Shown here piece after piece: positions 1 to 64,000 of a stretch of 64,000 bases of DNA. A model generated the notes under the pieces. That model had not been told where the DNA came from and made no database searches. It was given only the letters and a program-made list of their open reading frames with translations. Within the stretch, counting starts at the first letter, position 1; every line of letters begins with the position of its first letter. The stretch is from Bacteroidia bacterium (GTDB lineage Bacteria > Bacteroidota > Bacteroidia > AKYH767-A > OLB10). The stretch spans positions 173,155-237,154 of the forward strand of contig JBBQED010000004.1 of NCBI GenBank assembly GCA_038320345.1, written 5' to 3'. The translations under genes and the position numbers were made by a program.

Positions 1-2962
1 GATCCCTGTTACCAGTTTTTTCAGAGATGCAAAAATTTTCGCTACAATCAAAGAACAGATTCTTCCATCTTTAATACTTGAGAATAGCAGTTCATTGCCA
101 GTTAGGGTATGGATTGCAGGATGTTCCACCGGTGAAGAAGCTTATTCCTTGGCTATTTTAATACAGGATTATTTAGAAAAAATAGGATCGAAAAGAACTA
201 TACAAATTTTTGCTTCTGATTTATCATCAAATTCTATTATGCATGCACGAAGCGGCTCATATCCATCTGCACTCATTAAAAATATCTCCGAAGACCTACT
301 TAAAAAGCATTTCGTTAAATCAGGAGAACAATATCAAGTAAAAAAACACATCCGAGATATTTGTGTATTTGCCGTTCATAATTTCTTAAAAGATCCTCCC
401 TTTGCAAAGATGGATCTAATAAGTTGCAGAAACGTTTTGATCTACATGGATAATTTTCTGCAAAAAAAAGCACTAAGTACCTTTCACTATGCGCTAAATG
501 AAAGCGGATTCCTTATCCTCGGGAAATCAGAAACTACTGGAACATCTTCAGATCTTTTTCAATCAGTTGCCAAAAGCGATAAAATTTACTCAAGAAAAAA
601 AGTATCCAGTCATTATTTATATCAGGCTTATAAAAATGGGGGTTTACGATCCGGCGATTCTGAAATTAAAGAATCGAATACTCAGCATAATTATATAGAT
701 TTCCAGAAAATTGCAGAAAGCATACTATTAAAAACTTACACTCCCGCCAGTGTTGTCATTAACCAACAATATGATATCGTAAATATCAATGGAGATATTA
801 GTCCGTTTCTCAAACATAACCAAGGTAAACCAAGTTTCAACTTATTGAAAATGGCAAGGGAGGGACTCGTTTTTGACCTTCGTAATCTCCTCAATAAAAT
901 TGGGACGTCCAAAGAAACAGTATCAAAGAAAGGAATTTATATTAAAAATGAAGAAGGGCATGTAAAAATCAATATCGACATCGTACCACTTCCTGATACA
1001 ATTGAAGTTTACTACCTAGTTCTTTTTAAAAAGGAAAATTTAGTTCGGAAGATTAAAACACAGTCCTTACTAGAAAAACAGAATGTTTCAGAATACCTAC
1101 AGAGGATTAGTCAGTTGGAAAATGATATTGCAAGCTCTCACGTTGATGTTAATTTAATTGCTGAGCAACATGAAGTAGCCAACGAAGAGTTGCAGAGTGC
1201 CAATGAAGAATTACTTAGCGGTAGCGAAGAGCTTCAAAGTCTTAATGAGGAATTAGAAACATCAAAAGAGGAATTACAATCGAGTAATGAAGAATTAATC
1301 ATTGTAAATCAGGAATTAACTGATAAGCAAGTTGAAATAAATAATTTGAGACTCTACTCTGAAGCCATTATTGCAACTGTCAAGGAACCACTTGTGGTAA
1401 TGGATAAAGATCTCATCATAAAAAGTATAAATAAATCTTTTTACGATAAATTCAACATCAATGAATTAGAATCAGTTGGAAAATATATTTACGAACTACA
1501 GCACGATCTATTTAACACACCAGAACTAATAACTTTACTTGAGGGTGTTCTAGGAAGACGCAACGAAATCAAAAATTATGAAATGCAAATTCAAATTCCG
1601 AAAATTGGAAAATGTTTTATTTTAGTTAATGCACAGAAGATTAACAATATCGGTAATAAAGAAGCCTTAATTTTGCTCTCCATTGAAGATTATACAGAAC
1701 GGAAATTAATCGAAAAAGAACAACAAAAATTAGCGGATGACTTATTAAAAGTCAATACCGAAATGAATGTCCAGCAAGAAAAAATTAACTTTTCAAAACA
1801 ATATGTAGAAGCCATTATCGGAACGGTAAGAGAACCATTAGTTATACTTGATAAAGATTTAAGGATAAAAAGTATAAATAATTCGTTCATAAAAGTTTTC
1901 AATATCAACGAACTGGAATCTTCGGGACAATTATTTTACGAAGTGAAGGATAATTTATTTGATAACAATAAATTGCGATCGCTATTAGAAAAAATATTAA
2001 CCAAGCGGACTCAGATCAATGATCACGAGATTACGATTAATCAACTGGGAATTGGGGAGCGATCTTTTTTAATTAACGCAAGGCAAATAATTAACGAGGT
2101 TAAGAAAGAACAACAAATTCTACTTGCTTTAGAAGAATATTCCGATCGTAAATTACTTCAAACTCACAACCGCTTACTATTTGAAGAACTGGAATCAAAA
2201 GTAAAGGAAAGAACAGCTTCTCTTGAACAAAGTAATATTCAATTGGAACAATTCGCACATACTGCTAGCCATGAATTTCAGGAACCACTCCGGAAAATAG
2301 TTACTTTTTCCAGAATACTTCAGACAAAGTCAGAAGAGAATAAGAAAGAGGAAGTTAAAAATTATCTTGAGAAAATCGAAAAATCATCTTTACGGATGTC
2401 AGTTTTGATTCAAGATATGCTAAATTTTTCTGTTGTAAACAATCATACCAAACTAGTAGAAAGAACGGATTTGAATAAAATTTTAAAAAATATTTTATTC
2501 GACTTTGAGTTAAATATATCTGAGAAAAATGCAATAATTACGAGCGATATTTTGCCTGAGATTGATGCGATACCTTTTCAAATGAATCAACTTCTATATG
2601 ATATCATCAGTAATGCTCTCAAATTTTCAATTCCTGGAGTTCCGCCAGTAATTCGAATTTCATCCAAAAAGTTAACGTCTGATGAATTAAAAATGTATCC
2701 TCATTTAAATTTGAACATGAATTATTACCGGATAACTATTAAGGATAACGGAATAGGATTTGATCAAAAATATGCAGGACAAATCTTTACCATGTTTCAA
2801 CGGCTTGATATAAGCGGGAATTATCCAGGCACTGGCATGGGGCTAGCGTTTTGCAAAAAAATTGTGCATAATTATCATGGTGAAATATATGCTCAATCTA
2901 AAAAAAATGAAGGGACTTCAATACATGTTATTTTGCCAGGATATGCAAGCACCGAAATCTAA
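1..2962 (+). CDS. CheR-type MCP methyltransferase domain fused to a coiled-coil linker, PAS domains and a histidine kinase (HisKA + HATPase_c). The 5' end is partial: the reading frame is open to base 2, so the N-terminus (likely a CheB methylesterase domain) lies upstream of the window.
   Basis: Frame is open from base 2 and reads ...TSFFRD...LPVRVWIAGCSTGEEAYSLAIL, the CheR SAM-binding signature. A heptad-repeat segment (EELQSANEELLSGSEELQSLNEELETSKEELQSSNEEL) precedes two PAS-like modules, the H-box ASHEFQEPLRKI, and the G-boxes DNGIGFD and GTGMGL. The ORF-track start at 95 is a TTG inside the open frame. Confidence 0.85.
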   Translation, partial: IPVTSFFRDAKIFATIKEQILPSLILENSSSLPVRVWIAGCSTGEEAYSLAILIQDYLEKIGSKRTIQIFASDLSSNSIMHARSGSYPSALIKNISEDLLKKHFVKSGEQYQVKKHIRDICVFAVHNFLKDPPFAKMDLISCRNVLIYMDNFLQKKALSTFHYALNESGFLILGKSETTGTSSDLFQSVAKSDKIYSRKKVSSHYLYQAYKNGGLRSGDSEIKESNTQHNYIDFQKIAESILLKTYTPASVVINQQYDIVNINGDISPFLKHNQGKPSFNLLKMAREGLVFDLRNLLNKIGTSKETVSKKGIYIKNEEGHVKINIDIVPLPDTIEVYYLVLFKKENLVRKIKTQSLLEKQNVSEYLQRISQLENDIASSHVDVNLIAEQHEVANEELQSANEELLSGSEELQSLNEELETSKEELQSSNEELIIVNQELTDKQVEINNLRLYSEAIIATVKEPLVVMDKDLIIKSINKSFYDKFNINELESVGKYIYELQHDLFNTPELITLLEGVLGRRNEIKNYEMQIQIPKIGKCFILVNAQKINNIGNKEALILLSIEDYTERKLIEKEQQKLADDLLKVNTEMNVQQEKINFSKQYVEAIIGTVREPLVILDKDLRIKSINNSFIKVFNINELESSGQLFYEVKDNLFDNNKLRSLLEKILTKRTQINDHEITINQLGIGERSFLINARQIINEVKKEQQILLALEEYSDRKLLQTHNRLLFEELESKVKERTASLEQSNIQLEQFAHTASHEFQEPLRKIVTFSRILQTKSEENKKEEVKNYLEKIEKSSLRMSVLIQDMLNFSVVNNHTKLVERTDLNKILKNILFDFELNISEKNAIITSDILPEIDAIPFQMNQLLYDIISNALKFSIPGVPPVIRISSKKLTSDELKMYPHLNLNMNYYRITIKDNGIGFDQKYAGQIFTMFQRLDISGNYPGTGMGLAFCKKIVHNYHGEIYAQSKKNEGTSIHVILPGYASTEI

Positions 2963-3006
2963 TATGGAGCTAAAATCAGAATAAATTAAGTTATCACTGC
3001 AAAATT

Positions 3007-3570
3007 ATGAAAATCCATATCAAATATGATATAAATTTGGCTTGCAAAATAATATTGCAAGAACAATTAGAATTATTGGGCGCAGATTATCAAATTACTG
3101 GTTTGGGTGAAGTAGACATAAAAAATAATCTAAGCAAAGATCAGTATCAAAAACTCAGCACTAATCTTAAAAAATATGGTATTGACATCATTGAACATCC
3201 CAAAAGCGTTCTTATTCAGAAAATAAAAGACACAATTGTTGATCTTGTTTATCTTCAAGAAAAATTACCCAATTCAAATATTTCAACTTATTTAGCAGAA
3301 AAGCTAAATCATAGTTATGGATATTTATCTAATCTGTTTTCTGAACTAACATTTTCGTCCATAGAAAATTTTATTATCCTTCAAAAAATCGAAAGGGCTA
3401 AACAACTTATCATTGCAAATGAATTAACACTGACTGAAATCGCCTGGCAGTTAAATTATAGTAGTGTTGCACATTTGTCCAATCAATTTAAAAAAACAAC
3501 TGGTCTTACTCCTACCGCATTTCAAAGAATAATTAAAAATAGAAATGATTCTGATAGTACTGATAAATAA
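3007..3570 (+). CDS. AraC-family transcriptional regulator with a C-terminal HTH_18-type DNA-binding domain
   Basis: The C-terminal ~100 aa (ISTYLAEKLNHSYGYLSNLFSELTFSSIENFIILQKIERAKQLI...LTEIAWQLNYSSVAHLSNQFKKTTGLTPTAFQR) matches the AraC twin helix-turn-helix pattern. Confidence 0.7.
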   Translation: MKIHIKYDINLACKIILQEQLELLGADYQITGLGEVDIKNNLSKDQYQKLSTNLKKYGIDIIEHPKSVLIQKIKDTIVDLVYLQEKLPNSNISTYLAEKLNHSYGYLSNLFSELTFSSIENFIILQKIERAKQLIIANELTLTEIAWQLNYSSVAHLSNQFKKTTGLTPTAFQRIIKNRNDSDSTDK

Positions 3571-3671
3571 TTTCTTAAAAGTAGAAAATAAATTTATTTA
3601 GTTCAGTAGTTGAATAATGACCCATACAAAGGAAATTCGATAATTACCATTAACATAAAACCAATAAAGAA

Positions 3672-4118
3672 ATGAATTCGGATGCATTAAATGTTCTTTT
3701 AGCTGATGATGATGAAGATGATCGTTTGCTTTTTAAAGAAGCATTAGGAGAATTAAAAGTCAAAACCAACGTCGTCTTACTTAACGATGGAGTTCAATTA
3801 ATGAATTTCCTTAATGACCCTGCTACACTCCTTCCGGATATTGTATTTCTAGATTTAAATATGCCGAAAAAAGGGGGGATGCAATGTTTGCAAGAAATAC
3901 GATCCGACAAGAAACTAAAAGACTTATCGATAGCCATTTATTCAACCTCTGCGTCGGAAAAAGATATAGAGGAAACCTTTATAAAAGGGGCTAACGTTTA
4001 CATTAAAAAACCGAATGATTTTAGCTCACTGAAGAAAATCCTTACTGAAGTGATTAGTATGAAATGGCAATATCACACATCTGGTTTAAATAAAGAACAC
4101 TTTTTGTTAAGTCTTTAA
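3672..4118 (+). CDS. Stand-alone response regulator receiver domain (CheY-like) with no output domain
   Basis: LLADDDEDDR...DIVFLDLNMPKKGG...IYSTS...YIKKP carries the phospho-acceptor Asp, the Mg-binding acidic pair and the conserved Lys of REC domains. At 148 aa it is a single domain. Confidence 0.85.
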   Translation: MNSDALNVLLADDDEDDRLLFKEALGELKVKTNVVLLNDGVQLMNFLNDPATLLPDIVFLDLNMPKKGGMQCLQEIRSDKKLKDLSIAIYSTSASEKDIEETFIKGANVYIKKPNDFSSLKKILTEVISMKWQYHTSGLNKEHFLLSL

Positions 4119-4129
4119 AAATCACTTTC

Positions 4130-5908
4130 ATGAAATTGATTAATATTTCTCCTATCTATATCTTAGGACTTTTCATCATTTCTGTCTTTTTACTATTTTT
4201 TATTAGTAGTATATCTTATCAGCAAATAAAATCTCTTGATGAGTCCGGCAAACTAGTGGCCCGTACAAAAGATATAAATGCTGAATTAGAACATTTATAC
4301 GGACTAATTGAATTTGCGCAATCTACACAGCGTGGATACCTAACCACGAATGATTTAGCCTATCTGGATCCTTATTACTCTGTCCCTAACAAAATAGACA
4401 CTTGCATACACAATCTTCGTCTATTAATGGCCGATAATGTACATCAGCAAGCGAATTTAAATGTAATTACAGTACTTATTCATAGAAAAAATGCAAGTCT
4501 TGAAGACGAAGTAAGTGCTAAAAAAAATAACATTTCAAATGCTGAATTAGTAACTCAAATACAATTTGGTAATTTGCTCATGGATAGCATTAGAGTGAAG
4601 ATAAATGATATGAATTCACTCGAGCTAAAATCATTACAAAGTCGAGAGAAAGAACATGCTCATGACGTAAAATTAACACCTAAGTCCACGCTAGTATTAT
4701 TGTTTTTCTCACTATTTATTTTCATTTTCTCTTTTTATAAGATCAACAAAGACAGGATTAATTTAAAAAAGATTAACAATCAATTGTTGATCACAAAAGA
4801 GACATTTGAACATGCGGAACAAATTGCTGAAATCAGTAATTGGTCATGGGATATAGATAAAAACAAATTGTCGTTTTCCAACAATCAATATCGTTTACTT
4901 GGATGTCAGCCGCATGAATTTACACCAAGTGTTGAGAATTTTCTTGAATTTGTTCACCCTGATGATAGAGCTATAATTCTGGAAGGAAACAATAGGGTTC
5001 TTGCTGATGCCCAACCTTCTGTTTCCTATTTTAGAATCATCAGGAAAGATGGTAAACAAAGATATTTTAAATCACTGGGTAAATTAATCTCTGATAGTTA
5101 CGGAAAAAAAATAATGATCGGAATAAATTCCGATATCACTGATCAATATAACAAAGATAAAACGCTAGAGGAAAAAGTATTTGAACTAGAACGGTCTAAT
5201 AATGAATTATCCGCATTTAATCATGTTGCCAGTCATGATTTACAAGAACCTTTACGGAAAATACAAACATTCATATCCAGAATTGAAACCTCTGACTTAG
5301 AAAATCTTTCAGAAAGAGGTAAGGATTATTTCAAACGGATTGTATCTGCTGCTAACCGTATGCAAGTTCTTATTGATGATCTGCTTATGTTTTCCAGAAC
5401 AAATAAAGCCAATAAAGTTTTTGAAATATCGGATCTAAATGAATTGCTATCCAGTTCGAAACAAGAACTTATGCAATCTATTGATGAGAAATCAGCAAAT
5501 GTTACTTCCGACCGGCTCCCTACCATCAATGTTATTCCCTTCCAAATAAGGCAACTTTTTTTTAATATTATAGGCAACTCTCTAAAATATTCGAAAGCCG
5601 AAATAATTCCAGAAATCAATATCACGTCTAAATTAGTTTCGGGAAAAGATATTCCTGATGCAAATACGGCAAATGATAAGCCCTATTATAAAATTTCTAT
5701 CACTGACAACGGAATAGGATTTGAACCTAAATATGCAGACTCCATTTTCAACCTATTTAACAGGCTACATGAGGATAAAGAATATTCAGGAACAGGCATA
5801 GGGCTGACTATTTGCAAAAAAATTGTCGAAAATCATAAAGGTTTTATTAGAGCTCAGGGGTTCCCAGATAAAGGCTCCATTTTTGATTTTTACCTTCCTG
5901 TCGATTAA
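4130..5908 (+). CDS. Sensor histidine kinase with CHASE3-like periplasmic sensor, a TM segment, PAS, HisKA and HATPase_c
   Basis: An N-terminal TM helix is followed by a ~170-aa extracytoplasmic region (LVARTKDINAELEHLYGLIEFAQSTQRGYLTTNDLAYLDPYY, CHASE3-like), a second TM, a PAS domain, the H-box ASHDLQEPLRKIQTF (same subtype as the first kinase) and the G-boxes DNGIGFE and GTGIGL. Confidence 0.85.
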   Translation: MKLINISPIYILGLFIISVFLLFFISSISYQQIKSLDESGKLVARTKDINAELEHLYGLIEFAQSTQRGYLTTNDLAYLDPYYSVPNKIDTCIHNLRLLMADNVHQQANLNVITVLIHRKNASLEDEVSAKKNNISNAELVTQIQFGNLLMDSIRVKINDMNSLELKSLQSREKEHAHDVKLTPKSTLVLLFFSLFIFIFSFYKINKDRINLKKINNQLLITKETFEHAEQIAEISNWSWDIDKNKLSFSNNQYRLLGCQPHEFTPSVENFLEFVHPDDRAIILEGNNRVLADAQPSVSYFRIIRKDGKQRYFKSLGKLISDSYGKKIMIGINSDITDQYNKDKTLEEKVFELERSNNELSAFNHVASHDLQEPLRKIQTFISRIETSDLENLSERGKDYFKRIVSAANRMQVLIDDLLMFSRTNKANKVFEISDLNELLSSSKQELMQSIDEKSANVTSDRLPTINVIPFQIRQLFFNIIGNSLKYSKAEIIPEINITSKLVSGKDIPDANTANDKPYYKISITDNGIGFEPKYADSIFNLFNRLHEDKEYSGTGIGLTICKKIVENHKGFIRAQGFPDKGSIFDFYLPVD

Positions 5909-6120
5909 CGGAACCTCGTAGGGCCTCTACTTTTCTTGCCTTAGCCTAACTAAGGAGGGATTTCTGTATCTACTCTAAGCAAAAACTATTTAAAGTCGTT
6001 GCCCGCTTTGTTACATCATAAATATGTAATAAAATAGATAAATTTTGTAACAGCCATTAAAATCACTTAACGCAACTTTGTCTCAGAATAAATTACAATA
6101 ATATTTAACAATTTAAATCT

Positions 6121-6561
6121 ATGAAAATGAAAAAAGTAATCATGATCCTTACTTTGGCTATTACCACTAGTTTTGGTGTTGCCACAGCACAGAAAGCAGA
6201 AATAATTACAAGTGATAAAACTGGCTGGCATAAAATTGGGGAAACAACAGTTGATTTTCAAAAAGAAAGTGATGAAATTCTCGTTATGGGTGCCGATAAA
6301 TTTGCAAAAATTCAAATTAAGGTTACAGAAGCTCCCATTGATTTGATTTCTCTGGATATTTTTTATGAAAGCGGAGATAATCAAAGCGTTAAAATTAATA
6401 CTCCTGTTAAAGCACCAGGCGAAAGTCGTATCATTGATTTGAATGGTAGCGAACGGAGTTTGAAAAAAATTGTATTTGTGTATAAAACATTACCAAATAG
6501 AAAAGACGTAAAAGCCAAAGTGGAAATTTGGGGCTTGAAGACGAATACTGATATGAAGTAG
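6121..6561 (+). CDS. Hypothetical secreted protein with a signal peptide
   Basis: The N-terminus MKMKKVIMILTLAITTSFGVATAQ is a typical Sec signal. The protein composition is plausible and an intrinsic terminator follows. Confidence 0.55.
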   Translation: MKMKKVIMILTLAITTSFGVATAQKAEIITSDKTGWHKIGETTVDFQKESDEILVMGADKFAKIQIKVTEAPIDLISLDIFYESGDNQSVKINTPVKAPGESRIIDLNGSERSLKKIVFVYKTLPNRKDVKAKVEIWGLKTNTDMK

Positions 6562-6585
6562 GCTAATATCAGGTTATTTTTCCAG

Positions 6586-6618
6586 CTGCTCTGTAACAAC
6601 AGAGCGGCTTTTTTATTT
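6586..6618 (+). terminator. Rho-independent terminator
   Basis: A 7-9 bp stem gctctgt / acagagc with an aaca loop is followed by ggcttttttatttt. Confidence 0.7.
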
Positions 6619-6856
6619 TAGGAAATTCTGAATTCTATAACATTTTCACCAAATTCTATAATGGTTTCTCAATATAACTTTATCAAATTTGCATATGAAC
6701 TTATCTATACTGTTTTACTTCATAGTGTGTTCAAACTATAAAACCAATTCTTAAATGTTTCTACGTTTGATTTCTGTATTCAACAAATCCTAAAGTGTAC
6801 AACACTTAACACCCAATCAATATTTTTATACTATTCCTTTTAACAACCCCACTACG

Positions 6857-7207
6857 ATGAATACTCCACTGCAAGAAAAAATCCAAATGAAAACCATGGT
6901 TGACTGTACGAATATGCTTGATAAATTGGGCTTTACGTCACAATTTAAAGCATTATCTAACGGTCTAAAATCTCTGAAAACAAATCAGATTTATTCATCT
7001 GCTGACATCAAGATAGTGAATTTTTATCGATTTGAAGGAGAATCTGATCCATGCGACAATTCAATTCTTTATGCGCTTGAATCTGCCAACGGAGAAAGAG
7101 GCACGTTAACTGATGCATTTGGCCCATATAGTGATACCAATGTTACGAACTTTATCCAGAGTGTAGAAGAAATTCAAAAGAAAGTAAACAAACATGAAAC
7201 ATTATAA
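6857..7207 (+). CDS. Hypothetical protein
   Basis: 116-aa ORF with normal composition and no recognisable motif. Confidence 0.4.
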   Translation: MNTPLQEKIQMKTMVDCTNMLDKLGFTSQFKALSNGLKSLKTNQIYSSADIKIVNFYRFEGESDPCDNSILYALESANGERGTLTDAFGPYSDTNVTNFIQSVEEIQKKVNKHETL

Positions 7208-7361
7208 GGTAGATCCCTTCACATTTGATTTTTTTATCTGTGAAATCTAATCATGGCAATCCTACAAGTTTTTAGTTCCGCGATGTAACTAAATATTAAT
7301 CGTTATAGTTGACCTTTACATCTCTTAATGCCTATAAATCTAATTCACTAATAAATACCTT

Positions 7362-7988
7362 ATGAAAATAATAAAATTTCTTATTTTAATGCTAATGATC
7401 CCAGCATTCTCTTCAGCTCAAAATAACAGTCGTTTTGGTTTAAAGGGTGGCGTTAACTTATCCAATCTGTATTCCGACGACGTTTCTGATAAAAACTCAC
7501 AATTCGGCTTTCAAGGTGGGCTTTTCCTGAAAATAGCATTAACTGATTATATTTCGTTTCAACCTGAAGTTATTTATACTATGAAAGGGGCTGAATTGAA
7601 GTACGAGAATGATTTTGTAACAGGAACAGCCAATTTTCGTCTAAACTATATTGAAGTACCAGTTCTGGCAGTTATTAATCTGACCACAAAATTTAATGTC
7701 CACGGAGGGTTTTACATCGCTACGTTGTCAGATGTTAGTGTTAAAAACGAATCCAGTATAGGGGCTTTCGATTTTGAAAAGGAGCTCAACAAAAATGATT
7801 TCGAAAAAACAGATTATGGTTTGGTAGCTGGTATAGGTGGTGATTTCGATAAAATTAGTGTTGGTTTACGTTATGATTACGGTTTAAGATCAGTTGGAAA
7901 AGAAAAAACAATTGGCGGACAGACAAGACGATTCCCGGATTCCAAAAATTCAACTTTACAACTTTATGTTTCAATTAGCATTCTTTAA
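7362..7988 (+). CDS. Outer-membrane beta-barrel protein (OmpW/porin-like small barrel family)
   Basis: A signal peptide MKIIKFLILMLMIPAFSSAQ is followed by alternating hydrophobic beta-strand patterning (GLKGGVNLSNLY..., GFQGGLFLKIAL..., YIEVPVLAVINL...), typical of the OMP_b-brl_2 family. Confidence 0.65.
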   Translation: MKIIKFLILMLMIPAFSSAQNNSRFGLKGGVNLSNLYSDDVSDKNSQFGFQGGLFLKIALTDYISFQPEVIYTMKGAELKYENDFVTGTANFRLNYIEVPVLAVINLTTKFNVHGGFYIATLSDVSVKNESSIGAFDFEKELNKNDFEKTDYGLVAGIGGDFDKISVGLRYDYGLRSVGKEKTIGGQTRRFPDSKNSTLQLYVSISIL

Positions 7989-8033
7989 TATATTAAACTA
8001 TTTTTTAATCAATTAATTTAAAATCTAAAATCT

Positions 8034-8282
8034 ATGAATACCAATCAGAAAACGGATCAAAAGGCGCAAAGTACGAATGGAGATCCCAAAAACAATGATG
8101 GTCAGCAAGACCAAAATCAGCAGAATAAGCAAGGTAATTCTGAAAATTCCCAAATAGAGAAGACTGGTCAAGATAAGGAAAATGAAAATTCGGAACCTAA
8201 AAATCCAGGCAAAGAGCATAGCGATAAAGGTCATGAACACGAATCTAAAATTCCAGTTGCTGGTTCAAATCAAGATAAGTAA
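8034..8282 (+). CDS. Low-complexity hydrophilic Q/N/E/K-rich small protein, possibly stress-associated and intrinsically disordered
   Basis: 82 aa with no hydrophobic core (…QQDQNQQNKQGNSENSQIEKTGQDKENENSE…). It sits immediately upstream of other stress-type small proteins. The antisense ORF 8025-8240 is a hydrophobic low-complexity artefact. Confidence 0.4.
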   Translation: MNTNQKTDQKAQSTNGDPKNNDGQQDQNQQNKQGNSENSQIEKTGQDKENENSEPKNPGKEHSDKGHEHESKIPVAGSNQDK

Positions 8283-8484
8283 TCAATGAAGAAGTGAAAT
8301 CATTCCGATTCAAACTTAGCTACTAGTCCATCTTAAGGAATAGTAAATTTTGATTCAAGCATATAAGATCAATAGAAATATTTTATTTAAATAAATAAGA
8401 AAAAGAGGTGAATCTTTTCAGGCTCCAAGGGATCACATTCACCTCTCCTATTAAAAAATTCGTTAACTTTAAAAATTATAAACT

Positions 8485-8640
8485 ATGGGAAACTTACTAT
8501 ATGTAGTAGCAGTAATAATGATCGTAATCTGGGCGGTAGGGTTTTTTGCCTATAGTGTCGGAAGTATCATTCATATTCTACTGGTAATCGCCTTGATTTC
8601 TATACTGCTTCGTGTAATACAAGGCAGAAAGTCTATATAA
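8485..8640 (+). CDS. lmo0937-family small membrane protein (51 aa), absent from the ORF track
   Basis: ATG at 8485 reads MGNLLYVVAVIMIVIWAVGFFAYSVGSIIHILLVIALISILLRVIQGRKSI*, which matches the widely conserved lmo0937 mini-protein family (…GGIIHILLVIAIISILLRIIQGRK…). Confidence 0.7.
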   Translation: MGNLLYVVAVIMIVIWAVGFFAYSVGSIIHILLVIALISILLRVIQGRKSI

Positions 8641-8657
8641 AACTCTAAAAAAATATT

Positions 8658-8984
8658 ATGAAAAAGATCTGCTTAATTATTCAGGTATCTATGTTGTTAA
8701 CTATCGGAAGTATAAATTCCGTTAATGCTGACAATCTAGTTACTAATCGAAACCCGATTTCTGTAGTAAAAATTAATCCTGAAACAGCGAAAGCATCAAT
8801 CTTAGTACAAAGGTTAAATGAAATTAAATCCATGAACCTTGATAATGTTAGCACATCTGATAAAAAAGAGTTAAGAAAAGAGGTAAAAAATATCAATACT
8901 GAATTAAAACATCTCGGGAATGGTTTCTACATTTCTACTGGTGCGGCCATCATTATTATTTTATTGCTAATTTTAATTCTTTAA
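8658..8984 (+). CDS. Hypothetical exported protein with a signal peptide and a C-terminal hydrophobic anchor
   Basis: MKKICLIIQVSMLLTIGSINSVNA signal peptide; the C-terminus is GAAIIIILLLILIL. Confidence 0.45.
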   Translation: MKKICLIIQVSMLLTIGSINSVNADNLVTNRNPISVVKINPETAKASILVQRLNEIKSMNLDNVSTSDKKELRKEVKNINTELKHLGNGFYISTGAAIIIILLLILIL

Positions 8985-9021
8985 CTTGTTTAAGTTGAAA
9001 TTTGAGAATATATCTACACAA

Positions 9022-9312
9022 ATGAATACAAATAAATTAATTGCCGGAATAATCGCAGGTGCTGCTGTGGGTGTTGCAATTGGCTATATTGTTAATCCCG
9101 ATAAAACTCTTCTAAAATTAAATCAATTTAGAAAAAAGGGCAAGGACGGTAAAGAAGATATTAAATTCAAATTCAATGATGTTTTAGGGAATATTTCTGA
9201 TGCTGTAGAAGCTGCAGAAGATGAAAAAGACGAACTTTTCGCAACTGGAAAGCGCAAATTTCATCAAGTAAAAAGAGAAGTAAAAAGTGCTCTTGACGAT
9301 CAGTCCATTTAG
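9022..9312 (+). CDS. YtxH-like (DUF948) general stress protein
   Basis: MNTNKLIAGIIAGAAVGVAIGYIVNPDK... followed by a charged helical tail resembles YtxH-family proteins. The ORF-track start at 8986 is probably too far upstream. Confidence 0.55.
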   Translation: MNTNKLIAGIIAGAAVGVAIGYIVNPDKTLLKLNQFRKKGKDGKEDIKFKFNDVLGNISDAVEAAEDEKDELFATGKRKFHQVKREVKSALDDQSI

Positions 9313-9608
9313 TACATATAGTTTATCAGGTAATGTTCCTGCTTTTCTCGGATAAAGGCTAGTGCTTCATAGTGAGATAGACCAACAGTTAGTAGTAATT
9401 AAAGATTCACAGAATGGACTCCTATAACCCTTCTTCAATCACTTTCCATTTAATTTATTCACTTAAAAAATCCAAATATATCGTGCTATTCTGAAAGGAT
9501 ATATAGAGATTGTTTGTTTGGTTTTCAGCAATAATAAATGTAAAAGAGGACTTATTAATTTATGCTGTTAAGAAATATTTTTATCGTAGAAACTATCAAT
9601 TATAGAAA

Positions 9609-10124
9609 ATGAAAGAGGATTCTTCCGCTTCAAAGCAAAATTTCTTTGAAAAATTATCATCAAAAGTTACTAAAGCCTCCGGCAGTACTTATGCAATAGT
9701 TTCTGCATTTAGCATTGTTATAATCTGGTTGATTTCTGGGCCCTTTGCTAACTACTCTGAGCAATGGCAACTTGTAATTAACACTGGAACAACTATCATT
9801 ACTTTTCTCATGGTGTTTCTGATTCAGAAATCACAGAATAAAGATTCTCTCGCTATTCAGTTAAAATTAAATGAATTGGTGGCTGCTAATGAAATGGCAA
9901 GTAATCGCTTAGTAGATGTTGAAAGTATGACTGAAGATGAATTGAAAATAATACATCAATACTACCATAAATTAAGTGAGATAACGAAAAGCGAAGGAAA
10001 TCTTCTTCAATCGCACTCTATTGATGAAGCTCAGAAACATCACCGTATTAAAAAAGAGAGAGCTTTGCAAGCCGCAAACAAAGCTATGAAAGAATCGGAC
10101 AAACGAATAACTGACACAAAATAA
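9609..10124 (+). CDS. Low-affinity iron permease family protein (small integral membrane protein)
   Basis: FFEKLSSKVTKASGSTYAIVSAFSIVIIWLISGPF...WQLVINTGTTIITFLMVFLIQKSQNKDSLAIQLKLNELVAA matches the conserved core of bacterial Iron_permease-family small proteins. Confidence 0.55.
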   Translation: MKEDSSASKQNFFEKLSSKVTKASGSTYAIVSAFSIVIIWLISGPFANYSEQWQLVINTGTTIITFLMVFLIQKSQNKDSLAIQLKLNELVAANEMASNRLVDVESMTEDELKIIHQYYHKLSEITKSEGNLLQSHSIDEAQKHHRIKKERALQAANKAMKESDKRITDTK

Positions 10125-10362
10125 TAATTAACGATATAAGATTTGTCTCATTACTCCGGTAAGTTAAAATAATACACTTATCAATCTCCTAGCATCGATT
10201 ATTTGTACTGCGATCATAACTTTTATGAAATCCGTAAGCTATAGAAATTCACATGAGGCACTTCCGAATTAAGCAAAATGGTAAATCAAGATGCAGCAAA
10301 GTCAGTTCATTCTGCGTTAAAGTTGTATTATAATTCTCCCAACAATTCACACTAAATATTAG

Positions 10363-11523
10363 TTGTTAATGAAGTCTTTAAAAAATATAAATAGGAAATG
10401 GAAAATTCTTTTATTTACAATTTTACTGCTAGTAATTGTTAGAATTTCACTTCCCTACATCCTACTTCATTTTGCAAATAAAACACTTGGTGAATTAAAA
10501 GGTTATTACGGGCACATTGATGATATTGATATTTTCCTCTATAAAGGAGCTTATCAAATCAAAGATTTTTATCTTGACAAAACGGATTCACTTAGTAAGA
10601 AAAATGTCCCTCTAATATCATCTAACAAAATCGATATGTCCATCGAATGGAAATCACTAATCAAAGGAAGATTAGTTGGAGAGATGCATTTTTTTAATCC
10701 CCATTTGAAGTTTACGCGCGATAAAACTGATCCAGCAGCACTTCAAAAAGACTCCAATAACTTCAGAGTTCTTCTAGATAAATTTATGCCGCTCAAAATC
10801 AATAAACTTGAATTCATCAATGGGAAAATTCAATATGTTGATCTCAATTCTACCCCAGTAGTTAATTTAGAACTCATAAAGACTAATTTATTGGCTCAAA
10901 ATCTTCTGAATGTAGAAGATACGGCTATATTACCAGCAACCATACAAGCAAGTGCTGAATTATATCAGGGCAAATTAAATCTCAATATGAAATTTGATCC
11001 TTTAGCAGTGAAGCCTACATTTGATATGAATACCACACTAACGAATACAAATCTACCTGACTTAAACAATTTTTTCAAAGCATATGCAAATTTCGACGTT
11101 AATAAAGGCAACTTTGGATTATACACTGAAATGGCAAGTAAAGACGGCAAATTCGTTGGATATATTAAGCCCATTATTAAAAACCTTGATGTAGTAGGGA
11201 AGGAAGATAAACATGATAGCTTTGTGAATAAGGTTTGGGAAGTCATGGTAGCTTCGGCTGGGATTATTCTTAGAAATCCAAATAAAAATCAAGTTGCTAC
11301 AAAAATCCAAGTGGAAGGTAGAATCGACGGTCCTGCAGTTAATCCTTGGGAAGCAATTGGAAGCTTGCTTAACAATGCTTTTATCCATGCGTTGAGTCCA
11401 GAATTAGAAAATCGTATTTCTCTTTCTTCCATCGATGAAAAAGAGAAGAAAGAAAAGAAAAACATTTTGCAGAAAATATTTGGTAAATCTAAGTCCGAAA
11501 AAAAGAAAGAAAAAGCTAAATAA
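10363..11523 (+). CDS. DUF748-like membrane-anchored protein with a Lys/Glu-rich C-terminal tail
   Basis: An N-terminal TM helix is followed by the GHIDDIDIFLYKGAYQIKDFYLDK motif characteristic of the DUF748/AsmA-like region. The tail is SIDEKEKKEKKNILQKIFGKSKSEKKKEKAK. Confidence 0.45.
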   Translation: MLMKSLKNINRKWKILLFTILLLVIVRISLPYILLHFANKTLGELKGYYGHIDDIDIFLYKGAYQIKDFYLDKTDSLSKKNVPLISSNKIDMSIEWKSLIKGRLVGEMHFFNPHLKFTRDKTDPAALQKDSNNFRVLLDKFMPLKINKLEFINGKIQYVDLNSTPVVNLELIKTNLLAQNLLNVEDTAILPATIQASAELYQGKLNLNMKFDPLAVKPTFDMNTTLTNTNLPDLNNFFKAYANFDVNKGNFGLYTEMASKDGKFVGYIKPIIKNLDVVGKEDKHDSFVNKVWEVMVASAGIILRNPNKNQVATKIQVEGRIDGPAVNPWEAIGSLLNNAFIHALSPELENRISLSSIDEKEKKEKKNILQKIFGKSKSEKKKEKAK

Positions 11524-11739
11524 AAAAACAAGGATACAGAAAAAGCCACCCCAAGTTCCAATTAAATATTTTTCGAAATAAGTTGTATTTCTTTTTCATT
11601 TCAATATAATCAATCACGGTTATTTGCTTTGTACAAATCTTGGTCAACACTTTGGGATCTCGTTAATCCCCTAAAGGGCTATCATAACACCGTTCCAACT
11701 CTACTAATATCCCTTAAAATTCAGAGAACTACTTATTCT

Positions 11740-12360
11740 CTATTTTCGAAAAACTTTATTCAACGCATCTGTTCTTGAATTTACTTGTAATTTTATATAA
11801 ATATTACGGATATGAGTACGGATTGTTTCAGGGCTCAGAAATAGCTGGTCAGCGATTTCTTTATACCGTAATCCTTTGGAGAGCAAAGCCAATATTTCTC
11901 GTTCCCGCTCTGAAAGTTTCTGTAGTTCCACATTATTTTCCTCTGAAAAAGTAAGCACGATTTTCCGTGCTATATGACTACTCATGGGAGAACCTCCTTT
12001 GGAAACATCCAATAAAGCTTCTAGAATTTTAGAAGGTTGAGTCGTTTTAGTCAGGTATCCAGTTGCTCCCGCTTTTAAAGCATTGAAAACAGAATCTGAA
12101 TCTTCAAAAGAAGTAAACATAACAAATTGAGTCAACTTGCAAAGTGGCTTAATCTCACTAATAAAGTCTATACCCGTTTTTCCACTTAAATGAATATCCA
12201 CTAGAACTACATCCAGCTCTAATAATGGCACATTCACAATGGCTTCTTCAGCGCTTTCGAAAGCATGACAACAGGAAAAACCATCGCTTCCATTGATTAA
12301 CAACATCATTCCTTCGCGAATACTTCTTTCGTCTTCTAAAATCCCTATTCTTAAATCCAT
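11740..12360 (-). CDS. NarL/FixJ-family response regulator (REC + LuxR HTH)
   Basis: REC motifs (ILEDE..., DVVLVDIHLSGKTG, TSFEDSD, KAGATGYLTK) are followed by the LuxR HTH (LSEREREILALLSKGLRYKEIADQLFLSPETIRTHIRNIYIKLQV). Confidence 0.9.
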   Translation of the reverse strand: MDLRIGILEDERSIREGMMLLINGSDGFSCCHAFESAEEAIVNVPLLELDVVLVDIHLSGKTGIDFISEIKPLCKLTQFVMFTSFEDSDSVFNALKAGATGYLTKTTQPSKILEALLDVSKGGSPMSSHIARKIVLTFSEENNVELQKLSEREREILALLSKGLRYKEIADQLFLSPETIRTHIRNIYIKLQVNSRTDALNKVFRK

Positions 12361-12411
12361 GATTCAAATGTATTTATCATTGATTAATAAACTATCACAT
12401 GAAAGTAGTAA

Positions 12412-14658
12412 TTATGAAACCACCAGTTTATCTACCGGCACAAGAATACAAACTATCACTCCTCCTGAACTATTCTTCCCGATGGAAAATTCCCCACCGA
12501 TGCCGATAATTCTATTCGTCATATTACTAATTCCATTCCCTCTAGCAACTTCATTTACAATAAGTCCGATTCCGTTATCTATAATATGAACAATGAAGCC
12601 TTCATTTTTTATTTCAATCAACATGGAAACCATAGTAGCTTGAGAATGCTTTACTATATTATTCAGACATTCTTTGACGGTCATAAATATTTCTCTGTAA
12701 CTTTCTTTCGAAAGTACAAGATCAGGAGTATGCTCAGGAAAATCAAATTGAATATTCATAGGAAACTCTTCCAGATAATCTGAAGCGAATTCACGTATGC
12801 GTGCTACAAGATTCTCCAAAGTAGTATTCTCTGGATTCAATGTCCATATCAGATCCCGCATATTATCTACAAGATCCTTTGAAGTTTCACTGATTGATAA
12901 GACCTTCTCTGTATTAGATGGGGAAAGCGCATTACTACTCACTAATAAGCTGCTTAAAAAACTAATTTTAGAAAGACCGGATCCTACATCATCATGCAGA
13001 TCACGAGCAAACCGTATTCTTTCCTTCTCTTCCGTTCTCTTAACAACAGCTGCTTTTTCAAGAACGAGCGCCAACTTTTGACGTTGAGTAGCCAAATATA
13101 TTACGAAACCTAAAAGTAAAACGATTATTACTCCAGAAATAATAATGGTGTTACGACGATTAATTTGATTTTGTTGGTCGCTAATCTCTAATGATTTGAT
13201 CCTATCATTTTGCTGCAAGGAATTTAGAACCACCTGTTGTTTCTCTGATTCATATTTATCCTGTAATTCCGCAAGCTGTCGGGTATAGGCAAGTGGTTGT
13301 AGGGTATCTTTTAAATGGTAAGCTTCCAGCAAATTTATATAGGCAGAATCAGTATTTCGTATACTATAAAAAACCTCAGACAATGATTTTCGGCAATCCA
13401 TAATTGTAGTTTTATGATTGATACTGTTAGCGAGGTCTAAAGCTTTATTTAAAAAAATAATAGCTTTTCCATACTGCTCCAATTCCCCATAAATGTCACC
13501 CAATTGTTGAAAGGTAGTGGACTCAATTAATTTATAATCTCCACCTTGAATTGTAGTCAGCGTGAGATTCGCAAAATAAATTGATTGTTGTAGTTCATTT
13601 TTTTCAAGAAAAACTCTACTCAAATTCGCATAACAAATAGCAATTCCATTACTATCACCAAGCAGCCGATAATTCTTTAATGCCCTATTATAATACAATA
13701 ATGCACTATCATCTATGGCATTCATATACCAGGCATTTCCGATATGAACTTCGGATATAGCAATGCCTGCAAGATGATGGATAGATTTAAAAATAACCAA
13801 ACTTGCCTGATGAACTTCTAAAGCTTTATCATACAATCGCTGCGATTTCAAAATCTCGCCTTTAAGATCAAGTGACAAAGCCCTGCCTTCCATATTTGCA
13901 GAATTTTCAAAAATCCGTGAGGATTCTTCACTAACTGTTATTGCATTTTTCGATTCGCCTGAACGAAGGTAGACTCTTGCTAATTGGTTTAATTCGAAAC
14001 CAGCTCGAAGTTGATTTCCTATGTTTTGGAAAATGTGAATTGCTTTTTCGAAATTCACTTTGGAAGAATCAAAGCTACTTAGGAGATAATACGTCATGCC
14101 TTTTGCGGCAAAGATTTCAGCCCAGCTTGCTGAGTCCATCCGAGCTTTAAAGTCAGTTTCTAAATTTGTAAGATTTGACAAAGCAGAATTACTTTGGTTA
14201 GTTCGTGCTTTCACAATACTTTCCAAACAAACGGCTCTGATAATTCGATTAGTGTCGCTGGCATTAATTGCAATTCGCTTAGCATTTCTTGCAGAAAGTA
14301 AAGCCTCCGCTAAATTTTTATTAAGACTATTTTCCGCTGACCTAAGTAAAGAATCAATCCTAGAATTCAACAAAACAGTACTGTTATTTGCTTGAGAATT
14401 GCCTGGGTGTGAATTCAGAAACATTAGAACTAAAAACAAAATAAGATACTTCACCCCTTTTCTATAACTCATAGTACTTGCAATTTCGGATAAGATACAA
14501 AAGATAGCAGCAATTATTTTTAAGCGCTCAATAACACTGTTGCTTAATGCTTTATGAGATATAAGTCGAAATAAATCAGAACTTCTTAAATAGAAATCAC
14601 TTTTAAAGACGCTACGATCCTGCCAAATTGTACAGTTTAACCTTCGCTTATTATGCAA
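12412..14658 (-). CDS. TPR-repeat sensor histidine kinase (NarX/DegS type: HisKA_3 + HATPase_c), partner of the adjacent LuxR regulator
   Basis: An N-terminal signal/TM segment and multiple TPR-like repeats are followed by a TM helix, a coiled coil, the H-box ARDLHDDVGSGLS and the ATPase motifs (IIDNGIGL, GNGISNM). The likely true start is the ATG at 14472 (MSYRKGVKYLILFLVLMF...). Confidence 0.85.
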   Translation of the reverse strand: MHNKRRLNCTIWQDRSVFKSDFYLRSSDLFRLISHKALSNSVIERLKIIAAIFCILSEIASTMSYRKGVKYLILFLVLMFLNSHPGNSQANNSTVLLNSRIDSLLRSAENSLNKNLAEALLSARNAKRIAINASDTNRIIRAVCLESIVKARTNQSNSALSNLTNLETDFKARMDSASWAEIFAAKGMTYYLLSSFDSSKVNFEKAIHIFQNIGNQLRAGFELNQLARVYLRSGESKNAITVSEESSRIFENSANMEGRALSLDLKGEILKSQRLYDKALEVHQASLVIFKSIHHLAGIAISEVHIGNAWYMNAIDDSALLYYNRALKNYRLLGDSNGIAICYANLSRVFLEKNELQQSIYFANLTLTTIQGGDYKLIESTTFQQLGDIYGELEQYGKAIIFLNKALDLANSINHKTTIMDCRKSLSEVFYSIRNTDSAYINLLEAYHLKDTLQPLAYTRQLAELQDKYESEKQQVVLNSLQQNDRIKSLEISDQQNQINRRNTIIISGVIIVLLLGFVIYLATQRQKLALVLEKAAVVKRTEEKERIRFARDLHDDVGSGLSKISFLSSLLVSSNALSPSNTEKVLSISETSKDLVDNMRDLIWTLNPENTTLENLVARIREFASDYLEEFPMNIQFDFPEHTPDLVLSKESYREIFMTVKECLNNIVKHSQATMVSMLIEIKNEGFIVHIIDNGIGLIVNEVARGNGISNMTNRIIGIGGEFSIGKNSSGGVIVCILVPVDKLVVS

Positions 14659-15017
14659 AAGAATCTAGGAAAAAGGGGTCATCCAAGATTTCTCGCTAGA
14701 ATCAAATTCACACTAAAGTAGTAGTGAGCCATTCCGCATAACTCATCAAAGTAAGTAAGCCATAAAAAATCTAACCCTTTTTTATAGAAAGACTCACCTT
14801 CTGAACTAACTGTTTTATTCACCTGCAAGTCTTCTTGATACTATGTGCTGCTTAGATAATTCACTGAAATTAAAGATTCACATTTAAGTAGTATAAACCA
14901 GGTCTTGTTCTTTTAAAAGGAGGTGATACTTTTAAGAAATGAAAAGTGGAACCGTTTATCACAATAAAAACGGGGCAATACCGGGAAGCCGAAGTTCCGG
15001 GAAAAAAAGAAATCCAT

Positions 15018-16643
15018 ATGAAAAGAATTCTCCAATTCAGTATTTGCATCGTGTTATTAACTTCAATAGTTAATGCACAAGAGCTAAAAGAAGTAGTACA
15101 GCCCTTAACATCAAAAGCAGCCAATGGTTATGTTTATGATATCAGAAAAGATGAAGCGGGAGTATCATTTGTAACGTATAAAATAAAAGGCGCCAAAAAA
15201 TCTGAAGAAGTATTTTATGAAGAATATAGTTTTGACAGTAATTTAAAATTTTTAGGCAGCAAGGATGTACAGGAAAAGAAAGAGCAAAAGGAAGATATTC
15301 AAAGGACATACTATTCTGCTTATGTTGGAGGAACGACCTCTTTCGATGTTCTCAGTATGAAATTAAAGCTTAACAAGGTAGTTCAGCTTCTAACTTGGAA
15401 TCATGAAAAACAAAAATATATTGCAAAAAAAACTATCTCCCGAGAGAATGTGAAACCCAGAAATGATGCTGGAAGAGTATATAACGGTTATGCCTCATAT
15501 AGTTCGGATATAGAAACTGAAAGTGATGTATTTACGATTGCTAAAGTAGAATCAAAGGATAAAAATCAAGCGGACAAATTCTTAATTCTAATGTTCAATG
15601 ATCAGCTAGAGATCAAAGAAAAGCCCATTGAAATGTCTGGGAACTACTCATTAGTATATTGTGATCACATGAAAAGTAACCATGTAATTGCAATCTTTGC
15701 TCCTGAAAAAGGGAATGGAGATCCATCCAACTACCTCTTCTTTGAATTCGATATCCAAGGAAATATTCTCAACAAAATTCCATTTAAGAGTCCGGCATCC
15801 GCTCTCCTATTGACTGCTGCATATGAAAATAATGGAAGTATTTATTTATTCGGAACTTCTGCCAAGTCCACTGAATCATTTGAAAAAGTATTCCACGAAT
15901 ATGCGCCAATATTTAATCCTGGCTACACAGAAGGTGGTGATAATCTAGTAGATTTTAAATGGAGAAAATCGCTAGAAGAAAGAATGGAAAATTTCCACCT
16001 CTTAAAATTCACTGGTAATCAAATGGTATTTTCTTCAACTACTCCTGTTGATGAATTCAAAAGTAAATTCAAAACTGCTCCTGGTGATAAAGGTGCAAGC
16101 CCTTATAAAGGAAAACGATTTATGATCGAAAACTTTTTCGTAACCCCTTCAGAAGATTATCTGCTAGCAGGACAATTAACGAGTACTGTTAATTTGGGAA
16201 CAGGAAATAAAGTTGATTCCTATGAAGATATAGTATGTTTCCAATTTGATGGGAAAGGAGCGTTGAAAGCACAATACGGTCTTGGAAAGATTAATAATGA
16301 TAAAAAGAGTGAGATTTTTCAGATGTTTCAAAATTTATATTTGTCACCTGATGGCAAAAGTATTTATTGGGAAATCCTAGAAGTAAAAGGGACGAAGGGT
16401 TATGAAGATTTTCTATCAGCATACTATGGGGTACCATCATTCTATCCTTTATACTATCCAAGAGTAGGCAAGATTGACCTAGGATCCACTTCATTAACTG
16501 CGTTTAAATCGATGGGAGAAGGAAAATACTATTTGAAAAGAGCTTTCACCAGTACCTTTGATCCTAAAGAAGGTACTGTAACTTATTTTGGTCATGATGA
16601 GGACTACAAAAAACTATGGATCGGAAAATTAATGATCCAATAA
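15018..16643 (+). CDS. Hypothetical secreted protein (~541 aa)
   Basis: MKRILQFSICIVLLTSIVNAQ is a signal peptide at the internal ATG 15018, whereas the ORF-track start at 14946 lacks one. Large globular composition with no recognised catalytic motif. Confidence 0.5.
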   Translation: MKRILQFSICIVLLTSIVNAQELKEVVQPLTSKAANGYVYDIRKDEAGVSFVTYKIKGAKKSEEVFYEEYSFDSNLKFLGSKDVQEKKEQKEDIQRTYYSAYVGGTTSFDVLSMKLKLNKVVQLLTWNHEKQKYIAKKTISRENVKPRNDAGRVYNGYASYSSDIETESDVFTIAKVESKDKNQADKFLILMFNDQLEIKEKPIEMSGNYSLVYCDHMKSNHVIAIFAPEKGNGDPSNYLFFEFDIQGNILNKIPFKSPASALLLTAAYENNGSIYLFGTSAKSTESFEKVFHEYAPIFNPGYTEGGDNLVDFKWRKSLEERMENFHLLKFTGNQMVFSSTTPVDEFKSKFKTAPGDKGASPYKGKRFMIENFFVTPSEDYLLAGQLTSTVNLGTGNKVDSYEDIVCFQFDGKGALKAQYGLGKINNDKKSEIFQMFQNLYLSPDGKSIYWEILEVKGTKGYEDFLSAYYGVPSFYPLYYPRVGKIDLGSTSLTAFKSMGEGKYYLKRAFTSTFDPKEGTVTYFGHDEDYKKLWIGKLMIQ

Positions 16644-16668
16644 AGAACGTTATCCGAAGACTTTAAAA

Positions 16669-16712
16669 AAGGCCTCATGAAAATTAATTCATGAGGCCTT
16701 AATATTTTTTTT
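16669..16712. terminator. Bidirectional intrinsic terminator between two convergent genes
   Basis: A perfect 13-bp stem aaggcctcatgaa / ttcatgaggcctt has an aattaa loop and is flanked by a T-run (ttaatatttttttt) on the plus strand and an A-run on the minus strand. Confidence 0.75.
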
Positions 16713-16728
16713 AAAATGATTGAAATTA

Positions 16729-17157
16729 CTAAGCTGGAATACTGAAATGCTCTCTAACTTTAGCTACCATTTGATTTTCCGTGAGCTTGTCGGTACTTTC
16801 AACTTTAATATGCTTAAGTTTAAAATGCTGATCTTCTGTCAAGATATTATTTAGTTCATCCTTTGCTTTCGTAGGGCCGAATAAAAAGATCGTATCATAT
16901 TCACGAAGACGATCCGCTAAAATTTTATAATAATGATGCATGATATCTTGCTCACGATTGTGCTTTTGATGCTCGTTATTTGTAGAGCGGTTATTCCCCA
17001 GACTCATACCATCACCAGATTCACCGGGAGTACGTAATTGTGATTCCTGTGAAGAGTGCACTGTTGTAATTGTAGCAGGCTCTGTAGTGATATCAATAAA
17101 ATGGGCATCTGCATGATCAAGACATAATCCGATTTTACCTTCAAAATGATTTTTCAT
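16729..17157 (-). CDS. Hypothetical protein (142 aa)
   Basis: ORF with a His-rich central patch (NNEHQKHNREQDIMHHYY). Its stop abuts the shared terminator. No family recognised. Confidence 0.4.
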   Translation of the reverse strand: MKNHFEGKIGLCLDHADAHFIDITTEPATITTVHSSQESQLRTPGESGDGMSLGNNRSTNNEHQKHNREQDIMHHYYKILADRLREYDTIFLFGPTKAKDELNNILTEDQHFKLKHIKVESTDKLTENQMVAKVREHFSIPA

Positions 17158-17506
17158 AGTTTTTAGATTTAAAAATTTAACGTAGATATATTTAAAAAGA
17201 ATTTAAGCGAAAAGACAAATGAATTTTAGCTTTCTTTAAGAGTAAAGTTAACTTAAATAATGCATAAAACGTCCTTTTTTATTAGAATCTGATTAAGATA
17301 GTCATGAAAATCATTTAAGTGTAGCAGTGATCGTCTTTCATAGCTTAAAATAGATTCAGAAAATCATCCATTATAGCCAATTTAAAATATTGCATAAAAG
17401 TTGAAACATACTTTTGAACCCGTTCAGCGCTTTAAATGCCGTCTCGGGCAATTATTATTTTCCTAAAGATTATCTATGTAATACTTTTAATTCAACAAAC
17501 TACATT

Positions 17507-17926
17507 ATGAAAACGTCAATCATTAGTTTATTCGCTGTAATTCTGGTTGCCATCACCGTTTTGCAAAGTTGCAAAAAAGATGATAATAGTCAATCAACGG
17601 CATCCACAGCAACCATCCTAAACGAAGGAACTTGGAGGGTAAGTTACTACCATGATAATAGTAGCGATCATACTAGTGAATTTACCGGTTACTCATTCAC
17701 ATTTTTCGCTGCAGGAACAATGAGTTCAATGTGCAACGGTATAATGAATACCGGTACATGGAGTTGCGATGACAGTAGCAAAGAATTTCATTGTAATATT
17801 GGAAGTACAAGTCCCTTGAGCGACCTTGACAAAGGATGGATGCTTACTTCAAAAACCAATAACGAAATCATCCTCAAAGATGATAATTCGGGGAGTTTAG
17901 AAGAACTTCATCTTACAAAAAATTAA
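17507..17926 (+). CDS. Hypothetical lipoprotein
   Basis: The internal start MKTSIISLFAVILVAITVLQSCKKDD provides a lipobox (LQSC). The ORF-track start at 17414 precedes the signal peptide. Confidence 0.5.
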   Translation: MKTSIISLFAVILVAITVLQSCKKDDNSQSTASTATILNEGTWRVSYYHDNSSDHTSEFTGYSFTFFAAGTMSSMCNGIMNTGTWSCDDSSKEFHCNIGSTSPLSDLDKGWMLTSKTNNEIILKDDNSGSLEELHLTKN

Positions 17927-17965
17927 TTTTTGGGATTAGACCATTTCCATTACACAATTCCAATA

Positions 17966-18467
17966 CTGCTGAATTCTGACAATCGCAATTTCTTTTCGAA
18001 AATATTTTTCGTTAGCTAGAAGGGAATGACTTTTCTGCTAAATTGTATTCCTTCGGAAATGTTTTTCGACCCAGCTAGAAGGGAATTACTTTTCTGCTAA
18101 ATTGTTTTCCTTCGAAAATGTTTTTCGTTAGCTAAAAGAGAATGACTTTTCTGCTAAATTGTTTTCCTTCGGAAATGTTTTTCGTTATCTAAAAGAGAAT
18201 TACTTTTCTGCTAAATTGTATTCCTTCGAAAATGTTTTTCGTTAGCTAAACGAGAATGACTTTTCTGCTAAATTGTATTCCTTCGAAAATGTTTTTCGTT
18301 AGCTAAAAGAGAATTACTTTTCTGCTAAATTGTTTTCCTTCGGAAATGTTTTTCGTTAACTAGAAGAGAATGACTTTGCTTCTGAATTGTATTCCTTCGG
18401 AAATGTTTTTCGTTAGCTAGAAGAGAATGACTTTTCTGCTAAATTGTATTCCTTCGGAAATGTTTTT
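17966..18467 (+). repeat. Noncoding tandem array of ten ~57-bp direct repeats. The consensus is ctgctaaattgtattccttcggaaatgtttttcgttagctagaagagaatgactttt, with a degenerate first copy and point polymorphisms between copies.
   Basis: Read directly from the sequence. Units begin at about 17966, 18035, 18092, 18149, 18206, 18263, 18320, 18377, 18434 and run into the terminal palindrome. All six frames of the unit contain stop codons. Confidence 0.9.
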
Positions 18468-18516
18468 CGACCCGGCTAGAAGGGAGTCACTTCGTGCCTC
18501 CCTTCTAGCCGGGTCG
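18468..18516. repeat. Perfect 19-bp inverted repeat (hairpin/palindrome) closing the tandem array
   Basis: cgacccggctagaagggag (18468-18486), loop tcacttcgtgc, ctcccttctagccgggtcg (18498-18516). The left arm is the variant end of a repeat unit (compare unit 2, cgacccagctagaaggg). Confidence 0.9.
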
Positions 18517-18524
18517 GGAATACG

Positions 18525-18556
18525 AAAACCAACCCTACGGGTTTGTTTTATTTTTT
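18525..18556 (+). terminator. Rho-independent terminator on the plus strand, downstream of the repeat array
   Basis: Stem aaaccaaccc / gggtttgttt (one mismatch) with a tac loop, followed by tatttttt. Confidence 0.55.
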
Positions 18557-18582
18557 AAAAATTTTCCTTAAAGCAAGCTTTG

Positions 18583-18629
18583 GAAAATTTTTTAAAAATA
18601 AAACCACAACTTTCGTTGTGGTTTTCGGT
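18583..18629 (-). terminator. Intrinsic terminator for tRNA-Arg on the minus strand
   Basis: On the plus strand this reads aaaccacaac tttcg ttgtggtttt, a 10-bp stem. On the minus strand it is followed by tatttttaaaaaatttt. Confidence 0.6.
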
Positions 18630-18638
18630 ATTCACCAG

Positions 18639-18712
18639 TGCACCCGAAGGGAGTCGAACCCCTAACCAACAGTCCCGGAAACTGTCATTCTATCCAATTG
18701 AACTACGGGTGC
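18639..18712 (-). tRNA. tRNA-Arg (anticodon CCG)
   Basis: The reverse complement gives GCACCCGTAGTTCAATTGGATAGAATGACAGTTTCCGGGACTGTTGGTTAGGGGTTCGACTCCCTTCGGGTGCA. It has a 7-bp acceptor stem GCACCCG/CGGGTGC, a D-arm, the anticodon loop TTCCGGG and a T-arm GGTTCGA. CCA is not encoded. Confidence 0.85.
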
Positions 18713-18828
18713 AATATTTATATCAATCGACTTTCTCTTTTTACTGTATTGATTTTGAGTAATTTAAAAGAATTTTAAATGCTCTTTTTCTTAATAGTTC
18801 GACAAAATTAATGCTTTTAACGTTTGTC

Positions 18829-18836
18829 TACCTTTG
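18829..18836 (+). promoter_or_regulatory. Bacteroidota sigma-A -7 box (TAnnTTTG) in the tacctttgcac variant, upstream of the thioesterase gene
   Basis: tctacctttgcactg lies 23 bp upstream of the ATG at 18860. The same tacctttgcac word recurs at 22326 and 42861 in front of other genes. Confidence 0.5.
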
Positions 18837-18859
18837 CACTGTTAAAACAATTGTTTGCT

Positions 18860-19381
18860 ATGAAACCTAAAAATCCTAAAGACAGTCTTGCAATTCATAC
18901 TGAAATCGTACTTCCAAATGATACTAACGTACTGGGTAACCTGATGGGTGGTCGTTTGCTTCATTGGATGGATATCACTTCCGCCATCGCTGCTCATCGT
19001 CATTGCAGTCGTATCGTTGTTACTGCTTCTGTAAATAATGTTTCTTTTAATCAACCTATCAAATTAGGTGATGTGGTAACACTTCAAGCAAAAGTATCTC
19101 GCTCTTTCAATTCTTCTATGGAAGTTTTTATTGATGTATGGGTAGAAGATAATATGCGGAATATTAAAATCAAATGCAATGAAGCAATCTTCACTTTTGT
19201 TGCAGTTGATCAACTAGGTCAGCCGATTAATGTTCCTGAATTGATTCCAGAAACAGAAGAAGAAAAATCTAGATGGGAAGGTGCACTTCGTCGTCGTCAG
19301 TTATCATTAATATTAGCAGGTAAAATGAAGCCCGCAGATGCTACTGAATTGAAAGCACTCTTTATGGGAGCAGACGCTTAA
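18860..19381 (+). CDS. Acyl-CoA thioesterase (hotdog fold, YciA/cytosolic acyl-CoA hydrolase family)
   Basis: HTEIVLPNDTNVLGNLMGGRLLHWMDITSAIAAHRH...IVVTASVNNVSFNQPIKLGDVV is the characteristic 4HBT-type thioesterase core. The start was chosen at MKPKNPKD (ATG 18860) rather than the ORF-track 18824. Confidence 0.8.
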   Translation: MKPKNPKDSLAIHTEIVLPNDTNVLGNLMGGRLLHWMDITSAIAAHRHCSRIVVTASVNNVSFNQPIKLGDVVTLQAKVSRSFNSSMEVFIDVWVEDNMRNIKIKCNEAIFTFVAVDQLGQPINVPELIPETEEEKSRWEGALRRRQLSLILAGKMKPADATELKALFMGADA

Positions 19382-20351
19382 CAGCAGCTACAATAATTTC
19401 TTCTTGCTGTAGATTCATACATTTAAAATGTTTCTGAGGACATTTATCATATCCGATCTTTGAACAAGGTCGGCAAGAAAGTCCTTTGACTTCCATTATA
19501 ACTGACTGCTCTTTTTGCTGTGGGAGATAGGGATACATGCCGAACTCTGGAACAGTGTTTCCCCAAAGCGAAACTATAGGCTTCTTTAAGGCTGCGGCAA
19601 TATGCATTAATCCGGTATCATGAGAAATTACCAACTGTGATTGATCAAGAATTGATGCAGATTCACTAAGCTTAAATTCCCCGCAACTATTATAAACAAG
19701 ATTTCCTGCAAGCCTGACAATCTCCTCACCTTTTTCCTTGTCTTCCACTCCACCCACTAAAACGATAGGGAGGTTTAAGAGTGAAATTATTTTAGCCAAC
19801 TTTCCGGAAGGCATTATTTTAGTTGCATGTTTAGCTCCAATCACCATCGCAATAAATCCTTGCCGATGTGATTCAGGTAAGCGTTGCATATTCACTTTCT
19901 CATTCGCTGAAATAAAATAATCAAGACCCTTACTATCATTCTTGACTCCCAAGTGCGCTAATGTTTCTAAGTAACGATCAACAATATGTTTTGCTGGAAG
20001 TCGATTAATATTGAGTTGAACCAATAACCATTTTTCAAGATTTAACTTATTGAATGAATGAGCCTCAACTTTTAACTGTTGCTTTAAGCGAAGTGATCTT
20101 AAATTATGATGAAGGTCTATAATCTCCTCAAAATTCTCCTTTTGCAATTGAGGAAGAATTTCATCGATTTCTTTTTCTATAGTCCAGAGTTTATCGATGT
20201 AAGGATTATGTTGCAGTACCGATTGAAAAGAGTTCCTGGTAATAAAATGAACTTCGGCTCCTGCCACTTGCTGTTTCAAACAACGGATAAGCGTCGACGT
20301 TAGTACAATGTCGCCGATGGAACTGAAACGTATAATGAGAAATTTAGCCAC
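19362..20351 (-). CDS. Glycosyltransferase family 9 (ADP-heptose:LPS heptosyltransferase-like)
   Basis: MAKFLIIRFSSIGDIVLTSTLIRCLK (the GT9 N-terminal motif) ... GVEDKEKGEEI...ISHDTGLMHIAAALKKP. Its 3' end overlaps the convergent thioesterase gene by 20 bp. Confidence 0.85.
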   Translation of the reverse strand: MAKFLIIRFSSIGDIVLTSTLIRCLKQQVAGAEVHFITRNSFQSVLQHNPYIDKLWTIEKEIDEILPQLQKENFEEIIDLHHNLRSLRLKQQLKVEAHSFNKLNLEKWLLVQLNINRLPAKHIVDRYLETLAHLGVKNDSKGLDYFISANEKVNMQRLPESHRQGFIAMVIGAKHATKIMPSGKLAKIISLLNLPIVLVGGVEDKEKGEEIVRLAGNLVYNSCGEFKLSESASILDQSQLVISHDTGLMHIAAALKKPIVSLWGNTVPEFGMYPYLPQQKEQSVIMEVKGLSCRPCSKIGYDKCPQKHFKCMNLQQEEIIVAAVKRLLP

Positions 20352-20485
20352 TGGAATAATTAAGAGGCTAAAGATAATCAGTGCCGGAGAATAACAGGAG
20401 GATAGGTGCTCAGGAGTTTTGGTGTAAAGGAAATCAATCTAGCAGCTTCCGGTAAAGATCAGAGTTTCATTACTTTTGTGGTATT

Positions 20486-21253
20486 ATGCATTTGATTGAT
20501 ACCCATATTCACTTATATGCCGAAGAATACGATTTAGATCGTAAAGTACTGATAGAACAGGCTGTTGAAGCAGGCGTAAGTAGGTTTTTAATGCCCAATA
20601 TTGATACTACTTCAGAAGATGGCTTGCATTTGCTGGCTAAAGAATATCCAGGCGTTTGCATTCCTATGATGGGTCTTCATCCTTGTTATGTGAAGGAAAA
20701 TTATAAGGACGAACTGGAAAATGTTTACCGGCATTTGAAAATCGGAAACTATTGCGCCATTGGTGAAATCGGTATGGATAAATATTGGTCAATCGATTTT
20801 ATTATTCAGCAGGAAGAAGCATTAAGGCAACAATTAATCTGGTCACATGAATTGAATTTACCGGTGGCATTACATACTAGAAATGCAACGGAAGAAGTTG
20901 TCAATTTGATTCAAGACTTAAATTTAAAAGGATTGAAAGGAGTCTTTCATTGCTTCAGCGGAGATCTTAATAAGGCAGAGCAAATTACCGGAATGGGATT
21001 CCATTTAGGTATCGGAGGTGTGCTAACATTTAAAAATTCTGGACTCGATAAAGTAGTGGAAAAAATTGCAATTCAGCATTTAGTATTGGAGACCGATGGA
21101 CCGTATCTTGCTCCTGCTCCTTATCGAGGCAAAAGAAATGATCCTGCGTATATTAAATTAGTTGCAGAAAAAATGGCTCAGATCAAGAATATCAGTCTGG
21201 AAGAAGTTGCGGAAACAACTACAAAAAATGCTAAAGAACTATTTGCATTATGA
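20486..21253 (+). CDS. TatD-family metal-dependent hydrolase/DNase
   Basis: MHLIDTHIHL, ...GEIGMD..., ...ALHTRNA..., ...FHCFSG... and ...LETDGPYLAP... are the TatD signature residues. Confidence 0.9.
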   Translation: MHLIDTHIHLYAEEYDLDRKVLIEQAVEAGVSRFLMPNIDTTSEDGLHLLAKEYPGVCIPMMGLHPCYVKENYKDELENVYRHLKIGNYCAIGEIGMDKYWSIDFIIQQEEALRQQLIWSHELNLPVALHTRNATEEVVNLIQDLNLKGLKGVFHCFSGDLNKAEQITGMGFHLGIGGVLTFKNSGLDKVVEKIAIQHLVLETDGPYLAPAPYRGKRNDPAYIKLVAEKMAQIKNISLEEVAETTTKNAKELFAL

Positions 21254-22260
21254 AAAAAATTCTGATCATTTACACCGGTGGAACAATCGGGATGCAACAT
21301 AATAAGAATGGCGTTTTAAGTCCTTTTGATTTTGGGAAAGTAACAGAGCAGGTTCCGGAGTTAAAAGAGCTAGGATGTAAAATTTCACATCATGTTTTTA
21401 AAGAGCTCATCGATAGTTCTAATGTCACACCCGACTTTTGGGTGAAGCTGGCAAACACTATTAATAAAGAATACAGCAGGCACGATGGATTTATCATTTT
21501 GCATGGTACAGATACCATGGCTTATTCAGCATCTGCATTAAGTTTTATGCTGGAAAATTTAAACAAGCCTGTCATCTTCACCGGTTCTCAACTACCGCTT
21601 GGGGCTATCCGAACAGATGCAAAATTGAATTTACTTACTTCCGTAGAAATTGCTGCAGGAGACCTTACTATTCCGGAAGTTTGTATTTATTTCAACAACG
21701 AATTATTCAGAGGAAACCGTTCTGAAAAATTTACGGCTTCCAAGTTTGATGCATTTCATACCCTCAACTATCCTGCATTGGTTGAAGCTGGAACAGAACT
21801 TCAATACAATGAAGCGTATATTGAAAAAGGAAACAAAAAAAAACTGATTGTGCATACGCAACTCGATCCTAACATCGGACTTTTAAGAATATTTCCGGGC
21901 ATCACGAGTAATTGGTTGGAACATGCAGTAAGTGTTCCTGGTTTAAAGGCCCTTGTACTAGAGACCTATGGTAGTGGAAATGCCCCTACTGAGGAATGGT
22001 TCATTGAGCCGTTGAGAAAAGCTATCAAGAAAGGGCTGCTCATTGTTAATGTATCGCAATGCAGCGGCGGAAGGGTTGAAATGGGCAAATATGAAACGAG
22101 TCATCGCTTAAAGGAAATTGGCATAATTAGCGGGAGTGATCTCACTACTGAATCGGCAGTAACGAAATTGATGTATTTATTCGGTGAGTACGGCAATGAC
22201 CTTAAGAAAATCAAGAAGCTGGTTCAGAGTAATTTAAGAGGAGAAATGAACGAAAAGTAA
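21250..22260 (+). CDS. Type I L-asparaginase
   Basis: ILIIYTGGTIGM (the threonine active-site motif) and HGTDTMAYSASAL match asparaginase/glutaminase family signatures. Its start overlaps the TatD stop (ATGA). Confidence 0.85.
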   Translation: MKKILIIYTGGTIGMQHNKNGVLSPFDFGKVTEQVPELKELGCKISHHVFKELIDSSNVTPDFWVKLANTINKEYSRHDGFIILHGTDTMAYSASALSFMLENLNKPVIFTGSQLPLGAIRTDAKLNLLTSVEIAAGDLTIPEVCIYFNNELFRGNRSEKFTASKFDAFHTLNYPALVEAGTELQYNEAYIEKGNKKKLIVHTQLDPNIGLLRIFPGITSNWLEHAVSVPGLKALVLETYGSGNAPTEEWFIEPLRKAIKKGLLIVNVSQCSGGRVEMGKYETSHRLKEIGIISGSDLTTESAVTKLMYLFGEYGNDLKKIKKLVQSNLRGEMNEK

Positions 22261-22325
22261 GCGTTAAAGCTCATTCTTTTCAAACCAATATTAACGAGCC
22301 AAATAGGCTCTGCCCTTAAATTTTG

Positions 22326-22333
22326 TACCTTTG
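22326..22333 (+). promoter_or_regulatory. Candidate -7 box (tacctttgcac) ahead of tRNA-Ser
   Basis: tgtacctttgcaccc lies ~88 nt upstream of the mature tRNA 5' end, which would imply a processed leader. Confidence 0.35.
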
Positions 22334-22420
22334 CACCCTTCAAATTCAGTAGCCGCTGAAATTTCATTTCAGCAATTCCGGAATTTAATAGGAATAAAAT
22401 CCCGCTAAAAATTCATCTCC

Positions 22421-22508
22421 GGAGACGTGTCCGAGTGGCTGAAGGAGCACGCTTGGAAAGCGTGTGTACTCCAAAAGGGTACCGTGAGTTCGAATCTCAC
22501 CGTCTCCG
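22421..22508 (+). tRNA. tRNA-Ser (anticodon GGA), class II with a long variable arm
   Basis: GGAGACGTGTCCGAGTGGCTGAAGGAGCACGCTTGGAAAGCGTGTGTACTCCAAAAGGGTACCGTGAGTTCGAATCTCACCGTCTCCG. The acceptor stem is GGAGACG/CGTCTCC, the anticodon loop is CTTGGAAAG, and the extra arm plus T-arm GAGTTCGAATCTC are present. Confidence 0.9.
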
Positions 22509-22524
22509 CAAATCAAATCAATCA

Positions 22525-22552
22525 ATGCCCCCAACGGGGCATTTTTCATTTG
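22525..22552 (+). terminator. Rho-independent terminator after tRNA-Ser
   Basis: Stem atgcccc / ggggcat with a caac loop, followed by ttttcattt. Confidence 0.7.
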
Positions 22553-23178
22553 AAAATTTTCGCCGAGCTCGCTCGAGTGAAAATTCGAGAATGAAAATGA
22601 AAGTCGACGGCGTTGATAGGTTTGATTTAGCCCCCCTAAAGTGATTAGCGAAGTTACTCTCGTCGTAAACAACTTACCGTTGTACATTTTATTCCAAGAA
22701 TAATAACCTAGCTTAGCAATTCTGAAAATTGGTCTGAACAAATAATTATTAAGTATTTTAATACAAGAATTAAACTGCTCTCATTTCTAGATTTTCATTA
22801 TTCTGTTTCGAACCAATTCGCAACACCTCAAACTGCCGTTTGGGATTTAATTTGACAAGAGAACACAAATATTATCAGCGGAGCCGCAAATCAAAACACC
22901 GCACAGTTGGGAGCATGATACAAAGTTGGTTAGTAGATTGAATTTAGAACCACTTGTTGAACCATCGGGCAATACGGATATACCTTTTTAAATTCGCTTT
23001 TTAGAAATTTTGCCATCATAAATTTAACTTTTCGTTAAAATCGTATGAATTAAATCAACGACTCCTGTGAACTAATTTTTGACATTTAATAATTGTTTAC
23101 TTTGGCATTTCAATTGCACGCTGCCTCAGCGTTGCGATAGCTACCTTCTTCTTTCATCTTCCTCTTTATCGCTAAAAA

Positions 23179-24174
23179 ATGACTCCCTTATCATTTCTGC
23201 TAAAATATTTTCTGCTGCTCTTTTGCAGTCTTTTACTGTTACATACAGATTCTCCTTGTAGGGATTTAGGTACTAGTGAAACGATAATATTAAAACCAGA
23301 CACTTTATTTCCTAATGATTCTGAGGCTATCAAAATAAAACGCAAAGATCGGCCATGGAAATATGACTACACCTTAAATGATGGGCGGAGAATGGTGTAC
23401 TCTAAAGTAAAGCCGTTTGAATTTATTACTGATTTACCAAAAGACTTTATGAATTTTGGAAAATATTCTTTTCGGAAAAAAAGTCTGCCATGGTTAGCAG
23501 TAATTGCTGTAAGTACTGGTATTTTGATAAAGTATGATCAGCAAATTACCGATGGAGCTCAGAACTTATGTGATAGAAATAATTTTGCAAGAAAGAGCAG
23601 TTATCATGATATTTTCGCGCCCACAATTACCAATCAACCAGTGAGTATTATTAGCGCACCCAAAAATTTAAATACCGTTTTCTATACGCTAGGTCAAGGG
23701 TATCCTGCTCTAATTCTTGGTGGCGGATTATTGTATTATGGTTTACGCAATCATGATATTGGCGCAGTGAGTACTGCTAGTCAGCTTGCCGAAGCTTTTA
23801 TCGCAATGGGATTTACAACACAAGTGGTGAAACGAATTACTGGACGTGAGACGCCGCTGGAAGCTACAGCGCCAGGAGGTAAATGGGATCCCTTTCCTGC
23901 CTTCACAGATTATCAAAAACATACGCCTAAATACGATGCTTTTCCTTCTGGTCATTTAGCTACCGCAATTTGTGCAGTTACAATTCTTGCAGAAAATTAT
24001 CCCGATAAAAAATGGATTAAACCCGTTGGATATGCATTGAGTACACTCATTGCATGGTCGATGGTGAATAATGGTGTTCATTGGACTAGTGATTATCCGC
24101 TTGCCATTGGAATTGGATATGCTTTTGGAAAAGTAATTTCGATGAAGAGCAGGACTTTTGAGTTTACTCCCTAA
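23179..24174 (+). CDS. PAP2-superfamily (acid phosphatase/haloperoxidase-type) membrane phosphatase with a signal peptide
   Basis: Signal peptide MTPLSFLLKYFLLLFCSLLLL. The PAP2 motifs PSGH (FPSGHLATA) and SRxxxxxHxxxD-like (VNNGVHWTSDYPLAIGIGYAFG) are present. Confidence 0.65.
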   Translation: MTPLSFLLKYFLLLFCSLLLLHTDSPCRDLGTSETIILKPDTLFPNDSEAIKIKRKDRPWKYDYTLNDGRRMVYSKVKPFEFITDLPKDFMNFGKYSFRKKSLPWLAVIAVSTGILIKYDQQITDGAQNLCDRNNFARKSSYHDIFAPTITNQPVSIISAPKNLNTVFYTLGQGYPALILGGGLLYYGLRNHDIGAVSTASQLAEAFIAMGFTTQVVKRITGRETPLEATAPGGKWDPFPAFTDYQKHTPKYDAFPSGHLATAICAVTILAENYPDKKWIKPVGYALSTLIAWSMVNNGVHWTSDYPLAIGIGYAFGKVISMKSRTFEFTP

Positions 24175-24265
24175 AATTATTTTTGTTGAAATTTTACGAG
24201 TGTGTGAGTTGCATTTCTTGGAAGAAAAAGTAAACCCTTAGAAAGAGTAAAGAACCAAATTCTGC

Positions 24266-24661
24266 TTATTTCAGAAAAATACGAGCAGCGATCCATCCGA
24301 TAACACACCCAATACAATTCGCGAGAAAATCAACCCAGTCTCCTGTACGGTCGGGAAGAAAATAGCCTTGATATAATTCGATTAAACCGCCATAAGTTGC
24401 CGAAGAAAAAACTGCAAATGAATACTGATTGCGAGTTAATCTCCCCAATGGTGCCTTCTTAAATCCTCTTACTAATAGATAAACGAGAATTCCATAGAAA
24501 AAAAAGTGAACTACTTTATCCGGAGAAAATAAATCAAAAAAATCTGGGATATAAATTTGGGGAGCGGAAATGCTACTCAGGATAAAAATCAATAAGGCCC
24601 AGCTGATGCCGGGCCAGTTATTTTTCAGTAAAGAATTTTTATGTGATAACTCAGGCACCAA
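24266..24661 (-). CDS. VanZ-like family membrane protein
   Basis: Four predicted TM helices with the VanZ-like pattern (…[16 protein letters not shown]…[34 protein letters not shown]…). Confidence 0.55.
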
Positions 24662-25031
24662 TCGCTGCGTTATACTGATCAGCAGTAAGTAAATTGCTCA
24701 CCTCCGATGCATCACTTATTTTAATTTTCACCATCCATCCATCACCATAAGGATCTTTATTTACAAGTTCTGGTTCTGCATCCAATTTAGGGTTGAGTTC
24801 CAAAACTTCTCCAGATAATGGCATAAATAAATCAGAAACTGTTTTTACTGCTTCCACCGTTCCAAAAACCGCTTCATGTGCGATCGTTTCTCCTACTGTT
24901 TCGATTTCAACATATACGATGTCGCCAAGTTCACTCTGTGCGAAATCAGTAATACCTACAGTTGCTATATCGCCTTCGAGGCGGATCCACTCATGTTCTT
25001 TGGTGTACTTTAGTTCAGATGGGATATTCAT
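24651..25031 (-). CDS. gcvH: Glycine cleavage system H protein
   Basis: The lipoyl-attachment context ...[24 protein letters not shown]... and ...[13 protein letters not shown]... are present in a typical 126-aa protein. Linkage to sprA is conserved in Bacteroidota. Confidence 0.95.
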
Positions 25032-25067
25032 AAGAGATAATTTTTACGAAATTACTATAATTAATTA

Positions 25068-28000
25068 TTACTGGGAAAGGGAGAAACGAAGTTCGATACC
25101 GGCATTAATATTAGAGGTAGGGTACGACGTCGAAATAACTGGAGTGTTGATGGTTTGCTCATAGAACAACCTGATATTTACCCTGTCGCTCATGGCATAA
25201 TCTGCAGCTCCTTTTATCGAGTATACATTCAATCCTGCGGTTGGTTGATTGATGCCTTCGAGCAATCTGCGGATAATCGTCACATTTTTACGAGCACTGA
25301 AATCAGCCGTTAAATTTAAACTGTTTCCTGCTGCACCTCTCGTTCCTCCTAAACCGAATGGCAGAATGAACTTTGGAATACGGTATCCAAAACCAAATGT
25401 TATTTCATTGCCTTTGGTTTCTGTGATCTGAACTCCAGCATACGTTAAAGATACGTTGCGGTCTTTCTTGAATTCAATTCGCGTTTGGATATTATTTTTC
25501 CATGTAACGTCAACACCGATCAAAGGTGCAAACTGTTCCGTAAGACTTGCCTGTGCTATTTCTTTACCCGGAATAAAATTTCCTCCCACATCTCTTACTA
25601 CAGGAGTTTCGGCTTCCACATAGTTAGGATTACGCTGATAGGAATTAATATTAAAAGTTGAACGATAACTATGACTCAAACTAACATTATTAAAGATCCT
25701 TTTGAAGAGGGGTAACTTAGATAAACCGTCATAGGTAATTCTCCAGTTAGGCATCGGCGTTTTCAAGAATGGACTATTTCCCACTTTACCTGGAGACTTT
25801 CCAGTGTATGCCGACAAGAATGCCATCGTTAAAACTTCTTGCTGTGTTCCAGAATAACCATCGTTATATACGATTCCGAAGGTATCAGGAGCATTGAATC
25901 CCGACGAGTTTGGATTCTCCGCAGCAAGTCGTTCAGAGTATATTTTCCTATTCGTATTAAAGGTTTCAAACACTGAACTGGTGTAGTTGTTCTTATCATC
26001 TTTTACAAAAGCCGTATTCCAAGAGATCACAGAAATACTAAAATTCCCTGTTTGATTTATTCCTTGTGATTCGAATTTAGTTCCATTGTAACGGAAAAAT
26101 TCCGAATTGTTTTTGGCATAAGTACGATTTGCTGTGAGCTCAATTTTTAATCCAGTCAATGGCTCAATAGAACTTCTTGCGGTGAAATTCTCTGTGTAGG
26201 TTCGAGCATATTGACTATTCAAGCTGGTATCATTTGTGATCCAATTATTGAGTACCGCTTTTTCGCGTAGATCTTTCTGACTACCGAATGCAAATCCAAG
26301 TCCCGGTGAATTCTGATCCAGATCTTGACCTAATAGTTGTGAGTAATTACGATAACCCGGAAGAATAGTACCGTTAGTAGTGCTATAGGTAAATCCTACA
26401 GTTTTTACCGACATGATGAGCTTACCAACAAACCTTACTCCATCAGGAATGCCTTTAGGAGGTTTGATTACAGGAGGCGCTGGCTTCTTACCACCGGCAG
26501 TATCGGCAGGGGTTTTTGGAAGATCAGGCTTTGGTGTTTTTGGCTTAGGCGGTGGTGGTGGTTTTGGCGAATTGATTTTCTTTAAATAAGGCACCTTATT
26601 ATAAAGGGTCGTCATCGTAAAGTTTCCGTTCAGCGATTTGGTATTTGCATTTTGAATCGTACTTCCCGTTCGAGGATCTGTTCCAAAGGCATTCGTATTT
26701 TTATTCAATAGAAATTGCCCTGCGGTCCAGTTATAGGTGAAGCCGTATTTCGCGTTGAGCGAGATCCAATCGGTAAGGGGAAATTTATTCAACGGTAACT
26801 GATAACTCACATTACCTGCCTGTTGATATTGTTTATTCCTTCCGAGGAAATAATTCTTACCCCAAATATTACTGTTTACCGAATCACGTTCTCCACCGGT
26901 GTCAATTTTTCCTTCCGGTTCATCCACTACAGAATAATTGCTTGCATTAAAATCTACTTTTATAGAGCGCGTTAAATCATATTTAAAATCATAAATTCTC
27001 CGCATCTCAAAATTCTTGTTGTAGAATGTATCACGGATAATATCAGCAAACCCTGTATTATTCCGGAAGAGCTTCTCTCCGTAAGTTCTGGTAACATCAT
27101 AACGGAAATTCAGACTTGTTGGAATGAAGTTGATATTGAGATCTTTTACCGGACGTAAATATTTTGATTTCAAAGCCGGAGCTTTGCCAAATGGAGCGAT
27201 ATATTTCGGTGTAGTATTGTAATTATAACCCAATGCTCCATGATGCGTTTTAGTTACATCATATTCGATATTGATATCGCGATGAAACGTTTCATCATAT
27301 CCGTAAGTCAGGTTGAAGTTTTCAATATCATACACTTTAGGTTTACCTCCACCTACACGATTCTTCTTCACATTTGTGAAGTTGATACTCTTGTTACGAG
27401 TATAATCCTGACTTCGTCGCTTTATCTCTTTTTTATTTGAATTGCTATACGCATTATCAAGAGCAGTATTAAATGGAACATCCTGATCCAATGGATCGTA
27501 TTGAGGATTACTTACCACCGTTCCATAATTCACATACATGGGAATATCGAGAGCTGCTTTTTCTGGCAGGAACTTACCGAGATATAAAGAAGAAGTTACG
27601 TTGAAAGAAGTTTCATCACTCCGTCGGCGTTCACTCACCTTTTGTTCAATTGCTCCAAAGCCTACCGTTTTATGGGTACCCGCCACCGTTAGATTACCAA
27701 TATCTGCAAGTTTGGTAGTCACCCTTGAAGTTGCAGCCCATCCTCCTTTCTTATCAAAATTAGTTAAGCGCAATTCGTTCACCCATACTTCTCCACATTT
27801 TGCTGCGCCATCATCTGTTCCAGGATTCAAAGGATTCTGTTTAGGATTACGGATCCCAATCATGATAGTCCGAACATTACTCAATGAAGGATTTCCCTTG
27901 ATGGTAATTTTATTCAAACCTTCCGCTTCAGAATAGGAATTGGTGATGTTTAATGTACCTCCAGATAATCGTACAGCATCATTTCTTGAGAGCTTGAGAT

Positions 28001-31000
28001 TAACGAATTTATCAAGATCGAGCTCCAGCAAATTTTGTTCTGGCCAGATAATTTCCGGATCAGTAGTTCCCCATGGAGTTACTTTCAGCGGAATTTCGTA
28101 TTCGTAATAGTTTTCTGTAAAATCATTTCCTACCCTTACAAAAGCAGTGAGATCTCCGTCTTTCAATGCATCTTCCACTTCAGAAGCTTCAGCATGCACA
28201 AACATTTTTAATTTTTTATACGAACGCAAATCCAGTTGCAATGTTTTGAATGCACCACGCGCATCTCCATCTTCCAAATTACAAACGCTCAATGATAAAC
28301 TCTGCTCATTAATTTGTTGAAGATTGGTTGACCCTACATTTATTTCACGATCGATACCAGGAGGAATTACATAAGGGATAGGAGAACGATTTCCGTTTTC
28401 TTCAAGACTCACCGCAGAAACATCAAACGTGGTATTCGTACTTCCGCAACCCAAACATTCACCTGGAGTAAAGAGATCATAAGCATACTTCCTCCACTCA
28501 CCACGCAGGAACTCCAGCTTTGCAAAACGCAAAACCATAGGTTCCTGATAACCCGTCATGAACATCCTGATAAAACTGATCGTATTAAATCCTTCAATAT
28601 CTCCAAACTTTCTAATATTTGGATTAGTACCTTCTATATCACGAATTGGAATTTTAAACTGATACCATGTCACATCTTTTGTTGTACCATTCGCTAATTT
28701 CCATCCTACACGAGTAATTTTATCAACGATAAAGTTCTTGCCGATTTCCATTTGTGATGGATCGATATCCACTTGATATTCATAAAACTGCTCACTTGCC
28801 TCCTGATTAAAATCTTTGTTTACATCTTCAGCATCCGGTAATGTTGTAGATGCTGTTGAATAAGATTCTGGAGATTGTCCATCAGTAGGTGAGTTACCAT
28901 CTGGCTGACTGAAATTTTTATATCGATTGAGAATACTTACTTGTTGAGCATCATAATCAGAACCACGGTAGTAGTGATAGTTATCAGAAGAAGGATCAGC
29001 TTCGTACTGAGCATAAGCAGAAGGAGAAATATTCGCACTCAAATTGTTCAAGTATCCTGAATAAAAAGAGGCTTCATTACTATTTTTTAATCCATCTAAT
29101 CCTACATCTTGATACTGTCTTGCATTAGCATTATTATCGAAAGCATAAATAATTGGGGGTTGATTTTTTGGAACATAACCCCAAACGGTATTAGTAGAAA
29201 GAGTAGTATCTCCATCTGCAGGTAATCCATTTTCATATTCCAGTTTACCATCTTTCAAGATATCCTCTGAAATATTTCCCAGATCAAAATATAATTTACC
29301 ACCTGATGTTCCCGGATCCAACTTATCACTGTTAAAAGGATCCATTAACCAGAACTGAATGAATTCAATATTTGCGGCATCAAAATCTGTGGTTTCCACA
29401 CGACGCATAATACCACCCCAACGAGAGGCTGGACTATTTAAAAATCCATCCGCAGCAACTCCAGCCGAAATCCCGCCAATAGGTTGAACATCGAAGTTGT
29501 ACGGTCCGCGCTCTCTTGGATAATATGAAATATTGAACATCGGCAGAATTACTTTCTGTCCATTCAATCCTTGCTTATTCGGGAAAATTTCGTCTTCTGT
29601 AATTTGCCGCACTAACTCATTTGAGATATCATTAGTAGTGATATGACTCGGACGAATTCCTGACGATCCATTATAAAACAAAGGATCAATTCTGTACCAA
29701 GAAAGTTTAGAACGATTAAATCCATTCGCAAGTGTTGAACTATCTGCACCAGGAATCTGACTTGTAGGTGCTGAAGCTAAGGTCCATGATCCTACGTTGG
29801 TAAGATCAATTGTAGATTGGCTTCCTTCAAAATCGTCGATATATGCTGTACCTGCGCGACCAATTGCTTTGCTATTTCCCGGAATCAAACGTGCGTATTC
29901 ACCACTCACTGTAATATTCGAAGGTTCCTTCGTAGAAATGCCCGGGAGTTTATCTATGGCTCTTGTTAACCATCGTGAATCAGTTCTCCATGTTCCATCT
30001 ACACCTACCATCGTATTAGCAATTGGTTCATCACCAACATTCACTTTAGAAGTGATCGGTCGTTCATTCAAACGAAGTACTGTTCCTCCCAGCACCAGAT
30101 CTTTATTCACCACATAATCAAAGCGACTTCCTAAAAGTGTTTTCGATTGAATACTAAACAACGAATTACTTTCGAGCGCGATATTGATCGCAGTTCCTGA
30201 ATTCAAGATACTCTGATTGATAATTTTTACGCGACCCAGATTATAATCAACAGTATAATCTACATTCTCAACCAGAGGAGCACCACCTGCAGTTACTTTC
30301 ACAGATCCTTCAGGAATATTGATTGCATTCAGTGGAATATCAGACCCAAATTTGCTGATGTAACTTCCCTTCAAACTGAATTTATTTTTCTCAGGTTGTT
30401 GCAATGCAACGGTCTTTGTAGAATCGTACAAAACTTCATACACAAACTGATCGGCTTTCGCTTGATCAATAAATTGACTTCGCAAATAACTTCCAAAAGG
30501 CTCACGCACCGGGAAAATAATTCTACCATTGGAGCTATTGATCGTTACGCCTTCAATGAAATCATATTCACCATCCGGACGAGGATCATTATTTTGATTC
30601 AATTTATCCAAATTATAAACTCTATTCAGTGGCTTCGTATAGAGATTAGTTTCTGAAGATAAAAGTGGAAGGTAGTTTAAACGGTTACCGATGGTATCTA
30701 CGTAGTACATAACATCCAAACGAAAATCCTTTTTATCAATTTGAAAACCACCTAAAGCATAGATGTTTTTCATCATCAGATCCCAGGTAGGTAATTTGGT
30801 ATTCGTAATACGACCTTTCAGCATCTTTAGATAAAGCACGCTCGTAGGGTCGATACCTGAAGTGGTTAAGTCACCGACTTTATATACTTTATTGCCGATA
30901 GTATACTCGAATGCAACACCTAATACTTCGTTATTATTCAGCGCTTGATTGAGGGAGATATAACCTAAGCGAGGATTAAAAGTGTACTCAGTTGGGGCCA

Positions 31001-32324
31001 ATTTTCTTGCATTCTGCACTACATCATAATCACGGGAAGAGGAAAAATTATTCTGCTGAGAAAGAATATTCTGTACCTGATTAATATCCCGAGTTCCTGT
31101 GATTGCAGAGATCTGATTATACAAACTATTGGTTGAATCTGTTGGATAAGTGGAGCCGTATGGCGCTCCAGTAGAAATTCCAAAATTCTGGTTGAAATAA
31201 TTTGTTTCTGCAAGATCAAGGAGAGCAAGAACAGTACGTGTATTATCTGTACTATTATTTTTATTCGTCACCCATACTTCGAGACGTGTAATGTTAACTT
31301 GAGAATTTATAAAAGGCAGATCACTTAAAGCATTATCATAATTATCCTTGAAATAATTCGCAAGGAAATAGTGTTTGTTACCTTCATATTGATCTGCAGA
31401 AATATCAAATGTAGTCGTAGTAGCACCACTCTTCACTTCGATATTGGAAGCTTTACCTTTTTGTTGAGATAATAAAGTGGTAACGGTAAGCTTTCCGAAT
31501 TTCAATTGTGTTTTTATCCCGAACAAACTCTGACTTCCTTGTATCAGTGTCGTATTCAGTGGCAGACTAACATTTCCAGCTTCAATTTTTTGAATGATTT
31601 CATCTTCATAGCCGGTATATTCCAGTTTAATCTGATTTTCGAAATCGAAACTCGCTTCTGTATTATAGTTTGTACTGATCTTTAATTTCTCTCCGATATT
31701 CCCAATAACATTCATTTGGATCTTCTCTTGAAAATCGAAGGTTGTATTTTTCCGTTGACGTTCAGGAAGTGTAGGATTATCGTATTTGCTGATGTTTAAA
31801 CCGAAGCTTAGCGATGCAGAACCTTGCGGGCGAATATCTATGGTGTTACCTCCAAAAATTCTGTTGAAGCCTTCTCCACCAACATACAGTTTAGGTGCAA
31901 ATGCATTTTTTCTCGCAACGATATTATCTTCGTTTGCCTTTTGTTTCCAGTAATTATTTGTGCTCTTATTAAATTCTGATTCTTTGAATTCTTCGAAGGT
32001 CATATAACTTGGAGCACGAAAAAACTGATTCCCAATTTTTTCATTCACATCATACTGCCGATCTTCTGGATTATATTCTATGGTAGTTTGAACATTGGAA
32101 GGATCATGCATATAAAGCGGATTATCGCTTTGTCGGGAGTTATATGGATCTGCATTCCGGTCATCAAATGGGTAATGAAGTTCAGGAGGAGGAGTGTCAA
32201 TAACCAGCGCTTGAAGTGGAATATCAAAATCCGGAATAACAAAATCAGCACCTGAAGCCCAAACCAGAGAGATCAGCGAGAATATACCAAAGGCAAGAAG
32301 GGTATATGGTCGTAAATTTTTCAA
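25068..32324 (-). CDS. sprA: SprA, the type IX secretion system translocon / gliding-motility surface protein (2418 aa)
   Basis: The size is right, it has an N-terminal signal peptide (MKNLRPYTLLAFGIFSLISLVWA), long beta-rich Asn/Gly/Tyr-rich composition and a C-terminal beta-barrel-like end (…RLFYEQTINTPVISTSYPTSNINAGIELRFSLSQ). It sits in the conserved gcvH-sprA-ruvA neighbourhood. Confidence 0.9.
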   Translation of the reverse strand: MKNLRPYTLLAFGIFSLISLVWASGADFVIPDFDIPLQALVIDTPPPELHYPFDDRNADPYNSRQSDNPLYMHDPSNVQTTIEYNPEDRQYDVNEKIGNQFFRAPSYMTFEEFKESEFNKSTNNYWKQKANEDNIVARKNAFAPKLYVGGEGFNRIFGGNTIDIRPQGSASLSFGLNISKYDNPTLPERQRKNTTFDFQEKIQMNVIGNIGEKLKISTNYNTEASFDFENQIKLEYTGYEDEIIQKIEAGNVSLPLNTTLIQGSQSLFGIKTQLKFGKLTVTTLLSQQKGKASNIEVKSGATTTTFDISADQYEGNKHYFLANYFKDNYDNALSDLPFINSQVNITRLEVWVTNKNNSTDNTRTVLALLDLAETNYFNQNFGISTGAPYGSTYPTDSTNSLYNQISAITGTRDINQVQNILSQQNNFSSSRDYDVVQNARKLAPTEYTFNPRLGYISLNQALNNNEVLGVAFEYTIGNKVYKVGDLTTSGIDPTSVLYLKMLKGRITNTKLPTWDLMMKNIYALGGFQIDKKDFRLDVMYYVDTIGNRLNYLPLLSSETNLYTKPLNRVYNLDKLNQNNDPRPDGEYDFIEGVTINSSNGRIIFPVREPFGSYLRSQFIDQAKADQFVYEVLYDSTKTVALQQPEKNKFSLKGSYISKFGSDIPLNAINIPEGSVKVTAGGAPLVENVDYTVDYNLGRVKIINQSILNSGTAINIALESNSLFSIQSKTLLGSRFDYVVNKDLVLGGTVLRLNERPITSKVNVGDEPIANTMVGVDGTWRTDSRWLTRAIDKLPGISTKEPSNITVSGEYARLIPGNSKAIGRAGTAYIDDFEGSQSTIDLTNVGSWTLASAPTSQIPGADSSTLANGFNRSKLSWYRIDPLFYNGSSGIRPSHITTNDISNELVRQITEDEIFPNKQGLNGQKVILPMFNISYYPRERGPYNFDVQPIGGISAGVAADGFLNSPASRWGGIMRRVETTDFDAANIEFIQFWLMDPFNSDKLDPGTSGGKLYFDLGNISEDILKDGKLEYENGLPADGDTTLSTNTVWGYVPKNQPPIIYAFDNNANARQYQDVGLDGLKNSNEASFYSGYLNNLSANISPSAYAQYEADPSSDNYHYYRGSDYDAQQVSILNRYKNFSQPDGNSPTDGQSPESYSTASTTLPDAEDVNKDFNQEASEQFYEYQVDIDPSQMEIGKNFIVDKITRVGWKLANGTTKDVTWYQFKIPIRDIEGTNPNIRKFGDIEGFNTISFIRMFMTGYQEPMVLRFAKLEFLRGEWRKYAYDLFTPGECLGCGSTNTTFDVSAVSLEENGNRSPIPYVIPPGIDREINVGSTNLQQINEQSLSLSVCNLEDGDARGAFKTLQLDLRSYKKLKMFVHAEASEVEDALKDGDLTAFVRVGNDFTENYYEYEIPLKVTPWGTTDPEIIWPEQNLLELDLDKFVNLKLSRNDAVRLSGGTLNITNSYSEAEGLNKITIKGNPSLSNVRTIMIGIRNPKQNPLNPGTDDGAAKCGEVWVNELRLTNFDKKGGWAATSRVTTKLADIGNLTVAGTHKTVGFGAIEQKVSERRRSDETSFNVTSSLYLGKFLPEKAALDIPMYVNYGTVVSNPQYDPLDQDVPFNTALDNAYSNSNKKEIKRRSQDYTRNKSINFTNVKKNRVGGGKPKVYDIENFNLTYGYDETFHRDINIEYDVTKTHHGALGYNYNTTPKYIAPFGKAPALKSKYLRPVKDLNINFIPTSLNFRYDVTRTYGEKLFRNNTGFADIIRDTFYNKNFEMRRIYDFKYDLTRSIKVDFNASNYSVVDEPEGKIDTGGERDSVNSNIWGKNYFLGRNKQYQQAGNVSYQLPLNKFPLTDWISLNAKYGFTYNWTAGQFLLNKNTNAFGTDPRTGSTIQNANTKSLNGNFTMTTLYNKVPYLKKINSPKPPPPPKPKTPKPDLPKTPADTAGGKKPAPPVIKPPKGIPDGVRFVGKLIMSVKTVGFTYSTTNGTILPGYRNYSQLLGQDLDQNSPGLGFAFGSQKDLREKAVLNNWITNDTSLNSQYARTYTENFTARSSIEPLTGLKIELTANRTYAKNNSEFFRYNGTKFESQGINQTGNFSISVISWNTAFVKDDKNNYTSSVFETFNTNRKIYSERLAAENPNSSGFNAPDTFGIVYNDGYSGTQQEVLTMAFLSAYTGKSPGKVGNSPFLKTPMPNWRITYDGLSKLPLFKRIFNNVSLSHSYRSTFNINSYQRNPNYVEAETPVVRDVGGNFIPGKEIAQASLTEQFAPLIGVDVTWKNNIQTRIEFKKDRNVSLTYAGVQITETKGNEITFGFGYRIPKFILPFGLGGTRGAAGNSLNLTADFSARKNVTIIRRLLEGINQPTAGLNVYSIKGAADYAMSDRVNIRLFYEQTINTPVISTSYPTSNINAGIELRFSLSQ

Positions 32325-32442
32325 CGGGTAGTAGGTCGGTTAAATGAATGAATAAGGGCCCTAAAATAGAACAAAACCAGCAATAGAGGAGGGTCCTGGC
32401 CCTCTCTTGCGAGCCTTTAAAGAATTACAAACTAGTTCAAGA

Positions 32443-33030
32443 TCATAAAAAGCTGAGCGCGGCTTTAATTAAATCCTCAATTCTGGCTTCCTGACCCTGA
32501 GCTTTGGTGGCCTGGATTAAAGCTTTTTCAGCATTCAACCGAGCAAAACCCAAAGTTAACAAAGCACTTAACGCTTCTTCACGAATGGTATTGTGCTCAC
32601 CGGCTGGCATATTCACTGGTGCAGATGCCCCTTTGCGCATTTTATCCTGTAAATCAATTACAATCCTTTGCGCCGTTTTCGCTCCAATACCTTTTACTTT
32701 CTGAAGGGTAGCGGCATCTCCGGCGGCAATAGCATTTTTTAGTCCGGTAGTCGACATGGAAGAAAGCATCACACGAGCTGTAGTAGCTCCTACTCCATTT
32801 ACATTCAGGAGTTCACGAAACATAAAACGTTCTTCTTCATCTACAAACCCAAAAAGAATATGTGCATCTTCACGCACCACCAAATGAGCAAACAGTTTCA
32901 CTTGTTTTTTATCTTTTACAGCAGAATAAGTGTATAGCGATACCTGAAGCTGGTAGCCTACACCCTGACAATCAATCGTTACCTGAGTAGGATTAACACT
33001 TGCCAGATTACCCTGGAAATAATCATACAT
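32443..33030 (-). CDS. ruvA: Holliday junction branch-migration protein RuvA
   Basis: MYDYFQGNLASV...GVGYQLQVSLYTY (the OB domain) and the HhH motifs (LLNVNGVGATTARVMLS, LQKVKGIGAKTAQRI) are present. Confidence 0.95.
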   Translation of the reverse strand: MYDYFQGNLASVNPTQVTIDCQGVGYQLQVSLYTYSAVKDKKQVKLFAHLVVREDAHILFGFVDEEERFMFRELLNVNGVGATTARVMLSSMSTTGLKNAIAAGDAATLQKVKGIGAKTAQRIVIDLQDKMRKGASAPVNMPAGEHNTIREEALSALLTLGFARLNAEKALIQATKAQGQEARIEDLIKAALSFL

Positions 33031-33246
33031 AGATTTTTATGGGATAAGCCTCTGAAAATAAAGGAGTCATGTAATAATTGAAATTAAGATACTGACCATC
33101 TTTTATACGAAATGGATTGGTCAAAGTTCACAAATTCCTTTCAAAGCAAGTTGAACAATTTGGAGTTCTTTCAAAAAATAAACAACAGTTATCAACTCGT
33201 AACAAGTCGCCTGTAAGCACCTTTTTTGTGGACGACTAGTGGACGA

Positions 33247-35547
33247 CTATTTCATACTTATCGGAACTTTCTTCACTTCCAGATTTCCTTTCCTCGATTG
33301 TGCATCCGTAGCCGCTATTGTTACCATATTCACAATTTCCCTAACGCTGGATCCAAGTTGAAGTATATGCACTGGCTTTTTCAAGCCCAGTAATACAGGA
33401 CCAATCGCTTCAGCAGCACCCGTAGTTTGCAATAGTTTGTACGCAATATTTCCAGAATCTAGGTTAGGAAAGATCAACACATTTGCTCCTGCTTCCGCCA
33501 GATCACTGAAGGGAAAGTTATCGCGCATCAACTGAGAATTAAATGCAAAATTGGCTTGCACCTCCCCATCAACAAGTAAATCAGGATATTTACTATGAAG
33601 AATTTCAACAGCCTGACGCATCTTCATCGCACTTGCAGTATTTGATGAACCGAAATTAGAATAAGATAATAATGCTATTCTAGGACGAATATTAAATTGC
33701 TTTACAGCAGATGCAGTGAGCAATGCTATTTCTACAATTTCCTCAGCAGTAGGATCAATATTGATTGTGGTATCTGCAAAGAAAACAGGACCATTTTTAG
33801 TGATCATAATATACATCCCTGCAACATGTTTCACTCCATCTTGAGTACCAATAATTCTCAATGCAGGTTTAATCGTATCGATGTAATTACGAGTTAAGCC
33901 AGAGATCAGAACATCAGCCTGACCTGTTTCAACCATCATTGCCCCATAATAATTACGCTCTTGCATAATTTTTTTTGCTTCATACAAAGTATAACCTCGA
34001 CGTTGACGTTTTTTGAAAAACAACTCTCCAAATTCAGCAAGTGTCTGAGACTCTTCACGAGGGTCAATAACGGGAACACCTTCAAGACGCAAATTATGTT
34101 CGGCAATTAAAGCTTCGATTTTTTTACGATTACCTAAGAGAATCGGCTTTGCAATACCTTCCTCTTTCACAATCTGTGATGCCTTCAAAATTTTATACGT
34201 ATCCGCTTCTGCAAAAACCACACGCTGCGGATTTTGCTTAGCCTTACTTGTAATTAATCGTATCAGTTTATTATCTAAACCAAGTCGATTCTTCAATTCG
34301 TTTACGTAAGTCTCCCAATTAGTAATTGGCTTAAGGGCAACGCCTGAATCAATAGCAGCTTTTGCAACAGCAGGAGAGATAGTATAAATCAATCGTGGAT
34401 CGAGAGGCTTAGGAATTATATATTCTCGTCCGAATATAATATTTCGTTTATTGTAAGCAAGATTTACAATTTCAGGGACAGGTTCTTTAGCTAGACCAGC
34501 GATAGCATGCACTGCGGCAAGCTTCATCGCTTCATTAATCTGAGTAGCTCTCACATCAAGTGCACCTCTGAAAATGAATGGGAATCCAATTACATTATTT
34601 ACCTGATTAGGATAATCGGAACGACCGGTCGCCATGATCACATCAGGTCGGGCAGCTACGGCATCATCATAAGTAATTTCAGGATCAGGATTTGCCATCG
34701 CAAAAACAATTGGATCAGCCTTCATCTTTTTAAGATGATCACCTTTCAGGATATTTCCTTTGGAAAGGCCCACAAATACATCGGCATTTTCAAGTGCTTC
34801 TTCAAGGGTATTAATATCACGACTTGTAGCAAAACGAATTTTATGCAGATCTAAATTTTCACGAGTATTGCGGATCACTCCAGTACTATCGAGCATTACA
34901 ATATTTTCAATTCGAGCACCGAGTGTAACGAATAAACTGGTACAAGAAATGGCGGAAGCACCAGCACCATTGATGACGATCTGTACTTCCTCAATTTTCT
35001 TTTCAGCAATCTCTAGAGCATTGATCAATGCCGCTGCAGAAATAATAGCAGTACCATGTTGATCATCATGCATCACAGGAATTTTCAATTCTTCTTTCAG
35101 TCGACGTTCAATTTCAAAGCACTCTGGAGCTTTAATATCTTCGAGATTAATTCCCCCGAAAGTTGGAGAAATTGCCTTCACTGTTTTCACAAATTCCTCA
35201 ACGTTGAGTTGATTTACTTCAATATCGAACACATCGATATCTGCAAAAATTTTGAAGAGTAAGCCCTTTCCTTCCATTACAGGTTTAGAAGCTTCAGGAC
35301 CAATATTTCCTAGTCCTAATACAGCGGTACCATTTGAAATTACAGCAACAAGATTTCCTTTAGCGGTATATTTATAAACGGCATCCGGATTTTTTTCAAT
35401 CTCCAAACAAGGAGCGGCAACTCCTGGAGAATATGCCAAAGCAAGATCACGTTGTGAACTAGTAGGTTTGGTAGGAACGACTTCTATTTTTCCGGGACGA
35501 CCGGATGAATGATAATCGAGTGCTTCGTTGTTGAGGTCTTGCGCCAT
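33247..35547 (-). CDS. maeB: NADP-dependent malic enzyme (malic enzyme domain plus a C-terminal phosphate acetyltransferase-like domain)
   Basis: 766 aa. It carries the ...[13 protein letters not shown]... and ...GLGNIGP... malic enzyme signatures, the NAD(P)-binding GAGASAI motif and a PTA-like C-terminal half. Confidence 0.95.
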
Positions 35548-35774
35548 GCTACTTCACATTTTAATTAAGGTTACGAAGATACGAATCTCCAACGGAGAGA
35601 AAATTATTTCGGATCTCGACAATTATGATTCATCTCAATAGATCAATTCGACTAAAAATCAGAATACAGTTTTTTCATTAGGCGATATTGTATTCTGTTA
35701 AATTGAAAACCGGATGAATGCAAAAACGGGAAAGTGATGACTTTCCCGTTTTCGGTAATGCTTATCGTTAGTTA

Positions 35775-36488
35775 TTAGTGATGAGAAACCACCAATTTTG
35801 AAGTGCTCTGAACTTTATTTCCGCTTACATAAGAAACGAAATAAACTCCTGCCTTAAGTTCTGAAGTTGTGATCATCAGCGTTCCGTTTTTACCAGGAAG
35901 ATCTAATGTTTTGATAAGTGATCCCAGCATATTATAAATTACCACTTTATCTCCATTATCACTAGTCGGAAAATTATAAGTGAACAAAGTATAACTATCA
36001 GCAGGATTACGTAATGCTTTAGAAATTCCAAACTCTTCTTTATTATCGGCTAAACCTACCGCACAGAAGTTGAAATTTAAAGTAAGTCCAATAGAATCCG
36101 CAATATTATTCTGATCATAAAAACGATAATGCAAAGAAGCATTATCACATGTTGAATTCGGATCTACTTGTGCTTTAAAAGTAGTATTTGTTGCACCGGC
36201 AGGAAGCAATGTAGCATTACCTGCTACTGCTGTTCCCGGAGGGTAACACCATGCTCCGAAGCAAAATAACTCATACATGTTCGGATTAAAATTGTTGATG
36301 ATACGTTCAACTCCAACGTTGACATCACTTGCACCAATATTTACAAGGGTAACATGAGATTCAAGAACTGTGGTATTCCCCGGATCAGAAACGGTTTGGG
36401 TAAAATTTGAAGGTGCCAATGATTGTTGAGCAAACACACTTAGGCCCGACAACAATAAAGTACATACAAGTAGAGTAGATTTTTTCAT
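35775..36488 (-). CDS. Secreted protein with a T9SS C-terminal sorting domain
   Basis: The internal start MKKSTLLVCTLLLSGLSVFAQQ is a signal peptide. The C-terminal ~80 aa (…GDKVVIYNMLGSLIKTLDLPGKNGTLMITTSELKAGVYFVSYVSGNKVQSTSKLVVSHH) is a typical Por secretion CTD. Confidence 0.65.
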   Translation of the reverse strand: MKKSTLLVCTLLLSGLSVFAQQSLAPSNFTQTVSDPGNTTVLESHVTLVNIGASDVNVGVERIINNFNPNMYELFCFGAWCYPPGTAVAGNATLLPAGATNTTFKAQVDPNSTCDNASLHYRFYDQNNIADSIGLTLNFNFCAVGLADNKEEFGISKALRNPADSYTLFTYNFPTSDNGDKVVIYNMLGSLIKTLDLPGKNGTLMITTSELKAGVYFVSYVSGNKVQSTSKLVVSHH

Positions 36489-36938
36489 GCAATACAGTTT
36501 AATCACTATTCGTTTTGGTGGTCTAAAGATAACTATATTTATGTATGTCAAGCAAGTCCATCTTGAATATTGAACTATGATGACAAATCAATGACTAATT
36601 AAAGATTTGCTTATCAAGCCATTGAGATGATTTCTCTTACTAAGAATGGTTGGTTCCTAGGCTAATCATTTGACAATAAGAATCTTAAGTCCGGGATTAT
36701 TTAAAATGGAACTCCTTATCGTAGATTTTTTACTGAACCTAGAAAATTCAGTGTTTTTAAGGAGTTTTCTTCATCTTATCTATAATTGATAAAACTACCT
36801 TTTGTTTACTTTTACGCATCGGGATCCCATTTAGAAACGCCTAAAGTTCTAATCATTACCTTAAGTTTTCAAGTGACTTATTGGAGATAACCCATTAAAA
36901 AAGAATAGTATCTGTTTAAATAGAACCTTATTATACTG

Positions 36939-37442
36939 ATGAAAAAAACACTTCTAATTCTCTCCATTTGCCTGAGTGGCTTACTGGTAAAAGCACAGGA
37001 TACCATCGTAAAAACGATTCCGGCAGCCCTCGTAAAGACGCTCGATGGAAAGAATTTCAACACCCGTGATCTCAACAATGACGGGAAACCAATGGTGATT
37101 GATTTCTGGGCAACTTGGTGTAAACCATGTGTTGCAGAGCTCAATGCCATCACTGAGGAATATGCTGAATGGCAGAAAGAAACAGGAGTTAAAATTGTTG
37201 CTATTTCTATTGATGACACACGAAATATGCTTTCAGTTGCGCCTTTTGTGTCCGGTAAAGGCTGGGATTATGAGGTTTATCTAGATCCTAACGGAGATTT
37301 CCGCCGAGCGATGAATGTGAATAATGTACCACATGTGTTTTTATTCGATGGCAAAGGGAATCTCGTATTACAGCACAATTCCTACTCTCCTGGTGATGAA
37401 GACAAGCTATACGAAGAGATTAAAAAATTAACCGGAAAATAA
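36939..37442 (+). CDS. TlpA-like thiol-disulfide oxidoreductase (thioredoxin fold, secreted)
   Basis: Signal peptide plus the VIDFWATWCKPCVAELNAI catalytic CxxC context of the redoxin/TlpA family. Confidence 0.85.
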   Translation: MKKTLLILSICLSGLLVKAQDTIVKTIPAALVKTLDGKNFNTRDLNNDGKPMVIDFWATWCKPCVAELNAITEEYAEWQKETGVKIVAISIDDTRNMLSVAPFVSGKGWDYEVYLDPNGDFRRAMNVNNVPHVFLFDGKGNLVLQHNSYSPGDEDKLYEEIKKLTGK

Positions 37443-37461
37443 TCTCCACTAATTTATTAAG

Positions 37462-37508
37462 CAGGGAACCCAATATATACGGTTCCCTGTTTTATTTTAG
37501 CTGATTCA
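37462..37508 (+). terminator. Rho-independent terminator
   Basis: Stem cagggaacc / ggttccctg with a caatatatac loop, followed by ttttatttt. Confidence 0.7.
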
Positions 37509-37530
37509 TAGTTCTACTTATCTACCTGAT

Positions 37531-39171
37531 ATGCTTATTAACAAACCCATAAGATCACTGGCACTTATTGCTATTTGCATCATTGGAACCACTTATTACA
37601 GTACAGCGCAATCGAGTACTGATCTTTCCAATCTCTCTGGAAATTTCGAAATCAATGCCCAATATTATCGGCCCGATTCAGCCATTGAAACCGTTGATGT
37701 TCCAGAAAAGTTATTAAGCAACGGATTTTTTAATCTGAATTACACGTATGGAAAATTTGCCGCTGGGATTCGCTATGAAAGTTATCTGAATCCACAACTT
37801 GGTTTTGATCCAGCCTATAAAGGAAGTGGAATACCTTTTCGTTTTGCGAGTTTTACTTCTGATAATTTAAAAGTAACAGTTGGAAATTTTTATGAGCAAT
37901 TTGGGAATGGACTAATCCTTCGGATTTATGAAGAGCGTGCCTTAGGTATTGACAATTCACTTGATGGAATCCGTGTAGCTTATGAACCCATTAAAGGAAT
38001 CATGCTAAAAGGTTTCGTAGCAAAAGAGCGCAAATTTTTTGAATATCCTGATCCAGTGGTTCGTGGTATTGACGGAGATTTTCAGCTCAATGATTTTGTA
38101 AAAGGGTTTGAAGATTCTAAACTGCGGCTAGGCGTAGGCGGTAGTTTCGTGAGCAAGTACCAAGTGGATGATAGTCCTAGTCGGATTCTTCCAGAAAACG
38201 TTGGTGCTTGGGCTTCAAGGGTCAATTTGAATTACGGAAATTTCGCACTTAACTCAGAGTTTGCGTATAAATACAACGATCCTTCGTATGATAATGATTT
38301 CATTTACAAAAACGGAGAATCATTTTATACCAGTATCACTTATACCAAGAAAGGAACAGGAGCTCGGTTAAATTTAAAACGTGTAGATAATATGAGTTAC
38401 CGAGCTGATCGTAATGCCTCCTTCAACGTTCAAACGATCAATTTTATTCCTGCGATAAATAAACAACTAACCTACCGTTTGAGTACTTTATATCCATTCA
38501 CTACTCAGTTATTAGGCGAGATGGGAATTGGAGGAGAGTTTTATAAAACATGGAAACCCTCAACTAAAATGGGAGGTAAACATGGTACAACTATTTCCAT
38601 CAGCGGATCACTCGTTAACGATATTAAGCGAGATTCGATTGACAATGATACGCTAGGATATGCAACTGATTTCTTTACGATCGGACATAAAAAATTCTAT
38701 AACGAGTTTGTGTTAGAAGTCACCAAGAAAGTTAGTCCGAAAAGCAAATTCATTTTCACGTATATCTACCAATTCTACAATAAAAAAGTATTTGAAGGAT
38801 ATCCCGGATTAATAACATCACATATTGGTGTTGTAGATTACACTTACAAGATAACAAAAGCAAAAAGTATACGTTTTGAATTACAACATTTGCTAACGGA
38901 ACAAGATCGTAAAAATTGGGCCATGTTGCTTGCAGAATATAGTATTTCACCTAAATGGTCGTTTGCCGTATTTGACGAATGGAACTACGGAAACGATGAT
39001 CCGGACAAACGGTTCCATTATTATAATGCAAGTATGGCTTTTACAGAAGGTCCCACCCGAATCAGCATAGCCTATGCTCGTCAGCGCGCAGGATTACTGT
39101 GTGTAGGGGGCGTCTGCAGACTAGTTCCAGCAAGCAATGGCGTTAATCTGACAATTACCAGCAGATTTTAA
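37531..39171 (+). CDS. Outer-membrane beta-barrel protein (DUF6029-like), co-operonic with the thioredoxin-like proteins
   Basis: Signal peptide and amphipathic beta-strand periodicity throughout, with aromatic-rich strand ends and a C-terminal ...LTITSRF ending in a terminal Phe. Confidence 0.5.
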   Translation: MLINKPIRSLALIAICIIGTTYYSTAQSSTDLSNLSGNFEINAQYYRPDSAIETVDVPEKLLSNGFFNLNYTYGKFAAGIRYESYLNPQLGFDPAYKGSGIPFRFASFTSDNLKVTVGNFYEQFGNGLILRIYEERALGIDNSLDGIRVAYEPIKGIMLKGFVAKERKFFEYPDPVVRGIDGDFQLNDFVKGFEDSKLRLGVGGSFVSKYQVDDSPSRILPENVGAWASRVNLNYGNFALNSEFAYKYNDPSYDNDFIYKNGESFYTSITYTKKGTGARLNLKRVDNMSYRADRNASFNVQTINFIPAINKQLTYRLSTLYPFTTQLLGEMGIGGEFYKTWKPSTKMGGKHGTTISISGSLVNDIKRDSIDNDTLGYATDFFTIGHKKFYNEFVLEVTKKVSPKSKFIFTYIYQFYNKKVFEGYPGLITSHIGVVDYTYKITKAKSIRFELQHLLTEQDRKNWAMLLAEYSISPKWSFAVFDEWNYGNDDPDKRFHYYNASMAFTEGPTRISIAYARQRAGLLCVGGVCRLVPASNGVNLTITSRF

Positions 39172-39219
39172 TTGCAACAACCTTTACGAAACAATACCTT
39201 TGAACTAAGAATACATCCA

Positions 39220-40068
39220 ATGAAAAAAATACTCAGCTTCCTTGCTTTTGCCGCTATCGCAACTTTCACTGCCTGTGATAAAGTAGAGGGTCCATACTCA
39301 GAGACATCAGGTGGTAATAATAACAATGGAGATTCCATCGTGAAAAAAGTTTTGTTGGAAGACTTTACGGGTCATACTTGCCAAGGTTGTCCAGCATCAC
39401 ATGCAGAAGCATTACGCTTACAGGGAATTTATGGAGACCGATTAATCGTAATGGGAATTCATGCAGGATATTTTGCAAAACCACAAACCAATCCTGATGG
39501 TTCTTATGCCTACGATTTCAGAAATCAAACGGAGACTGATATTGCAACTTTTTTTAATGTCATCAATCAACCTTTCCCAAAAGGGATGGTAGGTAGAGAA
39601 CGCAATACAACAACTAATGCTCAAGATATCCTTGACTTCACTGCCTGGGAAGGAAGAATAGCTGCACAATTAGATGAACCTGCTTTGGCTGGATTAAAAA
39701 TTACAAATACGTTTGATAGTGCTAGCAGAAATATCACTGCAACTGTTGAAACGAAAATGGTTTCTGCAATTAATGATCCTGTTAGGCTTTGTGTTTATAT
39801 GGTTGAAGATAGCATTGTGAAGTGGCAGAAAGACGGTTCCACAAACATTGAATTCTATACTCATCGCCATGCTTTAAGAGGATCACTCAACGGAACTTGG
39901 GGTGATGCTTTATCAAATCCATTAACTGCAGGACAAATAATAAATACTTCCGTGAGTGGCTCATTAGTACCTGCTGATGCAAATCCTGATCAGTGTTATC
40001 TCTATGCAATTTTGTACAATGATGTCACTAAAGAGATCATTCAAGTAGAAGAGAAAAAGATTAAATAA
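39220..40068 (+). CDS. Omp28-related lipoprotein with a thioredoxin-like CxxC motif
   Basis: Lipobox ...FTACD. The LLEDFTGHTCQGCPASH segment matches the Omp28-family signature (...EEFTGtwCgyCP...). The start was chosen at MKKILSF (39220). Confidence 0.55.
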   Translation: MKKILSFLAFAAIATFTACDKVEGPYSETSGGNNNNGDSIVKKVLLEDFTGHTCQGCPASHAEALRLQGIYGDRLIVMGIHAGYFAKPQTNPDGSYAYDFRNQTETDIATFFNVINQPFPKGMVGRERNTTTNAQDILDFTAWEGRIAAQLDEPALAGLKITNTFDSASRNITATVETKMVSAINDPVRLCVYMVEDSIVKWQKDGSTNIEFYTHRHALRGSLNGTWGDALSNPLTAGQIINTSVSGSLVPADANPDQCYLYAILYNDVTKEIIQVEEKKIK

Positions 40069-40091
40069 CCATTAAACACTACGAATTTTTT

Positions 40092-40137
40092 ATACTAACA
40101 CTAATTAACAAATTAGTGTTAGTATTTAGTTGATTTC
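40092..40137 (+). terminator. Rho-independent terminator
   Basis: A perfect 15-bp stem atactaacactaatt / aattagtgttagtat with an aaca loop, followed by a T-rich tail. Confidence 0.55.
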
Positions 40138-40505
40138 AAATTACAACTATTAATATCTGATAGTATTTTAGCACCGGGATGAATGGGATTGCCACCCGAT
40201 TAATATAGTGTTGTGCAAAGTTAGTGGCTAATCCTTTTTACAATCCAATTTTCTTTTAAGTGCACAGTCTGTTCATACATGGTTGCCGGAACAATTCCCT
40301 TTACAAAGAAACCGCATCTATGAAACAACAGTTAATAAGAAACATGAATTACTTCCTGCCTGGACGAGGCTAGGGTGCTTGCACCATTGATCCGTTTACA
40401 TTGTCCTGTATTGCTCTGGGAGCGATAATGGAACAGCTATGCAACAGCGTAGAAGTTGCAAAAACTCAATCAACAATCTAATAAAATAACTTAAAAACAA
40501 ACAAC

Positions 40506-40955
40506 ATGAAAACTCCCAAATTGTTAATTTTTATGATCGCTTTTGTGATGGGATTTTGTTCTATCATTCCATCAAAGTCAAATGCGCAAACTACCGAAAG
40601 GATTAAATTCAGATTCGGAACAAGATCACATCCTAATGCTTCCGGCGAAGGGTGCGAAGGTGATAAAGGAATTTGCATCATTCTAAATTTAAGCGCAAAT
40701 AGATTAGCCGTAAATAATTGCGGCGTTGCTGATGTAATTATTAGCGGCAATAAAATGACCTTCAATATTGTGGAAGATCCATCCCCAGCGTTAGACTCTG
40801 AAAACTACTTAAATGTTTACGAAGATAAATCGCTTGATAATGCTACTGCAGAACAACTTGGTTATTCTTCAGTGATTATCAAAAAAGGCAGATATGTGCT
40901 GAATAAAAGCAAGAATAAATTAGGTACTGCAGAGGTAACTATTACAACTCGTTAA
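40506..40955 (+). CDS. Small secreted Cys-containing hypothetical protein (paralog A1)
   Basis: Signal peptide MKTPKLLIFMIAFVMGFCSIIPSKSNAQ. It shares the CEGxKGxC motif and a conserved C-terminus (AEQLGY...IKKG.Y.LNKSKN) with the next gene. Confidence 0.6.
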   Translation: MKTPKLLIFMIAFVMGFCSIIPSKSNAQTTERIKFRFGTRSHPNASGEGCEGDKGICIILNLSANRLAVNNCGVADVIISGNKMTFNIVEDPSPALDSENYLNVYEDKSLDNATAEQLGYSSVIIKKGRYVLNKSKNKLGTAEVTITTR

Positions 40956-41023
40956 TTTATTAACAAGAACGGGGCGGAAATTAATTCTGTCCCGTTCATT
41001 CATTTTATTAAAACCTTAACCAT

Positions 41024-41473
41024 ATGAAAACTCCCCGAAAAATAATTTTTCTGATTGCTCTTGTAGTGGGATTTTGCGCGATAGCTTCCACCACTATTTA
41101 TGCTCAATCAAATGATCGAATAAAAATAATAATCGGACTCAGATCACATGCCAATTGGCTTGGTTATGATTGCGAAGGAAACAAAGGAATGTGCTTTGCG
41201 GTAAATGTATTTAACCGAAATGTCAACATTAGCAATTCAGGAATTGGAGAAATTAGTATTACTGGTGATAAAATGTTGCTGAACATCCTTGAAGATTCTT
41301 CCCCTGCTACGAATAGCGAAAATTATTTCTATGTCTATGAAGATAAGATTCTGGAAAGTGCGATTGCAGAACAATTAGGCTATACTACTATAACAATTAA
41401 AAAAGGAACCTATCCTCTGAATAAATCTAAAAACAGATTTGGTAGCGTTGAACTAAATGTTGTTACTCATTAA
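41024..41473 (+). CDS. Small secreted Cys-containing hypothetical protein (paralog A2)
   Basis: Same length (149 aa) and collinear similarity to A1 (MKTPRKIIFLIALVVGFCAIA...CEGNKGMC...AEQLGYTTITIKKGTYPLNKSKN). Confidence 0.6.
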   Translation: MKTPRKIIFLIALVVGFCAIASTTIYAQSNDRIKIIIGLRSHANWLGYDCEGNKGMCFAVNVFNRNVNISNSGIGEISITGDKMLLNILEDSSPATNSENYFYVYEDKILESAIAEQLGYTTITIKKGTYPLNKSKNRFGSVELNVVTH

Positions 41474-41486
41474 AAACCAACCCTCA

Positions 41487-41513
41487 CGAGGCAGAATATT
41501 CTGCCTCGTTTAA
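41487..41513 (+). terminator. Intrinsic terminator-like hairpin
   Basis: 11-bp stem cgaggcagaat / attctgcctcg followed by ttt. The U-tract is short. Confidence 0.45.
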
Positions 41514-41523
41514 AAACATTATA

Positions 41524-42129
41524 ATGAAAAAAATAAACCTCTTTCTGCTGTTGATTATTTCCGTATTGCAAATAAGTAGCTGTGATATCGAAGGAAAACT
41601 ATTTCGTGATAAAGATGATGGCACTTCTTCACTTAGCGATAACGATAAAACCAGAATTAATAAGTATGAAGGACAAAATCCGAAAGATTTGACTGGAGGT
41701 ATTTATACCGTAAACAGCAATGATATAAAAATGATGAGTTCATTTCATGACTATAATTGGACAATGATAATGGCCTCATGGTGTCCTCATTGTGCCGTTG
41801 ATTTTCCGTTAAAAGTAAAACTAACCGATAGTCTCTCACAAACAAAAGATCTTTTGTTTATCCCTGTTTTTGTAAATTATAATATGAAGGAAACAGACCG
41901 GATAATTAAAGAAGCTGGTTATAAAGGCCCGGTTTTTATCTTGAGCAACAGTTATTTGGGAACTAATGAAACAGCTAAGCATCTTAAGTTCGTTAAGGAA
42001 GTTTTTAATCATGATCAACCAAGTAACATGGTTCCACATCATCTTATTAGCAATAAAAACAACGAATTGTTATTTGAAAAACTTGGCGAGCTCAGAAATA
42101 CTGACACTTTAAAAACTGTTTTTCATTAA
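41524..42129 (+). CDS. Thioredoxin-like lipoprotein (paralog B1) with a WCPHC active-site motif
   Basis: Lipobox LQISSCD. The thioredoxin-fold context is ...WTMIMASWCPHCAVDFPL... Confidence 0.6.
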   Translation: MKKINLFLLLIISVLQISSCDIEGKLFRDKDDGTSSLSDNDKTRINKYEGQNPKDLTGGIYTVNSNDIKMMSSFHDYNWTMIMASWCPHCAVDFPLKVKLTDSLSQTKDLLFIPVFVNYNMKETDRIIKEAGYKGPVFILSNSYLGTNETAKHLKFVKEVFNHDQPSNMVPHHLISNKNNELLFEKLGELRNTDTLKTVFH

Positions 42130-42206
42130 AGGAATTCATACTCTTGATAAATTATTTCAAATTGTATCATTCTCCTATTCACTACATTTGAGGAACTGGA
42201 ATTCCT

Positions 42207-42821
42207 ATGAAAACTATCTCCTCCGTTTTAGTTTATCTTTTATGCGCTGTGCTTTTCTGCAGCTGTTCGCCAAAAACAGGATTTGCACAAAGGCTTGATG
42301 GTTCCGATCGTTTGAGTCATTCCGACAGTATGACCATCAACATTTATGACGGACAGCCTTTGAAGACCATGAGCTCAGGTTTTTATCTAATTAAAGCTTC
42401 CGACATCACACCCATGCTTAAAGAAAGTAAAATCACGTGGGTAGTAATTTTATCGTCCAACGACTCAGGAGCAGTAACTGACTTCACGAATTATACTGCC
42501 TTCTGGGATAGTATTCGACACAATATCAATATTGGGTTTATCCCGATTTTTTTGAATTATGATATCCAACAAACCCGTAAACTTCTCGCTGCTTCAGGTT
42601 ATGGAGGAACAGTTTTTATTGTCGATGCAGGAGTCTATGGAAAAGATGAATCATCGAAACACCAACAATTTGTTAGCGAACTCTTTGGAGCACCATCTTA
42701 TAAACTGATCTTCCCGGATCATTTTATTTGTGACAACACTTTAAAAATCAGGTATCATTTTAATGGTCCGAAGATTTCAGGGGCAGATATCCTTTCAGGG
42801 ATCCTTCCATCTAAAAAATAA
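42207..42821 (+). CDS. Thioredoxin-like lipoprotein paralog (B2) in which the CxxC active site is degenerate
   Basis: Lipobox LFCSCS. It is collinear with B1 (YDGQ..., FIPIFLNYD, SGYGGTVFI, KHQQFVSELF), but the catalytic segment reads WVVILSSNDSGAVTDF instead of WTMIMASWCPHCAVDF. Confidence 0.55.
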   Translation: MKTISSVLVYLLCAVLFCSCSPKTGFAQRLDGSDRLSHSDSMTINIYDGQPLKTMSSGFYLIKASDITPMLKESKITWVVILSSNDSGAVTDFTNYTAFWDSIRHNINIGFIPIFLNYDIQQTRKLLAASGYGGTVFIVDAGVYGKDESSKHQQFVSELFGAPSYKLIFPDHFICDNTLKIRYHFNGPKISGADILSGILPSKK

Positions 42822-42860
42822 AAGGGATTAGTTTTTAAAATAATCCACCTCGGCTTTTTA

Positions 42861-42868
42861 TACCTTTG
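42861..42868 (+). promoter_or_regulatory. -7 box tacctttgcac (TAnnTTTG class) upstream of the acyl-CoA dehydrogenase gene
   Basis: ttatacctttgcaccg lies 47 bp upstream of the ATG at 42916. Confidence 0.45.
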
Positions 42869-42915
42869 CACCGTATGTATGTGCCTATTATATTGGCACC
42901 TTCAAGAACAAAACT

Positions 42916-44094
42916 ATGTCAAAAGACCGCTTTCAAGGCCACGATTATTACCTTATGGATGAGTTACTTACAGAAGAACATCGCTTAATTCGCGATACTG
43001 TAAGGGAATGGGTGAAAAGAGATGTATCCCCTATTATTGAAGAATATGCTCAAAAAGCAGAGTTTCCGAAGCAGATTTTAAAAGGTCTGGCAGAAATCGG
43101 GGCTTTTGGTCCTTATATCCCTACTGAATATGGAGGAGGGGGGCTGGATCAGATTTCTTATGGTCTCATCATGCAGGAAGTGGAACGTGGTGACTCTGGA
43201 GTACGCTCCACTGCTTCGGTACAAAGCTCACTCGTGATGTATCCTATTTATACTTACGGAACTGAAGAGCAACGTAAAAAATATCTTCCAAAACTTGCAA
43301 CGGGAGAGATGATGGGTTGCTTTGGACTAACAGAACCTGATCACGGATCTAACCCTAGCGGAATGATCACCAACTATAAAGACGCGGGCGATCATGTGAT
43401 ATTAAATGGTGCTAAAATGTGGATCTCGAATGCACCGTTTGCAGATATTGCGGTTGTTTGGGCAAAAGACGAAGCGGGTGATATCCGTGGACTTGTTGTA
43501 GAGCGTGGAATGGAAGGATTCACAACACCTGAAACGCATGGTAAATGGTCGTTGCGTGCATCGTCAACTGGAGAGTTGGTTTTCGATAACGTAAAAGTTC
43601 CTAAAGCAAATATTTTCCCAACTGTAAAAGGATTAAAAGGGCCATTAGGCTGTTTAAATTCTGCACGTTATGGTATTGCTTGGGGAGCCATTGGTGCTGC
43701 TATGGATTGTTATGATACTGCACTGCGCTATTCCAAAGAACGTGTGCAATTTGGTCGTCCAATTGGAGGATTTCAATTGCAACAGAAAAAACTAGCGGAG
43801 ATGATTACTGAAATCACCAAAGCACAATTACTAACGTGGAGATTGGGAGTACTAAAAAATGAAAACCGTGCAACTCCTGCACAAATTTCTATGGCGAAAC
43901 GTAACAATGTAAATATGGCGGTTCAGATTGCACGTGAAGCTCGTCAGATGTTAGGAGGAATGGGAATTACAGGAGAGTATCCAATCATGCGTCATATGAT
44001 GAATCTGGAATCTGTAATTACCTATGAAGGAACGCATGATATTCATTTGCTGATAACAGGAATGGACGTTACTGGATTGAATGCCTTTACCTAA
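42916..44094 (+). CDS. Acyl-CoA dehydrogenase, glutaryl-CoA dehydrogenase-like
   Basis: ACAD N-terminal, middle and C-terminal signatures (…CFGLTEPDHGSNPSGM…, …WISNAPFADIAVVWAK…, …QMLGGMGITGEYPIMRHMMNLESVITYEGTHDIH…). The pattern is closest to the GCDH subfamily. Confidence 0.9.
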   Translation: MSKDRFQGHDYYLMDELLTEEHRLIRDTVREWVKRDVSPIIEEYAQKAEFPKQILKGLAEIGAFGPYIPTEYGGGGLDQISYGLIMQEVERGDSGVRSTASVQSSLVMYPIYTYGTEEQRKKYLPKLATGEMMGCFGLTEPDHGSNPSGMITNYKDAGDHVILNGAKMWISNAPFADIAVVWAKDEAGDIRGLVVERGMEGFTTPETHGKWSLRASSTGELVFDNVKVPKANIFPTVKGLKGPLGCLNSARYGIAWGAIGAAMDCYDTALRYSKERVQFGRPIGGFQLQQKKLAEMITEITKAQLLTWRLGVLKNENRATPAQISMAKRNNVNMAVQIAREARQMLGGMGITGEYPIMRHMMNLESVITYEGTHDIHLLITGMDVTGLNAFT

Positions 44095-44176
44095 TTCGTG
44101 AATAAATTAAATAGTTAAATAACTATTCTGAATTTTTCAATTTGTTCTTTTAGATTAGTATTTCTGAAATCAATAT

Positions 44177-44212
44177 AGCCCGAAAGTGTAATTGCTTTTG
44201 GGCTTTTTTATT
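44177..44212 (+). terminator. Rho-independent terminator
   Basis: Stem agcccgaaag / cttttgggct (one mismatch) followed by tttttatttc. Confidence 0.5.
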
Positions 44213-44487
44213 TCATGAATAGGGAGTTGTCAATTCAGCATTCAGCATTTTTTCAATCCGCTAATTTGAATTGGAGCAACTAGAATTTGATAAAAACATT
44301 CCAAAAGATTCTTTGCTTGTGGATTTACAAAATCGTGAATCCTGAGAAGCCTATGACTTATGAAATTAATTAGGAGTTATGAATGATCCCTACCAAAATA
44401 AAGTGGACTCTTCTAAACGAGTGTTTATGCAGACTAAATAATTAATTCTGGGAAAAGTCGTTCACAGAGCTACCGACAGAAAGGGGA

Positions 44488-44859
44488 TTAAAATGAGAAA
44501 TTCGCTTCCCAGGCATTAAAAAGTTCATTGAGGAAAAGGTTTTCCATTGGGGTCACATTTTTATCTGCAACTACCAGACGTACAGCCATATCCAGAAAAT
44601 GAGTACGATCATCCGGAGTAGAGTCCAGATAGAAGGCATTCATCGCATCATTAAAGAAAACGGGGTAATCAGTGGGGTCGAGTGAGCTTAAAATTTCCAT
44701 TTCCCCATCCAGATTAACACGACCAGGGAAGCTTTCCACCATATACTGTTTAATAACACTATCTTCCTTCGCATTAAAAATACCATCTACCGCTGAGAGA
44801 ATCATCAACATACGGTAACCGGCAACAGTTTTATTCATCGTATTCATCACATACATCAT
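44488..44859 (-). CDS. Hypothetical protein, possibly TerB-like
   Basis: …YRMLMILSAVDGIFNAKEDSVIKQYM… loosely resembles a TerB-type helical domain. This is a weak call. Confidence 0.35.
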   Translation of the reverse strand: MMYVMNTMNKTVAGYRMLMILSAVDGIFNAKEDSVIKQYMVESFPGRVNLDGEMEILSSLDPTDYPVFFNDAMNAFYLDSTPDDRTHFLDMAVRLVVADKNVTPMENLFLNELFNAWEANFSF

Positions 44860-45058
44860 TTAGTATAGCTAATATAACAAAAGTATCTGATTGTTAGTGT
44901 ATTTCAGATAAAATTCTTTTTCAGGCAGCTAAAGTAGCTGATGTAGTGTAACATTTGGGCACCTGAAATGGTTAAAATAAATGAATCTTCATTCTTACTC
45001 CTTTGAAAGAGAAGATTCACTAGTTTTGCATCCGCCTTTCAAGGTATTGATACAAAAT

Positions 45059-45129
45059 GGTCGTGTGGCCGAGCGGTTAGGCTGAGGTCTGCAAAACCTC
45101 CTACAGCGGTTCAAATCCGCTCGCGACCT
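45059..45129 (+). tRNA. tRNA-Cys (anticodon GCA)
   Basis: GGTCGTGTGGCCGAGCGGTTAGGCTGAGGTCTGCAAAACCTCCTACAGCGGTTCAAATCCGCTCGCGACCT. The acceptor stem is GGTCGTG/CGCGACC with a U-G pair, the anticodon loop is CTGCAAA, the T-arm is GGTTCAAATCC and the discriminator is U. Confidence 0.85.
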
Positions 45130-45136
45130 CAACAGA

Positions 45137-45178
45137 AACATCCTTTCCCGCCTGCGGGAAGGGATGTTTTGCTTTTAG
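45137..45178 (+). terminator. Intrinsic terminator for tRNA-Cys
   Basis: ~15-bp stem aacatcctttcccgc / gcgggaagggatgtt (one mismatch) followed by ttgctttt. Confidence 0.65.
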
Positions 45179-45202
45179 GCAAAGCCAAGCTCGCTTGAGC
45201 TG

Positions 45203-45248
45203 CAGAATAAAAGCAAAACATCCCTTGCACTTCGTGCAAGGGATGTTT
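45203..45248 (-). terminator. Intrinsic terminator for the minus-strand SRPBCC gene. Its hairpin arms share sequence with the tRNA-Cys terminator.
   Basis: On the plus strand this is aaacatcccttgcac ttcg gtgcaagggatgttt, a perfect 15-bp stem. On the minus strand it is followed by tgcttttattc. Confidence 0.65.
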
Positions 45249-45289
45249 CTGATTGATCGTACGGTGAATTTTATAAAATAAATGGATCT

Positions 45290-45673
45290 TCACTCCGGTC
45301 TAAAAAAATCTACAATCTCGCCGAAATAATTTTGTTGCCATCCTTCGGTAATATCTTCGTATGCTTCATCCGGAATATTAGTATGAATAACTTCGGCTGA
45401 GGTCCCTTGTTTATGGGGATGCAATTTAATAGTGACTATTGAATGTTCTTCTTGATCACCGAAATACCATTGTTGAACAATTTTTTTATCGATTTCGAAT
45501 TCTAGATTCTTTCCTGTGATAGAGCCATCCCACAAAGAAAATTCTGAATCTGGTTCCGTCGACATTTCAGCAGGTTCGCCGGTCCAGATCTGAATAGTAA
45601 GTGGATTCGTCAATGCTGCATAAACATCCGAAGGCTCAGCAGAAACTATAAAGTAAGATTTGTAGTTTTTCAA
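45290..45673 (-). CDS. SRPBCC-superfamily protein (AHSA1/Aha1-like activator of Hsp90 ATPase domain)
   Basis: …YFIVSAEPSDVYAALTNPLTIQIWTGEPAEM…LWDGSITGKNLEFEIDKKIVQQWYF… is typical of the polyketide-cyclase/Aha1-like fold. Confidence 0.7.
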   Translation of the reverse strand: MKNYKSYFIVSAEPSDVYAALTNPLTIQIWTGEPAEMSTEPDSEFSLWDGSITGKNLEFEIDKKIVQQWYFGDQEEHSIVTIKLHPHKQGTSAEVIHTNIPDEAYEDITEGWQQNYFGEIVDFFRPE

Positions 45674-46065
45674 TTTATATAGTATTGAGGCCAGCCTTTA
45701 TTTTTGCAAGAAGGCTCAACTCAAAAGTAGTAAAACAGTATGACTTCATTCATTCACTCTTGCTTAATGAAGAGCAAATTTTTCTTCATAAATCCAGAAA
45801 AGCCCAAACAGTGAATTTGGTAAGTTGTAACTAGATCTACCCTACGCAAGGTTCAACTCAAAGAAATTCGAAGGTTTGAAATTAAACCTAATCTACCAAC
45901 TTATATCCACCCTTGATAGTCAAAATTGCTAAAATCTACATCCATAACTATTAATTCGTAAATTGTCCTTCTTTAACTTGCTAATTTCAACAAATTTTCT
46001 ACCTTTATTAAGAGACTAGCCTTTCTTCTATTGAAACTTTTGATTTTCTGTAACCTAACGCACCT

Positions 46066-48924
46066 ATGAGCATGAAAAAAGTACACTTCATCTTACCTCT
46101 TTTGATTTTACTAGGTGTATTAAAAGCGAACATCAGTAAAGCGCAATTTATATATATCAATGGTCCAGGCACTGACTTTTGCAACTCTCAGGTGGTAAAC
46201 TATACTTTAGGAAATTATGATCCCACTTATAATTATGAATGGTATATATCTGCGCCTGCTTTCGATTATAGTCAAACAGGACTTTATACGGAAACATTCG
46301 TAGGTTCAAGTCAATCCATAACAATCTCAACTCCCTATAATTCGGGGCATGATATTCTCGTAAGAAAAATTGATCCTTCCACATTAAATGTAATTGACGG
46401 AGCTTCTTTAGCTGCTGTGGGGAACATGAGTCCTTATACTATTCCTTCCTATTATAATAATAATTCATGTGGTTATCTTGAGGTTCCTCATCCTTTTTCT
46501 ATGAATTTCTTTGGTGCAGGTTTGCGTTGGTCGATGTGGTACAAAAACGGAGTTCCTACTGGTTGGCAATATCCTCACTTCGATGGGCCCTTTACAAACG
46601 GAGGAGTTTATCAATATAAATTATTATTGACTTGTGGAGACACATTATCTACAGCACCAATTACTGTATTAGGCGATCCAATACCTGTAGTTACCGCTTC
46701 GGGACCAACTATATTCTGCAATGGGGATTCAGTAACGTTGACTCTGCAAACACCTGGATTTAGTGTGTGGAATTGGTTGAAAAATGGAAATAGTATTGCT
46801 GGAACAAGTGGCAAGACAGAACTTAAAGTATTTGAAAGCGGCAACTATTCCATTCAAGTTTACAACGGGACAGGAGGTGGTGGAAATTGCTTTCAACTTT
46901 CTGCTCCTATTACTGTAACTAAAAATAGTGGGCCATTAATTACCAACGCTAGCGTCGGATGTACAGGGGATTCAGTATTGCTGCAATGCAATGCAGCAAC
47001 GACTTATTTGTGGAAGAAAAATGGAAGCAATATCAGCGGTGCTAACACACAAAATATTTGGGTAAAAACCACCGGAAATTATCAGGTAGTAACTACAGGC
47101 TTAACATGTAATACGAGTGCTTCGAAAACCATTACCTTTTATCCTAAGTCAACAATAAGCGTTACTCCTTCTGGCTCCGTATCATTGTGTAACGGTAATG
47201 CAACTACACTAGTTGCTAGTGGAAATAATATTTTCAAATATGAATGGTATAGAAATAATATCGCATTAGTTGGAGCAAATTTCACTGCATTAACTGTTAC
47301 AAAAGGAGGTGCTTATAAATGTGTTGTTACAAACGAAGTGGGATGTACGAAAACATCAGCTCCTACATCAGTTTCAATTCCTGCGTCAACGGCATTACCG
47401 GTAAACACTCTGACATTGCAACCAGATACAGCAGGAATTGACTCATGGGTAACTTGTGAATTTGGAAATTTTAGCACTAATTACAAGAATACTCCATTGA
47501 TGGAAATTTCGAATTGGTATAAATATTTTCGTACTGCGGAGCGCATGGTCTTGAAATTCGATTTAAGTAAACTACCTGTTAATTCTCCTATAGTAAGTTC
47601 GAATTTGAAATTATGGATTGATACTATTGCTACCAAACATAATACAGCACAAAATTTAAATTTCAAGAGATTCATTCAAGACTGGGCAGAAAATACAATA
47701 AGCTGGAGTAATGAACCTGATTCCACTACTTTTCAATCAGTGATGATTCCACTTCAAACTCTTAGTTCGAAAACTTATCTCAATGCAAATATCATTGACT
47801 TTGTTAAACATTGGTCCTATAATCCGACTGAAAATTATGGCATGCTCATTCAGATGGATGAACTCTACGAATATGGATGGTGGATGGAAATTGCCTCCGG
47901 CGATAATGCCTCGGCAAGTCATCGCCCGAAATTAACTATTCAATATTCCTATGCGAAAATAGATAGCAGCGGACCGCTACATTTATGTACAGGAGGGTCG
48001 GTAACATTCACTACTAATGCAGGCTATACCTATCAATGGTATAAAAACGGAGTAGCCATCGCAGGAGCTACAAGTGTGAATTATACTACTTCAACCGCCG
48101 GAAGCTACTATGTCGTTCTTTCTAATAATAGTGGATGCTCTGTAACATCTTCAACGAAAATAATTACTATTAATGGAGTGCCTAATTCAATAATTACTGC
48201 AACAGGAAATGGCATTTTATGTCTTGGTAGCTCTTTAACTTTAAGCGTAGATAGCTTAGCGGGTTACAATTTTCTATGGAAACGCAATGGCAGTATAATC
48301 GCTGGAGCTACACAAAGAAAATACAGTATCACATTAGGAGGAACCTATTCAGTTACTATAACTAGCAACTGTGGAGTGAGCGCTACCGGAAGTTCAAATT
48401 ATACGATGGTTTCTAATCCTACTGCAACACTTACGGCTGGTGGTCCTACTACTTTCTGTAATGGACAATCCGTTTTATTTACTGCTAATAATTATACGGG
48501 AGTTACCTATCAATGGAGAAAGAACGGCTTAGAACTTAATGGTCAAACCGCTCAATCTTATCTTGCAAATACAGCCGGCTACTATTCTGTAAGGGAAAAT
48601 GCGAATGGATGTTTTAGGACATCCTCTGGAGCGGTAGTTACTATCAATTGCCGAGAGGGGAGTTTTGAAGAAAAGAATTCATCAATACTCGTTTTGCCTA
48701 ATCCTTTTACGAGTTCAACAGAACTGATTGTACCAGAAGATCTCCAAACCGATCAATTAAAATTTATGCTTTTTGATTTGAATGGAAAATTAATTGTGGT
48801 GATTCCATGCACTGGAAAAAGTACATTTCTACATAGATTGAACCTTAAAGCCGGAATGTATCTCTTAAAAACATTTAATGATGAGCTTGAAATAGGGATT
48901 AATAAAATCCTCATCCAGGATTAA
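46066..48924 (+). CDS. T9SS-secreted surface protein with about seven Ig-like ~65-aa repeats, a central DNRLRE/CBM96-like domain and a C-terminal Por sorting domain
   Basis: Signal peptide; repeated modules of the form C.G.S..L….Y.W.KNG..I.GA…Y……G.Y.V…..GC..(S/T)S…I (for example CTGGSVTFTTNAGYTYQWYKNGVAIAGATSVNYTTSTAGSYYVVLSNNSGCSVTSS); central …WSNEPD…ASGDNASASHRPKLTIQY…; C-terminus …LVLPNPFTSSTELIV…LKAGMYLLKT…. Confidence 0.65.
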   Translation: MSMKKVHFILPLLILLGVLKANISKAQFIYINGPGTDFCNSQVVNYTLGNYDPTYNYEWYISAPAFDYSQTGLYTETFVGSSQSITISTPYNSGHDILVRKIDPSTLNVIDGASLAAVGNMSPYTIPSYYNNNSCGYLEVPHPFSMNFFGAGLRWSMWYKNGVPTGWQYPHFDGPFTNGGVYQYKLLLTCGDTLSTAPITVLGDPIPVVTASGPTIFCNGDSVTLTLQTPGFSVWNWLKNGNSIAGTSGKTELKVFESGNYSIQVYNGTGGGGNCFQLSAPITVTKNSGPLITNASVGCTGDSVLLQCNAATTYLWKKNGSNISGANTQNIWVKTTGNYQVVTTGLTCNTSASKTITFYPKSTISVTPSGSVSLCNGNATTLVASGNNIFKYEWYRNNIALVGANFTALTVTKGGAYKCVVTNEVGCTKTSAPTSVSIPASTALPVNTLTLQPDTAGIDSWVTCEFGNFSTNYKNTPLMEISNWYKYFRTAERMVLKFDLSKLPVNSPIVSSNLKLWIDTIATKHNTAQNLNFKRFIQDWAENTISWSNEPDSTTFQSVMIPLQTLSSKTYLNANIIDFVKHWSYNPTENYGMLIQMDELYEYGWWMEIASGDNASASHRPKLTIQYSYAKIDSSGPLHLCTGGSVTFTTNAGYTYQWYKNGVAIAGATSVNYTTSTAGSYYVVLSNNSGCSVTSSTKIITINGVPNSIITATGNGILCLGSSLTLSVDSLAGYNFLWKRNGSIIAGATQRKYSITLGGTYSVTITSNCGVSATGSSNYTMVSNPTATLTAGGPTTFCNGQSVLFTANNYTGVTYQWRKNGLELNGQTAQSYLANTAGYYSVRENANGCFRTSSGAVVTINCREGSFEEKNSSILVLPNPFTSSTELIVPEDLQTDQLKFMLFDLNGKLIVVIPCTGKSTFLHRLNLKAGMYLLKTFNDELEIGINKILIQD

Positions 48925-49082
48925 GTTAAAAAATCGAAAAATAAAAAGCAGACTATCGAAAAATGACAGCCCGCTATTTGAAAAAATACAACCGATTTTT
49001 AGTATTATTATTTTACTACTGTCAATTTGAGTTAATTACTATTTATTCGACTCACCTTCTTTAAAGGGTGAGCAGGTAACAT

Positions 49083-49331
49083 TTAATTGAAATATTTTAA
49101 AAGGATTGACTGGTTATTGATTTCTTTCATTCCGAGTTCTACATTTTTGATCTCCTCGAAAAGACACAGCGTGAAACCAGTAGAAAAACCGGCAATCAGT
49201 ATAATGATAAAAATTAACGGGTCGTTTAAAAGCAGTGCCGCAACGAGACCGACGAATAATCCAACTCCGCATGATACCAGCATAAAACCATGATCCATCA
49301 ACGTTAATACATTCTTCCAGCTCTCTTTCAT
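49083..49331 (-). CDS. Small two-TM membrane protein (hypothetical)
   Basis: Two hydrophobic helices (VSCGVGLFVGLVAALLL, IFIIILIAGFSTGFTLCLF). It is more protein-like than the antisense ORF 49087-49293. Confidence 0.35.
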   Translation of the reverse strand: MKESWKNVLTLMDHGFMLVSCGVGLFVGLVAALLLNDPLIFIIILIAGFSTGFTLCLFEEIKNVELGMKEINNQSILLKYFN

Positions 49332-49647
49332 GATATTCTATTTTGAATAATAAATCTATTTAATACTACAAATAAAGGAATACATGAGGAACCGATATCC
49401 CCCAATCTATTGATCAGTAGAAAATCTTAGCATTCAGGGAAATTACTGAGAATTCGGCACCGAGTTGGTCTAGAATATTTCTTAAAATAATCATTAGCTA
49501 CGCAATTAAACATCTCGTTAAAGTGCGAAGTACGTAATGATATATGTAAGAAGAAAGTAGAATCGGCGCAAAAATAAAAGAAAAATTAGGCATTCGAAAT
49601 CTAAAAATCGCAATAATTTCAGATCAAATTAACGATTTGTGTTCAAA

Positions 49648-50400
49648 CTAAAACTTATCAAATAGCGCGAAGAACTCTTCTCGTCTTGCACGAGCGATCG
49701 TAATTTGAGTACCGTTATTCATAATAACATATCCACCATCACTCCGCACAAATTTTTTGATCTGGTTCAAATTTACCACGAAAGAATTATGAATCCTATG
49801 AAAATCATTTCCTGAAAGTGTATCCTCAAATTCCTTTAAAGATCTGGCAAGCAACATACGTTCACCATTGGTGAGGTGGACATACGTATAATTACTTTCC
49901 GACTGACAATACATAATTTCATCTGTATTCACGAAAATTAATCCATCGCCCGTGGACAAAGCTACTCGTTGTGGCTTTGAATGCTGAAGCCTGATGTTTT
50001 GCAAGAGTAATTCGAATTGCTCTTTGTAAGGTGTATTATTCGATGACTGATATCTCTTAATAGTATCCTTTAAATCATCTGGATCGATAGGCTTTAACAG
50101 GTAATCTAAGGCACTATAACGAAAAGCCTTTATAGCAAATTGGTTATAAGCGGTAGTAAAAATTACATTAAAATGGATTTTTCCCAATTTCTCGAGCATT
50201 TCGAAACCATTCATCTTTGGCATTTCAATATCTAGAAACACTAGATCGGGCTTAAACTCTTGAATAGCTACTATTCCTTGTTCTGCGCTTTCACAAGTTT
50301 TATCAATTATCAGATCTGGACAATGCATTTGAATGGTAAGTTCCAATGAAGTGATGCATTGTTTTTCGTCATCGATAATTATACAATGGCTTTTACTCAT
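49648..50400 (-). CDS. LytTR-family response regulator (REC + LytTR DNA-binding domain)
   Basis: REC (IIIDDE…DLVFLDIEMPKMNG…) plus LytTR (…RVALSTGDGLIFVNTDEIMYCQSESNYTYVHLTNGERMLLARSLKEFEDTL…FHRIHNSFVVNL). Confidence 0.9.
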   Translation of the reverse strand: MSKSHCIIIDDEKQCITSLELTIQMHCPDLIIDKTCESAEQGIVAIQEFKPDLVFLDIEMPKMNGFEMLEKLGKIHFNVIFTTAYNQFAIKAFRYSALDYLLKPIDPDDLKDTIKRYQSSNNTPYKEQFELLLQNIRLQHSKPQRVALSTGDGLIFVNTDEIMYCQSESNYTYVHLTNGERMLLARSLKEFEDTLSGNDFHRIHNSFVVNLNQIKKFVRSDGGYVIMNNGTQITIARARREEFFALFDKF

Positions 50401-50432
50401 AGCTTTCTGATTATGAACTTTTAAATTAAATA

Positions 50433-53400
50433 TTAGTCGTGTTCTTCCGATTCAATTCTAATGATCACACGAGTTCCTGCAGAATTTCCATTATCTGACC
50501 AGAGATCTTCCATTTCTATGGAGAAATCCCTTCTCTCCTGCTCTTTCATCAGGTTCAAACGCTCTTGTGTAAGCTTTAAGCCTAACGACTTTTTTAATGC
50601 TGGTTTACTTGCTTTAAGTTCCGCGGACTTTAATCGACCTACCCCATCATCTTCAATGATACAGACTAGAAAATTATCAATTTGCTTAATATGAACCAGC
50701 AACTTACCTTCAGTTTCCTTATGTAACAATCCATGCCATATTGAATTTTCCACATAAGGCTGGAAAATTAGTGGCGGTAACATTACCGAATTAACCTCAA
50801 CGTCCCTATCCACCTTGATTTCTGCTGTAAACTTCCCTCCGAAACGAATCGCTTCCATATCGATATATAGTTTCAAGGCATCCAACTCATGCTGAAGAGT
50901 GATTGATCGCTCATTGGAATTCTCAAGAATCAAGCGGATCAACTTAGCAAATTTAATGAGATACGTTGAAGCAATCGCAGCTTCATTCTTTAAGATAAAT
51001 CCATTAATCGAATTGAGGCAATTAAAAATAAAATGCGGATTCATTTGAGCCCTCAATGCTTGCTGCCGCGCAAATGCCATCTGTGTTTTCAGATCTCCTA
51101 AACGCGCTTCTTTCTCTGTAATTTCTAGTTCTTTCTTTGCATTAATAATTTTAGTACTGGAAATAGACGCAATCGTAGTTAAGAGCCGAAGGTGTTGAGC
51201 AGTATAGAAATGCTTTGATGGATGTTCAGAGTCAATGACTGCAATTACCTTCCCTTCGTAGATAACAGGAACCGCAATTTCAGATAAACGTGTTAGATCA
51301 TCTGAAATATACCGAGGGTCAATTGAAGTATCATTAACTATTTCAGGTCGGCCATTAATCGCAACAAAACCCACGATGCCACTTCCAAATGGAATTTCAA
51401 GAGGATTATAAATATCATTTTCTCCAACTTGCTTGTTCCCTACTGCTGCTTTTTGCACAAGCACTCTTCGTTCTTCGTCAACCACATAAATCACACAATC
51501 AACAAAATTAGAATGTGTCATAATATTATTTGCAATATCCCAGAGGATCTCTTCCACTCTATTTTTACCTTGCATTGAATTAGCAAAATAAGAAATTGCC
51601 TTATCGGCCTCTGCTTTTACTTGTTTCGATTTCCAGATTCGGAAATACCAATAGGAACAGATGAATAAAAGTCCGAGTAGTAAAAGTTTAAACCAAATTG
51701 TCGAATAAAATATTTTAGTCACTGAAATTTTCAAATCCGAACTAGCAGGCAACCATTTCCCATTAGGACCCATTACTCGAACGCTAAATGTATAATCTCC
51801 TCCAGGTAAATTGGAATAATAAGCAGATTGTCGCGAGCCACAGTCGACCCAATTATCATCCACACCTTCTAACTTATAAGAAAAGCGGATATTATGGTTA
51901 TTGAAATAATTTAGGGTCGAAAAATCAATCGAAAAATCACTCCGTTCAAGCTGCAGGACAACAACGTTCTCGGCATTTAAAAAGGGATGAAAAATACTAT
52001 CAGATACAAAGCCTGAAATTGTAACTGGACTAAATTTCGGTTGTATTTTTTTCTTAACGCCATCAAACAGTATAAACCCATTAAATGTTTCAGAAATAAT
52101 TCTGCCATCCTGCAAACGGCAAAAGCGATTTACATAATCTGAAGTGCCCTTCGCATAGTCAATTTCAAAATTATCAGCAACTAGCGATTTTGCATCCAGA
52201 TTTGTAAACTGGTAATAATACGCCATCCAGAGTGTATTATCTTTATCAGTGATGATATGATTATAATTCAAATTAGAAACGTTAGAATCTGAAGAGATCC
52301 TTATTGTAGTTTTTGTTTTCGGATTATATTTCAGTACTCCTTCAAGCATATTGATCAGCCAGAGATTATTTTCCCGATCACTGGTCATACTTAAATACAC
52401 ACCACGAGGCAGATGAAAGGATGAATCCCGCACCAAGTATTCAAAATCATCTTTACTTCTGTTAAAACGGATCAATCCATCATTCTCTGCGCAAAACCAA
52501 ATATCACCGTTCGCACTTTCATGAATATCAAAAATATAATCATCAGAAAAACTATTTGCGATCTTTTGATCGTGAATATAGTGGTGATATTTTCCAGTAT
52601 TCAGATCTAAATAAAACACTCCATTATGATGACTAGTAAACCAGAGTTCGTTTTTAGAAGTCAGCTGCATCATCAGAATATACTTTCCATCAATTCCCAG
52701 TGAATCAGGAAGCCCAACCATTTTATTGAAATGATCGGATTTCACATTATACACATAAAGACCATCCATCGTACCGAAATATAGATTATCGGCACTCGCC
52801 TCCATACTAGAAATCAGAACTCCCTCAGGATTATAATTTTTGTTACGGGGAAGAAAATCATATTTCGTATACTGACCCGTGTTAGGGTTGTATTTAAGTG
52901 CATATTTATAAGAAGGGCATAACCAGAGATTATTCTGCTGATCTCCGTTCAAAAGAAAACTAAAATAATACTTTTTGCTATGGGTATAGATCTCAGGTAA
53001 CTCTACAATCGAAAAAAAATTATTTTTCATATTTATAGCACTAACTCCATTTACAGTAGCAAAATATATGGTGCCATCCTTATCCTGACATCCGTCATAA
53101 AAACTATTAGCAGCTATGGAATAAATATTTGTTGGTTCATTTTTAAATTCTGTGACTTCACCTGAAACCCCATCTTCAAAATAGAGATGGAAATTAATTG
53201 TGGAAATCCATTTATTATTATCCTCATCTATAAAAATGGAAGCTATTGTAAACTGCTCATTTTTTTGCCAAGATCCATAGGATTTTTTTTCCAGAAATTT
53301 GGTTTTAAAATCATACGTATAAATTGCCTGATCTTCGAAATCAGCAAAAACCAAACGGTTATTTCTATCCAGAACTACTGGTGAAATATAATGATCATTA

Positions 53401-54140
53401 AAAAAAGGAAGACTATCCGGGTTGTTTTTTTGGTTATAAAATCTTTTACTTTTCAAATCAAAATAATACAATCCTGCATTCGAACCAAACCAAATTCCAT
53501 TCTTAAAAGGGTCTTCTACAAATGAATTTCTAACAATAAAATCAAAAGGCATTGTACCTGAATCAGCCTTTTCAGCATAATGAATAAATTTATCTTTTAT
53601 AGGATCATAAATGTAAATTCCATTTTTAGATTGGGTAATAATCTCTCCCTTTCTGGTTTTGATAACTTCCAGTGTGGTACCGTATTCCTCTATACCTGAA
53701 ACTGATTGGATCAGTTTATAATTCACGAATTTGTTGGCATACCTATTATAGCGACTAATACCCGCATCAGTAGCACACCAGATGTTACCATTATCTCCTT
53801 CGCAAAGTGCATGGATAATATTACTATTGAGTTTACCGGTTTGTGAAGGCTCTGCTTTCCAGATTTTAAAATGTGAACCATCGAAACAATTCAAACCATT
53901 GTAAGTCCCCATCCACATAAAACCCTGCTGATCTATTAAAATATCATTGATGATTCCATTTGATAGGCCTTGTTCTGTTTTGAGGTGTTTAAAATAAAAC
54001 TGACTTGGTAAAGTTTGAGCTTCGGAGTGTTTTGAGAATAAAAACAAATGGTATAAAATGAAGACCTTAAAAAACAGGATATGCTTTCTTCGTATAGCAT
54101 TGCTTAGATTAAAAGGAATATGCTGTAGCAATTTATACAT
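50433..54140 (-). CDS. Hybrid sensor histidine kinase: periplasmic two-component-regulator beta-propeller repeats plus Y_Y_Y domain, TM, GAF domain, and a LytS/His_kinase (PF06580-type) plus HATPase_c core
   Basis: Repeated ~45-aa Reg_prop-like segments (…DGNIWCATDAGISRYN…, …NGDIWFCAENDGLIRFN…), a Y_Y_Y-like region (…YSNLPGGDYTFSVRV…), a TM helix (LLLLGLLFICSYWYF), a GAF region, then …QMNPHFIFNCLNSINGFI… (the LytS H-box) and …EDDGVG…. Confidence 0.85.
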   Translation of the reverse strand: MYKLLQHIPFNLSNAIRRKHILFFKVFILYHLFLFSKHSEAQTLPSQFYFKHLKTEQGLSNGIINDILIDQQGFMWMGTYNGLNCFDGSHFKIWKAEPSQTGKLNSNIIHALCEGDNGNIWCATDAGISRYNRYANKFVNYKLIQSVSGIEEYGTTLEVIKTRKGEIITQSKNGIYIYDPIKDKFIHYAEKADSGTMPFDFIVRNSFVEDPFKNGIWFGSNAGLYYFDLKSKRFYNQKNNPDSLPFFNDHYISPVVLDRNNRLVFADFEDQAIYTYDFKTKFLEKKSYGSWQKNEQFTIASIFIDEDNNKWISTINFHLYFEDGVSGEVTEFKNEPTNIYSIAANSFYDGCQDKDGTIYFATVNGVSAINMKNNFFSIVELPEIYTHSKKYYFSFLLNGDQQNNLWLCPSYKYALKYNPNTGQYTKYDFLPRNKNYNPEGVLISSMEASADNLYFGTMDGLYVYNVKSDHFNKMVGLPDSLGIDGKYILMMQLTSKNELWFTSHHNGVFYLDLNTGKYHHYIHDQKIANSFSDDYIFDIHESANGDIWFCAENDGLIRFNRSKDDFEYLVRDSSFHLPRGVYLSMTSDRENNLWLINMLEGVLKYNPKTKTTIRISSDSNVSNLNYNHIITDKDNTLWMAYYYQFTNLDAKSLVADNFEIDYAKGTSDYVNRFCRLQDGRIISETFNGFILFDGVKKKIQPKFSPVTISGFVSDSIFHPFLNAENVVVLQLERSDFSIDFSTLNYFNNHNIRFSYKLEGVDDNWVDCGSRQSAYYSNLPGGDYTFSVRVMGPNGKWLPASSDLKISVTKIFYSTIWFKLLLLGLLFICSYWYFRIWKSKQVKAEADKAISYFANSMQGKNRVEEILWDIANNIMTHSNFVDCVIYVVDEERRVLVQKAAVGNKQVGENDIYNPLEIPFGSGIVGFVAINGRPEIVNDTSIDPRYISDDLTRLSEIAVPVIYEGKVIAVIDSEHPSKHFYTAQHLRLLTTIASISSTKIINAKKELEITEKEARLGDLKTQMAFARQQALRAQMNPHFIFNCLNSINGFILKNEAAIASTYLIKFAKLIRLILENSNERSITLQHELDALKLYIDMEAIRFGGKFTAEIKVDRDVEVNSVMLPPLIFQPYVENSIWHGLLHKETEGKLLVHIKQIDNFLVCIIEDDGVGRLKSAELKASKPALKKSLGLKLTQERLNLMKEQERRDFSIEMEDLWSDNGNSAGTRVIIRIESEEHD

Positions 54141-54502
54141 ACATTTTATTTGATGAAAATCCCAAGAGATATTTTAGATAGCAAAACATGAAAGAATTAG
54201 TAATTAAGGGCACTTCTAATGGAAATGCTCAGCACTCATCTTTAGGCAATTCAGACGAACTCTTCCACAAAGATAATCCGAGACTTCAATTCAAGAAACT
54301 GATGTTGCCAGCTAGTCGTTTTTCTGAGTAAATGGTTTAATTGCTGAGAATTTGGTTTAGCAATGGAAGCCTTTAAAAAATAGAGGAGGCAATATTAGAA
54401 TAAGAATCAACTATCCTCCTGAAAATTTTCTCCCTAATCGCCCCAGAATTCCTCGTTGTGGGCTTACAAGAAATGAGCACTCCAATTTCAAAACTCAATT
54501 CT

Positions 54503-54538
54503 CCAAAAAAAATCCCCGCCTGATGATGACAGACGGGG
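54503..54538 (-). terminator. Weak intrinsic terminator for the M23 peptidase gene
   Basis: On the minus strand: ccccgtctgtcatcatcaggcgggg followed by attttttttgg. Confidence 0.4.
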
Positions 54539-54565
54539 AAAGAAAACAGGTTGGGTAAGGTTACT

Positions 54566-56080
54566 CTACTTCATCATAATTTTTTCGTGATATATTCCTG
54601 TTCCCGATTTGAAGCGGACTACATAAATACCTGACGATAACTGCTCATCGATTTGAATATGGTTCTTTCCGGAATTAATTTTCAATTCCTTAGAAACTAC
54701 TATTTGCCCTACAGAATTCATTATTTCTAATTCCGAATTCTCTGCTGTATTTGAAATAAAATCCAGAAAGAATTGACCGCTTGATGGATTTGGAGATAAT
54801 GATAGTGTACTTAAACCACCATTGGTAACTAAACCTTGCGGCTGATTTATATAAAATTGTTTCTGATAAGTATTTCCACCGAATGTAGCTTGCAAAGTCC
54901 ACCATCCCGGAACCCACCAGCTATCCACGACGTATGGCCAGTAAGCATATGATGTAGCTGAGAATAACCATGGACTATTAAAATCCCAAGTGATCGGAAT
55001 TTGCCCTGAAGGATTAATGAGATCAAAATGTGTTAAGGCATTGTTATCAAGATCACGATAATACAATCGAAACACCATCGAATCATTCAGTGTAAACGTA
55101 TCTTTCTCATAGGTAATTTCAGGAGTGGGACAATTATAATATTCCACAATAGAAGAATGTGTAGAGATGTGATTGATGGTAGGCACCATGTAAGGTTGCT
55201 GATTTTGCCACCAAGAATTTGCATTGAATGAATTACATGATCCTTGCCATGGATCTATTAATGCAAGTGTACTATCAAGTACTTGAAAATGCACATGAGG
55301 CCAACTTGAACTACCAGAACTTCCTGCTTTACCGAGCAACTCACCTGCTACAACAGAATCTCCAACCTGCTTTGCAGTAACGGTACCATTTTTAAAATGC
55401 CAGTACCATGCTCTTGAACCATCACTATGTTGAATGATCAATCCATTCCATTGAGAATTTCCTGCATTCACACACATCCTATCAAAGAAACCATCTCTGC
55501 GTGTTAGGATAACACCCGGTGCAGCAGCAACAACTTCCATAATTTCTGCATCCATATTTTTCCATGGATAAGGCCAGAGTATAATATCTGTACCTTGGTG
55601 ATCGCCCCCAGAATAATCATAGGTACGTGACCCACAATTATAATCGAGTAATTGATTTGGATTATTCAGATTATGATCCACCAAAAAATTTACGGTATAA
55701 TAACCATAATCAGTGAAGCCGGCTTTAGCCTGAGTTGGCCAAATAAATGAAGGCGGCTGTGTGGAAGATCTTCTAAGGCTCTCGGGATTTTTTAATCTAA
55801 TAAGGCGAGCATTTGCATCAGCGTCTTCCTGTGCTTCTTTAAACTCTTCGGCAGTAATACAAGGTCCTGCTTCAGGGCCAGATTTCACTAAGACGCCACC
55901 AGAAGGAGCATACCCTTGAGGAGCTTTCAGGTTTTTGATTTCCAACTGCACTGACTCATTTACCTTAGGAGCAACTTGAGCGTTCGCCTGAAATTGCAAA
56001 AAGAAAAATAGCAGAATTGCAAAGTTGCTTTTCAACAATAAAGTAAATAAGCGGTTAAATGTGTGGTAAAATAAATTCAT
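54566..56080 (-). CDS. M23-family metallopeptidase with a T9SS C-terminal sorting domain
   Basis: Signal peptide; M23 signatures (…GGDHQGTDIIL… HxxxD, …SSGSSSWPHVHFQV… HxH); the C-terminus …LSPNPSSGQFFLDF…ELEIMNSVGQIV…GIYVVRFKS… is a Por CTD. Confidence 0.7.
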   Translation of the reverse strand: MNLFYHTFNRLFTLLLKSNFAILLFFFLQFQANAQVAPKVNESVQLEIKNLKAPQGYAPSGGVLVKSGPEAGPCITAEEFKEAQEDADANARLIRLKNPESLRRSSTQPPSFIWPTQAKAGFTDYGYYTVNFLVDHNLNNPNQLLDYNCGSRTYDYSGGDHQGTDIILWPYPWKNMDAEIMEVVAAAPGVILTRRDGFFDRMCVNAGNSQWNGLIIQHSDGSRAWYWHFKNGTVTAKQVGDSVVAGELLGKAGSSGSSSWPHVHFQVLDSTLALIDPWQGSCNSFNANSWWQNQQPYMVPTINHISTHSSIVEYYNCPTPEITYEKDTFTLNDSMVFRLYYRDLDNNALTHFDLINPSGQIPITWDFNSPWLFSATSYAYWPYVVDSWWVPGWWTLQATFGGNTYQKQFYINQPQGLVTNGGLSTLSLSPNPSSGQFFLDFISNTAENSELEIMNSVGQIVVSKELKINSGKNHIQIDEQLSSGIYVVRFKSGTGIYHEKIMMK

Positions 56081-56259
56081 ATTTTAGAGTTAAAGTACTG
56101 ATTATCAATAATAATTATGAAATACATTGGGAATACCTAAAATTGAGGAATTCAAAACTAAGCAACAATACTCAATTTGTAGTAGTCTCTAAATTCTGTT
56201 TGAAGTCTTGATCAGAACTCCATTCGCTCTTACCTCGAGTCTTCCTATCAAAATAAAGT

Positions 56260-56267
56260 TAAATTTG
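56260..56267 (+). promoter_or_regulatory. Candidate -7 box (TAnnTTTG) for the nuo operon
   Basis: taaatttg lies 23 bp upstream of the nuoA ATG. A second copy sits at 56277-56284. Confidence 0.4.
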
Positions 56268-56290
56268 AAGCATAGATAAATTTGACATAA

Positions 56291-56641
56291 ATGGGTGCAA
56301 CTTCCCTGTTGATTCTAACGCTTGCTGCCATCGTATTTTCAGGTGGTGGAATTCTAGTTTCCCGAATTTTCGTAAAAGGAACACCCAATTCTAGAAAAGG
56401 TGAGCCTTATGAATGTGGAATCCCAACTGTTGGTCAAACTTGGCTACAATTTCAAGTAGGTTATTACTTATATGCCTTACTATTTTTAATTTTCGATGTA
56501 GAACTAGTTTTTCTTTATCCCTGGGCAACAGTAGTGAAAGAAATCGGATGGATGGCATTCGTTGATATTATTATTTTCTTCTTTATTCTCTTTCTCGGTT
56601 TCTTGTATGCTCATAAAAAAGGTGCGTTAAAATGGATGTAA
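56291..56641 (+). CDS. nuoA: NADH-quinone oxidoreductase subunit A
   Basis: …[40 protein letters not shown]… is the NuoA/ND3 signature. Confidence 0.9.
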
Positions 56642-57168
56642 ATCAAACTAAAGAAAATTTTCCTGGAACAGTTCACGAAGTGCCCGGAGGCGGAATAATG
56701 CTTAGTAAATTTGATGATGTAGTAAATTGGGCACGGTCAAATTCCCTATGGCCACTGACATTTGCAACGAGTTGTTGTGGCATTGAATTAATGTCGGTAG
56801 CAGGAGCTAAATATGATTTCTCACGATTCGGTTTCGAAGTTGCACGAGCAACGCCACGTCAAGCTGATGTAATTATTATTGCAGGTACCATTGTGAATAA
56901 GATGGCTCCAGTATTAAGACGCTTATATGATCAAATGGCAGATCCTAAATATGTAATTGCAATGGGATCGTGTGCAATTAGTGGTGGACCTTTCTTCTAC
57001 AACACCTATTCTGTTGTGAAAGGCGCTGATCATGTTATTCCGGTAGATGTTTACATTCCAGGATGCCCGCCTCGTCCGGAAGCATTATTGCATGCCTTAA
57101 TTACTTTACAAGAGAAAATAAAAACTGGAATGACTCGTGATCAAATCAGAGATCAAAAGCCTCAGTAA
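56632..57168 (+). CDS. nuoB: NADH-quinone oxidoreductase subunit B
   Basis: …[15 protein letters not shown]… and …[10 protein letters not shown]…IPGCPPRPE… are the N2 cluster cysteines. Confidence 0.95.
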
Positions 57169-57183
57169 AAGAATTGAAAAAGT

Positions 57184-57639
57184 ATGACTAACGACGATCT
57201 GAAAACAAAGATAGAATCGATACTTCCAGATGCTACTTATGAAGAATCTACAGAGTGGCTAACTTTAAATACAATTCCGGAAGGATTTAAAATTTTTACA
57301 CATACATTAAGAAATGATCCCGCACTACAGTTCGATTTTTTATTTTGTGTAACTGCCATCGATTGGAAAACACATTTCCATATGGTGTATCATTTTAGAT
57401 CAACGACTTTACATCAAACATTAGTGGTAAAAGTACTGCTCGACAAAACAAATCCAACTATTGATACGGTTTGCGATATTTGGAGAACAGCCGAGTTTCA
57501 TGAACGCGAAGCTTATGATTTGATGGGCATCACTTTTAACGGACATCCTGATTTGAGAAGATTATTTCTCGAAGATGAACATACCGGGTTTCCTTTGAGA
57601 AAAGATTATGAGGACGCCATAAATATGATCAAGCTATGA
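57184..57639 (+). CDS. nuoC: NADH-quinone oxidoreductase subunit C
   Basis: …WRTAEFHEREAYDLMGITFNGHPDLRRLFL… is the 30-kDa subunit signature. Confidence 0.9.
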   Translation: MTNDDLKTKIESILPDATYEESTEWLTLNTIPEGFKIFTHTLRNDPALQFDFLFCVTAIDWKTHFHMVYHFRSTTLHQTLVVKVLLDKTNPTIDTVCDIWRTAEFHEREAYDLMGITFNGHPDLRRLFLEDEHTGFPLRKDYEDAINMIKL

Positions 57640-58757
57640 TGATGTCGGAAGAAATTGGGATGAATGAAATGGGCGATATGATTTTAAATATCGGTCCTCA
57701 GCATCCTTCCACACATGGAGTATTGCATCTCATCGCTACTTTAAATGGGGAAACGATAAAAAAAATCGAACCGCATCTCGGATATATTCATCGTTCTATC
57801 GAGAAGATGAGTGAAAGTCTTTCTTACCGTCAGTTTATTTATCTGACCAGTAGAATGGATTATCTTTCCTCACATATCAATAATCATGCTTGTTCACTCT
57901 GTGTAGAAAAAGGATTACAGTTAGAAATTCCTCCTCGTGCACAGGTGATCCGTGTATTGATGGATGAACTCACACGCATTGCTTCGCATCAGTTATGGTG
58001 GGGAGCATTCGCAATGGACTTAGGTGCCTTCACTCCGTTCTTTTATGCTTTCAGAGAACGTGAAATGATCAACGAAATCATGGAAGAGACCTGCGGAGCA
58101 CGATTAACGATGAATTATATTGTGCCCGGTGGTGTAGTTATTGATTTGCATCCCGATTTTCAGAAAAAAGTAAAAGAATTTGTTGCGCTCTTCAAAGTTA
58201 AGATTCATGAATATGATGAATTAGTAACCGGGAATATTATTTTCCAGAGCCGCACAAAAGGTGTTGGTACGCTTTCTAAAGCAGACGCCATCTCCTATGG
58301 TTGTACCGGACCCGTAGGACGAGCGAGTGGATTTTCATGCGATGTTAGGAAACATTTCCCCTATGAAATTTATGAAAAAATTGAGTTCGAAGAAATTCTT
58401 GAAACCGGAGGAGATGCTTACGCGAGATATAAAGTAAGAATTAGAGAAATGATTCAGAGTCTGAGAATCATTGAACAACTGATTGATGAAATTCCAGAAG
58501 GAGAATTTCAAGCTAAAACGAAAGCAGTAATCAAACTGCCGAAAGGAGATTTCTATAGTCGCGTTGAAACCGCCAGAGGGGAATTTGGAGTTTATATTGT
58601 GAGTGAAGGAGGAACAACACCCTATCGTATAAAATACCGTTCACCAGGTTTCTCTAATCTAAGTGCTTTGGATCATATGACGCGTGGAGGCAAAATTGGT
58701 GATCTAATGTCAACGATGGGAACATTAGATTTAGTAATTCCAGATATTGACAGATGA
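57636..58757 (+). CDS. nuoD: NADH-quinone oxidoreductase subunit D
   Basis: …LNIGPQHPSTHGVLHL… and …RIASHQLWWGAFAMDLGA… are 49-kDa subunit signatures. Confidence 0.95.
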   Translation: MMMSEEIGMNEMGDMILNIGPQHPSTHGVLHLIATLNGETIKKIEPHLGYIHRSIEKMSESLSYRQFIYLTSRMDYLSSHINNHACSLCVEKGLQLEIPPRAQVIRVLMDELTRIASHQLWWGAFAMDLGAFTPFFYAFREREMINEIMEETCGARLTMNYIVPGGVVIDLHPDFQKKVKEFVALFKVKIHEYDELVTGNIIFQSRTKGVGTLSKADAISYGCTGPVGRASGFSCDVRKHFPYEIYEKIEFEEILETGGDAYARYKVRIREMIQSLRIIEQLIDEIPEGEFQAKTKAVIKLPKGDFYSRVETARGEFGVYIVSEGGTTPYRIKYRSPGFSNLSALDHMTRGGKIGDLMSTMGTLDLVIPDIDR

Positions 58758-58809
58758 GCGCCTTCAAAAATTTCTGTAGTAAAATATTATACTGTAAAGT
58801 CATACGAAA

Positions 58810-59886
58810 ATGCTGAGTCTTGAAAATTTAGTAATCCTCATTCAAAACTGGCTGCAACAAACTCTAGGAAGTTCTCTTGCGTTTTTTGTTGAATGTATAC
58901 TAGTAGGAATCGCAGCCATCACTTTATTCGCTGTGTTAGGCTTAGCATTGGTATATATGGAGCGGAAAGTAGCGGCTTTAATTCAGATTCGCTTAGGACC
59001 AAATCGTGTTGGTCCGAAAGGAATTTTTCAAACTTCAGCAGATACGCTCAAGCTAGTTATGAAAGAGGGACTCACTCCTGATGGAGCTGATAAATTTCTT
59101 TTCAATCTAGCGCCATTCATAGTGATGATTGCTGCAATGTTAGTATTAGCTCCCATTGCTTTTGCAAAAAACTTTCAGATCTGGGATTTAAATATCGGAG
59201 TGTTATATGTGACTGCAGTTTCTTCAGTTGGAGTTATTGGAATTCTGATGGCAGGGTGGTCGAGTAATAATAAATATTCCCTATTGGGTGCGATGCGGAG
59301 TGCAGCACAGATCGTAAGTTATGAGTTATCAGCTGGACTTTCTATTCTTGCAATCATAGTATTAACGGGGAGTTTAAAGATTAGTGATATTATTATGTCG
59401 CAGGAAAATGGATGGTGGATTTTTAAAGGACATATTCCTGCAGTGATTGCATTCGTCATTTATTTAGTTGCAGTAACTGCTGAAACAAATCGTGCTCCCT
59501 TTGATCTTGCAGAAGCAGAGTCAGAATTAACAGCAGGCTTTCACACAGAGTATTCAGGAATGAAATTCGCACTCTTCTTCCTTGCCGAATACATCAACAT
59601 CTTCATAGGATGTGCCATCGGTGCTATTCTTTTTTTCGGTGGATGGATGCCCTTACATATCGGACACTGGGAAGCATTTAACCACATCATGGATTTCATC
59701 CCTTCGTCTATTTGGTTTCTAGGAAAAACACTCTTTCTCATCTTTGTAATCATGTGGTTCCGGTGGACATTCCCACGACTACGTGTAGATCAGTTGTTGA
59801 ATCTCGAGTGGAAATACCTCTTGCCAATTAGTTTATTCAATCTATTACTCGTCACCTTCATCGCCATCATGGGCTGGTATCTATAA
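58810..59886 (+). CDS. nuoH: NADH-quinone oxidoreductase subunit H
   Basis: …MERKVAALIQIRLGPNRVGPKGIFQTSADTLKLVMKE… and …AETNRAPFDLAEAESEL… are the NuoH/ND1 signatures. It follows nuoD directly, with no nuoEFG. Confidence 0.95.
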   Translation: MLSLENLVILIQNWLQQTLGSSLAFFVECILVGIAAITLFAVLGLALVYMERKVAALIQIRLGPNRVGPKGIFQTSADTLKLVMKEGLTPDGADKFLFNLAPFIVMIAAMLVLAPIAFAKNFQIWDLNIGVLYVTAVSSVGVIGILMAGWSSNNKYSLLGAMRSAAQIVSYELSAGLSILAIIVLTGSLKISDIIMSQENGWWIFKGHIPAVIAFVIYLVAVTAETNRAPFDLAEAESELTAGFHTEYSGMKFALFFLAEYINIFIGCAIGAILFFGGWMPLHIGHWEAFNHIMDFIPSSIWFLGKTLFLIFVIMWFRWTFPRLRVDQLLNLEWKYLLPISLFNLLLVTFIAIMGWYL

Positions 59887-59904
59887 GTTAATCCCAGTGT
59901 AAAA

Positions 59905-60375
59905 ATGTTTCTCACAGAATATATCAAGACAGTTTTCGGAACAGTTCGATCCTTGCTAAAAGGCATGAAGCTTACCGGATATTACTTCACGCATAAAAAG
60001 GAAATCATCACTGAACAGTATCCTGAATTCAGACCTGTTCTCGCTGAACGATTTCGCGGAGAAGTAGTAATGCCTCATAATGCGAGCAATGAGCATCGCT
60101 GTACAGGATGTCAAGCTTGTGAATTAGCTTGTCCCAATGGCACAATAAAAATTGTTACTAAAAATGAAGTGAACGCCGAAGGCAAGAAGAAAAAAGCGAT
60201 CGACACCTTCGTCTATCATCTTGAACTATGCACCATGTGTAACCTCTGTGTTCAAGCATGTCCATCTGATGCAATTATCATGGCGAACACCTTTGAACAT
60301 AGTGTTTACGATCGTCGTTCGCTCACGAAAGTGCTTAATAACCCTGACTCTAAAATTATGGAGGGCGTTGAATAA
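59905..60375 (+). CDS. nuoI: NADH-quinone oxidoreductase subunit I (2x[4Fe-4S] ferredoxin)
   Basis: CTGCQACELACP and CTMCNLCVQACP are the two cluster motifs. Confidence 0.95.
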   Translation: MFLTEYIKTVFGTVRSLLKGMKLTGYYFTHKKEIITEQYPEFRPVLAERFRGEVVMPHNASNEHRCTGCQACELACPNGTIKIVTKNEVNAEGKKKKAIDTFVYHLELCTMCNLCVQACPSDAIIMANTFEHSVYDRRSLTKVLNNPDSKIMEGVE

Positions 60376-60893
60376 TGACTATGAGTACAATCTCTTTCTA
60401 TCTCATTGCTGCTTTTATTCTGATCACAGGATTTCTTACAGTCACTACGCGAAGACTATTTCGTAGTGCAATAGCATTACTATTTTCGCTCATTGGAATT
60501 GCTGCATTATACTTCTGGATGGAAGTTGAATTTGCCGCTGCTGTTCAGATCATCGTTTATGTTGGTGGAATTGTAGTGCTGATCATTTTCTCGATCTTCC
60601 TGACTAATAACGAAGGTGTGAATATGTTGCAAGCCTTAAGTAAGCGATCCTTATTTTCGGGAATCGCAGTACTTTGTGCTGCTGCATTTACCTGCATGTT
60701 AATTGGAAATAATGAATGGTCCGCACGATCGGCTGAAGTTTATGATCCAGCAGTAAAAAAGATAGGATATCTCTTGGTTAGTAATTCACCACAAAGTTAT
60801 GTTCTACCATTTGAATTAGTCAGCATTCTATTACTTGCGGCAATGATTGGATGTATTGTTATTGCAATGAAACCAAATTCAGAAGAACAATGA
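60375..60893 (+). CDS. nuoJ: NADH-quinone oxidoreductase subunit J
   Basis: …FYLIAAFILITGFLTVTTRRLFRSAIALLFSLIGIAALY… is typical of NuoJ/ND6. Confidence 0.9.
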   Translation: MTMSTISFYLIAAFILITGFLTVTTRRLFRSAIALLFSLIGIAALYFWMEVEFAAAVQIIVYVGGIVVLIIFSIFLTNNEGVNMLQALSKRSLFSGIAVLCAAAFTCMLIGNNEWSARSAEVYDPAVKKIGYLLVSNSPQSYVLPFELVSILLLAAMIGCIVIAMKPNSEEQ

Positions 60894-61204
60894 GTCAGAT
60901 TCCGCTCACCCACATTATCATTCTAAGCACGCTTCTTTTTTTCATCGGCACCTATGGATTTCTCACCAGAAGAAACCTTATTGCCATGTTGATGAGCCTA
61001 GAGCTCATGCTGAATAGTGTCAATATTAACTTCATCGCCTTCAACAAATACCTCTACCCCGAAAATTTAGATGGATTAATCTTTATCATCTTCATCATTG
61101 CAATTGCGGCTGCGGAAGCCGCAGTGGCGATCGCTATTATCATCAACCTGTACCGTAATGTCCGCTCTATAGATGCAGAGGAAACTGATCATCTTAAAAA
61201 CTGA
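60890..61204 (+). CDS. nuoK: NADH-quinone oxidoreductase subunit K
   Basis: [48 protein letters not shown]… The start was taken at ATG 60890 (ATGA overlap with the nuoJ stop). The ORF-track start at 60851 adds 13 non-conserved residues. Confidence 0.9.
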   Translation: [104 protein letters not shown]

Positions 61205-61223
61205 TTTTTACTGAATCCCGACT

Positions 61224-63149
61224 ATGAATCTTCCTTTCAACCTACTGCTAATCCCTTTACTTCCACTACTTACTTTCGTAGTACTTGGCATTTTCGGAAG
61301 AAAATATCTATCGTCTATTTCCGGAATCATCGGAACTACTTCCATGTTTATTTCGGCAGTAATTTCAATTCAAACTGCCATACAGTATTTTGCTTCATCT
61401 CCAGAAATGCATCTTCAACAAATTGCATGGAAGATGGTGTGGCTTCCTTTTTCTGAAGATATTTCTATTGACATTGGATTTTTGCTCGATCCGATATCGG
61501 TGATGATGCTAGTGGTGGTAACGCTGATCTCATTTATGGTACATCTTTATAGTTTGGGGTACATGAAAGGAGAAAATCGTTTTGCAACCTACTACTCATT
61601 TCTCTCTCTGTTTACGTTCTCTATGTTAGGACTAGTAGTTTCGATTAATATTTTTCAGATTTATATGTTTTGGGAATTAGTTGGCGTTTCGTCCTTTTTA
61701 TTGATTGGATATTACTTCGAAAAACCAAGTGCAGTGGCCGCTTCCAAAAAAGCATTTATCGTTACTCGCTTTGCAGATCTTGGTTTCTTAATCGGCATTC
61801 TGATACTTTCTTTTCAAGCGCATACGCTCGATTTTCAAACCCTTATTCAAAGGCTCACACAAAATGGATCTCCATTTTTACATGATGCCATAACGACTTC
61901 TTTCATGGGAGTAAGTGCTTTAACTTGGGGATTGTTGCTTGTCTTTATAGGAGGTGCGGGTAAAAGTGCTATGTTCCCATTGCATATTTGGTTACCGGAT
62001 GCAATGGAAGGGCCCACTCCAGTTTCTGCATTGATCCATGCGGCGACGATGGTAGTAGCAGGAGTTTATTTAGTTGCCAGACTCTTTCCAATTTTTATTA
62101 TGTCATGTCCAGTTGCACTAGAGGTAGTGATGTGGACCGGTGTTACGTCCGCATTATTCGCAGCAGTGATAGCTTGCACACAAACTGATATCAAAAGAGT
62201 ACTAGCATATTCCACCATGTCGCAAATTGGATATATGATGTTTGCCTTAGGTGTTTCAGGATCAGGAGGAGAATCAGGATTAGGATATACAGCATCTATG
62301 TTTCACTTATTCACACATGCCTTCTTCAAAGCATTACTATTTCTTGGAGCTGGGGCAGTGATTCATATGATTCATAGCAATGAAATAAAGGATATGGGAG
62401 GATTGCGAAAATCGATGCCCGTAACTCATATTACTTTTCTCATTGCTTGTTTAGCTATTGCAGGGATTTTTCCCTTCGCAGGATTCTTTAGTAAAGAAGA
62501 AATACTCACCGCAGCACTTCATGCGAATAAAGTCGTATATGGGTTAGCGTTAGTAACGGCAGGCATTACCGCCTTTTATATGTTCCGACTTTATTTCAGC
62601 ATATTTTGGTCGAAGGAGGCTAGTCAAGGTGATCATCATCACAGTGAAGGCACATTAACGATGAAGATCCCCTTAATTTTACTGGCAATTGGTGCGGCAA
62701 CAACTGGCTTTATTCCATTCGGAGAATATGTAACCAACAATGGAAAGCCTTTTCATTCCAGTTTAGATCTGGCTGGTGCTATTGGTCCGGTCTTAGTTGC
62801 TCTTACAGGAATCGCAATAGCAATGCTCTTTTACAAAAAGCAAAATGATCGACCAGAAAAAGTGGCAACAGCATTGAGCGGACTATACGTTGCGGCTTAC
62901 CGTAAATTTTATATTGACGAAATATATCTTTTCATTACTCGAAACATTATTTTCAATATACTCGGAAAATCAGCTGCTTGGTTTGATCGTACCATCATCG
63001 ACGGAACCATGAATGGAATCGCATCGGTAATTGCGTGGAATTCGAATTTCATAAAGAATATCCAATCAGGAAAAATTCAGGATTACGCATTGTATTTCTT
63101 TGTTGGCGTATTCGGACTCACCTTGCTTGCGATTTATTTGGTAAACTGA
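61224..63149 (+). CDS. nuoL: NADH-quinone oxidoreductase subunit L
   Basis: 641 aa with a multi-TM antiporter-like fold (…MFPLHIWLPDAMEGPTPVSALIHAATMVVAGVYL…). Confidence 0.95.
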   Translation: MNLPFNLLLIPLLPLLTFVVLGIFGRKYLSSISGIIGTTSMFISAVISIQTAIQYFASSPEMHLQQIAWKMVWLPFSEDISIDIGFLLDPISVMMLVVVTLISFMVHLYSLGYMKGENRFATYYSFLSLFTFSMLGLVVSINIFQIYMFWELVGVSSFLLIGYYFEKPSAVAASKKAFIVTRFADLGFLIGILILSFQAHTLDFQTLIQRLTQNGSPFLHDAITTSFMGVSALTWGLLLVFIGGAGKSAMFPLHIWLPDAMEGPTPVSALIHAATMVVAGVYLVARLFPIFIMSCPVALEVVMWTGVTSALFAAVIACTQTDIKRVLAYSTMSQIGYMMFALGVSGSGGESGLGYTASMFHLFTHAFFKALLFLGAGAVIHMIHSNEIKDMGGLRKSMPVTHITFLIACLAIAGIFPFAGFFSKEEILTAALHANKVVYGLALVTAGITAFYMFRLYFSIFWSKEASQGDHHHSEGTLTMKIPLILLAIGAATTGFIPFGEYVTNNGKPFHSSLDLAGAIGPVLVALTGIAIAMLFYKKQNDRPEKVATALSGLYVAAYRKFYIDEIYLFITRNIIFNILGKSAAWFDRTIIDGTMNGIASVIAWNSNFIKNIQSGKIQDYALYFFVGVFGLTLLAIYLVN

Positions 63150-63161
63150 ACTTAAAGAATT

Positions 63162-64000
63162 ATGAATCTTAGCCTCTTAGTCCTAGTACCAACGTTAACG
63201 GCATTTATTTTATTATTCTTCAAAGAATTGAAGAAAATAAGAATGATTGCCTGTATTGGGTCTGCAATCCAACTACTACTCACCTTTATATTACTATTTC
63301 AATTTAGTGGGTTGCGTGCGAGTGGAGATACTTCTGCAATGTTATTTTATTCTTCCTATGCCTGGTTTCCTGAACTTGGGATTGCTTATACCACAGGTAT
63401 TGATGGAATCTCAATAGCGATGATCTTGATGGTTGCTTTTGTTGTACTTGCCGGTGTATTAGTTTCATGGAAGATGGAAAAGCTTTCTCGAGAATTCTTT
63501 TTTCTATTGATGCTACTCAGTGCAGGTGCCTATGGATTTTTCATATCGCTTGATCTCTTTACTTTATTCTTCTTCCTGGAGATAGCGGTAATTCCAAAAT
63601 TTTTACTCATCGGAATATGGGGCAGTGGAAAGAAAGAATACAGTGCAATGAAACTAGCGCTTATGCTTATGGGAGGATCTGCCTTTGTGTTCCTTGGACT
63701 CATCGGTCTTTATCTTAATAGCAGCGATGCAAATGGAATGCACACTTTTGATATGATGGCAATTGCTCATCATGCTGTACCCTTAAATATTCAATTCATT
63801 TTCTTTCCATTCGCCTTCATAGGATTTGGAATTTTCGGGGCGCTGTTTCCATTCCATACTTGGGTTCCTGATGGGCATAGCTCAGCACCTACTGCTGCTT
63901 CTATGTTTCTTGCTGGAATCTCGATGAAGCTTGGAGGCTATGGATGTTTGAGAGTTGCCACTTATCTGATGCCAGAGGCTGCGCATCATTATGCTCCTAT
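63162..64000 (+). CDS. nuoM: NADH-quinone oxidoreductase subunit M, 3' partial (runs off the window end)
   Basis: ATG at 63162. MNLSLLVLVPTLTAFILLFF…FHTWVPDGHSSAPTAASMFLAGISMKLGGYG… is the NuoM/ND4 signature. There is no stop codon before base 64000. Confidence 0.9.
   Translation, partial: MNLSLLVLVPTLTAFILLFFKELKKIRMIACIGSAIQLLLTFILLFQFSGLRASGDTSAMLFYSSYAWFPELGIAYTTGIDGISIAMILMVAFVVLAGVLVSWKMEKLSREFFFLLMLLSAGAYGFFISLDLFTLFFFLEIAVIPKFLLIGIWGSGKKEYSAMKLALMLMGGSAFVFLGLIGLYLNSSDANGMHTFDMMAIAHHAVPLNIQFIFFPFAFIGFGIFGALFPFHTWVPDGHSSAPTAASMFLAGISMKLGGYGCLRVATYLMPEAAHHYAP

Follow-up and report, generated by a model that had tools for sequence, protein, structure and literature searches.

A CheB/CheR fusion histidine kinase from a Bacteroidia bacterium and the possible methylation of its own coiled-coil stalk

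What do CheB and CheR do at loci that hold no chemoreceptors, and can glutamate be reversibly methylated outside chemosensory arrays? These questions are posed by the family of CheB/CheR fusion proteins, a member of which runs into the left edge of the DNA analysed here, a stretch of 64,000 nucleotides from a Bacteroidia bacterium (hereafter the window). Frame 2 contains no stop from base 2 until 2962, and this first open reading frame (ORF1) runs off the left window edge. The upstream DNA was obtained from a second assembly of the same organism (L081), reached via a look-up of the AraC protein described below. There, the gene occupies positions 1249-5043 and window position 1 corresponds to position 2082, placing the start of ORF1 832 bases upstream of the window. 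The full-length protein, P0001, is 1264 aa long and 100% identical to ORF1. The preliminary description of this DNA had guessed that a CheB domain lies upstream, and P0001 indeed carries CheB_methylest at residues 20-193 (Pfam PF01339, E 1.5e-51), without a receiver domain, followed by CheR_N at residues 217-267 (Pfam PF03705), between CheB and the CheR SAM domain; both are outside the window but belong to the same gene. The CheR domain, PAS modules and kinase core that had been read in the first ORF are all found by Pfam, and the gene is composed as follows.

1..2962, + strand: 3' 2961 bases of a CheB-CheR-PAS-helix-PAS-PAS-HisKA-HATPase gene (986 of 1264 aa; open frame, 100% match to P0001)
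8..574, + strand: CheR SAM-dependent methyltransferase domain (Pfam PF01739, window aa 3-191, E 3e-54)
698..1036, + strand: PAS-like alpha/beta domain between CheR and the helix (strands and helices at residues 511-623 in the AF2 model of the homolog P0002)
1091..1378, + strand: long continuous helix of ~96 residues that bears the heptads and joins the PAS-like domain to the next PAS (AF2 model of P0002)
1178..1303, + strand: six xNEELxS heptads, each with a Glu-Glu pair, candidate methyl-accepting sites (full-length residues 671-712)
1391..2122, + strand: two PAS domains (Pfam PAS_9 at window aa 464-566, below its cut-off; PAS at 602-707)
2243..2938, + strand: HisKA and HATPase_c transmitter with the H-box ASHEFQEPLRKI (Pfam HisKA at window aa 748-810, HATPase_c at 860-979)

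The CheB, CheR and kinase folds are also recovered by AF2 and Foldseek, with CheR matching 5ftw at a TM of 0.89 and the kinase core finding its closest solved relatives in 8f71 (the RpBphP2 kinase domain) and the Deinococcus bacteriophytochrome DrBphP. The Pfam search of ORF1 gives no match for the PAS-like domain at 698..1036. In the AF2 monomer model, whose pTM is low (0.34), pLDDT drops below 50 at residues 202-210, 479-508 and 625-648, which have the character of tether-like linkers; the helix of P0002 (residues 642-737) has a pLDDT of 68-88, with low-confidence linkers on either side. Given this domain anatomy, ORF1 almost certainly belongs to the widespread 'CheB/CheR fusion' family (CheBR kinases) and encodes a soluble sensor histidine kinase.

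The members of this family number in the thousands and come from more than 10 phyla; identity to ORF1 is 45-57% for named members in the databases, including those of Flavobacterium, Dyadobacter and Chryseolinea. The family is annotated in databases and apparently unstudied, as no functional study was found in the literature, with subscription journals mostly not covered by the search. A scan of a genome collection provided 80 loci, the source genome not being among them, which span Bacteroidota, Cyanobacteria, Acidobacteriota, Planctomycetota, Myxococcota, Chloroflexota, Proteobacteria and one Methanoperedens archaeon. Their CheBR ORFs keep the CheB-CheR-PAS-like-heptad core wherever the contig is long enough (the PAS-like domain being traced by phmmer), and most departures from it are short contigs or contig ends. 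The output beyond this core differs among members, i.e., HisKA, HisKA_2/HWE, HisKA_3, a fused receiver, or none. A search of 1.84 billion representatives with the helix only returned 1020 matches at E<=1e-10. The apparently stand-alone heptad proteins from this search and a follow-up homolog search are either proteins that begin within a known domain or short PAS-heptad ORFs. Such short 'PAS-heptad-PAS' proteins were considered as separate substrates and rejected: all three that were checked on long contigs lie directly 3' of CheB and/or CheR gene fragments and are pieces of frameshifted CheB-CheR-PAS genes. Among the relatives examined, the PAS-like domain with its helix is the sole element that always travels with the CheB and CheR enzymes. 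ORF1 is an ordinary family member, and nothing essential sets this copy apart.

Both active sites appear intact in alignments and are predicted to be catalytically competent. The CheB residues S25, H52 and D143 of P0001 align with S164, H190 and D286 of 1a2o, while the FFRD, GCSTGEE and CRNVLIYMD motifs of CheR align to the S. typhimurium CheR 1bc5, in an alignment that also includes 5xly. The preliminary description had allowed for an upstream frame that closes at once, together with a CheR region devoid of catalytic residues; the frame extends to CheB, and the residues are present. In enteric CheR, the basic helix of CheR_N recognises acidic receptor helices. The corresponding helix of P0001, RRRIMRR, aligns to 1bc5 and, like the CheB triad and the CheR motifs, is invariant or nearly so among 25 and among 96 homologs. 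Since che genes of non-flagellated Chlorobi have been proposed to be relics (PMC3362086), the CheB and CheR domains could likewise be functionless remnants of a lost chemotaxis system; this is very improbable in view of catalytic and SAM-binding residues that are invariant across phyla and of an architecture that is upheld in thousands of proteins.

The candidate substrate is the heptad array of the helix, which reads ANEELQS / ANEELLS / GSEELQS / LNEELET / SKEELQS / SNEELII and is flanked on both sides by degenerate heptads. The strings are present at 1178-1303 as previously described, except that the units number six and not five. The proposal that they are encoded by imperfect 21-bp DNA repeats fared less well: the DNA units are ~56% identical pairwise (11.9 of 21 bases), and this reading was dropped because Tandem Repeats Finder detected no array in the heptad region when run over 1-6500. 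The heptads are instead an ancient repeat at the protein level only. They occur in all 120 of the top 120 homologs, where the second Glu is the lowest-entropy position of the repeat (0.40 bit, vs 0.98 bit for the core Leu), surface positions of a control coiled coil lying at ~2 bits. In these alignments, the Glu pairs, predicted to lie on the surface, are more conserved than the hydrophobic core. The pairs are spaced by 7 residues, with small residues after each. The strict E. coli methylation-site consensus used for the comparison (PMC1079850) is not matched by the heptads. In relaxed form, five of the six match it as EExx[S/T][A/G/S/L]; Ala is found at +3 in none of the six, Ser/Thr standing there instead. 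No homology of the helix to MCPs emerges from Pfam, which at E<=10 gives generic coiled-coil families only, and the MCP signalling domain PF00015 has no match in the protein even at E<=10; solved structures searched with the PAS-like domain and helix gave nothing significant. AF2 predicts a single continuous helix rather than the antiparallel hairpin of MCPs, which would make for a substrate geometry unlike the known one.

The strong surface conservation of the helix could instead mean a binding interface. The Glu/Asn-rich face would then be a docking surface for the protein's own CheR, CheB or PAS, or for a partner such as the receiver, and methylation, if any, would take place elsewhere or on a small molecule. 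Invariant Asn and Glu at the flanking heptad positions e and g (in a register assigned by eye) fit helix-helix or helix-domain contacts, and the near absence of Glu-to-Gln substitution in the heptads also speaks for this reading. However, the basic CheR_N helix is invariant, the CheB and CheR active sites are both intact, and six equivalent repeated sites resemble multiple substrate sites more than a single interface, so that we regard docking as an unlikely explanation of the array.

If the Glu pairs are not the substrate, another methyl-accepting protein could be, with CheB and CheR acting in trans, the kinase part sensing or scaffolding, and the heptads serving as a transmission or dimerisation coiled coil. 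Canonical CheR and CheB do work on separate proteins, some family members are devoid of any kinase output, and extra CheB-domain genes adjoin some loci, meaning that esterases can be supplied in trans. Nevertheless, neither the 64-kb window nor the flanking DNA of the 80 loci contains an MCPsignal or CheW ORF (with probes validated against Pfam), and phmmer with the Tsr cytoplasmic domain has no match in the window. Only the PAS-like domain and helix always accompany the enzymes, and a plain linker needs no surface Glu pairs conserved above its hydrophobic core. Action in trans thus has a low probability.

Reversible self-methylation of the CheBR kinase stalk by its own CheB and CheR is the best-supported mechanism, because the core is kept, the Glu pairs exceed the hydrophobic core in conservation, the catalytic residues are invariant, and no MCP or CheW is encoded nearby; on these sequence comparisons, we give it an even chance. 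CheB and CheR would be tethered to the rest of the protein by flexible linkers and would reversibly methyl-esterify the Glu pairs of their own coiled-coil stalk, within the same dimer. Once methylated, the helix that relays PAS signals to the kinase would differ in charge and packing, and the kinase would thereby gain a built-in, MCP-like adaptation or memory device at a locus without chemoreceptor machinery. The more general view, that CheB/CheR fusions are self-contained 'methyl-accepting histidine kinases' whose stalk Glu esters are written and erased to provide MCP-style adaptation or memory for two-component kinases, is put forward tentatively, its chances being slightly below even.

A second question concerns the signalling partners of this kinase. 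The preliminary description placed it in a four-gene cluster with an AraC regulator, a bare receiver and a CHASE3-PAS kinase. Pfam confirms all three downstream genes, so the four genes are present, but the window edge cuts the cluster, and two receiver genes lie further upstream. In L081, a 193-aa receiver protein and a 148-aa receiver-only protein are encoded directly upstream of the CheBR kinase on the same strand, the latter at 731-1177, 71 bp before the kinase gene. The neighbours inside the window are the following.

3007..3570, + strand: small AraC-type regulator, 187 aa, with an N-terminal alpha/beta domain (~60 aa) and an AraC DNA-binding domain (Pfam AraC-type HTH)
3672..4118, + strand: receiver-only response regulator, 148 aa, of the Rcp-like (phytochrome-partner) type (Pfam Response_reg)
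4130..5908, + strand: membrane CHASE3-PAS_3-HisKA-HATPase kinase, 592 aa, with the H-box ASHDLQEPLRKI (Pfam)
6121..6561, + strand: DUF2541-like secreted protein (61% identical to the gene at 5071-5502 of locus L090, annotated PF10807)

A scan for sigma-70 promoters and terminators, which does not cover Bacteroidota promoters, performed no better than on shuffled sequences.

The two kinases had been said to share a less common H-box, and from its rarity a shared phosphorelay partner had been deduced. The H-box strings are found at 2267 in ORF1 (His codon 2270-2272) and at 5231 in the CHASE3 kinase (His codon 5234-5236), but the box is common. SHDLQEPLRK is the family consensus, the commonest H-box among the CheBR kinases of the 80 loci, and is shared by 5 of the 27 H-boxes from ORFs of the same loci that were not classed as CheBR. 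Both kinases carry the common box of the phytochrome type (Cph1/BphP-like), and an H-box of the type SH[DE]xxEP[LV]R, a Cph1/BphP-like core and an adjacent single-domain receiver are all present here. A shared partner is not supported by the H-box argument, because the box is a subfamily-wide trait.

Gene order gives the receivers different affiliations. The receiver at 3672-4118, whose best solved matches include RcpA, Rcp1 and RcpB, belongs with the small AraC gene: its orthologs in other Bacteroidota (64-73% identical in L086, L089 and L090) always follow such a gene, whether a CheBR kinase is present or absent, and Flavobacterium has the AraC-receiver pair without an adjacent kinase. As judged from this synteny, AraC-receiver is a separately conserved module in Bacteroidota, with stress-type neighbour genes that it probably controls. 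The DUF2541-like gene is syntenic with the module in other Bacteroidota and is possibly one of its target genes. A receiver-only gene lies within 600 bp of 20 of the 36 complete CheBR kinases with the same core as ORF1, and the receivers adjoining CheBR kinases elsewhere mostly resemble the upstream receiver outside the window, relatives of which (42-55% identity) adjoin CheBR kinases in L001, L002, L004, L005 and L017. The CheBR kinase would thus phosphorylate a small Rcp-like receiver, for which the 148-aa protein encoded 71 bp upstream is the best candidate, and the downstream genes would form a second unit, AraC-receiver-CHASE3 kinase, built on the conserved AraC-receiver pair. The CHASE3 kinase gene begins 11 bases past the end of the receiver gene at 3672-4118, and this receiver is more likely served by that kinase than by the CheBR kinase. 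Convergence of both kinases on it would be consistent with their common DHp type, with the 44% identity of their cores, which leaves some room for cross-talk between them, and with the identity of most positions after the phospho-accepting His; moreover, input to the kinase-less Flavobacterium pair must come from kinases encoded elsewhere. Convergence is nonetheless doubtful, considering how widely the H-box is shared in the subfamily, the existence of the second 148-aa receiver and the affiliations of its relatives, and the proximity of the CHASE3 kinase gene.

The locus adds one more routine member to a family already named by annotation pipelines, and its interest belongs to the family. If self-methylation is true, sensory adaptation by methylation would no longer be confined to MCPs but would reach ordinary histidine kinases as well, and this would explain why CheB and CheR are retained in thousands of non-chemotactic bacteria and some archaea. 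As for the locus, the analysis corrects the proposed wiring of the cluster and reveals a strongly conserved AraC-receiver module of Bacteroidota.

Comparison with known systems delimits these proposals. ORF1 shares with the MCP and CheR/CheB adaptation system the same two enzymes, with active sites predicted to be intact, as well as a long helix on which Glu pairs recur every 7 residues and precede small residues. In both cases, the enzymes are kept near their substrate (a candidate one in ORF1) by a flexible tether, i.e., the C-terminal pentapeptide in enteric receptors (PMC7390727) and covalent fusion in ORF1. Unlike MCPs, ORF1 has neither an MCP signalling domain nor a CheW gene nearby; its helix is predicted to be single and continuous, whereas that of MCPs is an antiparallel four-helix hairpin, and Glu-to-Gln substitution, common at MCP sites, is almost absent from the heptads of the ORF1 family. 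The CheB of ORF1 lacks the regulatory receiver domain of chemotaxis CheB, and its output is through a classical HisKA kinase; methylation of the stalk is only proposed. The canonical chemosensory pathway (MCP-CheW-CheA-CheY) differs in its MCPsignal and CheW components, which have no ORF in the window or the 80 loci. In CheR-TPR and other CheR fusions, such as FrzF of Myxococcus, the extra domain controls which sites are methylated (PMC3447774, PMC2535941), yet FrzF-type fusions methylate a separate MCP (FrzCD) within a CheA/CheW pathway, and neither MCP nor CheW is encoded near ORF1. Cph1 and bacteriophytochrome kinases with their Rcp1/RcpA receivers have the same transmitter core, H-box type, receiver type and gene adjacency, but the photosensory module is absent here, the inputs being CheBR-PAS in ORF1 and CHASE3-PAS in the downstream kinase, and therefore only the transmitter and receiver type are shared. 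The closest likeness is to the 'two-component system CheB/CheR fusion protein' (KEGG K13924-type), named 'CheR family methyltransferase' or 'chemotaxis protein CheB' by NCBI, which has the same domain order and heptad helix as ORF1; the present copy is distinguished by two PAS domains after the helix, by its length of 1264 aa against ~1120 aa, and by the AraC-receiver-CHASE3 kinase unit that it adjoins.

ORF1, the gene of the CheB/CheR fusion (CheBR) kinase at window 1-2962 on the plus strand, is open in frame 2 from window base 1 to its stop at 2962 (986 residues) and derives from a soil-metagenome Bacteroidota bin. A homolog search recovered the full-length protein, P0001 (1264 aa), which is 100% identical across the entire window part of ORF1. 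Because P0001 opens with a CheB domain followed by CheR_N, the preliminary description was right to place a CheB upstream of the window edge, and Pfam recognises CheB, CheR, PAS and HisKA domains in ORF1/P0001 once the upstream sequence is supplied. In a different assembly of this organism, the 6.7-kb contig L081 matches the window at 99.9% identity; its position 2082 corresponds to window position 1, and the CheBR gene starts 832 bases to the left of the window. The four-gene cluster described earlier consists of four real genes, but its extent was underestimated: two more same-strand genes, both encoding receivers, precede ORF1, so that the cluster comprises at least six genes, with one receiver hidden by the window edge. 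The genes and domains are as follows.

L081:52-633, same strand as ORF1 and upstream of it, receiver protein of 193 aa with an N-terminal extension
L081:731-1177, same strand, receiver-only protein of 148 aa, with 71 bases between its end and the start of the CheBR kinase
P0001 residues 20-193, N-terminal CheB methylesterase domain (Pfam, E 1.5e-51)
P0001 residues 217-267, CheR_N (Pfam)
ORF1 residues 3-191, CheR SAM-binding domain (Pfam, E 3e-54)
ORF1 residues 464-566 and 602-707, PAS domains (Pfam)
ORF1 residues 748-810, HisKA (Pfam)
ORF1 residues 860-979, HATPase_c (Pfam)
Window 3007-3570, same strand as ORF1, AraC-type protein of 187 aa (Pfam)
Window 3672-4118, same strand as ORF1, receiver-only protein of 148 aa (Pfam)
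Window 4130-5908, same strand as ORF1, CHASE3-PAS_3-HisKA-HATPase kinase of 592 aa (Pfam)

Elsewhere, window 25068-32324 on the minus strand holds a very long ORF (2418 aa).

ORF1 is a further member of a known, database-named family, and this copy is unexceptional. More than 8000 proteins match it in the homolog search; all of the top 120 have the CheB-CheR-PAS-kinase architecture, with lengths of roughly 1100-1500 aa, and come chiefly from Bacteroidota, and several sources name its relatives "two-component system CheB/CheR fusion protein". A literature search whose coverage excludes most subscription journals found no paper, whether experimental or comparative, on this family or the heptad motif; earlier work may exist. 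A genome scan with one genome per species yielded at least 587 loci, and the 80 kept for analysis span Bacteroidota, Cyanobacteria, Acidobacteriota, Gemmatimonadota, Planctomycetota, Verrucomicrobiota, Myxococcota, Chloroflexota, several Proteobacteria classes and a Methanoperedens archaeon. Wherever the contig extends far enough, their CheBR ORFs keep the order CheB, CheR, PAS-like domain, heptad helix, departures falling mostly on short contigs or contig ends. The outputs after this core vary, from HisKA with different H-boxes, HisKA_2/HWE or HisKA_3 to fused receivers, and some ORFs have one or two PAS domains after the core and nothing more. Since only the output varies, the enzyme pair, PAS-like domain and helix form a conserved unit, an input module for various outputs. 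CheBR-kinase-plus-receiver units are duplicated in tandem at L014:5550-13962, and L030:2867-16400 has two CheBR genes within one locus.

Two homolog alignments, one of 25 and one of 96 sequences, both show invariant or nearly invariant residues in CheB (S25, H52, D143), in the CheR motifs FFRD (R286), GCSTGEE and CRNVLIYMD (Y426), and in the basic helix of CheR_N (R242, R243, R246, R247). The CheB residues align with S164, H190 and D286 of Salmonella CheB (1a2o) and the CheR motifs with FFRE, AASTGEE and CRNVMIYFD of Salmonella CheR (1bc5); the conserved residues are the catalytic and receptor-recognition ones of the two enzymes. The AlphaFold2 model of a 1120-aa homolog, P0002 (mean pLDDT 78), superposes on three solved structures: CheR (5ftw, TM 0.89), the catalytic domain of CheB (3sft, TM 0.87) and the kinase domain of a bacteriophytochrome (8f71). 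The CheB part of the fusion has no receiver domain and is therefore free of canonical control by phosphorylation; the active-site residues are intact in both enzymes, and a relic function for the two domains is very unlikely.

Six heptads (ANEELQS, ANEELLS, GSEELQS, LNEELET, SKEELQS, SNEELII) lie at window 1178-1303, flanked by degenerate heptads on both sides; their sequences and location had been given correctly, as a five-fold array. They had also been ascribed to imperfect 21-bp DNA repeats, which did not hold up: the six 21-base units have on average 11.9 of 21 bases in common, and Tandem Repeats Finder reports no tandem array there. The heptads are an old periodicity of the protein, not a DNA repeat. 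In the P0002 model they fall within one unbroken helix of 96 residues (642-737, pLDDT 68-88), which is preceded by a PAS-like alpha/beta domain (511-623) and followed by the next PAS, and the model has three low-confidence linkers (202-210, 479-508 and 625-648). A structure-database search found no solved structure matching the PAS-like domain plus helix. The register was assigned by eye: a is Leu, d is a small residue and e is Asn, while the two Glu residues occupy f and g. Over 64 CheBR proteins drawn from these 80 loci, counting only the four heptads not fixed by the anchoring pattern, mean entropy is lowest at the second Glu (0.40 bits), followed by the first Glu (0.88), Asn (0.94), the core Leu (0.98) and the b position (2.25). 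These proteins also supply a control coiled coil, the helix that precedes the H-box; conservation there is confined to hydrophobic positions, and entropy averages about 2.1 bits. Since surface residues outdo the core in conservation, these patterns point to a heptad surface recognised by something, and a passive linker does not fit.

Such recognition could also mean that the Glu surface is a docking surface, a reading we consider unlikely. The heptads bear an apparent likeness to receptor methylation sites, real but loose: Tsr sites 297, 304 and 311 are spaced by seven residues (PMC1079850), and the pattern E-E-x-x-[S/T]-[A/G/S/L] occurs in five of six ORF1 heptads, with Ala at +3 in none of the six. 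They have no sequence homology to MCPs: with the cut-off relaxed to E<=10, Pfam still gives ORF1/P0001 no MCPsignal match, and generic coiled-coil families are all that appear.

With the 97-residue helix as sole query, phmmer returned 9293 matches at E<=1e-3 among 1.84 billion representatives, of which 1020 reached E<=1e-10. CheR lies upstream of the helix in 73 of the best 148 matches classified, and nearly all the others start inside the PAS-like domain or the helix, at internal methionines such as "KMAREGL..." and "REDMRSITEDQEA..."; these starts within known domains are truncated gene calls. Short "PAS-heptad-PAS" proteins of 200-380 aa resembled independent substrates. All three examined on long contigs, however, lie immediately 3' of short same-strand ORFs encoding CheB (L083) or both CheB and CheR (L084, L085), and were rejected as stand-alone substrates because this arrangement marks a single gene broken by frameshifts. 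Within the tested set, the helix never occurs apart from CheB/CheR. On these three ENA contigs, the several short ORFs into which the CheB-CheR-PAS genes are split are still called CheB/CheR fusion proteins by JGI/KEGG-style annotation; such broken genes are a trap for domain-architecture censuses.

The enzymes might instead work on a substrate in trans. The cytoplasmic domain of Tsr and the CheW protein, both from E. coli and validated as probes with Pfam (MCPsignal 3.8e-63, CheW 3.3e-38), gave zero matches among all ORFs of the window and the 80 loci; this search covered the flanking DNA of the loci, so MCPs may be encoded elsewhere in the genomes. Extra CheB-domain genes adjoin the fusion genes at L017:8344-9348, L031:14583-15614 and L069:1638-2765, each with an N-terminal catalytic domain, then about 150 residues without Pfam match, and no receiver domain; a locus is therefore able to recruit more esterase without an MCP. 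On balance, a trans substrate seems improbable.

The boxes ASHEFQEPLRKI (window 2267, ORF1) and ASHDLQEPLRKI (window 5231, CHASE3 kinase) are the sole H-boxes in the 64-kb window. They had been called unusual and taken as the sign of a shared partner. The box is not unusual, and it lends the idea of a shared partner no support: SHDLQEPLRK is the family consensus, commonest among CheBR kinases of the 80 loci and present as a type in 5 of 27 H-boxes of other ORFs not classed as CheBR, so that it marks a subfamily and does not point to one partner for both kinases. Their cores share 44% identity. The ORF1 transmitter is closest to the RpBphP2 kinase domain (8f71, E 7e-39) and Deinococcus bacteriophytochrome in a structure-database search, and the closest solved structures to the window receiver are single-domain receivers including the phytochrome partners RcpA, Rcp1 and RcpB. 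Such Rcp-like receivers adjoin CheBR kinases: a receiver-only gene lies at most 600 bases away in 20 of 36 complete CheBR kinases with the same core. At five loci (L001, L002, L004, L005, L017), these receivers share 42-55% identity with the receiver hidden upstream but only 31-36% with the window receiver, while affinity is ambiguous at two Flavobacterium loci. The parsimonious wiring would thus be two juxtaposed units, a 148-aa receiver with the CheBR kinase, and AraC with a 148-aa receiver and the CHASE3 kinase, the latter followed by stress-type genes. Cross-phosphorylation between them is possible because their DHp helices are alike.

The second unit was compared (window 3007-4118 and 6121-8640) with five loci, L086 to L090, and three window ORFs downstream of the AraC-receiver pair have syntenic counterparts in relatives.

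Window 6121-6561, DUF2541-like gene
Window 6857-7207, ORF of 116 aa
Window 8485-8640, ORF of 51 aa

The small AraC protein is unusually well conserved, with more than 100 proteins matching it from end to end at 60-74% identity. A 148-aa receiver follows the AraC gene by about 15-25 bases in Flavobacterium chromosomes and in other Bacteroidota; these receivers are 64-73% identical to the window receiver and share the C-terminal tail WQYHTSGLNKE[NH]FLLSL. No CheBR kinase lies near the pair in those genomes, and a PAS kinase is inserted between the two genes in one case. In genomes where no kinase is adjacent, the pair must receive input from distant kinases. Its neighbours in relatives include YtxH, DUF4142/DUF305, DUF2383, Usp, superoxide dismutase and ferritin genes, and AraC plus receiver, strongly conserved as a two-gene module in Bacteroidota, gives the impression of an uncharacterised module for stress-type regulation that does not depend on the CheBR kinase.

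For the fusion itself, we favour a model in which CheR would methylate, and CheB demethylate, Glu pairs in their own dimer. The stalk linking PAS sensing to the kinase would change in charge and stability upon methylation, and the outcome would be a covalent gain or adaptation setting. We give self-methylation of the stalk Glu pairs roughly even chances, with a trans substrate and a docking surface as its main rivals; it is the interesting part of this analysis, extending to thousands of proteins and directly testable from the evidence here. Adaptation setting in the fusion would be an analog of MCP adaptation, and where enteric receptors use a pentapeptide tether (PMC7390727), the covalent link of the fusion would play the same role.

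Follow-up and report, generated by a model that had tools for sequence, protein, structure and literature searches.

In a 64,000-nt stretch of a Bacteroidia bacterium contig, analysed here at its full length and called the window, a tandem array of 57-bp units lies between a lipoprotein-like gene and a convergent tRNA-Arg(CCG) gene. The array runs into a palindrome, and the palindrome is followed by a hairpin-rich trailer that reaches the 3′ end of the tRNA (Table 1). An earlier reading of the letters by a model, the first-pass annotation, had placed a lipoprotein gene to the left of the array; this is indeed an open reading frame with an N-terminus of lipoprotein type, and its product has no Pfam match. 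Pfam scans of the genes between positions 95 and 25031 of the window recover two-component regulators, an outer-membrane protein, a thioesterase, a GT9 glycosyltransferase, TatD and asparaginase, and no Cas domains. The array resembles CRISPR arrays in having regularly spaced repeats with a partly palindromic segment, but it differs in that whole 57-bp units repeat contiguously without unique spacers, as the first-pass annotation had recognized, with no cas genes nearby and no leader.

Table 1 Features of the array locus and of two related hairpin clusters in the window
Feature	Position	Strand	Basis or detail
Lipoprotein-like gene, 139 aa	17507-17926	+	ORF; N-terminus MKTSIISLFAVILVAITVLQSCKKDD (lipoprotein-type, ...VLQSCKKDD)
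Degenerate leading (distal) unit	17966-18034	.	About 69 nt; retains ...cgttagctagaagggaatgactttt; in-register layout
Seven full 57-bp units and start of the eighth (first unit 59 bp)	18035-18467	.	TRF, core matches, register
Unit starts	18035 (59 nt), 18094, 18151, 18208, 18265, 18322, 18379, 18436		In-register layout
Palindrome left arm (last array unit)	18468-18490	.	tRNA-sense (-) strand reads gtgactcccttctagccgggtcg
Palindrome right arm (segment X)	18494-18516	-	Conserved in relatives (..cGGCtAGaaGGGa..)
tRNA-Arg trailer module	18517-18637	-	Outer stem gaataccgaaaacc/ggttttcgtattc around three hairpins
Trailer hairpin 1	18625-18600	-	Terminator-like for tRNA-Arg; then ATTTTT
Trailer central hairpin	18545-18604		Long, AT-rich, apex aaagcttgcttt; arms 18545-18567 / 18582-18604
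Trailer hairpin 3	18531-18543	+	Terminator-like for + strand; then T run TGTTTTATTT
tRNA-Arg(CCG) gene	18638-18712	-	ARAGORN; Rfam RF00005, 60 bits
Sister module 3′ of tRNA-Ser(GGA)	22510-22690	+	Hairpin cluster, apex gccgagctcgctcgag, then gattagcgaagttactctcgtcg; sequence and fold
Sister hairpin cluster 3′ of tRNA-Cys(GCA)	45131-45260	+	19-nt and 15-nt perfect inverted repeats, apex GCCAAGCTCGCTTGAGC, gcacttcgtgc mini-hairpin

Units, coding capacity and folding of the array

We used TRF, a check that the first-pass annotation had proposed, to define the period and copy number. The program reports a single array at 17995-18469 with a period of 57, 8.3 copies, 90% matches, 0% indels and a score of 757, which is by a wide margin the strongest tandem array in the window. 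An earlier count of ten repeats of about 57 bp thus stands with respect to the tandem arrangement and the period, but not the number: TRF and the register layout give eight full units and one degenerate unit, or about nine. A 34-nt unit core occurs eight times with at most two mismatches, always within the array, against an expectation of 0 from shuffles. With its head-to-tail copies at constant period, the array is a tandem repeat of the minisatellite kind.

Each unit is made up of a 34-nt filler, ctgctaaattgtattccttcggaaatgtttttcg, and, after it, an arm of 21-23 nt, ttagctagaagagaatgac, which repeats the palindrome's left arm in direct orientation and degenerate form. Among themselves, interior units share 89-96% identity. 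Both edge units are divergent and stand nearest to the ancestral arm (CGACCCAGCTAGAAGGGAA vs CGACCCGGCTAGAAGGGAG); the one at 18067-18085 retains the ancestral CGACCCAGCTAGAAGGGAA, with two mismatches relative to the palindrome 19-mer. The variants gaatgac and gaattac alternate across six or seven units, which creates a higher-order period of 114 bp. Because the interior is homogenized, the edges are divergent and these variants alternate, the array shows the pattern that is expected from unequal exchange.

An independent short-read contig of 1.3 kb (L001; L numbers are our labels for loci) agrees at 100% with the window across the left junction and over the first 127 nt, and it terminates within the first full unit. 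This contig therefore corroborates the start of the array and not its copy number, which is presumably unstable. Exact look-ups of four window proteins returned L001 as the sole match, with three neighbouring proteins giving none.

The array does not encode protein, as had been noted earlier: stop codons number 8-13 in each of the six frames, and no open stretch exceeds 45 codons. Two other proposals of the first-pass annotation fared less well. A transcript folding into a string of similar stem-loops is not borne out, given that the array folds like its dinucleotide shuffles on both strands (z = -0.5). An independent non-coding RNA likewise finds no backing in an Rfam match or in the Bacteroidota-type promoter motif TAnnTTTG, which is absent from both strands of the array. 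Candidate promoters inside the array were rejected, as sigma-70-type matches occur at the level of chance (7 vs 4.8 ± 2.1 expected). Across the whole window, tRNAs alone pass the gathering thresholds of Rfam 15, and a permissive Rfam scan of 17400-19000 yields sub-threshold miRNA-type noise on hairpins.

Passive transcription of the array as a long 3′ UTR is possible, since no terminator-like site is present on the + strand between the lipoprotein stop codon and 18531. The lipoprotein transcript probably runs into the array in this way, and would end at the terminator at 18531-18556. A role for the array is conceivable, be it as spacer, as 3′ UTR or as a platform for protein binding. A conserved lipoprotein 3′ UTR was considered and rejected, as homologues of the protein (at most 42% identity) are encoded in unrelated contexts with neither tRNA-Arg nor such an array as a neighbour.

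The unit core and the palindrome occur at one locus in the 64 kb, and not as members of the dispersed REP/MITE family that the first-pass annotation had weighed as the ordinary alternative. Searches of GTDB representative genomes, IMG/VR, phage records and plasmid records gave 0 matches each to the unit core or the palindrome. The sole match in JGI metagenomes (L131), located in an unrelated GC-rich contig, was discarded as a chance one; beyond the window, the unit was met only in L001, which breaks inside it. A blastn comparison of the array with 80 syntenic loci gave no match at E <= 0.01. Homology to relatives is limited to a hairpin core of about 40 nt, the detection of which required a profile.

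A hairpin-rich module at tRNA 3′ ends

The palindrome at the end of the array, first described as perfect over 19 bp, is real and extends to arms of 23 nt that are 96% complementary and separated by a 3-nt loop. The loop between the arms forms a mini-hairpin of the type NNN-GNA-NNN (cac-gaa-gtg). The left arm retains gactcccttc, which corresponds to the end of the T-loop and the 3′ strand of the T-stem of tRNA-Arg. Within the window, this 10-mer is the only direct similarity between an array unit and the tRNA tail, and its alignment to the tail is equalled or beaten in 14 of 1,000 shuffles.

Downstream of the palindrome, the predicted terminator is present as a terminator-like hairpin plus T run on the + strand, and the adjoining AT-rich hairpin is likewise recovered, as a palindrome that forms the long central hairpin of the trailer. 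A GC-rich hairpin followed by a T run, as in intrinsic terminators, occurs at 18531-18543 on the + strand and at 18625-18600 on the - strand, and both belong to the tRNA-Arg trailer, not to the array units. The palindrome and trailer together are exceptionally structured, with z values of -10.7 for the - strand and -12.1 for the + strand.

Uncultured relatives among the Bacteroidota carry a conserved module next to the 3′ end of tRNA-Arg(CCG), and one of like design next to that of tRNA-Ser(GGA). Read in tRNA orientation, it begins with a trailer of about 110-140 nt, in which an outer stem encloses three hairpins; then come a segment that we call X and a copy of the 3′ end of that genome's own tRNA. 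Specifically, the last 17 nt of the tRNA recur, with 0-4 mismatches, at a distance of 141-161 nt downstream from tRNA-Arg(CCG) in eight species and of 143-244 nt from tRNA-Ser(GGA) in four, whereas the best background match has 6-9 mismatches. Such a downstream copy was found for 0 of 5 tRNA-Leu(CAA) genes. The copy starts inside the T-loop and tracks the tRNA variant of each genome (CCCTTC, CCCGCC, CCCGTC and, in L023, GAGTGC). X is conserved and always lies directly 5′ of the copy, with invariant GGC, A, G, GGG and CCC columns in alignments A1 and A2. Our search of the literature returned no description of a tRNA-linked module of this kind.

X and the copy pair as a hairpin that carries a GNA mini-hairpin in its loop. 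In the tRNA-Arg modules, 82% of cells pair in this hairpin, as opposed to 29-45% when the partners are slid, and the covariation score (0.223 vs 0.135) is reached by 0 of 500 shuffles, although this comparison comprises only 11 related sequences. The mini-hairpin in these 11 related sequences shows changes on both sides, with G-U pairs on the tRNA-sense strand. The tRNA-Ser modules have no acceptor-like stem or pairing. At two loci (L044 and L007) tRNA-Arg is present without the module, and at another (L071) the module is present without the X loop and the copy; none of the three is related closely enough to allow a clean comparison.

The window locus belongs with these modules. The left arm of the palindrome occupies the position homologous to the relatives' copies of the tRNA 3′ end, the right arm is X, and the three-hairpin layout of the trailer is also found in relatives. 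An nhmmer profile made from relatives alone scores best, within the 64 kb, at 18517-18479 of the - strand (E = 0.0009). The same profile also matches array units, and it weakly matches 18015-18030 in the degenerate distal unit. A tentative suggestion in the first-pass annotation, that the 10-mer marks a tRNA remnant or att-like scar, has thereby gained substance: the 10-mer falls within a segment homologous to the relatives' hairpin that bears a 16-20-nt copy of the tRNA 3′ end.

The window contains two further clusters of this kind. In the module that follows tRNA-Ser(GGA), gattagcgaagttactctcgtcg comprises an X-type loop and a degenerate copy of the T-loop and T-stem of tRNA-Ser, and the profile gives a weak match at 22643-22665 (E = 0.14). 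The hairpin cluster that follows tRNA-Cys(GCA) has no clear tRNA-end copy.

Arrays at like sites are also present in relatives, where they adjoin the 3′ ends of tRNA-Arg (periods of 129/198, 130, 168, 168 and 126 bp) and of tRNA-Ser (118, 182 and 139 bp). Of the arrays with a period of at least 50, 9 of 19 are found no more than 300 nt from the 3′ end of a tRNA; this zone accounts for about 4% of the 0.86 Mb examined. Tandem arrays at tRNA 3′ flanks have grown independently in related species, with differing periods.

Origin of the array and competing explanations

The reading we prefer, to which we would give an even chance, is that the array is a lineage-private tandem amplification that arose from a conserved element in the tRNA-Arg 3′ flank, rather than an array of functional RNA. 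In this genome, the hairpin would have been 'perfected' into a palindrome of 19-23 bp when the complement of X overwrote the acceptor part of the tRNA copy, as template-switch correction of a quasi-palindrome would do. Afterwards, the distal arm of the hairpin together with 34 bp of flank would have multiplied about nine times, the likely route being slipped-strand mispairing or unequal crossing-over that proceeded partly by two-unit steps. The possibility that the 34-nt filler is a collapsed tRNA trailer was examined and set aside, as its similarity to the trailer is not significant.

On our reading, the module from which the array grew is either an att-type scar of some age or a miniature element without an integrase, with direct repeats that would favour tandem expansion, since its layout is that expected of the attR-type far junction of an element integrated in a tRNA T-loop by site-specific recombination. 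Partial tRNA copies are an established mark of integration into tRNA genes (PMC9897764), and the NBU2 integrase targets the 3′ end of tRNA-Ser in Bacteroides (PMC6692515). Relatives have what an att scar would leave, an intact tRNA whose 3′ end is repeated directly at some distance downstream; the window retains only gactcccttc of this repeat. Because the interval between tRNA and copy is only about 150 nt, and its layout is kept across species in which a flanking protein is 76-90% identical, the module resembles a maintained structure more than a decaying scar.

Taken alone, the array is a private and probably neutral minisatellite. Bacterial minisatellites and VNTR loci form by slippage and unequal crossing-over. 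The array shares with them a head-to-tail arrangement, a constant 57-bp period, a homogenized interior, divergent edges and a two-unit pattern, and is likewise non-coding and private to one lineage. It differs in having been seeded at a conserved tRNA-linked hairpin, and in that relatives carry arrays of other periods at like sites.

A second explanation, which we consider unlikely, is that the units and modules are integrase-less mini-elements with nothing but an att site, and that a T-loop-targeting recombinase encoded elsewhere in the genome inserts them repeatedly into the tRNA gene, in which case arrays would record successive insertions (accretion) and not slippage. Consistent with this proposal, the junction lies at one T-loop position for both tRNA-Arg and tRNA-Ser (ttcg|AATCCC vs agct|AATCCC), and the copies follow lineage-specific tRNA changes, among them one in the acceptor of L023, also in cases in which they no longer pair with X. 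Also in its favour is the stacking seen at some loci: tRNA-Ser in L015 and L020 is followed by tandem modules with the same X and different trailers, where L010 and L079 have one module, and L023 carries two divergent modules. The DNA distal to modules is variable as well: in L079 it holds a HipBA toxin-antitoxin pair, and in the window an 18-kb stretch that is lower in GC content.

Against such insertions, and also against an att origin within the reading we prefer, Pfam searches of 22 window proteins and 17 flanking proteins in relatives (module flanks in the window, L002, L004, L010, L015, L026, L044 and L079) reveal no integrase or recombinase beside any module examined, and no viral or plasmid counterpart was found. 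A phage attP with the X/tRNA junction was sought in four pattern scans of IMG/VR, and was rejected when these gave zero or chance-level matches. Around the junction, 11-13 nt separate the inverted repeats, which is the wrong spacing for a classical recombinase core site, as those of a tyrosine recombinase are expected 6-8 nt apart. Furthermore, the 57-bp units of the window are not complete modules because they lack X and the trailer, and their high identity, 114-bp higher-order period and divergent edges fit local amplification better.

Somewhat less probable again is a functional RNA of tRNA sense, in which a structured trailer is capped by a tRNA-like minihelix and the array is a repeated, degenerate extension of this RNA, or else a long regulatory 3′ UTR read from the other strand. 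The minihelix would comprise an acceptor-like stem, a T-like stem and a discriminator with or without CCA, such that RNase Z would cut at the tRNA and RNase P at the minihelix. The three-hairpin layout is kept despite sequence divergence, with compensatory changes such as aaatTtgTc/gAcaAattt in L018 vs aaatCtgCc/gGcaGattt in L019. An apex motif, CCAAGCTYGCTTGAG, is common to the tRNA-Arg, tRNA-Ser and tRNA-Cys modules, and, of the 18 times it is matched in 0.9 Mb, 16 fall in the flanks of tRNAs. Covariation of the X/copy hairpin, with G-U pairs that are tolerated on the tRNA-sense strand only, points the same way, as does L018, which encodes CCA after the copy and not after the tRNA itself.

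However, the tRNA of the window and that of L023 are each followed at once by hairpin 1, a good intrinsic terminator, and a trailer RNA would therefore require read-through. Acceptor-like pairing is missing from the tRNA-Ser modules, the copy in L023 follows the tRNA and not X, and both DNA strands fold equally well. Neither the modules of the window nor the viral contigs that carry the apex motif match an Rfam family. Within the array, excess structure and promoter motifs are both missing, and its association with the lipoprotein gene is not conserved.

The near-identical tandem units between a surface-lipoprotein-like gene and a tRNA might also suggest a contingency or phase-variation locus, wherein array copy number tunes expression of the neighbouring lipoprotein or of tRNA-Arg. 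We regard this as very improbable: the array is downstream of both convergent genes, outside any promoter and reading frame, its 57-bp period far exceeds that of typical contingency repeats, and related arrays follow the tRNA and not any particular neighbouring gene. Least credible of all is an assembly artefact, a mis-expanded or chimeric repeat, to which breaks of short-read assemblies at the array (L001 ends in unit 1) and a run of N in the related L002 array could be ascribed, but which is at odds with ordered, non-random variants among the units, distinct edge units, a left junction reproduced at 100% in an independent assembly and analogous arrays at like sites in many independent metagenome-assembled genomes.

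Relation to known elements and significance

Beyond the amplification that we favour for the array, the module itself may represent a previously undescribed class of element in uncultured Bacteroidota, although this broader reading is a speculative one that we hold as doubtful. The module would be either a self-contained, att-only element of 130-200 nt that is moved and stacked by a T-loop-specific recombinase at tRNA-Arg and tRNA-Ser, or a trailer RNA with a built-in minihelix that is released by RNase Z and RNase P; the array would be its runaway derivative. The same speculative class would be defined by a trailer with apex CCAAGCTYGCTTGAG, an X with a mini-hairpin of the GCGAAGC type, and a cognate copy of the tRNA 3′ end that matches the genome's own tRNA variant.

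Among known systems, the tRNA fragments left by integrative elements (attR-type repeats, accretion products and CIMEs) come close in that an intact tRNA is followed by a downstream copy of its 3′ end that begins at the T-loop. CIMEs are cis-mobilizable elements that lack an integrase. The likeness extends to a restriction to particular tRNAs (Arg-CCG and Ser-GGA, not Leu-CAA), the possibility of tandem units and variable DNA beyond. The module differs in its interval of about 150 nt rather than kilobases, in having no integrase that we could find, in a layout conserved across many species and in the hairpin partner X that flanks the copy. The window departs further, as the copy has been converted to a perfect palindrome, and one arm plus 34 bp alone has been amplified.

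The module likewise recalls tRNA 3′ external transcribed spacers and mascRNA-type mimics, being a structured trailer between a tRNA and a mimic of the acceptor and T-arm, and thus a candidate substrate of RNase Z and RNase P. It differs from such processing elements in being known from sequence alone, in the terminator that precedes the trailer in several species and, for the tRNA-Ser modules, in the lack of an acceptor-like stem.

The worth of the array is as a marker, which led to a conserved, hairpin-rich module at specific tRNA 3′ ends in a poorly studied clade of Bacteroidota. The partial tRNA copy in this module keeps pace with the real tRNA, and the module repeatedly seeds tandem arrays. 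Should the module prove to be a minimal integrative element, it would show how small site-specific mobile units can be, and would explain why tRNA 3′ flanks are repeat-rich hotspots that break short-read assemblies. Should it prove to be an RNA, it would provide a bacterial example of a tRNA-mimic processing signal. On the practical side, partial tRNA copies and arrays of this sort give rise to annotation errors and broken contigs in metagenome-assembled genomes.

REP, BIME and REPIN palindromic elements, which are mobilized by RAYT (Y1) transposases, offer a last comparison. The modules are similarly hairpin-rich, intergenic, located at the 3′ ends of genes and able to cluster, but they keep to the 3′ ends of tRNAs and include sequence derived from these. 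The unit and palindrome of the window differ also in occupying a single locus in 64 kb with no RAYT in the window, where tblastn with a RAYT-like protein from L008 finds no RAYT/Y1 transposase. In L008 itself, the RAYT-like gene, with REP-like hairpins of its own, lies directly after the tRNA-Ser modules.

Anatomy of the array beside tRNA-Arg

Tandem Repeats Finder detects a single strong array in the window, at 17995–18469, with a period of 57 bp and 8.3 copies. Matches amount to 90% and indels are absent; the score of this array is 757, and all other arrays in the window score 51 or less. The first-pass annotation had suggested running this program on what it described as ten repeats of about 57 bp; the period is borne out, the count of ten is not, and roughly nine is more accurate. 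The 34-nt core of the unit has eight matches at two mismatches or fewer, all within the array, and none in shuffled sequence. On the + strand, each unit is made up of 34 nt of filler and then an arm, ttagctagaagagaatgac, that repeats the left arm of the neighbouring palindrome in direct orientation and degenerate form; the distal edge unit retains CGACCCAGCTAGAAGGGAA.

Coordinates of features in the window
Feature	Position	Strand	Details
ORF with lipoprotein-type signal	17507–17926	+	signal ends ...LQSC
Degenerate leading unit	~17966–18034		before first full unit; in-register layout
Unit starts, in register	18035 (59 nt), 18094, 18151, 18208, 18265, 18322, 18379, 18436		
Extended palindrome	18468–18490 / 18494–18516		23-nt arms; one mismatch; 3-nt loop
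Terminator-like hairpin and T run	18531–18556	+	after palindrome
AT-rich palindrome	18545–18604		after palindrome
Terminator	18625–18600	-	
tRNA-Arg(CCG)	18638–18712	-	
tRNA-Ser(GGA) 3′ flank	22510–22690		same three-hairpin layout; X-type loop gattagcgaagtta
tRNA-Cys(GCA) 3′-flank hairpin cluster	45131–45260		19-nt and 15-nt perfect inverted repeats; apex GCCAAGCTCGCTTGAGC

Several earlier descriptions hold. The 19-bp palindrome is perfect, a terminator-like hairpin and an AT-rich palindrome follow it, and stop codons close all six frames of the array, which is thus non-coding. CRISPR is rejected because the units lack spacers, as had been argued, and the neighbours lack cas genes; a known RNA family is likewise rejected by the absence of an Rfam match. 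A promoter motif of the Bacteroidota -7 type is absent from both strands of the array. The proposal that a transcript would fold into a string of similar stem-loops fails, since the array folds no better than dinucleotide shuffles (z = -0.5, both strands). Exceptional structure is confined to the palindrome and tRNA trailer (z = -10.7 and -12.1 for the two strands), and the tRNA-Arg and tRNA-Cys flanks hold the strongest hairpins of the entire window.

The unit and palindrome were not found in one genome per GTDB species, in IMG/VR or in phage and plasmid records, and the lone match in JGI metagenomes was judged to be chance. Homologs of the lipoprotein sit in neighbourhoods unrelated to that of the window, and a conserved gene or UTR relationship is therefore unlikely.

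A module at tRNA 3′ ends

We compared the window with 80 syntenic loci from uncultured Bacteroidota, fetched via the adjacent thioesterase, none of which gives a blastn match to the array. The two closest relatives, L002 and L003, nonetheless carry tandem arrays at the corresponding position, immediately 3′ of tRNA-Arg(CCG), with units of 129/198 bp and 130 bp, respectively. These units contain gggattagcttcgcttttcccttctagccg, which aligns with the palindrome of the window over its loop and right arm, gggagtcacttcgtgcctcccttctagccg. The junction of these units (ttgggattagcttcgc) also shares the 10-mer ttgggattag with ttgggattagacc at 17931–17945, right past the lipoprotein stop codon; that site may mark where an earlier junction decayed at the array's distal edge, or the match may be chance.

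Other relatives (L008, L015, L017, L018, L019, L020, L023 and L079) hold a copy of the final 16–20 nt of tRNA-Arg at a distance of 141–161 nt downstream of that gene; it starts within the T-loop and reaches the acceptor end. The same kind of copy follows tRNA-Ser(GGA) at +143 to +244 in L010, L013, L015 and L079; five tRNA-Leu(CAA) genes have no comparable 3′-end copy. The copies show 0–4 mismatches in 17 nt, versus 6–9 for the best background match, and track the tRNA variant of each genome. Immediately 5′ of every tRNA-Arg copy (tRNA sense) is a conserved segment, X (..cGGCtAGaaGGGa..), which in the window is the right arm of the palindrome. Its loop forms an NNN-GNA-NNN mini-hairpin, frequently GCGAAGC, and a loop of the same design precedes the tRNA-Ser copies.

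A profile of the relatives' sequences that leaves out the window has its best match in the 64 kb at 18517–18479 on the tRNA-sense strand (E = 9e-4), and also matches the array units and the tRNA-Ser flank (22643–22665). Therefore, the 10-mer previously noticed in both the tRNA and the palindrome region reflects real homology.

The tRNA and X are separated by a trailer of roughly 110–140 nt that, in every species, folds into three hairpins inside an outer stem. The stems vary in sequence with compensatory changes (for example, L018 versus L019), and the apex of the central hairpin, CCAAGCTYGCTTGAG, is conserved. Within 0.9 Mb, 16 of 18 apex matches fall in tRNA flanks, including that of tRNA-Cys in the window, where the tRNA-Ser flank carries the variant gccgagctcgctcgag. 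After its X-type loop, the latter flank continues with a degenerate copy of the tRNA-Ser T-loop/T-stem (ctctcgtcg); tRNA-Ser modules retain only the T-like stem. The tRNA-Cys flank has no recognisable tRNA-end copy, and its mini-hairpin gcacttcgtgc is the reverse of the mini-hairpin in the loop of the tRNA-Arg palindrome.

Many viral contigs from IMG/VR (L104–L130), some of them from human-microbiome samples, likewise contain the apex motif GCCAAGCTTGCTTGAGC. There it sits in a conserved hairpin scaffold of another kind (gtgcaagtgagcgcaga...ctatgccgagcgcagcc), which has no Rfam match and is tandem in L114 (6920–7060).

Origin of the array and nature of the module

Arrays recur at these sites: tRNA 3′ ends adjoin 9 of the 19 arrays with periods of at least 50 bp (0.86 Mb), in a zone representing about 4% of the sequence. 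Besides those of the window, L002 and L003, arrays are present at tRNA-Arg in L015 and L017 (168 bp each), at tRNA-Arg(TCG) in L026 (126 bp) and at tRNA-Ser in L002 (118 bp), L013 (182 bp) and L020 (139 bp). In L015, the last 19 nt of the tRNA open each unit of the array. The tRNA-Arg array of the metagenome-assembled genome L002 contains a scaffolding gap of 10 N (5259–5268), and its copy number is therefore uncertain; several other loci end at or near such arrays.

The best-supported explanation is that the array amplified locally from an att-like tRNA-flank module, whose direct repeats and hairpin would have seeded it; it would itself be a passive, probably unstable by-product. In relatives, the tRNA 3′-end copy makes up the arm on the distal side of the loop; in the window, only gactcccttc is left and the remainder is the exact complement of X. 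A template switch would have perfected this quasi-palindrome by converting the rest of the tRNA copy, and unequal exchange, partly in two-unit steps, would then multiply the units. Interior units are 89–96% identical, edge units are divergent and the gaatgac/gaattac variants alternate along the array, a combination that, as read from the repeats, is the signature of such exchange.

The att reading of the module draws on the use of partial tRNA copies as an established mark of integration sites (PMC9897764) and on NBU2, whose target in Bacteroides is the 3′ end of tRNA-Ser genes (PMC6692515). Against it, no recombinase lies near the modules examined, a viral counterpart was not found, the tRNA-to-copy interval is just ~150 nt yet conserved, and the inverted-repeat spacing of 11–13 nt is atypical. 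The module could alternatively be a trailer RNA with a tRNA minihelix cap. Among 11 related sequences only, the X/copy hairpin pairs in 82% of cells versus 29–45% in slid controls, and its covariation exceeds all 500 shuffles. However, the match between copy and tRNA persists even where the copy no longer pairs with X, which favours the att reading: in L023, the copy at +161 nt has cccGAAgagtgcac versus cccTTCgagtgcac in the tRNA, a 3-nt inversion that removes this pairing from an otherwise tracking copy.

Repeated insertion of miniature, att-site-only elements is another possible source of the array. At tRNA-Ser, modules with the same X and different trailers stand in tandem in L015 and L020 (one module in L010 and L079). 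The 57-bp units lack X and the trailer and thus are not complete modules. Phase variation is improbable, the array lying downstream of both convergent genes. An assembly artefact, also improbable, is countered by the independent short-read contig L001, whose sequence is 100% identical across the left junction; this contig ends inside the first unit.

A minisatellite beside a tRNA is ordinary and the array mundane; it is the module behind it that merits follow-up. The conserved tRNA-specific module with a partial copy tracking the genome's own tRNA, the GNA mini-hairpin at its junction and the repeated array-forming tendency at such flanks all appear undescribed in Rfam and in the literature searched.

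Genes near modules and arrays

In L079, a HipB-like HTH protein and HipA toxin pair (3377–4917) is inserted right on the distal side of the tRNA-Arg modules and cuts the second one short; L015 has different small ORFs at this position. In L008, a RAYT-type gene for an IS200-like Y1 transposase (9872–10426, within 9484–10860) lies right past two tRNA-Ser trailer modules. REP-like hairpins (ctttagtttgcaactaaag, cctgagttgcaaactcagg) flank this gene, as does an incomplete second copy of its 5′ end, and its 3′ end is repeated in an adjoining 99-bp × 4.8 array; a homolog of the protein is found only in L034.

In the window, GC content is 31–35% left of the array (1–18000) versus 36–40% to its right (18000–64000). 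The left block encodes mainly two-component/signalling proteins and small unknowns, four of its proteins have no tblastn match in the 80 related loci, and no integrase was seen there; the block may be accessory DNA that borders on the tRNA-Arg flank. To the right, a very long ORF (2418 aa) occupies 25068–32324 on the - strand.
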